A stretch of DNA of 64,000 nucleotides from positions 1,054,001-1,118,000 of the forward strand of contig MCFH01000009.1 in the NCBI GenBank assembly GCA_002104945.1. The letters are read 5' to 3'. Each line of letters opens with the position of its first letter. The first letter of the stretch is position 1. Positions 1-64,000 of the stretch are shown piece by piece. The position numbers and the translations under genes were made by a program. The DNA is from Piromyces finnis finn (lineage: Eukaryota; Fungi; Neocallimastigomycota). The notes beneath the pieces were generated by a model. That model saw nothing but the letters and a program-made list of their open reading frames with translations, was not told the DNA's origin and did no database searches.

Positions 1-91
1 TTTTTTTTTATAAATTTATAAATTATCAATTAATAAATTATAAATAAAATAAATATCTTAAAATATTATATTTTAATTTATTTAAAATTAC

Positions 92-3000
92 AATAAAATT
101 GATCATTTTTAAGGCTAATTCTTTAGTTATAAAAGTTCTTAATCGTTCTAATGAATTATTACTATATTTAAGGTTAACTTCATTTAAAGCTTCTCTTATA
201 TGTACAGCATTTTCAAGCAAAATTTTAATATTTGGATTTTCTTTTTGTTCCTCAATAAGATTTATATCATCTAAGTCAATATTATTCTTTGAAATTTTCT
301 TTTCTTTTAAACCTTTGTTTTCTTCTTTATTTCTATTATTTATTAATATTGCGTTTTTAGATTTTGTTTCATCATTAAACTTTATTTCATACTTATTATC
401 AGTGTTTCCTTCTTCTAAATCAATATTATCAATTTCTATTTTATTCACATCTTTAGGCATATTATTATTTAAAATTCCACTTTTCTTTGTTGCTATTTTT
501 TCTTTATTAATTTCCATATTTTTCTCTTCGTTTTTATCTGACTCAATATTTTTGATATTAATAAGATTTAGATCTTTATTATTTACATTGATATCAATTA
601 TTTCATAAGCATTATTTATTATTTTTTCATTATCTTTGCCAATATCAACCTTATTGCTATTATTATTATTATTAGTAGTAGTAGTGGTGGTGGTGTTGGT
701 AAGTATATTATTAGCTTTTTTATTATTGTTTGGAGTAAAATCAATAGGAATATCATCCAAAATATATGTAGTTTTACCCTTATTATCGCTATTATTATCA
801 TTATTTTTAATTTCTACCACCATATCTTCATCTTCATTCATTTTTTCATTACTGTTTTCATGATTATAATCAATGGAATTGTTATTTATTATATTTGCAG
901 GTGTTTTACTATTATTATAATTATTATCTTGACTAAAATCTATTTTAATTTCATTGTTATTTACAAATGAAACTTTATCTTCAATAATTGACTTAGATAA
1001 ATCAGAAGATTCATATAAATTAGAACTTTGGTTTATTTCTTCATCATTTATCTCTGTATCTCTCTGTACCTCATGGAAATTATCGTACGAATCATTTGAT
1101 ATATCTTTATCAGTATTTATAAACGAAGGAGTACTACAAATAGAAAATTTTACTTCATCTAAATATTTATTTTCGTCATCTTTATTTAAATATGCATTTG
1201 GATTGTAAATCATCATTAAATACCAATGCATAGCTTCATTGATCGGAATGAAAATATACTTTTTATCAAAAATATCAACTTTAGATGTCCATTTCTTAAC
1301 ACTCTCATACATTTTATTAGGCTTTAATGATCTTCTACTGTAAAGTTGCTCAAAAAAAAAAGTATTGAAGAAATGTATATCGGATTTTTGTTCTTCTGTT
1401 AATATTACATTTTCTAACCACTTTATACAAAATTCAATTAAATTATCATTAAACATTTTCCCGCTTATTAATCTTTTTTCATCCTCTGTTGTTACTACCA
1501 CTGAATTAATTCCTTTAAATGGGAAAACAAATAAATCTTTTATTTCATCCATTTTCTTCTTTCGAAGAAATAATGAAAATTCAAAACTAAAATCATTTGA
1601 TGGAATACAATTTTGTTTTATAGATTTAGCTAAAATCTCATTCTTATTTCTTACTATTCTAATCAAAATTTTGATTATTTCGTTTTTATAAGGAACCTTT
1701 TTAGCAAATTTTCTTGCTAAAACAGAGCCATAAGAGTTAATAAAATTTTTTAAACTGGATAAATGAAAATCTTTAGCTCTGTCATTGAATACATATAAGC
1801 CATCAAAAAGGTCATTAATAATTAATTCAGTGTATTCATGTAAATGCATTAGAATTTTCTCTGTTAAATAAATCATATTTTGTCTAGGTTTTTTAGTTTT
1901 TAAAATAGTACTAACAATAAATTGTTCATTCGATTTTGAGTTCATTTTATCAACACCTCGTTCTAAAGAAGATGCTTTATGAAATTTTTCACTAAATGAA
2001 ATAGGACTTTCTGATTTTGATTTTCCTTTTGTTTTTTTTTTAATAATTTTTTTTGCAGCTGAAATCTTTGATAGGACTATATCAGTTGTTCTTACTTTTT
2101 TGATGTTTTCTCTTTTCGTTATTTTAATTTTTTCTTTTTCTTTTTTGCTATTTTTCTTTGTTTTATTATTAATAGAACTTTGCTTTAATTTCTTATTTTC
2201 CATATTGTTGCTACTTATTATTCTCATATTATTATTTCCACCTTCTAAATATTGTTGTACATTAACAATGTCATTATTATTATTGTTTGACTGATTTTGA
2301 AATTTCATTATTGGTAAATATTTTGTATTAATTTGATTTGATAATCTTCCGAAATTATTTAAATATTGCTGATTTGTTTCAACGTAATTATTTCTATTCA
2401 AATTAACTTGATTATTTAATATTGCATTTGATGGAGTATTACTTATATCTCTATTAAAATCATTTGTATTATTAATTATAATTGGCTTATTTTCAAAAAA
2501 GACATCATTATTAGGGCTCATATGACTTCGAGATTCGTTTTTCATTGGTCCTAAATTATTATCAATAGTTTTTATATAATTATTTACATTTTTTACAGTA
2601 TTTTGATTATTTACATTAAAATTGTTATTTGCAATATGAGTTTGATTTTGAAGTAAATTATTTATTGCCATTGTATTTTGATTCCCTTGAATATTTAATT
2701 CTGGTTGTTTTATATAAATATTATTTTGATTAATTATAAATGTTTGAAAAGGTGGATATGAAGACTGTTGTTGAAAGTTATTAATAGGATTTAGTTGATT
2801 ATTTGGTGTATGTATATTGTTGTTGTTATTAATATTATTGTTAAGAATTTCATTTGGTTTAGTTATCAAATCATTTATGCTTAAATTATGAGAATTTTGA
2901 TTGGGAATATTAAAATTAATATTATTATATTGTGAAACATTTTGTAAATGAAAAGGTAATTGATTATCAATAATTGAATTCGATAAATTATTATTATTTA

Positions 3001-3319
3001 TATTGTTGGATAATTGATTCTGATTTTGGTAAGGCGAAATTTGTACTGAGTAATTTTGTATAGATTTATTCAGATTATTCAAATTATTATTGATATTATT
3101 AAATTGTTGACTAGCATTATTGATATGTGAGAATTGTTGATTATTATTTGGAATAAGTGTTGTAAATTGAAAACTTTTATTTATTATATTATCAGACAAC
3201 ACTTGAGAAGAATTATTACGCATATTAATAGATGGAACTTGATAAGATACATTAGTTGATATAATATTTGATGCTATATGTGGAGGTTTATTATCAATTA
3301 TAATATTAGTTAAATATTG

Positions 3320-3352
<33 letters not shown>

Positions 3353-3358
3353 TAACAT
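92..3358 (-). CDS. Ulp2/SENP6-7-like SUMO protease (peptidase C48); first large exon, gene continues past the left edge
   Basis: The ORF contains a C48 catalytic-domain N-half: TTEDEKRL..FNDNLIEFCIKW..IHFFNTFFFEQL..VKKWTSKVDIFDKKYIFIPINEAMHWYL. It is preceded by an N/Q-rich N-terminus and followed by a long insertion. A GTAATT donor at 91 suggests the exon ends at 92. The QxNxxDCG catalytic-Cys motif is not in the window. Confidence 0.85.
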
Positions 3359-4259
3359 ATTCTTAATATCTTAATATAAAATAATATTAAAATATAAAAT
3401 ATAACATTAAATATTTAATTAGAGAAAATAAATAAAATGTAATATTTAAACAATTAAAATATAAATAATGTATACAAAACGTATTATATAATTGTATATA
3501 GTGATATAATAAAGTTTAAAGTTTATATTGGTGATTAAATATAGAAAAAATTACTTTAACCTACAATTACTTTATTGTGTTTTTTTTTATATTATTTGAA
3601 ATATTTAATATTCCAAATTAAATAAAAAAACACAATAAAGCAATTCGTTAAATAAACACTTCAATAATGCATTAAAATATATATAAACAATTAATAAAAG
3701 ATTAAAATGTATATAATAAAGTCTCATATATTATCATATTGGTGGATATATCTACTTAAAGGAGGACAATATAATTATTTTAATAAAAACTTAACTTTTT
3801 TTTTTTAATTATTTTAAAAATATTTATAAACTCTAATTTTATTTTCAAGTATATATGATTATATTCAAACACATCTAGGTATATTTTAATGTTTATTATA
3901 ATTTTACAATCAAGCTATAATTTTTGTTTCTTTTATTTAATAATTAATAAATATATTTTAAATTTTCTTCAATATATTTTTAATTTTTATTTAATAAAAA
4001 TCACAAATAGAATTAATATTATTTATTTCTAATATTATTACTCTCTCTTTTTCTTTTTTTTTTTTTTTGTATCATTTTAATGTGTTTTTTAATAATACAC
4101 TGGTAGTCAAACCAAAAAAAAAAACTTAAATATAGTTATAATGTATATAAATTATGATGTGATTATAAATACATTTTTTAGAGATTATAAATATTTAAAA
4201 TGAAATATAATAAATCGAAATACTTAACATTTAGTTATTAATAAATTTTATAACTTAAG

Positions 4260-4426
4260 ATTTTTAGTACTTGATAAATTATTTATTATTTTTAAGTATT
4301 AATATCAGAATAATGTTTAAAAATACTAAAATTTAACATTATTTTTAGTACTTGATAAATTATTTATTATTTTTAAGTATTAATATCAGAATAATGTTTA
4401 AAAATACTAAAATTTAACATTATTTT
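4260..4426. repeat. Perfect 81-bp tandem duplication in the Ulp/CotH divergent intergenic region
   Basis: The unit tttttagtacttgataaattatttattatttttaagtattaatatcagaataatgtttaaaaatactaaaatttaacatta starts at 4261 and again at 4342. Confidence 0.95.
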
Positions 4427-5338
4427 AATATTAATTCTTGGTTTCCTTATTTTTTTTTTCAGCATAAAAATATTGTTTATTTTAAATATTAAATGGTTGA
4501 ATTAAATAATTATTATTAAATCTTAAATAATATTATTTTAAATATATACACAAATAAGTTTCACAAAAAAAATTATAAAAAAATATTATTTGAAAATTGA
4601 AATTTATTTTTTTTTATTAAAAAATAAATTAGAAAAACTATAGCTTATGATATTTGCCATTAAATGATTATATAATTCCTTGTTTCTTTTTTCCCATAAA
4701 AATAATAATATTGTTTATTTTAATAATATATTTTAATAATAAATATATATAAATATATTGATATATTGTATTAATATAAATAACATCCTAGAAAATTGGA
4801 TTCAATATATTATTATATTTTTTAATTGAAATTGTTTATAGCTATTGTTTAAATTGTTTTATATAAACCTAACCCATTCCAATCATTAATATTTTAAATT
4901 TTATTTCTTTATATTCTTGTGAAACATGAATATATTACAATATATTAGATAAATTTATTATATATTAGAATTTATCACTTAAATTAAAATAATATTGTTA
5001 TATATTAAACAAAGAGATTATTATATGATTATTATATACTTGTTATATACTACAATAATATTATAATATATTAAGTCATTAATTAAAAAAATAGTTTAAA
5101 CTTATTATTGTTAAAGTTAATAAATAATATAATTAATTTATATTTGAATATTATTGGCTGAATAAGAAAATCTTATTTCTTTTAATTTTCTTTTTAAAAG
5201 TATATATAAAATTAATTTTTGTATTTACATTTCAAAAAATTTTAAAAAAAAATTTAAAAAAAATATATTGTAAATATTATTTAAAAAAAAATAAAATAAA
5301 ATTTTACAAATAGATTTTTAATAATAGAATATAAAAAG

Positions 5339-7381
5339 ATGCTTAAGCATTTTGTACTATTATTAGTTTTCCTTGTAAGCATAGCTTACAGTAGAACTGT
5401 ACATTTTAAATTTTTAGGTTTTGGTGAAAAAGCTGAAGTAATTGTTGATAATAAAAAATATAGTTTAACAAGAACTGCTGGAGAACCATATTTTAGTGCA
5501 AAAGTAAATGTTATTCCAGCAGGTTATTTTAAATATAAATATGTTCTTGACAATGTTGAAGAAGATTTTGAACGTGAATGTCCATTAGAAATGACTAAGA
5601 CATATATAGATTTCTATGGCAGAAAAGATACTATTAAAGAACTTGGTAAATTCCAATACTCAGAAAATCACTGGAATAGAAGTATAGGAAAAACTAATCT
5701 TTTTGATGATTCATATATTCCAACTATTCACATTACTGGTAATAAAACTGAAACATTTTTCCATAATCCAGCAATAAGTATTAAAGCTGAAAAGGTTACA
5801 GTTTATTTAAAAGATGAAAAGAAAGCCTTTACTAATGTTCCTCTTGTAGCTAAAAATAAGGATTTTGAAAAATTCCAAATTAAAATGACATTGAGTAAGA
5901 CTGCTAATATTCATCAAAGATATTTATTAAAATTCCGTAATGGTAGTGAAGATCCAATTAATCTTCGTCAAACTATTTATGGTAACATTAATCAAGCTAT
6001 TGGTATACCAAGTATTCATTCTGTTATGGTTCGAGTTTACTACAATATGAAACCTGCAGGTTTCTATACTATGCAAGAAGAAGCTGTAAGTGAATCATTC
6101 TTAAGAGCTGAATTCTATGGTAATGCCGAAACTGAAACTATTGATGCCCCATCCTCAATGGGTGATGCATTTGACTGTTCAACTGGTGGTGATTTTGAAT
6201 ATAAACCATATAATATGTCTTACTATGATCCATTTGCACAAAAAATTGGAAAAGATAAAACCAAGGTTGTTGCTTTAACTGAAGCTATTGAAAAATTAGA
6301 TACAAATAATGAAGAAGAATTGGCTGAATTTGAAAAGAAATGGTTTGATATTGATACTTTCCAAAAAGCTATGTGTATGGAATATTTAACTGGTGACTGG
6401 GATGGTTATTGGTTCTTTACTAGTAATTTTGTTGTTTATGAAGATATTAAAAGTTCTACTGAAAATACATTCAAGTTCTTCTATATTACTCAAGATCATG
6501 ATGAAACATTTGGTGTAGGTATTACAGATAGAATTAACACAGTTGGATACGATTTTCCAAAGTTATCTTATACAACTATGCTTAATAAAACATGGCATTT
6601 AGATCCATTCGATGCTGACCATCGTACTTTAGTTGATAAATTCATTGCATCTTCTCCAAAGCTTCAACAACGTTTCCAAAATAATCTTATTTCAATTGTC
6701 CAAAATATTTTCAACCCTGTAGCTTTCAGAAAAGTAGTTGATACTTACTATGAACGTTATGAACCAGAAGTTAAATGGGATTATTCATTTGAACGTCCAT
6801 ATAGACGTACAAAAATGGTTCCAGACTGGCGTTATAATGATTTCTTAGTTGCTTTTGAAAATAGTCTTCCAGGTCTTCCATGGGGTCTTTATGAATGGGT
6901 TAAACTCAGATCTGAAGCTATAAAGAATGAATTTTGCATTTCTTGGGAAGGAGATGAAAATCCACCAGATGCTTCATGTGTACCATACAAGATTCCATAT
7001 TTAGATGATGAAAAGACTACTGTTGTTGAAGAACCAACTACTACTATGTTAGAAGAAACAACCACTACTAATGTTGAACCAACTACTACTTCATTAGAAG
7101 AAACAACTACTACTAATGCTGAACCAACTACCACTTCATTAGAAGAAACAACTACTACTAATGCTGAACCAACTACCACTTCATTAGAAGAAACAACTAC
7201 TACTGCTGAACCAACTACCACTTCATTAGAAGAAACAACTACTACTAATGCTGAACCAACTACTACTAAAAGTACTAAGACTATTCCAACTAGTGTTGGT
7301 GGATTTGTCGATTGGTTTAAGAACAAGAAACCAAGTGATTTTCAAAATCCAAAAGTTAAGAGAACTCTTCAAGTTCAATAA
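5339..7381 (+). CDS. cotH: CotH-kinase-domain protein 1: signal peptide, CotH domain, Thr/Glu-rich stalk, short basic tail; intronless
   Basis: N-terminal hydrophobic signal MLKHFVLLLVFLVSIAYS. CotH motifs are FRNGSEDPINLRQ, VRVYYNMKPAGFYTMQEE, EYLTGDWDGYW..SNF and QDHDETFG. The 680-aa ORF is uninterrupted. Confidence 0.9.
   Translation: MLKHFVLLLVFLVSIAYSRTVHFKFLGFGEKAEVIVDNKKYSLTRTAGEPYFSAKVNVIPAGYFKYKYVLDNVEEDFERECPLEMTKTYIDFYGRKDTIKELGKFQYSENHWNRSIGKTNLFDDSYIPTIHITGNKTETFFHNPAISIKAEKVTVYLKDEKKAFTNVPLVAKNKDFEKFQIKMTLSKTANIHQRYLLKFRNGSEDPINLRQTIYGNINQAIGIPSIHSVMVRVYYNMKPAGFYTMQEEAVSESFLRAEFYGNAETETIDAPSSMGDAFDCSTGGDFEYKPYNMSYYDPFAQKIGKDKTKVVALTEAIEKLDTNNEEELAEFEKKWFDIDTFQKAMCMEYLTGDWDGYWFFTSNFVVYEDIKSSTENTFKFFYITQDHDETFGVGITDRINTVGYDFPKLSYTTMLNKTWHLDPFDADHRTLVDKFIASSPKLQQRFQNNLISIVQNIFNPVAFRKVVDTYYERYEPEVKWDYSFERPYRRTKMVPDWRYNDFLVAFENSLPGLPWGLYEWVKLRSEAIKNEFCISWEGDENPPDASCVPYKIPYLDDEKTTVVEEPTTTMLEETTTTNVEPTTTSLEETTTTNAEPTTTSLEETTTTNAEPTTTSLEETTTTAEPTTTSLEETTTTNAEPTTTKSTKTIPTSVGGFVDWFKNKKPSDFQNPKVKRTLQVQ
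7031..7267 (+). repeat. Coding tandem repeat, 45-bp unit (EPTTTSLEETTTTNA), five units plus a partial
   Basis: Units start at 7031, 7076, 7121, 7166 (42 bp, lacks the Asn codon), 7208 and 7253 (partial). Confidence 0.95.
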
Positions 7382-9733
7382 AAATGTGGATTATATTAAA
7401 TCTAAATAATAGAAATTAAAAAACATTTAAAATTTATTTTATTAAATTTAACTATAGAAAGATAAATTTAACTATAGAAAAAAACAACAAATTCCAAAAA
7501 AAAAAAAAAAAAATAATTCACTGAATATAAATAATATTACAATATATTTTTTTTAAGTAATTAAAGTAAAAACAGAACAACAACAAATAACAACAACAAT
7601 AATAAAATAATAAAGAATTCAAATTTCCCTTAAATATTATATGTATATCTTAATAATTTATAAAGAAAATATAATTTTTGCACAAAAAAATGTAATCATA
7701 CTTATAAAATAAATAAAAAAAAATAAAATAAAAATATAATGAAAATAAAGTCTTATGATTTTATAATAAATAAAGTTTAATATAAAAAATATTTATTTCT
7801 TGTTATTATAACAAATAATTTAAAAATAATATAAAAATGTTATGAATTTAATATAGACGTCTCCTTTTTTTTTTTATTATGAATATACTATAATTATATA
7901 TTTACGGTAACTTTTACAAATATATTTTAATATATATTAATATATATTAATGTGAACATTTGATTTTAATAAAAATTTTTGAAAAAAAAATTTTTTTATT
8001 TAAAATTATTTTATGATTAAAAATATATGGAATAAAAAAACAAAAAAAAAAAAAACAAGCAATTCATTTCTAATAAATAATGATGATAAGATTAGAAAGT
8101 CTTATATGTCTAGATCGATTATTCTATAGTGAAATAAAAATATATTATCATCCATCAAGCTACAAATTAATCCACAATTAAAATTTATAGTTTAATTGCG
8201 GTAATAATCATAATAGTATAATATATAATATATTTTAAATTTAGGTATATTAAAATATATTAATACTAGAAAAGTAATTTTAAGTGGTCTTTTATATTCA
8301 TAAAATTTATTATTTCTCTTTCTTATTTTCCATCTTTTAATAATTTTTTTTTTATTAAATTCTTATGAAACCAATAAATAATAATTTATATATATGAGGA
8401 TATAAAAAAAAATTATATATATATTTCTATAGTTGGGATATTTTATTTTATTATTGTTGCCATTTTCGATTATTATTTAAATTTATTGTACTAAATTTTT
8501 ATTATAAATATATTAATTTTTTATAATTTTATAATAGAAATGAATTGAACAAAGAAAGTTCTTTTATAGAATTTTTTATATAATTAAAAATCTTTATATA
8601 TTATTTTTTTATATTCCATTGACAATTTTTATTAAGAAAGAAAGAAATAATTATTTATATATTGTAAATGGTAAATGATACATTTTTTTTTAATTCTTTT
8701 GTAGGGATTTATTTATTCTATTTCGTTTTTTATAATTACTAAGCCTATCTTTTTTTTTTTTACGGTCTAAATATTTTAAAATCTTTATTAGATTAATTGA
8801 AAGCATGATATAATAATAAAAAATAAATTAAAAATTAAATTTAATTAAACCACAAAATGAATTAAAATGGATATAATGTATTATAGAAATTCTAATCAAC
8901 GTTTAAGGTCAAAGGTTAAATAATTGTATTTGACTTTCATTGGTTGCACTTAACCATATTGGCTTACTCTACTTTTTCTTGGCTGTTGCTTTAAACATTT
9001 TACTATTGTTGATTATCGCAATACTAAATCAAAAAAAGTTTTAATATACACATTATTTTTAATTATAAAAAAAAAAAAAATTGACTTTTTAATAATTTTT
9101 TTATTATTACTATAAATTTTTTTTAATAAGAAATGTAAAAACTCATTTTTATTTTCTTATTACTATTTATATTCAATTTAACCTTTTTCGACATATTTCA
9201 ACATATTGAATCAAATGTTTTAAAAGGATATTATTTTATTTTATTTTTCTTCATTAAAATAAAATAATTAAATTATAATTAATTATTATTATTATTATTA
9301 TTATGTTATAGTATATAGTATATATTATATTATTTATAAATTATAAATATTTATGTTGTTTAAAATGTTTTTATATTATGTGTATGTGTATTTTAGATTT
9401 GATAATCATAATGTGAAATAAAAATAATTTTAATGTATATATATATAAATTTTCTTTATATATATGCAATATTATTAAATATCAATAGATTCAACTAATG
9501 TTGAAATAAAAGTATTGAGCTATTAATTCATTAATTATTTTATGGTATGAAAATTTAAATATACAATAATTTTATTAAATACTTCTTTTCTTTTTTTTTT
9601 TTATTTTTCATACCATGCTAATATATATTAATTTTATATTTTATATTTATACTGTGATTTAATGGTATATTAATATCTATTATAGTTGATTTCTTTTTCT
9701 AGATTTCTCTTAATATTTATAATTTAATTATGT

Positions 9734-11862
9734 TTAATATAATATCATGGCTAAACAAAAAGAAATTAATATAGTGTAAATACTCCATATCATCTTAGCA
9801 TTAGCATTGGATGTTTGATTTGGATTTTCAACGTAACCTAAATCGTTTTCAAAGTTTTCTGGAATCATAATACCCAATTCTTTAGCAAGAAGGTCTGATT
9901 TAGTATTGATAAAGTATTTGATTGGCATATTGCCATATCTGGCTTCTGGTTCTTCATTAGAAACGTGTGAATCAAAATCACTTTTTTCAAAAATAAGATC
10001 AGTATCAATTTGTGAATCTGATTGACTAACCCTTGGAAGTGTGAAGTCCCAATAAGCATCTTCCCTAATAAGATTAGCTAAAGAATCGAGACGTGGTAAA
10101 ATGGCTTTTGGATGGAAGGAAGTCTTAAGAAGACGATCAAAAATTGAAACAAATTTTTCCTTATTTTCTGAATGACTAAGAATTGAATCAAGTGGTGGTC
10201 TTGATCTTTCAACACCATCATCAAGTGTTGGAGGATAATTTGAAAGAGGAGTATTCAACATAAGATCTTCATCACCACCAACACCGAAACTGAAATGAAA
10301 ATCAGTATCATGGAAATACCATTGATCCTTAGAAAGATCTTTGAAAACGTAATAATTTCCCGGTTTATTCCAATAGTTATCAATAGCACCTGCAAGATAT
10401 TCCATTGCCATATATCTTAAGAATATATCTATATCAAATGGCATTTTGTCAGTTGCACCAGATGTATATGCATTTATATCCTTAATTAATGGAAGAAGTT
10501 CATTGATAAAATGTGAATCTGAATCTGAACTTTTATCCTCGCCTTTATATGTGTAAATACTATACATTGGATTAGTGGCATCATCACCATAATAACCTAA
10601 ATCACCATAAACAGGTCTATCACTACAAGATGAATAACAATAATCAGCCTTGAATATAGGATTTTCATTTTTATATTTTTTACCCTTATTAAAGGTTTCC
10701 CTGAGATAACGATTATTATTAATAGGATCAGTGATATCGAACAAACCAATGGCTTCACCATTAATGAAAAGACGAGCTAGTTTATTTTGGGCAGCTGGAA
10801 CACCAAGAGAATTTAATATATCACCATAGAGTTTATCTCTTAAAAATGATGGATCCATATGTTCAGCACGTAATTTAATAGAAGAACGATTGAAAAGTTC
10901 CTTATTTTTATCGTTCTTTAAATTTTTAATCTTGTAACTAAGCTTTGGAGCATGCTTTGTTGATTGACCTCCAAGACTTAAATATGTATTTTTATAAGTC
11001 TTCACGCCATATGGGCTAAATGAAATTTATATTTTATTAAAGAGAAGGTATATATAAATATTTTTATTGTTAAATTAATATTTGTTTTTAAATATTTAAT
11101 AAATATACAAGTCATATTTCTTACTTTGCATATATAACTTCAGCATTAATCTTTAATCCTTCATCATCAAGATTTTGATAAAGCCCTTGTAAATCGTTTG
11201 GGTCACATTTAACAATAATTGTTGCAATATGAGTATCTTTAATGGTATAAAAAAAGAATTAATAAAAAAAATTATTACTTTTATTTTTTCTTTGTTTTCT
11301 GTAAAAAAATTACTTTATATTTTTTTTCTTACCATCATATAATTTTGATGGAACATAATGTGGAAAAGCCTTATAAGCTTTTGGTAATTGAGGATGTTCA
11401 AGGACTGTGACAGATCTATTAAAAAATTCATTTAAAGAGTCATCATCCTTGTTACGTTGACGCATAAACTCTTCAATTTCATTTTGTCCATTATCATAAT
11501 TTAAAATATAATTATATTTTACAGGAAAACTATTAATATCAGCTTCAACAGTATAAAGTGGATACTCTTTTACATTCATTTTATATTGTTGTCCTCCTTC
11601 AATATTAAGAGTTGGAGTACCATTGACTGCCAAAACTTTGAAGGTAACTGTCATTAAAAAAAAAGTTTAAAAAAAATATTTTAATATATTTCTAAATATC
11701 ATAAATTACATAAATTAAATAGGAGAATTATATATATCAATTTATCTTTTTATTTATTTTTATAAAAAAAAAATTTTGTTATTGATATTTACCCTTTTCA
11801 GAATTAACCAATAATGCTTCGAGGGATACTAATAATAAGTTTAGAGACTTGTTAAATTTCAT
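9734..11862 (-). CDS. cotH: CotH-kinase-domain protein 2, secreted with GPI-type C-terminus; 4 exons
   Basis: Exons 11862-11793 (MKFNKSLNLLLVSLEALLVNSEK), 11647-11333, 11236-11125 and 11015-9734 are all GT..AG and stay in frame. Motifs are GGQSTKHAPKLSYKIK, KLRAEHMDPSFLRDKLY, EYLAGAIDNYWNKPGNYY and HDTDFHFSFG. The C-terminus is hydrophobic (IWSIYTILISFCLAMILY). Confidence 0.9.
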
Positions 11863-13037
11863 CTTTAAGTTATGGCTTTATTTTTTATATGTATTCTTTT
11901 TCTATATATATATATAAAATTTCATATATGAATAAATATATTAATTGAAATTGATGATTTTATTTTTATTTTTTATTATTAGTTATTTTATACTTTATTT
12001 ACGTTTTACTAATTTTATTATTTTTATTTTGTTATCGTTGTTTATTATATTATATATTTAATATATTATTTATATTATTTTTCTTTTTCTCGTTTTTTTT
12101 TTGAAAAAAAAAGAAAAAAGAAAAAAGCTTTTAATTTATAGTAAATTTTAATTAAAAAATTTTATGGACTTATATAAAAATGTTTCAAAATAAAAAAAGG
12201 TTATATATAAAATTATTAATTACTGTATATAAAATAATAATTTTATTTTATATTTCATTATATTTATATTATATATTATTTAAATTTATTTTATTATAAG
12301 AATTATAGGAATTTCTGCCATATTAAAAAAAAAAAACTTTTCACATTATTGTAATAAAATGTCCGTATTTAATTTATTTAATTAAATATTTTATTTTAAT
12401 TAAAATATAAAAATTTAGTTTTTATTATCATATGATTATAATGCATTATTAAAAAATTTTTATATTTGAAGTTATATAATATTTTTTCAACAACGAAATT
12501 CTTTCAAAAGTAGAAACAAAAATAATAAAAAAAAAAAAACAGTTTTAAACTTTTTTTTATTAATGGTTTATTTACTATTAAATACTTAAATATATATATT
12601 ATATTAAAAAATAAAATAATAATAATAATGGCATTATTATAGTTATGTTAATTATATATATAAGATTTCTTTTATTATCATCATTTTTTTTTTTGAAACT
12701 AGAAACCTTTTTTTTGTTTATTAAATTAGTTTATAATGCCGATAAAGAATATTATTATTTTACCTTTTTTTTTTTTATAAAAAATATTTTTTTATATATT
12801 GTAATATTAACTATAAATTTATAATATTTTATTTATTATTTTTATTATTTTGTTATTTATAATAATTAATATTATTAATATTTATTCTATTTATGTTAAT
12901 TCTTTATTTTGGTTCTTTTTTTATTTTCTTTTACTTTTCACATGATAAATAATTTTTATTTTATTTTCTTATTTATCGTGAAAAATAAATAACATTGTTG
13001 TATATAACAATCCCCTGTTTTTTTTCTTTTTCTTTAC

Positions 13038-14949
13038 TTAAAATAATATATAGGATATGAACATAGCCATAAATGAAGAAAAGACAACCATTGAAAGACT
13101 CCTTGATGTACCGGAGAAAGAACTAACACTAGCTTTTTGACTTGGGTTTTCTACCATACCTAAATCTGTTTCATATTGTTCTGGTACTTGAATACCTAAT
13201 TCTTGTGATACTAAAGCAATCTTATTTCTTATAAAGTACTTAAGTGGAACAGTTTCGAATCTACTGACTTCTTGAGTACTAGTAACATGAGTTAAGAAAT
13301 CATCAAAATTATAGTTTAATTCAGTATCATGTTGACCAACAAGTTGACTAACTCTTGGAATGGAATAATCCCATTGAGCATCTTCATAAATAAGTTCAAC
13401 AAATGAGTCAATTCTAGAATATAAACTTCCAGTATGGAAAGAAGTTTTAAGGAGACGATCAAAAATTTGAGTAAATCTAGCTTTGTTTTCCGGACGAGAA
13501 AGAATTGCATCAAGTGGTGGTCGAGCTTTGTCAACCTTTGGATCGTGAATTGGTGGGTAATCAGAGAGTGGGGTATTTATCATTAAATCTGGTTCACCTC
13601 CAACACCGAAACTAAAATGGAAATCAGCATCATGGAAATACCATTTTCCTTTAGCGACATCCTTATATAAAAAGTAATTACCTGGCTTGTTCCAGTAATT
13701 ATCAATTGCACCAGCAAGAAATTCAACAGCCATATACTTTAAGAAAGTATCAATATCGAAGGACATTGTTTCAGTTTGATAATTAGCATATGCATTTATT
13801 TCTCTTACTAATGGGATAATTTCGTTTGCAACGTGTGTCATACTTGGTGTTGTATTATCATCACCCTTGTAGGAATAAACAGCGTACATTGGTTCATTAA
13901 TATCCTCACCATAATAACCTAAATCACTGTAGACAGCACCAATTCCACAACTTGGACAGTAATCAGCCTTAAAGATAGGATTTTCTTGAGTATATTTTTC
14001 ACCTTTGTTAAATGTTTCTCTAAGATAACGTCCACTAGTGATATCATCAGAAAGATCAAATAAACCAACAGGTTGGCCATTAATAAATACACGAGCAAAC
14101 TTATTTTGAGCAGCTGGTACACCGAGAGAATTTAAAATATCACCATAAATTTTATCTCTTAAGAAGGATGGATCCATATGTTCAGCACGTAATTTAATTG
14201 ATGAACGATTAAAAAGTTCCTTATTATCATCGGATTTTAAGTTTTTAAGCTTGTAACTAAGTTTTGGTACTCCTCTTGTTGATTGACCACTTATACTTAA
14301 TATTGCATTATTGAAAGTTTTAACTGAATAAGGACTAGCATATACAACAACAGCATTAGCTTTAAGTTCTTGATCAGTTGGATTTTGATACATTTGTTGT
14401 AATAATTGATTATCAACATTAATTATAATTGTAGATACATGAGTATCATCATATAACTTTGATGGTTCGTAAAATTCAAAAGGTTGATAAGCCTTAGGAA
14501 CTTGTGGATGTTCAATAACAGTTTGGCTTCTATTGAAAAATTCATTTAAAGATTTTTCTTCTTTTTCACGTTTACGAGAAAAGCTTTCTTGTTCAGAACT
14601 TCCATCAGCATATACAATATTATAATTATATTCTACTGGAAATTTATCAACTTCAACTTTTGCTTTATAAAGAGGATATTCCTCTAGAGTCATTTCGTAT
14701 TGTTGACCATTTACTGTAACAAATGGTGTACCATTTATAGCTAATACCTTGAATGAAACTTTTTTATAATTAAGTTTTTAATTATTTTTTTTTATTATTT
14801 ATAAAGTATATGAATTTATTAATTATGAAATATTTAAAATTTATTAGTTTTTTACCAATAATTTATAAATTTTGCTTACCTTTATCAGCATTAATTAATA
14901 ATACTTTTACTGAAGCTAATATTATATATAATGATTTTCCAAATTTCAT
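13038..14949 (-). CDS. cotH: CotH-kinase-domain protein 3, secreted with GPI-type C-terminus; 2 exons
   Basis: Exon 1 is 14949-14880 (MKFGKSLYIILASVKVLLINADK, GTAAGC donor) and exon 2 is 14758-13038. It carries the same motifs as paralogue 2 (EFLAGAIDNYWNKPGNYF, HDADFHFSFG). The C-terminus is SSFSGTSRSLSMVVFSSFMAMFISYILF. Confidence 0.92.
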
Positions 14950-17900
14950 TTTATATTATTCTTTTTTTTTAAAAAAAAAAAAAATTTAAAAAATTATGTT
15001 AGTAATTGTATTTTAAAACCTTAAAATTTATCATTTATTTTTTTTCCTAATTATTAAAATTATTGATTCCTCTAATAAACTAATATATTGATTACTATTT
15101 TTTACTTAAATTTTGAGTATATATATAATTTTAAATCCCAATTTTATTAATTCTTTATATTATAAAGAAGAAACCAATAAAAATATTTAAAATTAAATGT
15201 CTATAATTATTTATTATTTTTTTATTTTAAATTCTATTATTTTACTGAGATTTTTTTTTACAATATAAAGTTTTTTTTTTATTTGCACTTTTAATACAAT
15301 ATATTTTATCATTGATATAGATGTAAATTATTTTATAAATAATCATATAAAAAACATTTACTTTTTATAATTTCAGAGGAAGATATATACAGGATTTATT
15401 TATTATTATTTTTTTTGGCTTTAATAAATTAATCTATAAGAATTAAGTATAGCTTTTAGCATATACATAACAAATTTATATTTGGGTACTTTTTTCTTTC
15501 TTTTTTTTATATATAGATATACTTTATATATCTACTTTTATTGTTTTTTTTTATTCTTGTTCTTATTTTATTTTGTAATTATTTCCTTTTATTATTATTA
15601 TTTTTTTTTTAATTTTATTCTTTCAAAAAAATAAAAAAAAAAAAAAATTAAATATTCCAAGAAATTTTAAATATTTACTGTTTTGTCAATAATAAATGAT
15701 ATATATTAAATTAATATATATAATTCACAATCGAATTAATTTTAATTTATTAATTATATTATAATAAATTATTTTTATATAGTTTGGCATATTATTAACC
15801 TTAAAAAAAGGAAATAGTAACCAAAACACTAAAGAAAAAAAAAAAACTATGCCTAACTGGAACCACTAGATCAAATAAATTATCAAACTGATTATGATTT
15901 TTTTATAATTAATTTTAAATATTAATAAAACTAATATAAGAAGTTATGCATTATTATTTAATTTTGTTAAAACGAATATTACACAATAGAAATATAATAT
16001 TAATATATCATAATTAAATATTATACAATTATGATATTTAATTTATAATATATATAGAATATATTGTTTATTTATATACATTTATTAATTTATTAATAAA
16101 ATATTTATCTGCATTAAATAATAATTAGTACAATATTATAAGAATTATATTTATTAGAATTATATTTAATTAGAAATATAGTATTATAAAAATTAATAAA
16201 AGAAAATTAAAAATTAATTAATTATATAATTATACAATATTTATTTTTTATTTTATTCAATATATATAATATTATATCTATGTATTTAAAAAATATTATA
16301 TATATTGTATTATTATTTATAATATATTGATGGGGTAAGCTTTTATATTGATTAAAATTACAATTGATAATAATTAATAGATAAAAGGAAACATTAGAAC
16401 ATTAACAAAAAATAGAATAAATTAAACTAAATTCAATATTAATAATAAACGGACGGTATTTATTTAAATAAAAAGTTATTTGTTATTTTTTGTCCTAAAT
16501 ATGTCATATTAAATTTAACTAAATTAGTAAAATATTTGTATTATTCTGTATTGTGTTAATTTTTATTTTTATTATAATATTATATACAAAAAAATTAAAA
16601 AAATATTAAATTCAATTGATACAAAGGATAAAATTGTACATTTATTTTTTGATATATATTTTATAATAATTAAAGTTTATAAATGTAATATAACATTGTC
16701 ACACAATACTTTTTAATAATTTCCCGTAAGCCATATTAGTATAAGAATTAATATTCTCAAGTTATATAAACATTCACGTGTTTAAATAAAATTATATTAA
16801 CATGTAATAGAAAAAACATTATTATAATTATTGATGATTTTTAAAAGTTTACTTTAATTATACATACTAAATATTAACTATATATTAACTATTAGTTGTA
16901 ATAAATAAAAAAAATTTTATAATAATAAATTAAAACTAAAACAAATACACTAAAGTCAATAGAAACTAAATTTTCTTATTATAACAAAAATAATACTATT
17001 CATAAATATATTCAATACATATATTTTATGAATACACATGTTTATACCTACAAGATATAACTGTTTAGTAAATAATCTTAATTATCATTATTACAAATGT
17101 TTTTTTATATTAATTACTATTTGAAATTATTAAATGATAAATCATTATTATTATGCTGTACTATCATATGAATATAAAAATTTATAGATATTTTTATTAT
17201 AAATAAAATTATTCATGTTCAATTTTTCTTTAATTATATAACAGTATCATTTAATATTTTAATAATTTAAAACTTTATAATTTATATATTCAATATTAAA
17301 ACTTTATTAATCCATGTTTATATTTAAAATAATAAAATGAAAGCATGGTTAAATTTTTAATAAAAAGTTTTGTAGGTAAGAAAATAAGAAAAAATGCTAA
17401 TAATATTAATAATAGTAAATTATATATATATATATATATATATAATATCTACTAAAATGTTTATTAAAAAAGACAATTCAATTTCCCATGAGATACTAGT
17501 ACATTTAAGTTTAATTATACATTTTAACTTTTGAAAATATTTAATATCATATATAATATCATAATTATTTTATTTCTATTTATTTTAATCTTAAATTCGA
17601 ATTTATTGAAAATTTAATGTTTAATTATATGTATTTCACTAAAATTTAATTAATAATAATTATTAATATATTATTTATTTTAATTATTAATAAAAAGGTT
17701 AATTATGTGGTGGGAGTTGTGCTGATAGAAAACATTAAATAATTTATTAAATCATTGTTTATATATTCACTCATTTTAAGCTTTAATAATTTTTATATAA
17801 ACATTTTAATAAAAATAGTAATAATAATAATAAAAAAAAACTTTTTTATTTTTATATAAATTCTTATATCCTTTTATTCATAAATTTTAGTGTTCAAAAG

Positions 17901-18061
17901 GTTGAATGATTAATATAAGAATATTTGAAATTTTTATAATATAATAATTAAACAAAAAACAAAAAATAGTTTTTTATTTAATAATAAATGTATTTAACAT
18001 TTTAAAATTAATATTTTTTTTGAAATATATTTTTAATATAAAATAGCAAAACTAAAAAATC

Positions 18062-19153
18062 ATGAGAATAAAAAATTTCTTTTTTTTAACGTACTTTCCG
18101 ACGGTTTTTTGTGATGGTATTATTAAGAAATAAAAAAAATAACTATGTTAATAATAATGAATTTAATTAATTCATATTATGACTATTCTTATAATATATA
18201 TATTTATTAAATAAAACAAAAATAATGAAAAGTTACTTTTAGGGTTATTGCTCCAAAAGGAAAGCCATCTGTCATTGTTAACAATTTATCATACCCAATG
18301 GAAGTTCATGAATTTCCACTTTATAAAGTTAAAGTTAATGTAGATCCACCAGTTAAATATTATTATTCTTTAGATTTTGCAGGAACAAATGAAGAAGGAA
18401 GAGGTGTTGAAAATGAGCAATTTGAAAGAGAATTACAATCAGGGAAAGAAACTTTAAATGAATTTTTTAACAGAAAAATTACTGTAAAGGAACATCCAGC
18501 ACTTCCAAAGGCCTATGATAAATATGAAATGTATATTCCTTCAAAGTTATTTGATGGTAATATATATACATATATATATTGATATTTATAGAAGAGAATA
18601 TTTTAGTAATAACAATATATTTTATATTATATGAAGATACTCATGTTGCTACAGTTTTAATTAATTGTAATGCTGATGCAATTAATTCAATTCATCAAGA
18701 TCCAACCTCCGAAGAAAAAATTTATGGTGCAGAATTCATTTATGCTACGTATGTATAAATATTAAATATATTAATAATTAATAATATTAATTTTTATAAT
18801 ATATATAATGTATATTAAAAATTTAATGGGTATTATTGTTTTATATTTATAATAGTCCATACAGTATTAGAACTTTTAACAATGCAACTGTAAGAATTTC
18901 TGGTCAGTCTGTAAGTATTATATATCTTATAAATTATGAAAATTAATAGTATTGCTTATTTTTTAATCAATAAATATCAAAAAAAAAAAAAAATTGTATG
19001 ATAATAGACACTTTACACTTCAAAATTAAGTTATAAGATTTCAAATTTAAAGAATGATAAAAATAAAGAATTATATAAGCGTTCAAGTATCAAATTAAGA
19101 GCTGAACAAATGGATCCAACTTTTTTAAGGTATTTTAATTATATTATAAAAAA

Positions 19154-19194
<41 letters not shown>

Positions 19195-20605
19195 ATATTT
19201 CTATTTTATAACAAGTATAAAAATATGGTTAATGAGCTATTGAACATAGTTTTTTTTATATAATATATAAATAATAATAAAAATAAAAGAAATAGTTTAT
19301 ACTTAATATAGAATATTTACAAAAAATTTTTAGACTCACTTGATTGTATTTAATGAAATTTTTATAAAAAATGACTAAAAATTAAATTTTATTAATTCTA
19401 ATATTATATAAATATTCTTTAATCTTTAAAAATATCAATAATCTATATTATATATTATATTGTTCATATTTTAATAAAAAAGAGACAAAATATATTCAGA
19501 TATTTTGAATTCACTTGGTGTACCAACTCCACAAAATAAGTTTGCTAGATTATATATTAATGGTGATCCAATAGGTTTATTTGATTTAACAGATAGTGTA
19601 GCCAACCAAAGATATTTAAGAGAAACCTTAAATGAAGGTACTAAATTCGAAATTGAGAATCCATTATATAAAGCTGATTACTTCCCACCTACTGCTTGGG
19701 GTGATTTAGGTTATTATGGTGATGAACCAACTGCTGAAAGATACAGTATTTACTACTATCAAGGTAAAAGTATGGAAACTCTTGATCAAGATAAGCAATA
19801 TGAAAGAAATATAGAAATGAACAAGGAATATTTAATTCCATTTCTTAAACAAATTAACAACTATCCAGATGGTAATTTAAACATGGATATAAAAATGTTC
19901 CTTAAATTTATGGCTATGGAATTTTTAGGAGGTGCAGTAGATAACTTCTGGAATAGACCTGGAAATTATTATATTTATAAGAATATGAATTATAATAATG
20001 GACAATGGTTATTCCTTGATAGTGACTTTCATTTCACATTTGGTATTGGTGGTGATAAAATTAATGAATACCTTTCAACTACTATTGATGGTTATACTTC
20101 AGTTAATGATATAGATGAAATTGGTCCAGAAAGACCACTTATAGATAATATTAGAAAAAATCCAGATAATGAAAAATTTTTCATTGAAGTTTTTTCTAGA
20201 TTAATAAGTACTGCATTTCATATTGATGCTATTTTCCCACGTATTGATTCGTTGGCTGAATTAATTAGAGATGATGTTCTATGGGATTATGATCTTCCAA
20301 GAGTAAGTGGTTATCCAGATGCTGAAAATTATCAATATACTGAATCCGATTTTGAAAATCAAATAAACAATCAAGATTCAGGTTGTGAGAATTTTTCAAA
20401 TGGTATTTCAATAAAATGTTGGATTAGAAATAAAGGTTTAAATATTGCTTCTCAATTAGGATTCCAATACCCAGACGAACCTGATTATTCCAAAGGAACT
20501 GTTGAAACTTTAGTACAAACTTCAGAGAAAGATGCTGCATCTAAAGTTCAAGTATCTATTTTCACTATTAGTATTATTACATTAATTGTTACTTTATTAT
20601 TTTAA
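18062..20605 (+). CDS. cotH: CotH-kinase-domain protein 4, GPI-type C-terminus; 6 exons
   Basis: Exons 18062-18116 (MRIKNFFFLTYFPTVFCD; least certain), 18233-18556, 18637-18748, 18856-18910, 19008-19129 and 19483-20605 splice in frame. Motifs are ISGQSTLYTSKLSYKI, KLRAEQMDPTFLRDKIY, EFLGGAVDNFWNRPGNYY and LDSDFHFTFG. The tail is VSIFTISIITLIVTLLF. Confidence 0.88.
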
Positions 20606-21221
20606 GTAATTGGTATATTTCAATTAGGAAAAAATAATTAATGTAATTTTTTTTTATTAAAAAAAAAAAAAAAAGAAATTATATAATACATTTTGGTTAT
20701 CATTATTTACATCATTATTATTATCTTTTTAAATTAGATATGAAAAAAAAAAAAAAAAAACTAAAATAATTTTTTAGAATAAAAAATGAGCAATATATAA
20801 AAAAACTATTATTATTTATTATTTTTATTATTATAAATATTATTAATATTAGCTGCGTATTGTTCACTTTATAACTATTCATTCATTATATTACAGTATA
20901 ACACTATAGTGTAGATAAAATATATTTTATATTTAAAAAACATTTCTTATTTTTATTAATATGATTTTAAAAATTAATTTTTTTTTTTCCTACTTAAGAA
21001 TTATTATAATTTAACTTTTAAATATTATATTTATTTAATATATAAATAAAGCATTGATATAAACAGCCAAATTATAAGTGACTAGATATTAATCATAAAA
21101 AAGAAAAAAAAAAGGATTAATAATCTATTAAATGTATGTGTATTTTAACCCTTTATTAATTTAATTTCTTATTAAATATAATATTGCTTTTTTTTTTTTT
21201 TTTTTAATATAGTTTAAAATT

Positions 21222-21222
<1 letters not shown>

Positions 21223-21278
<56 letters not shown>
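21223..21278. repeat. (TTA)n microsatellite abutting the LINE fragment
   Basis: Uninterrupted tta repeats, about 19 units. Confidence 0.95.
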
Positions 21279-21280
<2 letters not shown>

Positions 21281-22040
21281 CCGATGGACTGCATGAGTTT
21301 ATAAAGCTGTATCGTTTATATTTTTATACTCTATTTCAAAAGATTTGAATATTCCTCCATTGTCATCCAAATGTGCGTTAGCTCAGGTTAGATGTTTTAA
21401 CAAATGGAAAAGCTCAAATTATATTATCTCACACCTTGTCAATTACATTCCTAAATTTAGAAAATATACATGGTACAAATCAAGTAGGACACTTGATAAA
21501 AAATTAAAGAAACATGGAGATATTAAAGCAGTTAAAAACTTTTATTGGAAAGATCTCAAAGGGAATTCAATCAAAGCACATTATTATGATGATAATAAAT
21601 TTATTGAAACTAAAGATTTTATCAAATTATGTTATGAATACCCAGAGTTTGCCTATGACATCTACTGGCTATTGAAAGCAAGAAGCGGATACAAGTTGGA
21701 TGCTAGAGTTGCAAAAGCTGCTAAATTTGTTGATCCAGTTTGTCCTAACTACTGTCCATGTTGCAAGTGTGGGGTTCAAAGTATTAAGCATTGGTTATTA
21801 GATTGTCCAACATTTAGAGATATCCGTATTAAGCATTATGATTCCATAGTCCAGCTATTAAATTTTTTCAGTCAACGTAATTCCAACAGTCCTATCAATA
21901 ATATTGAAAATGTTAGAGATAACAATAATATTAATAGTAATAGTAACAATAGTAGTAATAATAATAACAATAGTAATAGTAGAAATAGTAATAATAATAA
22001 TTCTAATTTAGGCCAGCGCAACAACCAATGGAGATCATAA
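21279..22040 (+). mobile_element. 5'-truncated, degenerate non-LTR (LINE-like) retrotransposon ORF2 C-terminal fragment
   Basis: The frame reads YRWTA*VYKAVSF..SKDLNIPPLS, with an in-frame TGA. It continues to WLLKARSGY and CPCCKCGVQSIKHWLLDC, the CCHC zinc knuckle typical of the LINE ORF2 C-terminus. No RT core is present, and GC content is higher than in the flanks. Confidence 0.75.
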
Positions 22041-22578
22041 TTTTGTCCCATGATAAAATTTTTGATCTTTGACCCGGTGTCCCATTGGAAGTCAAATACA
22101 ATATACTTTAGTATAATAGTGGCTTTCTTACTTAATTAAAATGACTTGAATACATTATATACATTATACCCAATTTTTATTCATTTGTGTTTATTTTAAC
22201 ATATTTTTTAAATTTTTATTTTTTTATTTTTAATTTTATTTTTTATAACATGTATTATAATTTTAATTAAATTAATAATAAAGTGTAAAAATATTTGATG
22301 CACAATTTTAGCAATGAAAAATCATAAATAATTATTACATACATAAATAGTTTTATTATTTATATTCGATTTTTTAAGAGGAATTATAGTTTATTTTAAA
22401 TTAAAATGTGGTTGAAAAAAATACATATATCTTTATGATAATGAATTTCTAATAAAATAAAATAAAATAAAGTAAAATAAAATATAAAAAATTATTAAAA
22501 AAAAAGTATTAAAAAAGAAATATATTTATATTATTATATTATAAGAACACATTTTCTCTAAATCTATATGATTCGCTA

Positions 22579-23017
22579 TTATGGAAATTTATTATTATTA
22601 CTGGTATTATTTAGCATATTCGCTGGATTGGCAGTCGCTAGATCATCATCAGAAATAGATCCATTATTATTATTTACATTTTTATTTTGTAGTTTTATAT
22701 TACTATTATTCAGATCTTGAATATCATTTACATCTGTATCTCTAATCATATTTCCAGTACTTCTATTATTCTTGTTTTTAAATGAATTTTCATTTGATTC
22801 ATATATAGTAGTTACATGTGTAGAATTTGACCGTTTCCGTCTGAACGTAGTTGTAATCAAGTTTTTAAAAGTTCCCTTTCGAATAATCTTTTTACTTATA
22901 GATGGAGAAGCTTTTTTTATTTATTATTTATCATTCATTATAATAAAGATAATTTATATATATTAATATATCAATATATTAATATAAAAGTGTAATAATA
23001 ATAATAATAATAATTAG

Positions 23018-23049
<32 letters not shown>

Positions 23050-24694
23050 TAATTAATAATTTTTGTTATAATAAAGAATATTTACCTATATCTTTGTTTT
23101 TATTAGGGAATGACGAAGAACTTTCATTTATACTAATTAATGGTGAATTACAAAGTTCATTTTCATTTATTTTTTCTTGTTTTGGAGTATTTAAAAGTTT
23201 CTCTTCTTTATTATTATTAGTATTTTCTTCTTTATCTTCATCACTACTTTTATTCTCATCTACTTGTGAAGAAATAGAATTCTTTCTTTTTTCTTTTTTG
23301 AAACTTTCAGAATCCTTTATCTCTTGTTCTTTTATTGACTTAATGGATTCATCTTTTTCTTTTATAGGAGAACTATCCTCCTTTTCTTTTTCATTATCAT
23401 TTGAATTACATTCACTATCTAAATTGTTCAGTGAATCTTTACTGTTTAAAGCTAAGTCTTCTCCCATTTCAAATAAATTATCAGTACTTACAGTTGCTTC
23501 TAGATTAGCAACTTGACGGCATAAAGGACATAAAAACATAATACCACCTCCTATTAAAGGGTGTACACATTTATAATGGAAACAATGAGTACATGGAGCT
23601 AAAAACAAAGCTTGATATGGTGCTAATGTATTTAAACAAATACAACATTCTACTGAACTACATTGGTCTTCAGCTTTTGTATTTGGGGAAGCGGCTGATA
23701 TTAATTCTTTTATGGCATTATTTAATCTTTTTTTTTTTTTTCAACATTATTAACATATTATTATTTATTATGTATAAAATATAAAATGAATAAATATATT
23801 TATTATTTTTTTTTTATAATTTTTATCAATTATTTCATTGTTAATAAAAATTAAGTATTTTGTTTTTTTAAATAAATTTTTAGAATAGGATTAAAATAAA
23901 GAATAATATTAAATTTAATTATATATAATAAATATTATTATTATACCTAGCAATGTTAGCAACTCTTTTAATATTTGCTTCTTTTCCTTGGATAATAATT
24001 TTCATCATAATGCATCTATATATATCTTATTATTGTCAATAATAAAATAATATTTATTTATTTTGCTATAATGAATATTATAGTAACAAAAAAATCTTTT
24101 ATAAATTTACCTTCTTTTTTTCCATGATAATCAATACCTAATTGTATAACATCGCCTGATCTTAATGGATAAGGTCTACTTTCTTTTCCAGAGGGACTTA
24201 ATCTTAATTTATTTAAAAATGTTCCCGAGGAACTACCAATATCTCTAAAGTACAACTTTATATTTAAATAAATTTTTGGAAGAAAAAATAAATATTATAA
24301 ATAATATTTAAGTATTTTATTTAACAATAATATTGAATAGTATAATAATAATTAATTTTTAAGCTTTAATATTTTTAATAAAGTATTCTCTAAATCCATA
24401 AATATTCAAATAATAAAAAGAGAAAGGTGGATATACCTGACCATCCTTATACCAAATTTCTGCATGATTTCTGCTAACTACTTTACTTTGAAATGGAACA
24501 AAATATTCATCTGATACATTTTCTTTATTTGCTTTTCTTCCAAATTTTAATATCTTTCCATCGACCATAGTTTTTCTAACTACTGGAAAATTTAATGCTG
24601 GTGAATCATGAATAGGATCTGTATATGGATATATAATAATACTTAAAGAATTATCATTCATTTCATGGTTTTCACAATTGTGTTCTTCTTCCAT
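22579..24694 (-). CDS. DMA1: FHA-RING E3 ubiquitin ligase, Dma1/Chf family; 5 exons
   Basis: FHA motifs are KFGRK, SKVVSRNHAEIW, YFRDIGSSSGTFLN and GDVIQLGIDY. Splicing 23726-23086 restores the RING-H2 CCICLNTLAPYQALFLAPCTHCFHYKCVHPL..CPLCR. Exons are 24694-24437, 24255-24111, 24025-23947, 23726-23086 and 22910-22579. Confidence 0.92.
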
Positions 24695-25491
24695 ATTGGT
24701 TAAACTTTTTTACTTTTTCAATAAAATTATTAAAAAGAATTCTAAATTTTAATATTGTGATAAATTTATTAATTATTGAAAGATATTGTTATTGATTAAT
24801 TTGCAACACTCACTCCGTCTTTTTAAACAAAAAATATATTTTTTTATTTATTTTAACACATATATAGTTTTTTATAGCAATTTTATTATTATTTTTATTA
24901 TTAACTCTTTTTAGATAGTTTTTAATTTTTTTTTTATTATCACTTTTTTTTTTTTTTTATTACTCACAATTATTATATTACCAAAAAATAATTAAGTTTA
25001 AAATGTATAAAAAATTATATAAATATATATTAATTATACCAATTAAGTAATAAACTCTATATTCTAGTTTATTTATAGTTAAATGAAAAACTAAAATAAA
25101 ATAAGATAAAAAAGAAATAATTTATGCAAATAATAAATAATGAATTTAACCATGAAGTTTAATATAGTATACATTTTTCTATAGGATATTAGTGAAAAGG
25201 TAATCATATATATTTTTTATTATAATTTTAAACTTTAATTATTAAGTTTTTCGTTTTTGAGAATTATAATTTTTATATATAAATAGTTACATTTTTTTAA
25301 TAATGAATAAAGGAGTTATGAAATTAATAATTAATTATTATTTTCGATTTAAAGGAAATACTAATAGAATATGATAATTTATAAATGTATAATTTTTATT
25401 AAAATTAAACTTATATATATTTATTATTATAATTATTTTAGTGATAGTGATTATAAAATAAATATTATATGTTTTATATAATAAACATTAA

Positions 25492-27136
25492 TTAACGTTT
25501 ATTCATTAATCCATAATTCATTAAATAATTTTTTGAATCATAAGAAAAATCTGAAAAAGTTAATTCTGTTATATTATTTAAAGAAAAAAATGAATTACTT
25601 TTATTTTTATTATTCATTTGATTATTGTTGTTGTAATTAGTGTTATTTATAGGATTATTATTGTTGTTATTAATATCTAATCCTGATGCTTGTGTTGGGT
25701 TAATATATTTTTCAATAATGGGAACAAATAGTTTCTATTAAATAAAAGGTATTTTGTTACAAATTATTATGTAATATGTAATATATTAAATAAAAAAAGT
25801 ATTGTTAATATTTAAAGACTATATTTAGTTTATATTAAATTCAAGGTTTCAATATCATATATTTATATAAACTTACATCAAACATAGTTTCATCGGTATT
25901 ATCAATGAAAGTGTTATATTCAATTTTGGGTATATTATTAATGGAAAATGAATCTATTACCGATAAGTCCTTTACTGTTGATTTATTATCCAATGTATTA
26001 TAATTAGAACAAGGTATATCTAAATATATATCATTTTTATCCTTTAATGCACCATCAATTTTAAATGTATCATCAATATTGTTACTTTTATACTTGTTTT
26101 TATTAATACTATTTGTACTCTTTACAAAATCAAAAGAAGTGCGATCTCCAGAATTCATATCAATATAATTATTTTTATTGTTATTAATCAAACCATTTAA
26201 ATTATTTATTATATTATTTTTTTCATTTACAACAGAATTTTTAATATTTTTGTTTGGATCATTATTATTTTGATTTATATTTGGACAATGATGTTGAAAT
26301 GAGAAAATATAAGCATAATTTTGATTACTTTTTGGTGGATTGAGATGGTGATTTTTATTTTTACTTTTTTTATTTATCATTGATATTATAGACTTATTGG
26401 AAGTATTTTCATCAAAAGATGGAATTTCTGATATTGAATCTAATAATATCTTACTATAATTATTATTAAAATCGTTATTCTTATTTAGAGTATTACAATT
26501 ATATTTGCAATTACTGTAGCTTATTTGATTTTGGTAATGACATGAAGTATTTATATTTTTAGGATTTCTAGTTAATGCTTTTTTAACTTTTAAAAGTAAC
26601 TTTTCTTCATCTATGTTTTCTTTATTATTATTATAATAACAAGGGAAATTACAGTTATACTTTTCATCTGAATATGATGTATTTCTTTTGATATTATTTT
26701 CATTTGAAACTACTTGTTTAATTCTATTTAGTAGGATATCAAAGTCAAAATCATCTCTCATTGACGTTTTTCTTTTATTGTAATTTTTTTTAGAATTTAT
26801 TTTTTTCTTATGTTTTTCTTTTTTTAATTGATAATTAATGATATTTGAATTTAAATTGGAAGAAATAGATGAATTGGTATATGAATGTTCATTTAAATCT
26901 TTTTTTAATGAATAATTATATGACTTTATAATATTGTTACAGAAATTGCTAGATGGTGTATATATTTTATTTTTATTTGATGCTATCTCTGATATATAAC
27001 TCTGAGAATTTTTATCCATCATAATATTAGTATGGGAAGGTATGCTAATATTGATGTCGCAATTATTATTCTTATTACTATATTTAATATGGAAGAACTC
27101 TTGTGAATTTTTACTTATCCTTTTCTTAAAACACAT
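25492..27136 (-). CDS. Hypothetical Asn/Lys-rich protein; 2 exons
   Basis: The 431-aa ORF has a GTAAGT donor after ..DETMFD (exon ends 25877). It joins in phase 0 to exon 25734-25492 (KLFVPIIEKYINP..GLMNKR*). No recognisable domain. Confidence 0.6.
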
Positions 27137-27534
27137 TATACTAATATTATAGTAATGATTTAATGAATACCGAAATATGTTTTATATATAATTAAATGAA
27201 TAGTTTTATTTCATAATTTAAATAATCAATGAATAATTTATCAATAATGATTTTTTAATATTTAAATTTAAAAGGCAATAATCCCTTTTTGATTTTGCTG
27301 TGTAATTATATAAATTTTATATTCCTTTTTTTTTAATATTTTCTTTCTATATATAATTTTATCAGAGCGTTTTTAATTAAAATAAAAAAACTATTAATTT
27401 ATTTTTTGGTTAAACTTTATTTTATAATATTTTAAAGAGTTTTTAAAGATTAATTAAAATAAAAAATAAAAAATAAAAAAATTATAAATTATATATATTA
27501 AGCTTTTAATATATTTAAGTAGGTTATAGAGAGA

Positions 27535-28601
27535 ATGTGTGAAGATTCTACATGTGTAAATAATATTGAAGATAATGTAAAGTTACCAAAGATAAATATG
27601 AATATAAAATATTAATATATTGATATTTTTCTATTATTATTACCATTATTCTGTATTTAAAAATAATATAAATATTTTATTTATATCCAGGATAGTAAAA
27701 AAAAAGAAAAAAAAAGAAAACAAGAAGCATTGAGAGAACAATTTGAAAATTTAAAAAGGAAAAAGCGAGAGATTGATAAACATGTTGAAAAAATAGAAAA
27801 ATCAAAGATGAAAAAAAAAGAGAAAAAAATAAAAATAAAGCAAAATAGACTCTTCCAAGAATATAGTAACAGTAATATTTAAAAAATTGAAATTTAAAAA
27901 AAATCTATTTTAGAAAAATAAATTATATTATGATTATAATTATTATATTTAGTGATTTAATAATTATATTGTAAATAAAATTATAGAGAAACAAGAAAAT
28001 GATTTAAAAAATGAAATAAATGGTATATTGCCTTATATAGAACTAAATAAACAATTAAAAGATGTTGACCAAGGACGATTTACAAAAAAGGTAGGGTCTT
28101 TTTTATTGCTTTAAAATCTAACATATTTTTATATTTTGGCTTATATTACGATTAAAAATTTATATTATTTTAATAATAATAAAAGTCCACGATGGAACTA
28201 AAAATAGATAAAGCGATATCAACAGGAAATTTTGAATTAGCAGATAAATTAAATGATGAATTAATAATGCAACAAAAAGAGAAAATAATTAGTGAGAGTA
28301 TTGAATGTAAGAATTATATTGATAATAAAAATGTAAGTTAAATATGTGTAGTATATATAATAAATATAACAATTATAAAACTAAACTATCATATATAGTT
28401 AGAAATGGAAAAGAAACGAAAAAAAAAGAGGAGTAGACTAGTTTGGGGGTAATTTTTTCTTGTTGTTATAATTTATCTACATTTTAAAATAAATAATTTA
28501 TTAATTTATTATTATTATTATAATTATATTTATAATATATATATTTTAAAAAATATAGATTTGATTCTAAGCAAAGATGGGAAACCAAGGGGAATATGTA
28601 G
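27535..28601 (+). CDS. FAM204A: FAM204A-like small protein; about 6 short exons, absent from the ORF track
   Basis: Spliced exons give ELKIDKAISTGNFELADKLNDEL..IECKNY and end with KKRSRLVWGFDSKQRWETKGNM*. This matches the FAM204A C-terminal signature (LAWGFEAKKRWETKSNM in human, from memory). The first exon boundary is uncertain. Confidence 0.85.
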
Positions 28602-28747
28602 TTTTATTTTTGAATAAAAAATCTGAATGATTAAGTAAAAAATTATTTATTCTTTTATTTTAAATGTATTTTTTATTGTATTTGGAATTAATGTATTGTT
28701 TGAAAAAGTCATATTATTAATAATATTTCCAAATATTCCATTTTCTG

Positions 28748-28951
28748 TTAACTCTTTATTTGAATAATAATTGTTTCTGTATAATACTTTAATAAAAAAT
28801 TAATACAATTATCTAATACTATATGGAAATGAAGTAAATTTTTTGGATTATCTGGATCATAACAATCATATTCATTATAAGTAACAGTTAAATCATAATT
28901 TTTATGTGCTTCAAGTCTTATATCTAAATATCTAATACCATGTCCTAACGT
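28748..28951 (-). pseudogene. Isolated PI-PLC X-domain (bacterial-type phosphatidylinositol phospholipase C) fragment
   Basis: Reverse-strand translation is TLGHGIRYLDIRLEAHKNYDLTVTYNEYDCYDPDNPKNLLHFHIVLDNCINFLLKYYTETIIIQIKS*. GIRYLDIR and FL..xETII are X-domain hallmarks. There is no start codon, no visible flanking exons, and stops on both sides. Confidence 0.7.
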
Positions 28952-28979
28952 TTAATATTTAATAAATTAATACAATATA

Positions 28980-29018
<39 letters not shown>

Positions 29019-29458
29019 TTGTAATTTTTTAAATTAATTTTATTAATTTTATTATTTTTTCTATTTCTCTTTTTTTGATATAAGCTCTTTTAGATAATTA
29101 TAGAAAATATTAAATATGGTTGATTTTATTAATTAGTATTATGGAATATAACTAAACAGAAAAATAAAAAAAGTATATATGAACTTTGTAATAAATTAAA
29201 AAACAAAACAAAACAAACAAACAAACAAAAAAAGTAATTGAAAATAATATGTGTGCTTGATTATTACAAAATAATAATAATAAAAAAAATGGTCTAAACT
29301 ATTATTAATAATTATGAATAGAATGATATGATTATATATATATTAATTTTTCCTTTTTTCTATTTTTTTTTTTTTTTTTTTTTTTTTTTTCATTTTAGTT
29401 AATTCTACATATAAGTGAATAATATATTTTAACAATCCAATATTATTTTTTAATTTTT

Positions 29459-32400
29459 TTATACTGTAATATTTATGTTATTTCTATTAACTGGAAGTAT
29501 ATTCGAATAACTGGTTTGAGTTGAAGAAGTAGAATCAGTAAAACTGAAACCCATATCAGCATCTTTAAATGTTCCTTCTTTATCATTTTTTTCTTTTAAC
29601 ATTTCAATAGGATTTTTACAAATTTCAATAGCATCTGGTTCAATATGATTTGTACACATAGGGCAAGTATGAGTTTTTTCTAGTAACTTTTTAAATTGAG
29701 AGTATAATGCAGGGAATTTACAACTTGGACAATTTGACCAGTCATCTAAAACCATATGCTGTCCCTAATATTTATGTATATATTTTAATTTATATTAATT
29801 CTATATTATAGTTTAAATTTTATTAATAAATAAACTTTTGTACTTACAGTAACAATACAGTATGGTATATGATTTTTGCATTCTAAGCAATCTAGAGTTG
29901 TTTCAGTTACTGGTGAACCGCAGAATGGACATGGTGTAGAAGGTTCTTCAATTTCAGATTTATCTGGTCGTCTATTTTAATAGCAATTATAAAATTTTAA
30001 ATTTATTAAGAATATACTTAATGGTTTTAATATATAATAAATTTATTACCTAATAACTGCTTCTATTTTTCTTCTATATTTTGGATCTAGTTTTTGCTTA
30101 TATTCTGGTCTAATAAGCATAGTAGCATATTCAAAAGATTGTTTTTTTAAGCCTACTCTGTGACATTCAACAACAGTAGATGTCAAAATATGAGTAGCAT
30201 CTTATATAAATTATTTTTTTTAAAAGATCAACAATTATATTTTAGTATATTGAAAAGTCAAATAAATTAAATGTAATTTATAATATATTTAATAAATAAT
30301 ACGTACGAGCTGGGAATTTACTAATGTTATTAGATACACGAATTAACATTCTTGAAGCCATCATATGTTCATCCAATTTTAATAATAACTATTTAAATAT
30401 AAAAATTAGAAAATAATTATTATTTAATAACAAACTTAATAATATTATATTATATTCTATATATTCTATTATATAATAATACTAAAAACAGTTAAAATAG
30501 AAATTACTTTAATTAATATGTAACTATGAATTAACATTAACATTTTTTCAATCTCGTTAGGAATTTTACTATTTATTTTTGTAAGCATCAAATATATTTC
30601 TAATAATACATCATGAGTGGCTCTGTAGTTTCCTAAGTTTTGCTCTTCACGAGCAATAATGATTGCTGTTCTAGCAGCTTCTGAATATTTACCAATTGAC
30701 ATCCAAAGTTTAAAGAAATATTTTGTATCCTATTTTAAAAAAAATTAATTAGAATGTTTACTTATTTTGAATTGTATGTATAAATAAATATATAATATAA
30801 AACATACTTTTCTAATACCATCAGTTTCTCCCATTAAATAATCAATAAACATGTGAATAAGAGAATCATTTTTAGCTAATCCAATACATTCAATAGCCAT
30901 ATCAAATGATTCATTTTCTGCATTTGGTTGCATAAACATTTTTAAAGCCTTAGTATAATCTCCACATTGAATATAATATTTACCAGCATACAAAAATTGA
31001 TTTTGATTTTCGAAATAAGAAGCAATATTTAATACTTTTTATATATAAAATATATATAATAGAGAATAATTAGTATATAATAAGTTAATGGGTTTAGAAT
31101 TTAATATACATACACATGTCTTGTGAAGCATCTTCTTTTAACAATGCTGCTAAATGTTCCATTTCATTATGTTGCTATTTGTATTATTTTTTTTAATTAT
31201 TATTTAATATAAAGTCAATTTTTATAGATCTCATAATAATTTATAATATACCTGTGCAATTTCAAATGCATCTTCTTTCATATCAGCAATTAAACAAAAT
31301 TCTATTACTGATTTATAATGTATAAAAATATTAAGGATAATATGCTTATGAATTTATATATATGTTTTCTAAAGAAATATGCTTTTAATTTATAATTATT
31401 TATATAAAAGGATATCATTTATTTTTTGGAAGAATCTTGATATAAGTCTAGCACTTTCTCTAGATCTTGTTTTTCGTACTATTTCAACAGCCTATTAAAA
31501 ATTTACAATTGAAATTCGATTTATAATCTTATACGCTTTTTAATAATAATTACAACTATATTACCTTATCAATATTTGAAGAATGTTCGATAATTAATCT
31601 AACTACACTCTCATAATCTTGTGCTTTTTCATATGCATTTTCAGCTTCTTTAAATTCTCCTTCAGCTATTTATAATTAATTTATATTAGATTAAAGTAAT
31701 AATAATAAATAAATATTATTATAAAGTTATAAAATATTTATAGTAAATTATAATAATTAATATTTATAAAATGATTAATTATACCTTCTTTTATTTTGGC
31801 ATATTGTAAAAAGATCTTTGGAGAAGTAATATGTGATAAGATAGAACTAACATTGGAATATTTCTTAGCTTTTAAGAAAATAAGTGCAGCTTTTTCGTAA
31901 TTTTCAGATCTTTTAAATAGTTGACCAGCTTCATTATATTGTTTTAGGTTTTCTAAAATACTTCCACATTCCTGAAGAAGTTCTTTATTTTGAATACTTC
32001 TTAACATTTTCATTCCTTTAGAAATCTCACCATTTTGTAAAGTAGTTCTAATTAAGCCAGCATTGCATAAAGTAATATGTTTACTTTTCTCCTCATCTGA
32101 TATATTAACACTATTTACACATGATAATGCTTTATTATACATTGAAAGTGCTTGATTATAATCACCTATTTTTTTTTTTAAAAAAATTATGTTAACAACT
32201 TGATTGTTGTTTATTCTTAATTAAAATTTTATTTTTATATAAAAAATATATTAACCGTTAAATTCCAATTCGAGAGCATATTCTTTTGCAATAATTGATA
32301 CTTCATTTTGTGCGAATGTGGATGCTAGACTTAATGCTTGATCCCAATGCCTTAAACCTCTTCTTAGATTTAATGCTGAGATACCATCTGAATTTCTTAA

Positions 32401-32631
32401 AAAGAATTCCTATAATAAAATTTAAAATTAGAAAAATAAAATAATATTATTTATTATTTATATATTTAATGTATTTTTTTAAATAAATATTTTGTATTTA
32501 CTTGGGCATTATCATATTCTCCCAACAACATTGATATTTGTCCACATAATGAATTTTTATCCTCAATTTCTTCAATTTTATTTAAAAACAATACTTTATT
32601 AGCATCACCAATTAGTCGATGTATTTATTCA

Positions 32632-32723
<92 letters not shown>

Positions 32724-35700
32724 AATCAAAGTTAAGAAAATTTTTTTTTTAAAAAAAAATATATGATAGAATTATTTTTATTTTAAAAAGGATATAAATT
32801 CTTTTAGCTGTTTTTATATCAAGATTTATTAATGCTTTTTCAGCAAGATCTCTCCACGAATCAAGATCTTTATTAAAATTGTATACTTTCCATAATTCTA
32901 ATATCCATTTTATTATATATTGTTAAAAAATATTTCCAATATAATATGGGAATTTAAAAATTATATAATATATCAATACCATTAAATCTTCCTAATGAAT
33001 AAAGTAATTGCAATAATTTTTTTATATTCCTTTCTTTTTCTAAACTGTCTTCTTTTATATCTAAATGTGTTGATAATTGTGTCATACAAATTTTTCCATT
33101 ATGTGTCTTTTATTTAAATTATATTTAAAATGACAAATTATTAATGATAAAAATATTTAATATTTTGTACAAAAAAATTAATGTATTTTTTATTTTTACC
33201 TGGCTTGAAACAACACCACAATTTAATAAAATTGGTCTTAATCCATAAGATAATTTTGTTGTTCCCATTATTAAACATTGTGATCCTTTTATGTGGGATT
33301 CAGTGAAAATGTATGTTGTTAAAAATTCATTATCATATGATACAAAAGTACAGCTATCTTTACATTCAACATCCCATAAAATGCCAATGGTTTGAGCTAT
33401 AAATTGTTTTTTTATAAAAAATAAATTTCATTTTAATTATATTTAATATATTAAGAATATGTTAATTTTTTACATATAAATCATAATAGTAACTTGATAT
33501 TCCAGGAATTGATAAAATAGTGTTATTAACTGGATTACATATATATCCTTCATTAAGATCATCTATAAATATAAATTTAATTCCACCTTTAAATTGAGGG
33601 TATAATTCTTTAATTCCTGTCTATAAAATGATTAAAATGGTTAAAATTTGTAATTAATAATATTTTTTTTTGTTTTTATATATAATTTTAAATAATTACT
33701 TTGTGTTTGATAGTATTCACAAGATTCCAACTTTCTAAATCATAGTGGTAAATTACACCAGTATTTGTACCAAATATACAGAAATTTGATGTTAATGCTG
33801 CACATATAATCAAAAAAGTATCTGTGTTATTTGGAAATAGTTTTTGCATTTTGTCTATTTATGAAGAGATATTAATAATATTTGAAAAAAATTTTTTGAT
33901 TTTAATATAAAATATAAATTGATATAAATTAGTTATATTAAAATCAAGATATATACTAGTTTTTGAATCATTTATATTATGTATTTGTAATTTTCCATTT
34001 GTTAATAGTCCCGCAACATAATTCCTATTAAGCAATAAACGTTTTATTGGTGCTAAATATTCCTTTTGAATTGTATAATACAGAAATAATATTAAAATTA
34101 TATTTTTTAATGGAAATACGAATATAATTATTTAGTAGAAATTATCAATTAATTACATATTGTGTATAACTATTTTCTGAGTTAGCTTCGTTTTTATATG
34201 AATTATCATTTATCCTTCCAAGTAATGAGTAGAATAATACTTGATTATTTACACCAACAACAAGCTTATTTAAATATTGAAATCGATGTTTAATAATATA
34301 TGATTTAATATGAAAAAGACATATACAATTATAATAATTTTAAAAAAAATAATTATAATTTAGTATGCCATTTAAAATGAGAATCAACAATGGTTATGAA
34401 TGGAATAAAATTTTACAATTAATATGTTTAAGTAAATAAATAAATGATTAATTAATTATTATTATATTATGTACATGTCTTTCTCCAACAACTAATAAAC
34501 TTGGTTCTATATCAACTTTAATTTTCATTGATGGAGGTATTTGATCATTTGCAGCCATAGTTGTTTTTGATTGATCAATTAATGTAATTTCTTGCAAAGA
34601 TGTTAAATAAGCCTATTTTTAAAATTATGATTAAAAATTTAATAATATTTATATTATTTATATAAAATTTAATATAAAAAAAATAAAGTACCAAAGTTGT
34701 TCCGTATGTACTTCCTAAAAATGGTAATTTATATAAATATACATAGACATTTCCACTTTTATATTTGATTTAAAAAAGTTGTTAATTTAATAAGATTTTT
34801 AATATTGGAATTATAATGAAATTATATCTTCTTTTAATTTTTTTATATATTTTACTTTCTTGTTGTTGCAGCTATAAATTGACCATCATCAGACCATTCC
34901 AATGAATATAACTTTCCAGTGTCATTATCTAAGGTAATTGTTTCACAAGTTTCTTTTAAATCACTTAATTCGTAGATTTTTATCATATCATCACCACAAG
35001 TAGCAACTTTGTTAATTGAGTAATTTATTATTAAATTACTTAAGTAGTCATTATGTGATTTTTGATGATATAATTCTTGTCCAATATATTTTGGATCTTT
35101 AAAAATCACAAAATTTAATTATTATTATTTTATAAATATTAAAAAAATAATGTTTTTAATAGTTGTGGAATTAAGTTATAAAAAATATTTATAATTCATA
35201 TTATTTTTTTTTTAAAAAAAAAAGGTTTTTTGATGTTTTTTCTGTGTAATATTTATTTACCAGTTGACATAACAATAAAATTTCCATTTGAAAAACCAAA
35301 TAATATATGATTTTCATTATACCATTCATATGAAACAATACTTCCGTATTCTTCTTGAAATACTAATTCCAATGGGTTTTCTGGGTTATCCATATTATGA
35401 ATATAAAAATAATGATGATTTATAACCATAGATAAAACTAGATTCTTATTTTCAGAATTATTTTGATCTACCATTGTTGCAAACTATTTAGTTATTAATC
35501 CATTATTTTAAATTCATTAATATTATATTATGATTATATAATTTTTTTTTTTGAATTATAATCCATGATACATTAGATAGAAACAAAATATATTATATTT
35601 TATATTAATACAAAATATACTAACCTTCATTAATGAGGGTTTTCCTTTCAATGTCTTTTCAAATAATGTAGTTCCCTTTAAATCGCTTATTGAAAACTAC

Positions 35701-36743
35701 GATTTTTATTAAAAATAATATTTAATATTGAACATTATCATTTATTTATTCTTCTACATATTTATTAATAATATTTATTTAATTAATTAATAGTTTTACA
35801 GTGTTATCATCTGAACCACATGCAATAATATTATCATCTTGCCAACATCCACATATAATTGATTTTGTATGTTTTCCTAAAATTGGTACTTTCTTAGATG
35901 CTTTTCTATCATATATAAATAAATTTCCTTTTTTTGTACCAACTGCGAGCTTTTTTATGTAAGTTAATATAAATTTTGTTAAAAAAATTTAAAGAAAAAG
36001 TATTATATAATAAATTTATTTTTATATTTTTTTCATAATATAATTGGTATATGAAGTATTAAGAAATTAATAAACTTACTCTTTTTCCTTTTTTTGACCA
36101 TTGACAGAAAGATAAATCATTCCATGTTGTATCTAATTGTATATATATCTTTTTATTATTTGCATCCCATAGTGTAATTACACCTGTTACTTGATCTGTA
36201 ATAGCTAATAATTCACCATCTGGACTCCAATCCATTCCAGTACATTTTCTATTTTAAATAATATGGAAATTATGTATTTGAATAATAATATTTATTTTTA
36301 TTGTCAAAAATAAATTATATATATAAAAATAATATTTTAGATCTCCATTTAAAATATTAATATTTATTTTATAAATGATATAATACCCTTCCAAATTTAT
36401 TTTATCCACTTCGTCACCATTTTTATTATATATTACTACTATATTATTTTTTCTATATAATTTCAAAATATGTATGTTAGCATGTTAATTTATTGGAATA
36501 TTAAATTAATTATAATAAAAATATTTATGTAGCATTATTAATACCCATTAACAGCTATAAATTGTCCATCTCTTTTTTGCCATTTTATTTTACATTTACC
36601 AACACCAATTATGTTGGAATCCACCGAGAATACTTGCTTAAAATATTAAGATATATAAATATTATTAGTTTAAATATTAAATGAAATGACTAATTAAAAA
36701 TTAACATAACAATTGAAGAATTTTGATTTTTATCAACCTTCAT
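29459..36743 (-). CDS. IFT144: Intraflagellar transport protein IFT144/WDR19 (IFT-A complex); many introns
   Basis: Exons encode [87 protein letters not shown], a TPR-like region and the C-terminal [33 protein letters not shown]. This order matches WDR19. Confidence 0.95.
32632..32721. repeat. (AAT)30 intronic microsatellite in IFT144
   Basis: 90 bp of perfect aat repeats. Confidence 0.95.
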
Positions 36744-37613
36744 AATACAATAACACAATAATTTCTTTAATTCCTTTATAATAATAATTTTTTATTTTTT
36801 AAGTTCGATTTTATTATTTTTAATTTTAATTATTTATTATAATACTACAATTTTTTACTTTGTTATATTAATAATAAAACTATAATAATTTTTTTATTGA
36901 CAAAAACTATAAATAATATTAAATTATAAAATACTAATTAATATTCAATTTAAATTATAAGTTATAACTTATAATAATATAATATTAATTGTACAATCTA
37001 ATGCAACAAATTTAAATTTTCACAAACATCAAAAAAAAAATAAATTTTTTTTTTTTTTTTTTATTTTACATTAAAAACTGAGTTTTAAATTAAATTTTTG
37101 ATGCTATTAAATATATATATATATTGGGTAGATAGCTATCAACTAATATATATTAAAAGAATTGATATTTTCTATTTATTCATTTATAAAATATAATAAT
37201 TATAGTGGACTTTATTATAAAATTTATAATTTAAAATATTAAATACAATAAAAAATTATTGCTAAAAATTAAATTTAATCGAATTTCAAAAAAAATTGCT
37301 TTGATTTTTTATTACTATTAAACCATTAGAATATTAATAAAAAATGTATATTAATATGTATTAATTACAAAAAATTGATGATAGTAAAATTTAATTATTA
37401 TTATTTTCCAAAAAATTTTTAACTATATTCACAGAATTATTTTAATAGTGCTTATTAAAATGTTGGTTAACTTCCTATAACAATATAGTTTGACCACTGT
37501 TCAATAATACTGAATCTTTAACTTCCACGCTCATTGATCCATGATCATTAATGTTTTTCTTTTTTAATACTAGTTTAAAAATTATCTTTTTTTTTTTCCA
37601 ATAATTTTCAAAT

Positions 37614-38700
37614 TTAATTTTTTAATATTTGAGTTGAATCATCATAGGAATAATTATCATCATCATCTATATCTGAAAATTCATCTTTATCATTTTCATT
37701 TTTAATTAATAAAACAAACCACGCTGATCTATATTTAATTACTTTTGATCCAAACTTATAGCAAAGAATGCATTCAGTTAAAACAATTAAAAAATGTAAT
37801 ACTCCAATAGCTATATCTACTGGTAATCTTAAACAATTCGGTATAATATATTGTCCTACGCTATAGAATAATGCACATAAAGCATGATATATTGAAAATA
37901 AAATACAACCGGTAATAGCTGGTACCTATAATTTATATATTTTATAATAAAATTAAAAATAATATATTCAATATTTTATAACATATTACATATCCTAAAT
38001 TTTATTTATTATTCTTACATCTTCTTTTAAATTTCCCATATATCCAAAATAAATTCTAAATGGTTCTGATATGGCCAACGTCAAAAAAAAAAATATAGAC
38101 AAAAAGGCATAAAAACCATTTAAATAGAAATTTCTAAACTATTTTATATTATTAATAAATACTCTTAATTTTATTATTAAGTAATTAAAATAATTATAAT
38201 ATGTTTACTTTAAAATAGGTAGAATATCCTAAACCAATTACTAAAATGGCGTAAAAACATATACTTAAATATAAAAATACTTGTAGTGATACACTTGATA
38301 AAATTTCGAGACCTATTAATATTATATTGAAAAAAAAATATATTAACATTTTTGAGTTTTTCTATATATTTTTAATTATTAATACTTTATCATAAATATA
38401 AAACACCATTATTTTTATATTCGAAAATTGAAAGATAAAAATTTATTAATAATAAAAAATAAATATATATATTTATATACCAAAATCACGTAATGGAGCT
38501 TTTGGTTTCTTATAACCTGGTTTTTCATTATTTTCATTTTTTGGGAAGACAATGTTAACAGCTTTTTCTAAAAGCTTTTCAGCAATAATATTAACTTCTG
38601 GTTCGTCTTTTTCGTCATATTCATCATTATTTAATCCGTATCGGTTATGATTATCAAATATAGCTGCTGCATATTCGTATCCGTATCCATGATTAATCAT
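37614..38700 (-). CDS. TMEM17: TMEM17/TMEM216-family ciliary transition-zone membrane protein; 4 exons
   Basis: Exons 38700-38481, 38312-38209, 38138-38019 and 37925-37614 splice in frame. They give GLEILSSVSLQVFLYL..EPFRIYFGYMGNLKEDVPAITG..RLPVDIAIG, with four hydrophobic segments and the family motif RxYxGYxGNLxE. Confidence 0.88.
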
Positions 38701-39312
38701 TTTTTTTAAATAATTATTATTTTATAATTTAATATATTCTTTTAGTAGTGATATATAATTTCTCTATCATTAAAAGATATAAGTAGTAACATTAATTAAT
38801 ATATTTATATATAATTATTTTAATTACGGAGTTTTAATTAAATATTTTAGTTACTAAACTTTAAATATTAATTTTTCTTTATGAATTGTTTTGATTAAGC
38901 TATATTGTGTAACACATTAAATTAATTAAAATGGAACGATTATTTCCACAGTTATGAATAATAAAAATATATTCTTTATTCTTTAAATTTATTTATAAAT
39001 GCATTAACATATGTAGTATTTTATATATATATATAAAAGTAAAATAATCAAATTTTTCATATAAATAACGTTTTTGGTATTTACAATTACTTTAATTAAC
39101 TAAAGTAATATTTAAAATAATAATTAATATGTTGTATATTCTTTATTAATTAAATTTCAAGAACCTACTAAATATATATTATTAATAAATAATAAATTAA
39201 ATAAAAAAATTTATACTATCATTGTATAAGTTTTTATTAGAAATAATTTATAATTCTTTTTTTTTTTTAAATTAACTTTTTTTTTATTTTAATTTTCCTA
39301 ATTTTGTCCTAT

Positions 39313-42300
39313 TTAGAGATAACCAAAGCCATTGTTTAAATTTTTCTTAAGAAAATAGCTCTCATCAAAGGTTTCAGAATAGAATTCGTTATAACTAATT
39401 TCAGAATTCTCTTTGAATTCATCTTTTTTATCAGATAAGGTACTACTGTTTATTTCGGAGGTTTCAGGTTCAACAATATTATTTTTATGATTAAAAATGG
39501 AATTTATTTTTTGTTTTTGATTTGAAAGGAAATTCTTTAGACTCTTTTTGCTTTTCTTGGAAGAAGAATTATCTTTTTCAGTACTCTCTGTTTCTTCTAT
39601 ATCGTTCATAATTAATATATTAACTGTACCTTCTGTTGGACTACTATTACAAGAAATAATTTTTTCATTTTCTTTTTCTAATTCATTTTCAATTTCTTCC
39701 TCGTCTTCATATTTGCTTTCATCATCATCATTTTCTTCTTTAATTTCAATATCTTTTTCTTCTAAATTTTCGGAATTCTTCTTACTTTTATTATTTTGTG
39801 TTAAATTTTCTAAATATTCTAAATAAACTAAGTCTTCTTCATCTTCAATTGGATCTAATAATGAGTTTGAAGAAGAACTATGCTCACCGTTATTGGCTTT
39901 CAAAAGAGTAGCTGGTAATACTGGAGATGCGGGCAATTCATTTAAATATCTTGAATATTCTGTATTTGTTTCGGATACTAAAGGAATTTGTAATTCTTTT
40001 TCATTTTGTTTTTTACTAGAAAACTTTGAAATATTAAATTCTCTTTCATCTTTTTCATTTTTAGTATGAATAATTCTATTGAAATCTTCCTCTTCTATCT
40101 CGTTTTCTAAATTAAAAACAGTAGTTGGAAAATCAGTTTTCTTTATACTATTCTTTCTATCATCTGAATTTGATCCAAACATAAAAGAATTGTCTGTGTT
40201 ATTGATGTCACACCAAAAAGAACCAGAACTATTTTTCTTTAAGTTTATTTCGTAAATATCACTGTTATTTGCTGTCACTGAATTTTCCATTAATAATGAT
40301 TCATATTCAAATGGATTAACAACATCACTCATATTGATATTATCATTATTATTAAACAATGCGTTTAATTTTTTTATTTCTTGAGTAATATTTAATTCAG
40401 TTGTTTTTGAAATAGATGTATCATTGGAAATATTTCCAAATAGATCTAATGAATAATTAATATTACTTGTTGTTCCAGTAATGGTAGTTGCAGTATCTTG
40501 AGATTTGTTAATAAATGAAAAGTTTTCTTTAAGAAGATCTTCACTTTCTAAAATATATTTCTCAGAAAAGTTCTGCTGAATGCTGTTAATAATTGTATCA
40601 TTAATTTCTTCAATACTTTTCATTACACCATCTTCCTTACTTTTCTCCTTTTCTAACTCTTTAATAAAAATTTCGTTTAATTGCAATTTTTCGATTTCTT
40701 TTTGGATTTCTTTTATTTCTTTTTCTTCTTTATGATAATCTATTTTATCTTCTAAAGCTTTATCTATAATATTTATAATATCAGAACAATTCATTTGGTT
40801 TTCTTCATCTTTACTTTTAATATTATCATTTATATTCCTTAATTTTAAAGATTTTACTTTATTTTTTTCTTCTTTAGATTCATGTTTTGAATCAAACATA
40901 ATGAAAGCCATTTCAATTGAAATTATTTCTTTAATAAATTCTTGTAATAGAATATATGAAAATAAAAATTGATTTTCTTCATATGAAATATTTAATAATT
41001 TAGTATAATCTTTGAAAGAACAATTATAAAAAGATTTATTTAAAATGCATTCATAAAAATGATCAAAAAACATTTCTTGCTTTATGTACTTTAATTTTTT
41101 TGAAAAGTTTTCAATGGTTAAGGAAACTTTATTTGCGTAATCAGATAATTTTTTTAATACTTGGAAGAATATAGAACTTGTGTGATCGTCATTTTTAAAT
41201 AATTTTATATGAAATTCATCATTAATAAGATAAAATAAACAACTTATACAACCAGTTAATAAAATATTATGTTCATAATCATATCTAAAAAAATTCTCTA
41301 AACAATGGATCAATTCTTTACAAAAGTTTGTTTTGATTTCTGAAGAAAGTAACATAAATTTATCAACTTCATTATCATTTTTATCCTCTGTTATTTCATT
41401 CCATGACATCATAATTTTAATACAATTTTTTATACGTTCATGGGATTCATTAACATAAATATTAGTTGGACAAATATTATAATATTCAGTAGTGGCTTTA
41501 ACCTTTAAGTTTTCTTCTTTTTCTATTAAGTCAAATTCATCGTTACTGGTATGATTTGAAAATATTTTTTCAATTGAAGTTGAAGGTGAAATGAATAAAG
41601 ATTCATTGCCAATTAAAGTTTCTTGACTAATAGAATCCTCATTCTTTTGAAGAATGTTATAATTATTATTTATATTTTCTAAAGAACTATTTTTACTTGA
41701 TATTAGTGAATTTGGTATAATTTGATCATCTTTAATATCATGGATAAGGAAATATTTATTTTCAACACCATTTAAAAATAAATCAAATTCATCTTTTGTG
41801 TCAATTACATCTTTGGGTATCAATTTAATTAAACTTAATATAAAAAATGAAATTAAGATTATTAATTTTTTTTTAAAGAAAATATTATAATTTAAATTGT
41901 ACTTACTGTAAAATAATATTATAGAAAAAGATGTTACACTTTTTGACTTTTTCGTCATAAAATTCTTTTATTTTATCATCGTTTATGTAATCAGAATTCT
42001 TTTGTTTATATTTTTCTAGATTATATATCTTTTTATTATCTAAAATGAAATTAGATATAATATATCTATATACATAATAGTCATATCCAGATAGCATATT
42101 ATATAATAACTTTAATGTTTCAAAAGATAACTTTTTAAGAATATTAAATATATTTTATTTTAAAAAATAAAAAAGATAAATAAATAATTTATACATAAAA
42201 TAAATATTTTAAGAAAAATCTAATTACAATGATACAAATTATTAATTCACTTACAATTTTATCTTCTGTTTGATTAATTCTTTTTAATACTAATTTCTGA

Positions 42301-44539
42301 TTTTTCCATATAATTAAAAATAGTAATTCTTTTATTTTTGGTATATTTGATTTACAATATAAATCGTTAATGCATATAGTTGAGTTTAATGCAAATCTAA
42401 ATATATGAATAGAAAAATATATAAGATATTTGAAATAATATTAGTATAGCATCGACAAAATGATTAATGAAATTAAAAATCTAAATTTAACTTACTCTTC
42501 ATTTTGAAAATCTAATTGAATAAAAGAATTTATTACATATTGTTCAAATTTTTCAAGATATTTCCAAAATACACACTAAAATAAAAAGTACAAATATATA
42601 TTTATTTGAATTAGAAATAATGAAAAAAATAAAAAGTTATTTCATTTTAAAAGTATATTAACACTAAAAATATAATATGAAGTACTATTTACTTACTTTA
42701 GGAGAACGTTCTAATATAATATTAATAAATGTCCAATAAGAATGTAAACGTTCGTTATATTCATTTGAATTGTAAGAATAATTTGTTTTCAAAATTGGAT
42801 ATTTAGTTTTTATAGCTGATATATATGATTTCAAAATGTGTTTACTATGTTTTGGATGGAAGCTTATATTTTGTTGATACATATATATATTCATTATATT
42901 ATGTAAGTCATTTTCTTTATTATTTGATGTTGGTAAATTAACAATTGTAGCTGCGTAAAGTAATGCAAATTGTTCATTCTTTAATTATTTTAAAAAAATA
43001 AAATAAGATAAAACATGTATATATTAAATATTATATAAGTTTAGTTAAACATTTATTATTGTATTATTGTTTTTTGATTTTATTACTTACAATAATTTCA
43101 AAAATCGATGATTTGTCCATTATATAGAGAAGAATTTCTTCTTCGATACTATTTATATGATGAGAATCCACGACATCAGAAAACCGAATAAGACTCATAT
43201 CATTGCGTTTATTTGTTTTAAAAACATCATTAAAGTTATCTTGATGAATAAGTTCATTAGTGGCGAAATAAATAGATTCTAATTTAGTTAATAAATCCAT
43301 TCCTAACAAAACTGTCTGATCATATAATGAAAAGCACTTTACATTATCTGAAAAAAGTTTAAATAATATATCAAAAATTAGAAATTGAGATGACACATCC
43401 GGAGACATAGCAAATTCACAATTATAATTGGATTTTGATTCATTGAAAATTTTTTTATTATTATAAAAGAAAGAAACATAAGATGGATTATTATTTAACT
43501 GAACAAATATAGTATTGATTAACTTAATAAGAGAAATTTTGATATCATTATATGAATCATGGTAATTTTTTGAAGAATATAATTGAAGCTTTGGGAAATT
43601 TAATGAAATTAGTAATAAATTATGAAATGATGTCCTAAAATTTAATTCTGGGAATAAATTTAAAAAGATTGTTTCACAGGATAGAATTTTCTCAAATAAT
43701 TTCAATACTTCTAAATGCATTCCAATTGGAACCTTTTTATATTTGAATAATTAATTTTTGGATTAAATTAAAAAATAAATAAATACATTACTTAATTTTT
43801 AACATATTATATATATATAAAATAAAAAAAAAAAAAAAATAAAAATAAAAGGTTAATAATACATTTTTTGTAGCATGATCAACCAAATTTACTGCAATTC
43901 GTTTTTCGATAAAATATTCCAAACAACCGTCAGGATTATAAGATTTTAATCTATTTTCATTAGATGAATTCCCAGTTTCATTAATAATACATTTACCTTT
44001 TTAAATAAATATATAAATAAATATTATAAGTATTTTTTTTTCTTTCTATTTATAAATAGTTTTATAGATTCAAAATAATATTTATTATACTAAATAAAAA
44101 TAATGAACATACTTAATTGTTTTAAACTTTTAATCAGAATATTGATTATTATAATAATAATTATATAATTTTTAATAATTAATTATAAAATATATTTGAG
44201 TTATTGTACATTTTAATAATTATAATTATACAAACTTATGAGTTAAACCAGTCTGAGATATTTGTTTTGTGCTGTTCATAAAACCTTTATAATAATAAAC
44301 TTGAATTTGATGCCAATTTTCGATAAATATATCTTTATTGGTTTTTTCTTTTTTCTTTTTTGTTAAAAAAAATATTATATATTAATTAATATTATATAAT
44401 TTGAAAAAAATATTAATAATAAATCATATTCAAAGAAGAAAAAAAAAAAAACATTATATTACTATACCTTTGAATGTGTAAATTTTCTCCAATAATCCCA
44501 TTTTGTTGAACTTTTAATTTTCTTTTCACCATTTAACAT
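39313..44539 (-). CDS. FHIP/FAM160 (RAI16-like, FTS-Hook interacting) protein with acidic low-complexity C-terminus; multi-exon
   Basis: N-terminal exons give DIFIENWHQIQVYYY and DGCLEYFIEKRIAVNLVDHATKNVPIGMHLEVLKLFEKIL, resembling the FAM160 pattern DFxxHWxxI..PCMEY..PPGMxxxVLxFxxKLL. The C-terminal part has NILLTGCISCL and ILLQEFIKEI. The start exon is 44539-44468. Confidence 0.72.
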
Positions 44540-45720
44540 TTTTGAATTTATATAAATTTTATAATATAAAAAAGTATTCGGTTGTTTTTATAAATATGAT
44601 TTTTTGTTAATTTTATCAATTTTCACAACTATTTAAAATTGTTAATTATGAAATAAGTAGTAATTAAATTGTTATATATAATATATATTATTATATATTT
44701 AACATTAAATTATATTTTTATGAATTGTTACTGGCTATTATATATTTAATTTTTAAAAATAAATAATACTTTTTTTATATATTTTTTTAAAATTTAGAAT
44801 TTTATTTTGATTCTTTTCATTTATCTTTTTTTTTTTTTTTTTAGTATAATGTAATATATATATTACTTATTGAATATTTTAAATTTTTTTTTAAAACGAA
44901 AAAAATCAAAAGTTTTTTTTAAAAATTAATGTTTTTCTTTTTTATTATTTTCTAAACATTGATGTTCCTTAAAACATTATTGTGAAAAAAAAAAAAAAAG
45001 TTAAATAGTAAATAACAAAAAATACAATTATATATTTTGTATAGCAATGTATCACATTCAAAATTCATAAAATCATAGAAATTATGATTTCCTTACAATA
45101 TTCTTTTTTTTTAATTTGTTAAATAAAAAAGAAAATAATAATAATAAAATGTAAATGTAAACTTTGTAAGAAAAATAAAATATAAATGACGATATTCCGT
45201 GAGCAGTAGTTTTTATAATAACTTTATTTATTATTTTTAACATTACTAACAATAAACATAAACTAAAATAAACTTTTTTTTTTATTAAAAAACTTTAAAA
45301 ATTATATATATATAATGAATTTTACTATGTAATAGAATATTAAATAATTATATATATATATAATAAAGGATTAAATGATATAGCGAAAGGCATTGGTTTT
45401 TTTTTTTTTTTTTTCAAAAAAGTATTAAATAAAAAAAAAGAGAGAGAAAAGTAAATGAAAATCCTTTTTTTTTTTTTTTTTTTTTTACCTTGTAATATAA
45501 ATCTTTTCTTAAAAAAAAGAAAAAATAATATTTTTTATTTATTAATTAATTTATCCATTAACTTTCAATAATTATTATTTGTTATACCAGGACATTTCCT
45601 TTAATTAAAAATTATATTATACAACATAATATAGCATTATATTTTTAATTTTTAATTTTGATATTAATAAAGAAAAATATTAGTAGTATTTAAGTAATAA
45701 AATAATATTTTTTAATTATA

Positions 45721-45751
<31 letters not shown>

Positions 45752-47166
45752 TTATTAAAAGTTTTTTTTTTTTTTTTGTATATTTTAAGGCTTCATTAAA
45801 CTAAATTCTTTTTTTTTTTTTTACCACAATTTTAAAAGGTTTTTTTTTTTTCAATTAAATATTGCATTTATTTATTTTTAATATGTAATATATATAATAT
45901 ATATAATATATATTTGTTCCAGAAATCTAAAAAACAACAATAAAAATCAGAAAAAAAAAAAGATTTTTAAAGTTTTAAAGATTCTAATGTAAGAAACATT
46001 TAGTATAAAATAAACTTTAATGTTTTATTAAAAATTTTAATTTATTTTTATATATATATTGTTATATATGTTTTATATAACATAGTATATTATAGATGAT
46101 GGATAAAAAACATTTATAATAAGTATATTTGTAACAAATGTATAATTTTTACCAAGTTGTAGTTGTAAATATATTTTTAATATGTTGAATTATATATTTT
46201 ATATGACTTAGATTTAAAAGATAGTAATAATATTATATGTATAATATATTACTATAATATATTTTTAAAACAAAAGTTTATACCCACAAAAATTAAATGT
46301 TAAAAAAAAAAATTATGAATTAGTTAATAATAAAAACTATCCTTTGAAATTTCAAATATATATATAATTTTTAAAAGTATCAAAAGTTTTATGCAAATTT
46401 AATAATTTATTTTGTTTGACAAAATAATTTGAAATGGAATTATTATTTCATTAATATTAAATATTATAAAGATTTATATATACCAATATTTATCCTTGTT
46501 CCTAATTATTAAAGTCTTTCTATTATATTACATTCTCTTTATTGAATTTATATTATTTTTTTTAAAATGTTTTATTTTACGAACTTTCTTATTTTTATTA
46601 GTATTTATATTAAAAATATTATTTTATTTTTAATTTAATTTAATCATTAAAATATTAAAAAAAAAAAAAAGGTATAGATTATTGTTTGTTTAATAAAATA
46701 TGTATGGAAAAATAAAAAAACTTATTGTATGAAAATGAAAAAGATAATAAAATTATATAAGCTGTGATATTATTTTTATTATTATTATTTTATTTTTATA
46801 CCATTCTCAATTTATTTTAAAAAATGACAAAAAATAAAGGTATAAAAATATATATAATAATATTTTATTTTTATTTTTGTTGTTGTTGTTGTTGTTGTTG
46901 ACATAATAAATTAATATATTTATTTAATTAAAAAATTTTTTATTAAATGAATAATCCTTTTTTTTTTTTTTAACATCAAAACATTATCGTCATTTAAAAA
47001 TAATTACATTTTCTTTTCTTTTTATAATTATATATATTTTTATTTTATTAATTTATTTTAGTATAGTACATGTTTTAATTATTTTAAAATATTAAATTAT
47101 TTATTAAAATGTATTTAGATAATATTATTATATAAAAATATTAGCCTTTTAAAAATAAGGTGTTTG

Positions 47167-47181
47167 TTATTATTATTATTA

Positions 47182-47257
<76 letters not shown>
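47167..47257. repeat. (TTA)n microsatellite, one interruption
   Basis: About 30 tta units with a single g, downstream of the RhoGEF stop. Confidence 0.9.
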
Positions 47258-47260
<3 letters not shown>

Positions 47261-47497
47261 AATTTATATTATAAAAATAGAAGAATAAAAAAAAAGTTTA
47301 TAATTGCTCTTATTCTTCATATTATTATAATTAAAATGATAACTGGTTTTATTACTATTTTTATTATAAATATTAATCTTCAATCTTTTTTCTTTTTCTT
47401 TTTTTTTTTTTTAAATATATGTTATACTTTTCTAATAACAATAATTTATATTATTTCTATATATTACTGATTATTAAAAATGATAGTTTTTTAATTT

Positions 47498-47528
<31 letters not shown>

Positions 47529-47539
47529 GTATTTATAAT

Positions 47540-50500
47540 TTAAAATTGATAATTATTTGATTCTGTGAAAGATGTATTTTCATTTCTTTTTTTAAATCCA
47601 GAATTTAATTGAGTACTGAATTCTGTATTTATTAATTTAGATGAATATTCAGATGTAGGGTATACAGTTGGTTTTAATACTGCTTCATCAAAATTAGCAT
47701 AAAGATTAAGAGATAATCCTTCCTTTAAATTTGGAGACATAGAAGATGTAGCAGATGGGCGTATTGCATTAATATCTTTTATTGAATATTTTGATGTATT
47801 ATTTATAGTATTTGTATTTGTTAATATATTTACTTTGGTTAATGGTTGAGTGAATGGTATTGGAATGTCTGGTAAATTTGGAATAATGTAAGAAGTGGAA
47901 GATTCTACATCACTATTACTGTCATTATTATCTAATTCTTGTTCTAATTCTTTACTTTCATTATCAGATATTTCTAATGATTTTTTTTCTTTTAATGAAT
48001 GATCATCTTGCTTTTGTTCTGAAGATGTTAAACTATAGTTATCAATAGAACTATCAAATTGGAATAAATAAGGATACTTTGCAAGATCTTTAAGTTCAGA
48101 CATGATAGAAGAGGTAATTGTTGAAGATAAAGATGAAATTTCAGGAAGAGAAGGAATATTTAAAGACGATTTCTGATTGATATTATCTTTTGGTTTTGTT
48201 GTTTGAGAATTATTATCTTTAAATATTCCTGTTTGTGTGGCAATTGAAGTAGTAGTAACTGATGTTCGTCTATTAGTCAAATATGATGGAAGCGAGTTTG
48301 ATCTTTCTCTTTCTGGTTTTACTGACAAAGTCATTTTTCCGACTTTTGGAATTTGAATCTTTTCTAAACTATAATCAAAGGATGATTTTCTTTCAGGAAT
48401 GGAAATATTCGATTTTGAAGGAAGAATAATTGGGTTTTTTGATTTTGATGGTATTGCTAAATCTAAAGAAGAGAGAGATAGAGAGAATTGCGGAATATCG
48501 AGTGAGAGAGATATAGGTTCAAATGTACTAGTTCTTTTATTATTGTCATTTTCAGTTTCAATTTTCTCATTTTTGTTATCAACAACATTAAGATAGGAAT
48601 TTTCATCATTATCTTTCTTTGAGTAAGTGGTTACTGGAACACTACTGGAAGTTTCAATTTCAGTCACCGCGCTTTTTGGAGATATAACAGTAAAATATGG
48701 TTTTACATTTGAGGATGGTTTAATCTCTTTTTGTTTGATTGACTTATCCTTGTAATATGGTTGAAGATAATAATCTATTTCTTTTTGTTTTTCTTCCTCC
48801 GAAGAATTAGTTGTAGGAACGCTGATCGAAGTTTCATTACTATTATTATGCTGAATTTTATTATTATAAGGACATAAACTATTATCCGTACTCTTTATGT
48901 ATTGCTTATCATTCAATATATTTTGTTTTTGGAATTCAGAATTGATAAGATTATTTGCAGAGGAAGAAGAGTTGATAGTAATATCTATAATACCTTCTGA
49001 TAATTGATTATCTTCATCATCACTACCAATAGATGATACGGATGATATTGAATATCTTATAACAGCTGAGGATTTGCGACGATTATCTAAAGAAGACACT
49101 TGTTGATGACTTTCATAGGAAGAGTTAAATGTTGATATACTATCTGGAAGGAATTTTAAGTGTTGTTGCTTTTTCAAAAGTTTCATTTGAATTTGTTGAA
49201 GAGGCTGATCGTCAGAAGAAATAGAATTACCAATATTAGTGTCAATTTGTTGTTTTTGTTGTAAAAGTTTTATCTGAATTTGTTGAAGTGGCTGATCATC
49301 CGAAGAAAGAGAATTAGTTGTCATAATTTCATCAGTAGTAGTAGTAGTAGTGATAGTTGAGCTATTACCAGAATAAAGAGATGTGGTATCAGCGGAATTA
49401 TCAGAAAGAATATCAGAGTTCTCATTTAAAAAGCTATTAAGAATATCCATTGAAGATATTGGTCTAGAACTTGAAAAAACATTGTTTAAACGATCAGAAT
49501 AGCTAATTGAGGGTGATACATCTTTGGGAATATTTATATTTAATTTTGGTGAATTTAATTTATTAGGTTCTTTCTCTGCTTTATTTTCTTCTATTTGTCG
49601 TTCAGTAAATGAACTAATATCAGGCTTTGCTATCAAAGACACTTCTGAATTTGATTCTGATATTAATGAAACATCTTTCTTTGAATCTAAAAATGTGGTA
49701 TTTTCTTTTTTTGTTAATGGAATTAATGATAATTTCTTATTAAAAGATTTAGAAAACTTTCTTTTATGACTAAATAATTTACTTTTTATTTTTTCTGCCT
49801 TACTTTCTTTATTATAATTTGAAGTTAATGGGATCTTTGGTAATTCTTTATTAATTGATGTGGAAAGAGATGGCGATCTTATATTAGTTGAAGATCCTTT
49901 ATCATTATATCCCCCTTTATCTAAATTAGAAAAAGCTGGAATTGATACTGATGATTTTAATGTTGGCGTTTTCATATCAGGAGATAAATTAGAATTAGTA
50001 TCATCTACATTTATTAGTGGTGCTTCATGTATGCCAGAGGATACATGATTATGAACAGATTTAATTTCTGCATCTATTATGTTTTTATTTTTTATTTGAA
50101 CGGATTTTAATGTTGGAGTCTTCATATCATCTAATAAAGATAAATTACCTATTTTTTCATTTTGCTTTATACTCGTGTCTTGATTTTCATCTTTATCTAA
50201 ATTATTATAAGAACGTGATGATGATGAAAAATTAATTTCAGACGTTGATGAAGAGGAAAAAGAAATTGATGATGAACATGAAGATGTAGTTGACGATACA
50301 ATTTGACTTTTGGAATAAGATCTTGAAAAAAATAAATCATCATTTTCATTTTCTATTTCTTCATTATCTTTCTTATAATATTTATCATTATCATTGCTAT
50401 CATCTTGATTCTCCCCATCTTTTGGAGAAACCTGTTTCTTTGTAGTTTCTGTATTAATAGGATTTAATGGAAGAGTTGTGATTGAAAATTCAGAAGGTAA

Positions 50501-53500
50501 ACCAATTTTAGGTGAGTTTGAAACATTAATATCTTCTTTTAAATTAGAGTTTAAAGATATAGTTGATTTTGGAACTGGTAATGTTTTTATATCAATTGTA
50601 TTCTCAACGGTTATATTAATTTTTGGTAATGGCTTATTAACATTAGATTGAAGGGAAGACGTTGAATTTGATTCACTTTTATTTTTATAAAATGATGCTA
50701 ATTCACTACTTTCATGAATAGAATTACTATCATTAACTTCTTTAATTTCATTTTTGAGATTAGAACTAATACTTGTTCCTCTATTTCTAGTTTTATTTTT
50801 ATTACCATTAATGGAGAAATAATTAATAACACTATTATTATTTAACGGATATGATGTATTATTATTTTTATTTGTAGTATTATCAAAATTTTGTAAATTA
50901 TTGATAAAAGTTGATTTAATTTGTGGAGAACGTTGTGATGCATTAAAATAAATATTTCCTGAACTAAATTCTGATGTTGGAGAATCTGGTGAATTATATA
51001 TTTCTGTTGAATGTACAGAATGTTGTAAACGAGGGGATATATTATTGATGTGTGCTTCTTGTATTAATGGGGATGATGGAATTGTTTTAATTGAACTTGG
51101 ACGTGAATGGGTATGAGATGCAGTTCCTTGTAATGAGCTATTACTGCCGTTACTATTGGATATATTATTAGTTGAATCACCTAATTTATTATTCATAGGA
51201 TTTAAGGAATCATTTAAACTACTAAGACTTTGATAACTATTAACAGATTTTAAACTAAGAGCAGGTGAATTAACTACAGATTGGGAAGAGTCACCAACAA
51301 TACTATTATTAACTAAACGAAAAATAATTTGATATGGTGATTGTGTTTCCATAACACAATGAAGAGAATTTCTATTGAGATTTTTTAGCTTGTGACATGG
51401 AATAATTTGAACAATTTCACAGGATTCCAAGGAACGTATTTCAATAAATTCTGTATCAAAAGCAAATAAATATTGATGATGAATTGCAAAAACAGAAGGT
51501 ACGCCTAGCCAATAAATCGTTTTATTAGGTCTAGCACGACGACCTAAGCGATTAATAAAAAGAGCAAAATTACTGAAACATAAAATATAACAGTCGTTCA
51601 TTGTTCTAAATATTGATATAGGTTTAATTACAGTATCTTTTCTTTTCATAAAATCAAAGGAAGGGTCAGAAAAATCTATAAGATCTTGAGTTAATAGACT
51701 TTCCATATCAATTACTTGGAATGTTTTCGACCCAGCAATACAAATTTTTGATCTTAAATAATATATGGAATTACATTCATCCTGGATATAAAACTCTTTG
51801 AAAGATTTAACTCTGTCTTTACTATTGTTACTTTTTAAAAGCTTCATTAGACGTCTATTTTTAGAGCTTTGATTATGAGTATATTCAAAAGTACGAATAG
51901 TAGAAGATGAAATGGAAGATTTAACACAAGTAATTAAATAACGACCAAGACATATCCCAACCTTAAAAAAGGTTACATTAGAACACAGTTTTTTTTCATT
52001 TTCAATTGTACTATCAGTGCGATTTAAAATGCTACTAGAATACACATATACTGACTTATCAGATAGAATTACAAAGAATTCCAAATCAGGAAGAATTTCA
52101 ATTTGGTTAATTTTTGGAAGACTTAAGACTTTTTCAAACTGACCATTTCCATCACCTGGTCCAATATATAAACCATTATCTGATCCTATAACTAAATTTT
52201 TATTGAAAAGTAATGCACAATTTGCATGATTAGATACTGTAAAATGAGAACTTGTTCCAAGTGAAATAATATCATATATTTTCATTTTTTCTTGAACGAT
52301 AGATCTTTGGTTTTCAATAGCATCTTTCCATGCTTTTCTATCAGCAAAGCTCATAGCATATAGAACATACATTCCACCTAATCGACCCAATTGAACAAGA
52401 ATCAATGGATATTTATTTATATCTTGATATTGTAAAGAAGTCAAATTACTACTAGAATTTGACTTTAAAGATGAAATACTATTTCTATCTGTATTGGATT
52501 TTGAATTAAAAATAGTTGAGGAGCGTCTTTGATGAAGTGCTTTATCATTTATTATTAAGGTTTCTAATGGAATTGGAGTACGAAAAACTTTATACATTCC
52601 ATTCTTTTTACGTTTTGCTAATACAAGCATATGATCAAAAAGGAAAACAGTCAATTCTGATTCATAACCTTGAATTTTTATATTGAATGTTCCTTCTCTA
52701 ATTAGTTTTCTTCCAGGTGCTGAAAGTTTCAAATCATACCATTCTCCACTATTGAAAATTAATTGATAATTTAATAAATTCAATTTTAAATTATTTTGAG
52801 CTTTTCCCGCCTTTTCATTGATTTGTTGTAAAATATTTTTTAATTTTACAAGTACTTCATTTAAATCTTTATAATCTGGATTAGTTACTGGTGTACGTTT
52901 CAAAATAGCTTCAATCAATAATGGATAACGACCAATTCTAGTTGTTGGTCTTGCTAAAAAACTCTGAATTGGTAATTTTCTAGACTTTGGGTGTCTTTCA
53001 CACTCTTTTAAAAAATCTTTAAACTTAACATTTTTTAATTGTTCTGTTTCTACAATATATTTTCCATAAATCTGTTTAAATCCATATTGGATATATTTTT
53101 CAAAATCTTTGATGCATGCTAAAAATATATCACCAATTCTATTGATAATAGGTTCTTGTTCTTGTCGAACATGAAGTAATTTATAAAAATGATGATTTAC
53201 TAAATATAATTGTGGAATGTTTATAAATGCCTTCTCAATAAAAGATTCCTTTTTTTCACCATCAATGATATTAGAATATCTTAACTTTTGAATATATAAC
53301 TATTTTTATTGGTATTATTAAATAATTCCCATTAAATAATTTAATATTGAAACATAACGAATAAACATAATTATATATTATATATTTGATTTGAAATGAA
53401 TTAAAAGGTTTTTTAATTTTTATTTTTATATATTAAAATTTAATTATTATTGAGAAAAAAAAAAAAGTACTTTTAAATAACATTAATTGTAAAAAAAATC

Positions 53501-54841
53501 CTTACCTTTTGTATTAAATCTAAATCTTCTACATATTCTCTTTCTGTTTTTATTAGCTCAAAAATTACTTCTTGTCGCTTTCTTTCTGTTTCTGAGACAG
53601 AATTTACAATGTTTTCAGGCATTACAGTTGACCAATATTGATTTTCTGAATTATTATTATCAATTTTATTCATTATTTTTTCTGCTAAAGCAGTGGTTCT
53701 GGCAACATGATTTAAAAGGTTTTGTTGTTCTAGTCTTCTAGGACATGAAATGCTATAGCACATATTATTTTCTGAACAAGTTGGGGAATAGCATCTAGTC
53801 AATAAAGTATATACCCCATTTGGTAATGAATCTACTTCAGACTTTTTTGCGTTTTCAATAACTTGTTCTTTCTTTTCTTGCAATATCGTATTGTCTTCTG
53901 GTATTCCAGTTTTTTCTATATTATACAAACTTTCGTTAACTACCTCTGGAAAAGTTAAATTAGTTGAAAATTGGTATAACTCATTCGGATTGTCTCTTAG
54001 AAAATGATTATATGTTACATCATGAAAAAAGTTTTGATTTCCTAGAGCGCGTCCGAGTAATAAAGCTAAATTTCTATCCGAGGTTCTAATAATTAGTTTT
54101 AATGTGTCCTATTATAGAATTAATTAATTAATTATTAATTTTTTTAAAAAGAAATTAATTTATCAATAAAATTATTGTAATTTAGTAAATAAATTTATAT
54201 AATATTATATTTTTTTATTATTAATTAATAAAACCAAATTTTATACGAAATAATTGAAAGAATATATAAATTTATATATTTAATTTTTTAAATTTTATAA
54301 TAATTATTTAATTATTTGATATTTACCACTGCATCACTTCCTCTAAAACAATTTGTATACTTTATTGAATCTTTAATATATGAAGCAACGGGAACATATT
54401 TCATAAACACTGTAGCTACATTTGAAAGAAGTGCAGGATTTACAATTGGAAAATTTATTTTAACTGGAATATTACTTAAGTTTGATAATTGAGGTTCAGA
54501 CGTATTTCTACGAGTAGTCATTTGTTTAATATTTTCTATCGAACTACTACCTTTTTTATTTGTATAGGAATACGATTTTATTTGATTTTCATTATTTCCT
54601 ATTATTAATTTATTAATTTATTTATTTTTTATTAATTTATTTAATTATTTATTAATAGGAATTTGAAATTAGAAAGTTTTTATTATTATTTTAAACCATG
54701 CAACTATGCAACTTATACAAACATATACAAACATATACTTTTTTAATTATAATTATTATTAAAATTACCTATAGAACCATTTCTAGGTCTTGAAGAAATC
54801 CGAGCTTCGGAAAAAGAGTAATTTAGATTATCTTTATTCAT
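47540..54841 (-). CDS. ROM2: Rho1 GEF, Rom2/Rgf1 family (DEP-DH-PH-CNH) with a long Ser-rich C-terminal extension
   Basis: Start exon is 54841-54769. DEP: YIKDSIKYTNCFRGSDAV, ALLLGRALGNQNFFHDVTY. The Rom2-type motif CYSPTC..CYSISCPRR is present. DH: RQEVIFELIKTEREYVEDL, FLARPTTRIGRYPLLIEAILKRT. PH: FLFDHMLV. CNH: LVIGSDNGLY..WLGVPSVFAI..FIEIRS. Confidence 0.93.
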
Positions 54842-56921
54842 TATTCTGGGTTTTGCTTTATTCTTTTATTTTTATATTTTTATACTTATTTTTTTATTTA
54901 TTATTATTATTTGATATCTATAATATATATTATAGATGTTTTAATTTTATGTTATTAAAGAATTTATATAATTTATATATTTTGGTTATAGATTATATTT
55001 AATTAATTTAATTTAATCTTTTCTTTCCTTCTTTTTTTTTTTTAAAATATTAAAATAAAGGTATGAATAATAATTTCTTTTCTTTACATTTATATATAAA
55101 TAATTATTTAGTAATTCGAAATTCAAATTTATTTTATTATTTATTTAATTATGGTTTTCTGATTTATTTTATCATTATAATAAGAATACTTTTGTTTTTA
55201 TTTTACTTTTATATTTTCAATTATATTTACTAAAATTATTATTTCTTTATATTTTATTGTTTTATTTCTTATTACTTTTAATATAGAATATATAAATATA
55301 TATTCAAAACAATAAAAAAAAAAAAAAAAAAAGAATTATTATTATACTATTTTCATTATTTTATAATTTATTATTATATTATGTATGCTATTGAATAAAA
55401 AAAAATTTTTTTAAAAAAAAAAAAAAGAAATTTAATCTTTTAATCCTTCCTTAAAATCTTATATTAAGAAAAAAATAAATTAATAAATATTAAATTTAAT
55501 TTATTTTTATTTGGAATAATTTTTGGTGTAACTTTTATTTTCCTATTTTATTTTCTGTTTAGAAAGAAAAAAAAAATAAAAATAATGGGAATAACTATAT
55601 GCTGATATTGAATATACTTAATACCTAAAAGCACAACTACATTAATAAAAAATAAAAAGGGTATTATGTTAGCTAAAGATAGTAATACTATTATATGAAT
55701 TATATTTAATATTTAAAAGTAATAAAAAAATAAAACAATGAATATGATTTAAATATATATATATACTTGATTATCATAATATAATTAATATTGTTAGATA
55801 AAAACATTGATACTTTTTTACTTATTAGTATTAACTTAACAAAAACATTTTAAGTATATTAATTTCTTTTGTTCTTTTATAATATATAAATTAAAAAGAA
55901 ACTAAAACCTTATTTTTATTAAAAAATTAAATTTCATTTTATTATATTATTAAATATACAATTAAAATAATAATAATAATTGTTTATCCTATATTGTTAA
56001 ATATTTATTAGATATAACTTTTAATTATATTTTCATTCTGTTTTTTAACATACAAAATATGTTAAAAAGCAAAAGCTATTTCTAATAAAAAAATTAATTA
56101 TGAACCAAAAAGAATAAATAAAAAAGGGAGAAAACGGCTAATAAAAAAAAGAAATAATTTTTTGATGATTATTTAAATATTAATATATATTAATATAAAA
56201 AATTCTAAAATGTGTCATAATAATATAATACAGAAAAATAATATATTATAATTTTTTTTTAATATAAAAATCCATAAATTAATTTTTTATTCAATATTAC
56301 TTATATCTAAAGTTTAATAAATATATATTTGTTTTAGTATTATATGTATATTATTAAAATTATGAAATTAGAATTAGAAAATAAATCAAAAAGCACATAA
56401 TTAAAACAATACAAATATTTATTTTATAATAATTTGTGTAACTGAATATTTTATATATATTATTTAGTTACACGGAATTTAAAATAAATGTTTTAAAGGA
56501 ATAAGACGATTTAGTAACAATTACTAAATCCTTTTAAATGGAAATTAAAATAAAATTATTATATTTTTTTTTTGTGAGATTTCATACAGTTTGACTGAAA
56601 TCTGTACTATGGAAATTAGTAATTTAAAATTATTTTATAAAATAAAATTAAATTATTACCTAAACTATTAATTTATATTATATATATTATTGAACTTTTT
56701 AATATATTAGTTTTTCACAGCTTATTACTCTTTGCTATATAATAATATTTTTATTAATTTTTCTTTACAAGAAGTATAGTTATTTTTCATATTTATAACT
56801 TCGTTTTATTTATTAATAGTCAATTTTTATTTCTAATAATATCAATATTTATCATTCATAGTAAAACAGATAAAAAATAATCAAATTTTTATTTAAAAAT
56901 ATATTATATTTAATTTTCAAA

Positions 56922-59235
56922 TTAAATTGCATTGTTATTGTTATTTTCTTCATCTACTGTTTTTAACAGTTTATAATTGGAGTATTCATATTTTTGTTGA
57001 GATAATTTATTTTCAATATGAGATTGATAATTTTCCATTGTTCTTACCTTTTTTTCTTCAACATTAATAATCCTTAACATATCATATAAAATATTAACCA
57101 TCATTTCAAAGTTTTTCTTATTTAACATAATATCATTCATTGAAAGCGTATTATTATTTTTATTTATTTCAGTAGTATCCTTATCTTGACTATCATTAAT
57201 AATGGATTTATTGTTATAATCTTTTTTATCACTATTATTAATGTCTATTTTAGTTTCATTATGATTTTCTTTTTCATTATCTTCAATGACATTTTCATTA
57301 CTTTCATCTTGTATATCAAATTTATTTAATTCTTTATTGTTATCCTTACATTCATTAATAGATTCACTACTCTTTTCATTAATAGAGCTTGCACTTCCAA
57401 TTTCTATATTTTCTTCATTTTCATTCATAATACTAATTTGGGTATTAGGATTAAAAGTATTATTATTTAATTCGTCAATATTTAAATTTTTCAAGTCAAA
57501 AAGTGGTAAGGGTGGTGGTGGTGGTTCCTTTCTTTTTTTCTTAGTTGTATGTGATACTTGTTGAGATGGTAATACAGAAGTTTGAGCATTAATATTTTCG
57601 AATGTTTCTGGTACTAATGTCCCTTTTTTCAAAAGAACTTTAACACTACTGAGTTTTGAGGTATCATTTGGTTTAAGTAAATCAGCAATTATTTTATCCT
57701 TATTTTCAAATGGTGGTGGTGGAGGTTCTATAAAATATACAATATTTCCATTATTTTATATTATATTAATTATAATATATATATAACCAAATATTTTTTT
57801 TAAATAATATAAATTTACCTATCATAGTAATATTAAAGTTTGTTAACATTTCAAAAACTTCAGAATATCCTTTAAGGCCAGCAATACCTTTAGCTGTTTT
57901 ACCATCATTATTAACAATTTCTCTGTTACATCCTCTAGTTATTAATTTTTTAACCATTTCTTTATTATTAGCAATGACACTTAAATGTAATGCAGAATTC
58001 CCATCATTATTGATGATATTCATTTCAGCACCACAATCAATTAATAGTGACAATGCATGTATATTATTATTTTTAATGGCCTTTATATAAATATGTAATT
58101 TTTAATATTTTAAATTAAATATATATATAATATTTTTATTTTTAGGTAAATTAATAATTTAAAATTATTTTTACAATATGAAGAAGTCCATTGCCATCTT
58201 TATCAACTAATTTAAAATTGCTACTTGATAAGGCTAATAATTTTATATATTCGTTTTCATCATTTAAAACTGCTAAATAAAGTGATGAATAGCCTCTAGT
58301 ATCTGTTTCATCTACGCATGCACCTTCTTTCATAAGTAGCTACATTCATAAAAATTAATTATAAACTATCAATTAATTACTCTAATGTTTTTAAAAACTT
58401 CATTATTTTAATTTTTAATAAAAAATATTAAATAAAATATATTATTACAGTTAACATTTCTCTATTTCTGATAGTAATTGCATAATGAAGAGGTGTCATC
58501 CAATAATATTTTGAATTCATACGAAAATTAACATATGCTCCATTTTTTATTAATAAATTAAATACTTCAATATCATTATTTTGAATGGCTATCGTTAATG
58601 GTGTTTCTTTTGAATTTATACATATTAAAAAAATTAAATTAAATGTGTTATTTATAAATATATAGAATAGATATTTAATCATATATAATTTAATATAAAA
58701 AGAAACCTCCTGTTTCGGTACAAAAATTCGGGTCAAAATTTTTACTTAAACGTTCTGCTAATTTATCATACAATTTTTTTTGAATTTCTTCTATAAATTT
58801 TTTTTGATGTTTAGATGAAAGAGTATTTGAACTTGTATCTGTATATTCTATATTTAAGCGTTTTCTCATTACAAATTCTAATTTACTCTTTTATAAAATT
58901 TAAAATGTGTATAATTGTACAAAGAATAAAGTCAAAAAATATTTAATAATAATAAAAAAAAAAATATTTATATTATTAAGGCTTAATAATAAGTAACATG
59001 ACTTATTTACCTTTTCATCAATATTGTAATCTTCTAATATTTTTGACTCACTTAAAAATATTGAAGATTGATGATCATCTTTTAATAAAAACCCGTAATT
59101 TAATAAATTTTCGTTTTTACCACATTTTTTAATAATATCTTCTTTAATTCGATAAATTCTTTCTTTATTATTTACTTTTAACGTTTTAACAAAATTTAAA
59201 TCCGGAATAGTTACCTTTAATATTAAATAGACCAT
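56922..59235 (-). CDS. Shank-N-terminus-like protein: ubiquitin-like (FERM F0/SPN) domain, ankyrin repeats, Pro-rich and coiled-coil tail; multi-exon
   Basis: Exon 1 (59235-59011) is VTIPDLNFVKTLKV..IKEDI..LLNYGF..FLSESKILEDY. Exon 2 (58887-58707) is KKFIEEIQKKLYDKLAERLSKNFDPNFCTETG|ETPL. Ankyrin repeats follow (GAYVNFR..TPLHYA, GNSALHLS), then EPPPPPF and EPPPPPLP. Confidence 0.75.
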
Positions 59236-59805
59236 TTTCAACAATTTTTCACTATTTCAATTAATAATAATAATGTATTTAAATATAAATTTAATAAATA
59301 ATATTAAAGTTTACGAATATTTAATTTTATTTAATAGTTCAAAAATGGAAAGATATAAAATAAAAAAAAAATTAAAAAATTAAAAAAGATAAAATTAAAT
59401 AAAAATAAAAATAAAATATTAAATTTATCAAATTATCATTGCTAGTTTTTGTTCATTTTCTAAAATGTTATTGAAAAAAATAATAAATATTATTTAATAT
59501 ATTATAACAATAAACAAAAAATTATAATAAATTAAATGATTATTCATCGATAACTTGATAATAAGGAATATAAGTGAATATTTTTTATTATTAATATTTT
59601 ATAATTATATTTTTTATTATTTTTATTTTTTTTTAAAATACTATTTATTTAACTTTTTTAAATAATATATCTCTTTTTTATTTTTTAATTTAATTTTTTT
59701 TTTTTTTTTTTTTTTCATTTGATATTTATAAATATTTTAAAATATATTATAATAGTAATTGTAATTTTATTATTTAGTTTCATTTTATATAGTATTAAAA
59801 TTTAA

Positions 59806-60277
59806 TTAAAAGTAGAGTGATTGAGCAAAGACAATATCACGTTTAATCAATTCACTAGTTTTTTCCATCTTTATATAAAGGCTAGAATCACCAATAATTC
59901 TAGAAGCATTTTTAACTTGACGGCATACTTCATCTAATCTTACAATACATCTAACAATAGAACCTAATTATTTTAATCATTTAAGTTTTATTATTGTACA
60001 GTTAGGGTTAGATGAAATATGATTATAATAAATTTTTTAGAATCAGGTTGTCATAGACTTATATATATCTAATTACCTTCTAATACATCAGTTAATTCAG
60101 TAATCTGTTTAAATGGTACACCTTTTGCCCATTCGTAAACAACTTCAACTAATCCAATATTCACAGTATTCACATAGTCCTGAGTTGAGATATCAATATT
60201 AAAGCTTCTTTGGATATCTGCTATATTCAAAGCCATATCTTTTATTTTAGCAATACCCTTTTATTATTGCATAAAAT

Positions 60278-60308
<31 letters not shown>

Positions 60309-62121
60309 AATTAATATCCAATAAATATTTTTAATAATAATAATAATAAAAAAATAAAATAAAAATAAAACCTTTTCAAGGTTTGAAGTTAAAGCAGGTT
60401 CATTTTGTGATTTTTCTTGGAAAATGAAACAGGAAAGAAGTGCAGCAGATTCAGCAAGGTCAAATTCAGCAAAGAAATTATCTAATACTAACTCTGTCAA
60501 TAATAATTCATCACATGTACTTATCTATGAATGAAAAAATATATATTGTTATATTATTTATATAAAACCTTCATATTTTATTAAGCCTATTAAACATATA
60601 TAATTTTTAATTTAACTTACTTCACATGCAATTTTTCCTTTTAATTGTACTGTTAAATTATCATCAATATATCTTAAAAATTTCAAAACATCAATTCTTT
60701 GATTATAATCTGGAAGTAATTGTAAGTTATTTTCTGAGAGATTTATAAAAAGTTTATTAATTTTGGATTCAATCTTTTTCTTTTCCGAAATAATATTATA
60801 CTAATTATAATAAATTGATATATTGTTATTATTATTATTTTAAATATATATTATTTTTTGTATAAATAAAACATAAACTTAAATATTTACATGATCCTTG
60901 AAATCAGGACAGTTATTACACTTGAATGATTTAATTTTTTCTAATAATAAAGTTTTGTTTTTATGAGATTCTTGAAATTCGATATCCTTTATCTTTTTCC
61001 AAGAACATTCTTCAATTTGTTCTAAAGAATTAAATTAAAAGAATTTTATTATCATTAGTATTTATAATAAACAATAAAAAATTATAATAATAATATTACC
61101 TGAATCGTTGAAAGACTTTGCAATTCTAATTAATTCTTGTTGAACTGAAGATATTACACTTTCATTATGATTTAAAATAGAATCTTGATCAATCTATATC
61201 AATAATTTAGAAATTATATAAACAATTTAATTTACTATTATATAATTTAATATATAATATTTTATTATAATTAATACTTTAATAATTATTGAAGTAATAA
61301 GTTCGATGTCAACGTATGTTAAAGCTTGAATAGTACTTTTAACATTATTAATTTCACTAATTTTTAATTTCCCATTGACAATAGGATTATATAACATTTC
61401 TATTATCATTATGATTAATATTAATATTAGTATTATTATTACTTTTATTTTCAATTAATAATAATATTTTCTCTAGTAAAGTTAAAAATCAAAGATTTAT
61501 ATATTACTTATTTGTTGATCTGGATCAATATCTTCATGTACAATTAAACAATGAATTAATTTTTTATCTTCCTCTGAGCTCATAATAATATTATTGTGAA
61601 TTTTTGTTGAAACTTTTAATATAACAGCAATACTGCGATGATATTTCTTTGATTTTTAAATGTTAATAAAATCTTAAATATACTATTTATTACATTAATT
61701 ATATCACTATATATATTATTGAAAAATATGCTTACTTCATTATTGATAATTAAAACTCTTCCAGCGCAAAATATTCTTTGGTTATTAGAAGAACTAATAA
61801 CCTTACCATGAATTTGCTTATTTAAGCCTAAAATATCTTTAGTATAATTATAATATAAATCAATATCTATTTTACAAATTACACATGATAATTCTTCCAT
61901 ATTTTTTAAAATCTCATTATTTTTTTCGTATTCTTGTTGTTGTTCTGGTAATGCTGCTTGTGATACATTCTCTGAAAAACTACGTTTAATCATTTCTTCT
62001 ACTCTAAGAGTTTCAACTCTTAATAAATTCAATATCATGTTATAAGTTAATCTAAATTGACTTTCTAATTTTTGAGATTTTCCTAAAACAACATTATTAA
62101 TTGTTTGTATCTAATAATAAT

Positions 62122-62182
<61 letters not shown>

Positions 62183-64000
62183 TAAATATAAATAAATTAT
62201 TTAATTTTAATTTTGTATATTCTTAATTTTTAAAAAAATATATTTATTAATATAAATACTTCAGGTAATTTATCTAATGTTGCAATAATAACGACACCAG
62301 TATCATCTAATCCACGTCTACCTGCACGACCTGACATTTGAATATATTCATCTTGTAATAATTTAAAATTAATTATTTCATACATTTATATATAATTTAA
62401 AATATTTAATATGAAAAAATATACAAATAAGATAATATATATGAATAATTACTTGATAACAAGTCCCTGAATTTTTGACCATCATGTTTTCTTAATTCTG
62501 AAAAAACAACTGCTCTTGCAGGCATATTAACACCCATAGCAAATGTTTCTGTGGCAAATAAAACTTTTACAAGACCTTTTGAAAAAAGTATTTCTACAAC
62601 CTTTTATATATTTTATATTTAATAATTCAAATAGAGTTGAAGAAAATATATTATATTTTATTATAAATTTTATTTATGTACTTACTTCTTTCATAATTGG
62701 TAGTAGACCACTATGATGAACACCAATACCTCTTGATAATAATTCTTTCATTCTATTAATTTGAGGTAAATCTTTATCACTACCCTTAAGTCTGGACAAA
62801 CTATTTGATATAAATGAATAAATTATACTACGTTTATTGGCATCATTAAGTAAATCTTTATTAATTAAACCATCTGCATATTCTTCACATTTTTTTTTTG
62901 AAAAAGTAAATACAACTACTGGTAATAACTCATTCTTTGCTAGGAAACCAACCATATGATTATACATATTACGAGTCTAATTTAAATAAATTAAATATAT
63001 ATATATGTATAAATAAAATTTCAATTGCAATAAAGAATATCATTAAAAACAATATTTTAATATATTTACTGTTTGCATTTTTGAAATTGGTTTCTTTGCT
63101 TTAACTATAGGTTTAGCATTTTTATTATTTGTTTTTTTATTATTTGCTGTCTTACTATTTTTATCTTTTTGTTCACCAGTTAAGGCTTCATTAGCTGCAT
63201 CATAACTAAAAAAAAAAAAAATATTTTAAATTATTAGAAATTCATAATATCTATATTTATTACTATTTATACTATTATTACTTGTTTTTGAGGAAGTTTT
63301 GTTGAGCATCAACAATCTTAAATATATTATTTTTAACAAATAAGTAATGTTCTAATGGAACAGGTCTCTTTAATGTACTAATAACATAAATATTCTTTTT
63401 CTTTGTTCGACTTTAATAAAATAATATATAATTAATTATGTTTTTATAATTAAGCTATTAAATAATATATTTATGTTATATACCCAATCCATTCAGCAAA
63501 TTCCATGGTATTTGGAACAGTGGCTGAAAGTAAAATTAACTTCACATGTTCCGGTAACATAATAATAACTTCTTCCCATACTACACCTCTCTTTTTAAAT
63601 AAATAAATAAGAGTTATTATATGTTTAAAATAAATAATATTTTTATAATTTTATAAATTAATTACATACTTCAGAATCATTAATATAGTGAACTTCATCA
63701 AAGATAACAAATTCAACATCTCTAATAACATCAGCACCTTTATATAACATACTTCTTAAAATTTCAGTAGTCATAATTAAACATGATGCATTTTGATTGA
63801 TTTTAACATCACCTGTAATAATACCAATATCTTCAAAAGTATTATGGAAATCTCTAAATTTTTGATTTGATAATGCTTTAATTGGACTAGTGTATATAGC
63901 TCTTTATAGATTATAAATATATATTTAAATGTTAAATTATTTAAGGTTTTTTATTTTTATATTTACTACATATTTTATAAAATACCTAGTCATATGTTTT
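59806..64000 (-). CDS. SKI2: Ski2 RNA helicase (DExH, SKI complex); 3' portion, gene continues past the right edge
   Basis: Motifs [98 protein letters not shown] and C-terminal [13 protein letters not shown] (stop at 59806). The LLPVVVF and [15 protein letters not shown] patterns favour Ski2 over Mtr4. Confidence 0.93.
62124..62181. repeat. (AAT)n intronic microsatellite in SKI2
   Basis: About 19 perfect aat units. Confidence 0.9.

What the first reader, a model, noticed from the sequence alone, without database searches (positions are those of the whole stretch)
5339..20605. Four-gene CotH cluster of non-cellulosomal, probably surface-displayed kinase-fold proteins
Seen: four CotH genes lie in about 15 kb (+, -, -, +) with no other gene between them. 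Three share the architecture signal peptide, small N-terminal domain (VTFKV..P(L/K)Y..YxY..ExFxR..LNEFFNR), CotH domain, short Ser/Ala-rich spacer and hydrophobic C-terminal tail. None has a Cys-rich fungal dockerin. Known: CotH proteins are atypical kinases. Anaerobic fungi have large CotH expansions, often dockerin-fused and found in cellulosomes. In Mucorales, signal-CotH-GPI proteins such as Rhizopus CotH3 are surface invasins binding host GRP78. Inference: this locus may encode a cell-surface adhesin or ecto-kinase set (one stalked secreted member plus three anchored members) for attachment to plant tissue, partner methanogens or gut epithelium, or for zoospore/cyst wall assembly.
Basis: partly seen in the sequence, partly recalled or inferred. 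Interest (0 to 1): 0.75.

Follow-up and report, generated by a model that had tools for sequence, protein, structure and literature searches.

The report
Surface-anchored CotH kinase gene cluster
Four neighbouring genes of the gut fungus Piromyces finnis encode secreted CotH-type kinases with no cellulosome tag: three end in a GPI-anchor-like tail and one in a sugar-coated stalk, so they probably work at the fungus's own surface or wall, like their known relatives in Mucor and Rhizopus.

Summary
The window (Piromyces finnis, contig C222) carries four CotH genes at 5339-20605 in the order +,-,-,+, with no other gene between them. I built clean GT-AG gene models. Genes g2, g3 and g4 (592, 596 and 596 aa) each have a signal peptide, an N-terminal beta-sandwich, a CotH kinase core, a Ser-rich spacer and a hydrophobic end of about 19-20 residues. 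Gene g1 (680 aa) has the same first three parts, then a Thr-rich 15-aa x5 stalk and a conserved basic end.

A dockerin HMM found 43 domains in 40 paralogous loci and none in the 64-kb window. Among 385 CotH proteins, no dockerin-bearing protein had the N-domain. The N-domain type ends in a GPI-like tail (92), in chitin-binding CBM18 modules (41) or in neither (108).

The catalytic Asp/Asn/Asp triad is invariant in all tail-type members and in all four genes. The g3 model (pLDDT 93) matches the Bacillus CotH kinase structure. Gene order is conserved in Piromyces sp. E2. An Anaeromyces poly(A) transcript ends just after the tail, with no dockerin exon.

GPI anchoring rests on heuristics only, because no dedicated predictor was available. 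The Rhizopus invasin motif is absent.

Verdict: these are ordinary but undescribed dockerin-free members of a known family, most likely wall or surface kinases rather than adhesins. The scan had already found the CBM18-tethered sister type on this contig.

The parts
5339..7381 (+). g1: single-exon CotH gene, 680 aa. It encodes a signal peptide, a divergent N-domain, the CotH kinase core, a Thr-rich stalk and a conserved basic C-terminal peptide. It has no hydrophobic tail.
   Evidence: ORF. Pfam CotH E = 5e-18. 100% match to a 680-aa database protein (P0121). Belongs to AGF group C in the tree. Catalytic residues are kept.
7031..7267 (+). g1 stalk: a 45-nt tandem repeat, 5.3 copies, 93% matches, encoding EPTTTSLEETTTTNA-type units (a mucin-like, probably O-glycosylated linker).
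   Evidence: Tandem Repeats Finder. Translation.
11793..11862 (-). g2 exon 1: start codon and signal peptide, followed by a phase-1 intron.
   Evidence: Donor is GTAAAT.
11333..11647 (-). g2 exon 2: N-terminal beta-sandwich domain (VTFKV...LNEFFNR...SKLYD).
   Evidence: (HMM positions 4-105).
11125..11236 (-). g2 exon 3: linker and start of the kinase N-lobe.
   Evidence: Acceptor ends AG, donor is GTAAGA.
9734..11015 (-). g2 exon 4: CotH kinase core, Asn/Ser/Ala spacer, 19-residue uncharged hydrophobic end, stop codon.
   Evidence: Pfam CotH E = 2e-33. Tail analysis. The model length (592 aa) equals that of the deposited protein P0014.
14880..14949 (-). g3 exon 1: start codon and signal peptide, followed by a phase-1 intron.
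   Evidence: Donor is GTAAGC.
13038..14758 (-). g3 exon 2: the whole mature protein (N-domain, CotH kinase, Ser-rich spacer, 20-residue hydrophobic end).
   Evidence: Pfam CotH E = 1e-36. 100% match to the 596-aa P. finnis protein P0001. AlphaFold model with pLDDT 93.2. Foldseek match to 5jda/5jd9, E = 7e-16.
18062..18116 (+). g4 exon 1: start codon and signal peptide. This exon is missing from the deposited 556-aa model.
   Evidence: The Piromyces sp. E2 ortholog P0067 starts with a closely similar signal peptide.
18233..18556 (+). g4 exon 2: N-terminal beta-sandwich domain.
18637..19129 (+). g4 exons 3-5 (18637-18748, 18856-18910, 19008-19129): linker and kinase N-lobe, with their introns.
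   Evidence: All introns are GT..AG and the joined frame is open.
19483..20605 (+). g4 exon 6: CotH kinase core, spacer, 19-residue hydrophobic end, stop codon.
   Evidence: Pfam CotH E = 5e-22. Tail analysis.

Best explanation
The locus is an old tandem cluster of four 'fungal-type' CotH atypical protein kinases that enter the secretory pathway and are not cellulosome parts. Each has a signal peptide, a small CBM20-like beta-sandwich and a CotH kinase core with an intact active site.

Genes g2, g3 and g4 end in a polar spacer plus a hydrophobic tail of about 19-20 residues. This most likely acts as a GPI-attachment signal, so the kinase would end up tethered to the outer face of the plasma membrane or cross-linked into the wall. 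Gene g1 instead carries a Thr-rich, probably O-glycosylated stalk and a conserved basic end, and is secreted or held in the wall by other means.

The inferred mechanism follows Bacillus CotH (which phosphorylates coat proteins) and Mucor CotH4 (spore-wall and chitin phenotype). The kinases would phosphorylate secreted or wall proteins, in the secretory pathway (where I assume ATP is available) or at the surface, and so help to build or remodel the thallus, cyst or zoospore surface.

Shown here: gene models, domain order, absence of dockerin, kinase fold, conserved catalytic residues, conserved synteny, and a transcript end in an ortholog. Inferred: signal-peptide cleavage, GPI attachment, kinase activity, substrates and the wall role.
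For: - Family and fold: Pfam CotH in all four genes. The g3 model has pLDDT 93.2 and pTM 0.90, with a disordered spacer (545-556) and a terminal helix. Its best structural matches are B. cereus CotH kinase 5jda/5jd9 (E = 7e-16, TM 0.80-0.82 normalised to the target), followed by PI3K-like and CtkA kinases.
- Active site: a profile alignment to 5jd9 places g3-mature D352, N360 and D378 on the residues that correspond to B. subtilis D228 and D251, whose mutation inactivates CotH (PMC7821199). These residues are invariant in 92/92 tail-type and 41/41 CBM18-type N-domain CotH proteins and in g1-g4.
- No dockerin: 0 dockerins in the window against 43 in 40 paralogous loci. Dockerin and N-domain never occur together in 385 proteins.
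- Tail: the uncharged C-terminal run has a median of 20 aa and the protein ends with it. 80/92 tails pass a de Groot-type fungal GPI pattern, and 84/92 have a small-residue triplet 20-33 aa from the end (23-25 aa in g2, g3 and g4).
- GPI machinery: Gaa1 and Gpi16 genes are present in the genome.
- Relatives: zygomycete relatives have the same signal-peptide-to-tail layout. Mucor CotH2/4/10/12 are predicted GPI proteins, and loss of CotH4 alters the spore wall and its chitin (PMC9973265). NetGPI predicts 26% of CotH proteins in that study's fungal secretomes (chiefly zygomycetes) to be GPI-anchored (PMC9391592).
- Wall link: sister clades replace the tail with chitin-binding CBM18 modules.
- Age and expression: the same gene order and orientation occur in Piromyces sp. 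E2. A spliced poly(A) transcript of an Anaeromyces ortholog ends after the tail.
Against: - No trained signal-peptide or GPI predictor could be run. The GPI pattern was recalled from memory, and g2 fails it, although g2 has small triplets (SNA, ANA) at the right distance.
- No expression data for the P. finnis genes themselves were found.
- Kinase activity has not been shown for any N-domain fungal CotH that I could find.
- ATP supply outside the cell is doubtful, so the site of action is a guess.
- The tree has no bacterial outgroup and is only midpoint-rooted.
Confidence: 0.55

Rival explanations
1. The hydrophobic end is not removed. It acts as a C-terminal transmembrane anchor, making a type I membrane protein with no cytoplasmic tail. 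The kinase would be displayed on the plasma membrane but never transferred to the wall.
For: AlphaFold draws residues 555-571 of mature g3 as a helix. The uncharged run of about 19-20 residues is long enough to span a membrane. g2 fails the GPI pattern.
Against: The proteins stop exactly at the end of the hydrophobic run, with no basic stop-transfer residues. A small-residue triplet sits 20-33 residues from the end in 84/92 family members, preceded by a Ser/Lys/Asn/Asp-rich spacer. This is the classic layout of a GPI signal. Mucoralean relatives with the same layout are predicted GPI proteins.
Confidence: 0.2
2. The proteins are mainly adhesins or invasins like Rhizopus CotH2/3. They would bind a partner surface (host epithelium, methanogen, plant tissue), and catalysis would be irrelevant.
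For: The overall layout matches that of surface CotH proteins of Mucorales. The family is greatly expanded in gut-dwelling fungi (PMC10079182).
Against: The GRP78-binding motif (QTNDGAY core) is absent from g1-g4 and from all 360 retrieved relatives. In the midpoint-rooted tree the anaerobic-fungal groups do not fall inside the sampled zygomycete clades (none of which carries the CotH2/3 motif). The Asp/Asn/Asp catalytic triad is invariant in every tail-type member, which a pure adhesin would not need.
Confidence: 0.12
3. The N-terminal CBM20-like module targets the kinases to alpha-glucan or plant polysaccharide. They would then be substrate-attachment or biomass-sensing factors, serving outside the cellulosome the role suggested for dockerin-bearing CotH.
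For: The best structural matches of the N-domain are the CBM20 modules of STBD1, laforin and T. reesei glucoamylase (Z = 8.6, 8.5 and 8.5, with 76-87 residues aligned), followed by many other starch-binding modules. Foldseek lists the same fold types weakly.
Against: Z of about 8 is at the level the tool itself calls common for unrelated beta-sandwiches. Pfam finds no CBM_20 in the N-domain exons. The N-domain model is confident only for residues 1-70. No binding-site residues were checked. The same N-domain occurs in Mucorales and Basidiobolus CotH proteins, which do not degrade plant biomass in the gut.
Confidence: 0.1

Closest known systems
GPI-predicted CotH proteins of Mucorales (Mucor lusitanicus CotH2/4/10/12; Rhizopus CotH family)
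   Same: The layout is the same: signal peptide, N-terminal domain, CotH kinase core, Ser-rich spacer and hydrophobic C-terminal tail. Lengths are similar (about 590-630 aa), identity is 25-30% over 72-90% of the query's length, and the conserved Lys/Asp/Asn/Asp positions are shared. Mucor CotH4 affects the spore wall and its chitin (PMC9973265).
   Different: The QTNDGAY invasin motif is absent. The anaerobic-fungal sequences form their own groups B and C. Here they sit in a conserved four-gene tandem cluster.
Dockerin-bearing CotH proteins of anaerobic-fungal cellulosomes (about 20% of dockerin-domain proteins, as cited in PMC8665504)
   Same: Same organism, same Pfam family, and the same catalytic residues conserved.
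   Different: The dockerin type forms a separate clade (group A, 93 tips, support 1.0). It lacks the N-terminal domain and carries CBM10 dockerins. None of the 90 dockerin-bearing proteins has the N-domain. A published HGT survey traces 13 CotH xenologs to bacteria (PMC11291939). The window genes have no dockerin.
CBM18-tethered CotH kinases of anaerobic fungi (earlier scan finding s1-176734, same contig, 364 kb upstream)
   Same: Same groups B and C, and the same signal peptide, N-domain and kinase. They are dockerin-free and probably directed to the wall.
   Different: Their C-terminal module is one or more chitin-binding type-1 domains instead of the GPI-like tail (g2, g3, g4) or the stalk (g1).
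Bacillus CotH spore-coat kinase (PDB 5JD9/5JDA)
   Same: Same kinase fold (Foldseek E = 7e-16, TM 0.8 normalised to the target) and the same aligned catalytic Asp, Asn and metal-binding Asp. It works on an extracellular protein layer.
   Different: Identity is only about 15%. The bacterial protein has 359 residues and lacks the signal peptide, the CBM20-like N-domain and the anchor tail.

Membership tests
CotH kinase family (Pfam PF08757) | Profile match above the curated cut-off | tested here: met
   66-127 bits against a 23.8-bit cut-off for all four genes.
CotH kinase family (Pfam PF08757) | Atypical protein-kinase fold like 5JD9 | tested here: met
   The g3 model (pLDDT 93.2) matches 5jda/5jd9 with E = 7e-16 and TM 0.80-0.82 normalised to the target. 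g1, g2 and g4 were not folded.
CotH kinase family (Pfam PF08757) | Catalytic Asp and metal-binding Asp (B. subtilis D228, D251), plus the Asn of the catalytic loop | tested here: met
   Aligned through a profile to 5jd9. Present in g1-g4 and invariant in 92/92 tail-type relatives. The role of these residues is taken from PMC7821199.
CotH kinase family (Pfam PF08757) | Phosphotransfer activity | not testable with these tools
   Needs recombinant protein and a labelled-ATP assay.
GPI-anchored fungal surface proteins | N-terminal signal peptide | tested here: inconclusive
   Basic n-region, hydrophobic core and small residues at -1/-3 (NA|E, NS|E, FC|D) were read by eye and with a hydropathy window. 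The layout is conserved in orthologs. No SignalP was available.
GPI-anchored fungal surface proteins | C-terminal signal: small omega triplet, polar spacer, and a hydrophobic run that ends the protein | tested here: inconclusive
   g3 and g4 pass a de Groot-type pattern recalled from memory, and g2 fails it. All three have a 19-20-residue uncharged end and a small triplet 23-25 residues from the C-terminus. 80/92 relatives pass the pattern. No NetGPI, PredGPI or big-PI was available.
GPI-anchored fungal surface proteins | The organism has GPI transamidase | tested here: met
   Multi-exon Gaa1 (C163) and Gpi16 (C79) matches above the Pfam cut-offs.
GPI-anchored fungal surface proteins | Release by PI-PLC, or a lipid remnant seen by mass spectrometry | not testable with these tools
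   Experimental.
Rhizopus CotH2/CotH3-type invasins | GRP78-binding motif MGQTNDGAYRDPTDNN (QTNDGAY core) | tested here: not met
   A regular-expression search of g1-g4 and all 360 retrieved proteins found no match. The motif is taken from PMC10079182 and PMC9973265.
Fungal cellulosome dockerin-domain proteins | At least one CBM10 / non-catalytic dockerin domain | tested here: not met
   The dockerin HMM found 0 hits in six frames of the whole window and 43 hits in control loci of the same genome. The Pfam annotation of all close relatives lacks PF02013.
CBM20 starch-binding modules (N-domain) | Sequence-profile match, or a clear fold match with binding-site aromatic residues | tested here: inconclusive
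   No Pfam hit. VIA Z = 8.5-8.6 to three CBM20 modules, and Foldseek E >= 0.06. Binding residues were not examined.

The most novel reading that the evidence does not exclude
Anaerobic fungi, and zygomycetes with them, may run a secretory or extracellular phosphorylation system for their own wall. In it, CBM20-like-plus-CotH kinases are positioned by interchangeable anchors (GPI tail, chitin-binding CBM18, mucin stalk) and pattern wall proteins or even wall glycans. This would be a eukaryotic counterpart of the Bacillus spore-coat CotH module. The pairing of a CBM20-like module with a phosphotransferase recalls laforin, which pairs CBM20 with a glucan phosphatase. If so, much of the unexplained set of more than 100 CotH genes in these fungi concerns cell-surface construction rather than cellulosomes.
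Probability: 0.25. Interest if true: 0.7.

Novelty: new member of a known kind. Interest (0 to 1): 0.35.

Why it matters
Published work calls the reason for the large CotH expansion in anaerobic gut fungi unclear (PMC10079182), and discussion has centred on the dockerin-bearing, cellulosomal copies. This locus, together with the family survey, shows that two of the three anaerobic-fungal CotH groups are dockerin-free. They share an extra N-terminal module with zygomycete CotH proteins and carry wall or surface anchors: a GPI-like tail, CBM18 modules or a stalk. All keep an intact active site.

This gives a concrete and testable split of the family into a cellulosome part and a cell-surface part. 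It also offers four well-defined genes for localisation, kinase assays and stage-specific expression work. It does not reveal a new kind of system.

Tried and rejected
1. A full survey of all 124 or more CotH matches in the genome was cut short.
2. I sought a bacterial outgroup for the tree by searching with a dockerin-type paralog. All of the best 120 hits were anaerobic fungi, so the tree is only midpoint-rooted. The question 'dockerin type from bacteria, N-domain type from fungi' was left to the literature (PMC11291939).
3. The own-genome dockerin scan scored only 150 of 561 candidates and could not exclude the window. I replaced it with a local HMM.
4. Nguyen et al. 2016 (PMC4922149) is not held. 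The roles of the catalytic residues were taken from PMC7821199 instead.
5. One N-domain reference (L026:7766-8080) proved to be misplaced in alignment A2 and was dropped for A3.
6. I considered a downstream dockerin exon for g1 or g4 and rejected it, because there is no dockerin in any frame of the window.
7. I considered the Rhizopus invasin reading and rejected it for lack of the motif.
8. The joined spliced models of g2 and g4 were used only inside local scripts (alignment, tail statistics, tree). They were not handed to any search or folding tool. Those tools received single exons by reference: the g3 exon that holds the whole mature protein, the g1 ORF, and the separate exons of g2 and g4. 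A fold or database search of the joined g2 and g4 proteins was therefore left out.
9. The large representative-protein search and the protein atlas were not used, because the family assignment was not in doubt.
Full report
**What is there**

The window is G000:C222:1054001-1118000 of a 56.5-Mb, 232-contig genome with about 20% G+C. A 100% match to deposited proteins identifies the organism as Piromyces finnis. Pfam finds the CotH kinase domain (PF08757) in four genes between 5339 and 20605, with E = 5e-18, 2e-33, 1e-36 and 5e-22.

From the sequence and three-frame translations I derived gene models in which every intron is GT..AG.

| Gene | Strand | Exons | Length |
|---|---|---|---|
| g1 | + | 5339-7381 (one exon) | 680 aa |
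| g2 | - | 11862-11793, 11647-11333, 11236-11125, 11015-9734 | 592 aa |
| g3 | - | 14949-14880, 14758-13038 | 596 aa |
| g4 | + | 18062-18116, 18233-18556, 18637-18748, 18856-18910, 19008-19129, 19483-20605 | 596 aa |

In g2, g3 and g4 a phase-1 intron follows the signal-peptide exon at the same place. The g2 and g3 models have the lengths of the deposited proteins. The deposited g4 protein (556 aa) starts inside the N-domain and lacks the signal-peptide exon, which the Piromyces sp. E2 ortholog has.

Pairwise identity is 59% for g2/g3, 46-47% for g4 against g2 or g3, and 22-25% for g1 against the others. The intergenic stretches hold no ORF of 60 aa or more.

**Architecture**

- **Shared parts.** All four proteins begin with a hydrophobic signal-peptide-like segment that has small residues at -1 and -3. 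An N-terminal domain of about 70 residues follows, clear in g2, g3 and g4 and divergent but alignable in g1. Then come a linker and the CotH core.
- **g2, g3 and g4.** These continue with a Ser/Asn/Ala/Lys-rich spacer and stop at the end of a 19-20-residue uncharged hydrophobic run.
- **g1.** This gene instead has a 45-nt x 5.3 tandem repeat (7031-7267) that encodes a Thr-rich stalk. It ends in a basic peptide that is conserved in its orthologs.

**No dockerin**

The genome-wide CBM10 scan scored only part of its candidates. I therefore built a dockerin HMM from seven dockerins of this genome and iterated it once. It found 43 dockerin domains in 40 fetched paralogous loci and none in any frame of the 64-kb window. 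None of the 240 listed relatives of g3 and g1 carries PF02013 in its precomputed Pfam annotation.

**Kinase fold and active site**

The g3 exon that encodes the whole mature protein was folded with 54 aligned homologs. The model has mean pLDDT 93.2 and pTM 0.90, with a disordered spacer at 545-556 and a terminal helix at 555-571. Foldseek puts B. cereus CotH kinase first (5jda/5jd9, E = 7e-16 and 2e-15, TM 0.80-0.82 normalised to the target), followed by PI3K-type and CtkA kinases.

A profile alignment to 5jd9 (E = 1.7e-15) places D352, N360 and D378 of mature g3 on the Asp, Asn and Asp of the bacterial catalytic and metal-binding loops. By spacing, these correspond to B. subtilis D228 and D251, whose substitution inactivates CotH (PMC7821199). 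These three residues are invariant in 92/92 tail-type and 41/41 CBM18-type N-domain CotH proteins. K188 and D195 are invariant in the tail type, and K165 is Lys in 91 of 92. All six positions are present in g1-g4. Conservation this strict argues that catalysis matters.

**The N-domain**

Folded alone, the N-domain model has pLDDT of about 90 for residues 1-70 and 76 overall. Foldseek gives only weak matches (E >= 0.06), but they are to starch-binding-type beta-sandwiches.

The Foldseek-independent search puts three CBM20 modules on top: STBD1, laforin and T. reesei glucoamylase, with Z = 8.6, 8.5 and 8.5 and 76-87 residues aligned. Many further CBM20, 41, 26 and 56 modules follow. The tool's own guidance is that Z near 8 can be a common arrangement. 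I therefore call the domain CBM20-like in fold and leave glycan binding open.

**Family context**

The genome has at least 124 CotH matches. I pooled 35 full paralog frames, the four models and the proteins from three word searches, 385 sequences in all. The classes separate cleanly:

| C-terminal class | With N-domain | Without N-domain |
|---|---|---|
| Dockerin | 0 | 90 |
| Hydrophobic tail | 92 | 6 (likely truncated models) |
| CBM18 | 41 | 4 |
| Neither | 108 | 44 |

A FastTree of the kinase core (221 sequences after thinning, midpoint-rooted, no bacterial outgroup) gives three anaerobic-fungal groups:

- **Group A** is the dockerin type (93 tips, support 1.0).
- **Group B** (65 tips, support 0.986) holds g2 and g3 in an almost purely tail-type subclade. 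It holds g4 in another tail-type subclade next to a CBM18 subclade.
- **Group C** (54 tips, support 1.0) holds g1 and has its own tail-type and CBM18 subclades.

The zygomycete sequences lie next to group C. This agrees with the 'three AGF groups' of PMC10079182. The nearest relatives of g3 outside anaerobic fungi are Basidiobolus (32% identity), then Mortierellomycotina and Mucorales (26-30%). Most of these have a signal peptide and a hydrophobic end.

**GPI question**

No trained predictor was available, so I used rules of thumb. In the 92 tail-type proteins the terminal uncharged run has a median of 20 residues (quartiles 17-22) and the protein ends with it. 80 of them pass a de Groot-type fungal GPI pattern, which I recalled from memory. 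84 have a small-residue triplet 20-33 residues from the end.

Genes g3 and g4 pass the pattern. Gene g2 fails it but has SNA and ANA triplets 25 and 23 residues from the end. The genome encodes the transamidase subunits Gaa1 and Gpi16.

Published NetGPI runs% of that study's secreted fungal (chiefly zygomycete) CotH proteins GPI-anchored (PMC9391592). Four Mucor CotH proteins are predicted GPI proteins (PMC9973265). I rate GPI anchoring at about 0.7. A plain C-terminal membrane anchor is the main alternative.

**Age and expression**

In Piromyces sp. E2 the orthologs lie on one contig in the same order and orientation: g1(+), g2(-), g3(-), g4(+). One extra 989-aa gene with no Pfam match sits between the g2 and g3 orthologs. 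Anaeromyces robustus has two group-B genes in tandem and a third on the same contig. The g1 ortholog in Neocallimastix californiae has no CotH neighbour within 10 kb.

A Logan RNA assembly contig (L003) is the spliced product of the Anaeromyces gene, which is split over six blocks in the genome. It ends in poly(A) 219 nt after the stop that follows the tail. A 2-kb JGI contig carries an uninterrupted 594-aa ortholog of g3. So at least the orthologs are expressed and do not splice on dockerin exons. I found no transcript record for the P. finnis genes themselves.

**Function**

The Rhizopus CotH2/3 invasin motif is absent, so the comparison with CotH3 holds for layout but not for host binding. 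Three observations point to a role at the fungus's own surface or wall:

- the strict conservation of the active site;
- the replacement of the tail by chitin-binding modules in sister clades;
- the wall and chitin phenotype of Mucor cotH4 mutants.

Bacillus CotH patterns the spore coat by phosphorylation, and that is the working model here. Where ATP comes from is open; action in the secretory pathway before export is the simplest answer, but it is an inference.

Papers on anaerobic fungi that I could read discuss only the dockerin-bearing CotH proteins and call their role unclear. A survey of horizontal transfer traces 13 CotH xenologs to bacteria.

**Earlier scan notes**

The scan had already reported a pair of CBM18-tethered, dockerin-free CotH kinases 364 kb upstream on this contig (s1-176734) and an eight-CBM18 CotH elsewhere in the genome (s1-171805). 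My family survey independently shows these CBM18 forms as sister clades of the tail-type genes.

**Limits**

- The joined spliced proteins of g2 and g4 were used only in local scripts. No search or fold was run on them; those tools received single exons by reference.
- The paralog survey is partial.
- The tree is unrooted in effect.
- The signal-peptide and GPI calls are heuristic.

**Verdict**

These are new, undescribed members of a known kind, namely secreted GPI-type fungal CotH kinases. They are of moderate interest as a handle on the non-cellulosomal part of the anaerobic-fungal CotH expansion.

Noticed in passing
window 7268-7381 (g1 C-terminus); orthologs P0122-P0134, P0142, P0154: After the Thr-rich stalk, g1 and most of its orthologs in Piromyces, Neocallimastix and metatranscriptome contigs end in a conserved basic peptide (GGF[VL]DWFKxKKPxDF, then a dibasic K-R, then 5-12 residues). 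This might be a Kex2-type processing site or a wall- or membrane-binding peptide. I have no explanation.
   Followed up: partly
L025:2917-8172 (-) = G000:C68:44277-49532 (-); L026:2821-5895 (-): One 1752-aa open frame carries three complete CotH domains in a row, and the neighbouring 1025-aa frame carries two. These would be multi-kinase CotH proteins.
   Followed up: no
window 21345-22040 (+): A 231-aa ORF just downstream of g4 has a Cys/His-rich knuckle and an Asn/Ser low-complexity tail. It has no Pfam hit. It looks like the tail of a retroelement ORF2. An (ATT)/(TAT) simple repeat lies just upstream of it.
   Followed up: partly
window 47543-52918 (-): A 1792-aa open frame has PH_5 (E = 3.5e-22) and CNH (E = 7e-52) domains. 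This is the C-terminal half of a Rom1/Rom2-type Rho-GEF, which in yeasts belongs to the cell-wall-integrity pathway (my own knowledge). It lies 27 kb from the cluster, so the proximity is probably coincidental.
   Followed up: no
L001:13003-15995 (+) and L046:19608-21923 (-), Piromyces sp. E2 contig KZ150774: A 989-aa gene with no Pfam match lies between the g2 and g3 orthologs in Piromyces sp. E2 and is absent at the same place in P. finnis. It may be a mobile-element insertion.
   Followed up: no
window 19154-19193: A perfect (ATT)13 microsatellite lies inside intron 5 of g4.
   Followed up: no
window 18062-18116: The deposited g4 protein (P0076, 556 aa) starts at an internal Met and lacks the signal-peptide exon and the first part of the N-domain. 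The 596-aa model given here restores them, in line with the Piromyces sp. E2 ortholog P0067.
   Followed up: yes
window 38-3358 (-): A 1106-aa ORF upstream of g1 has no Pfam match.
   Followed up: no
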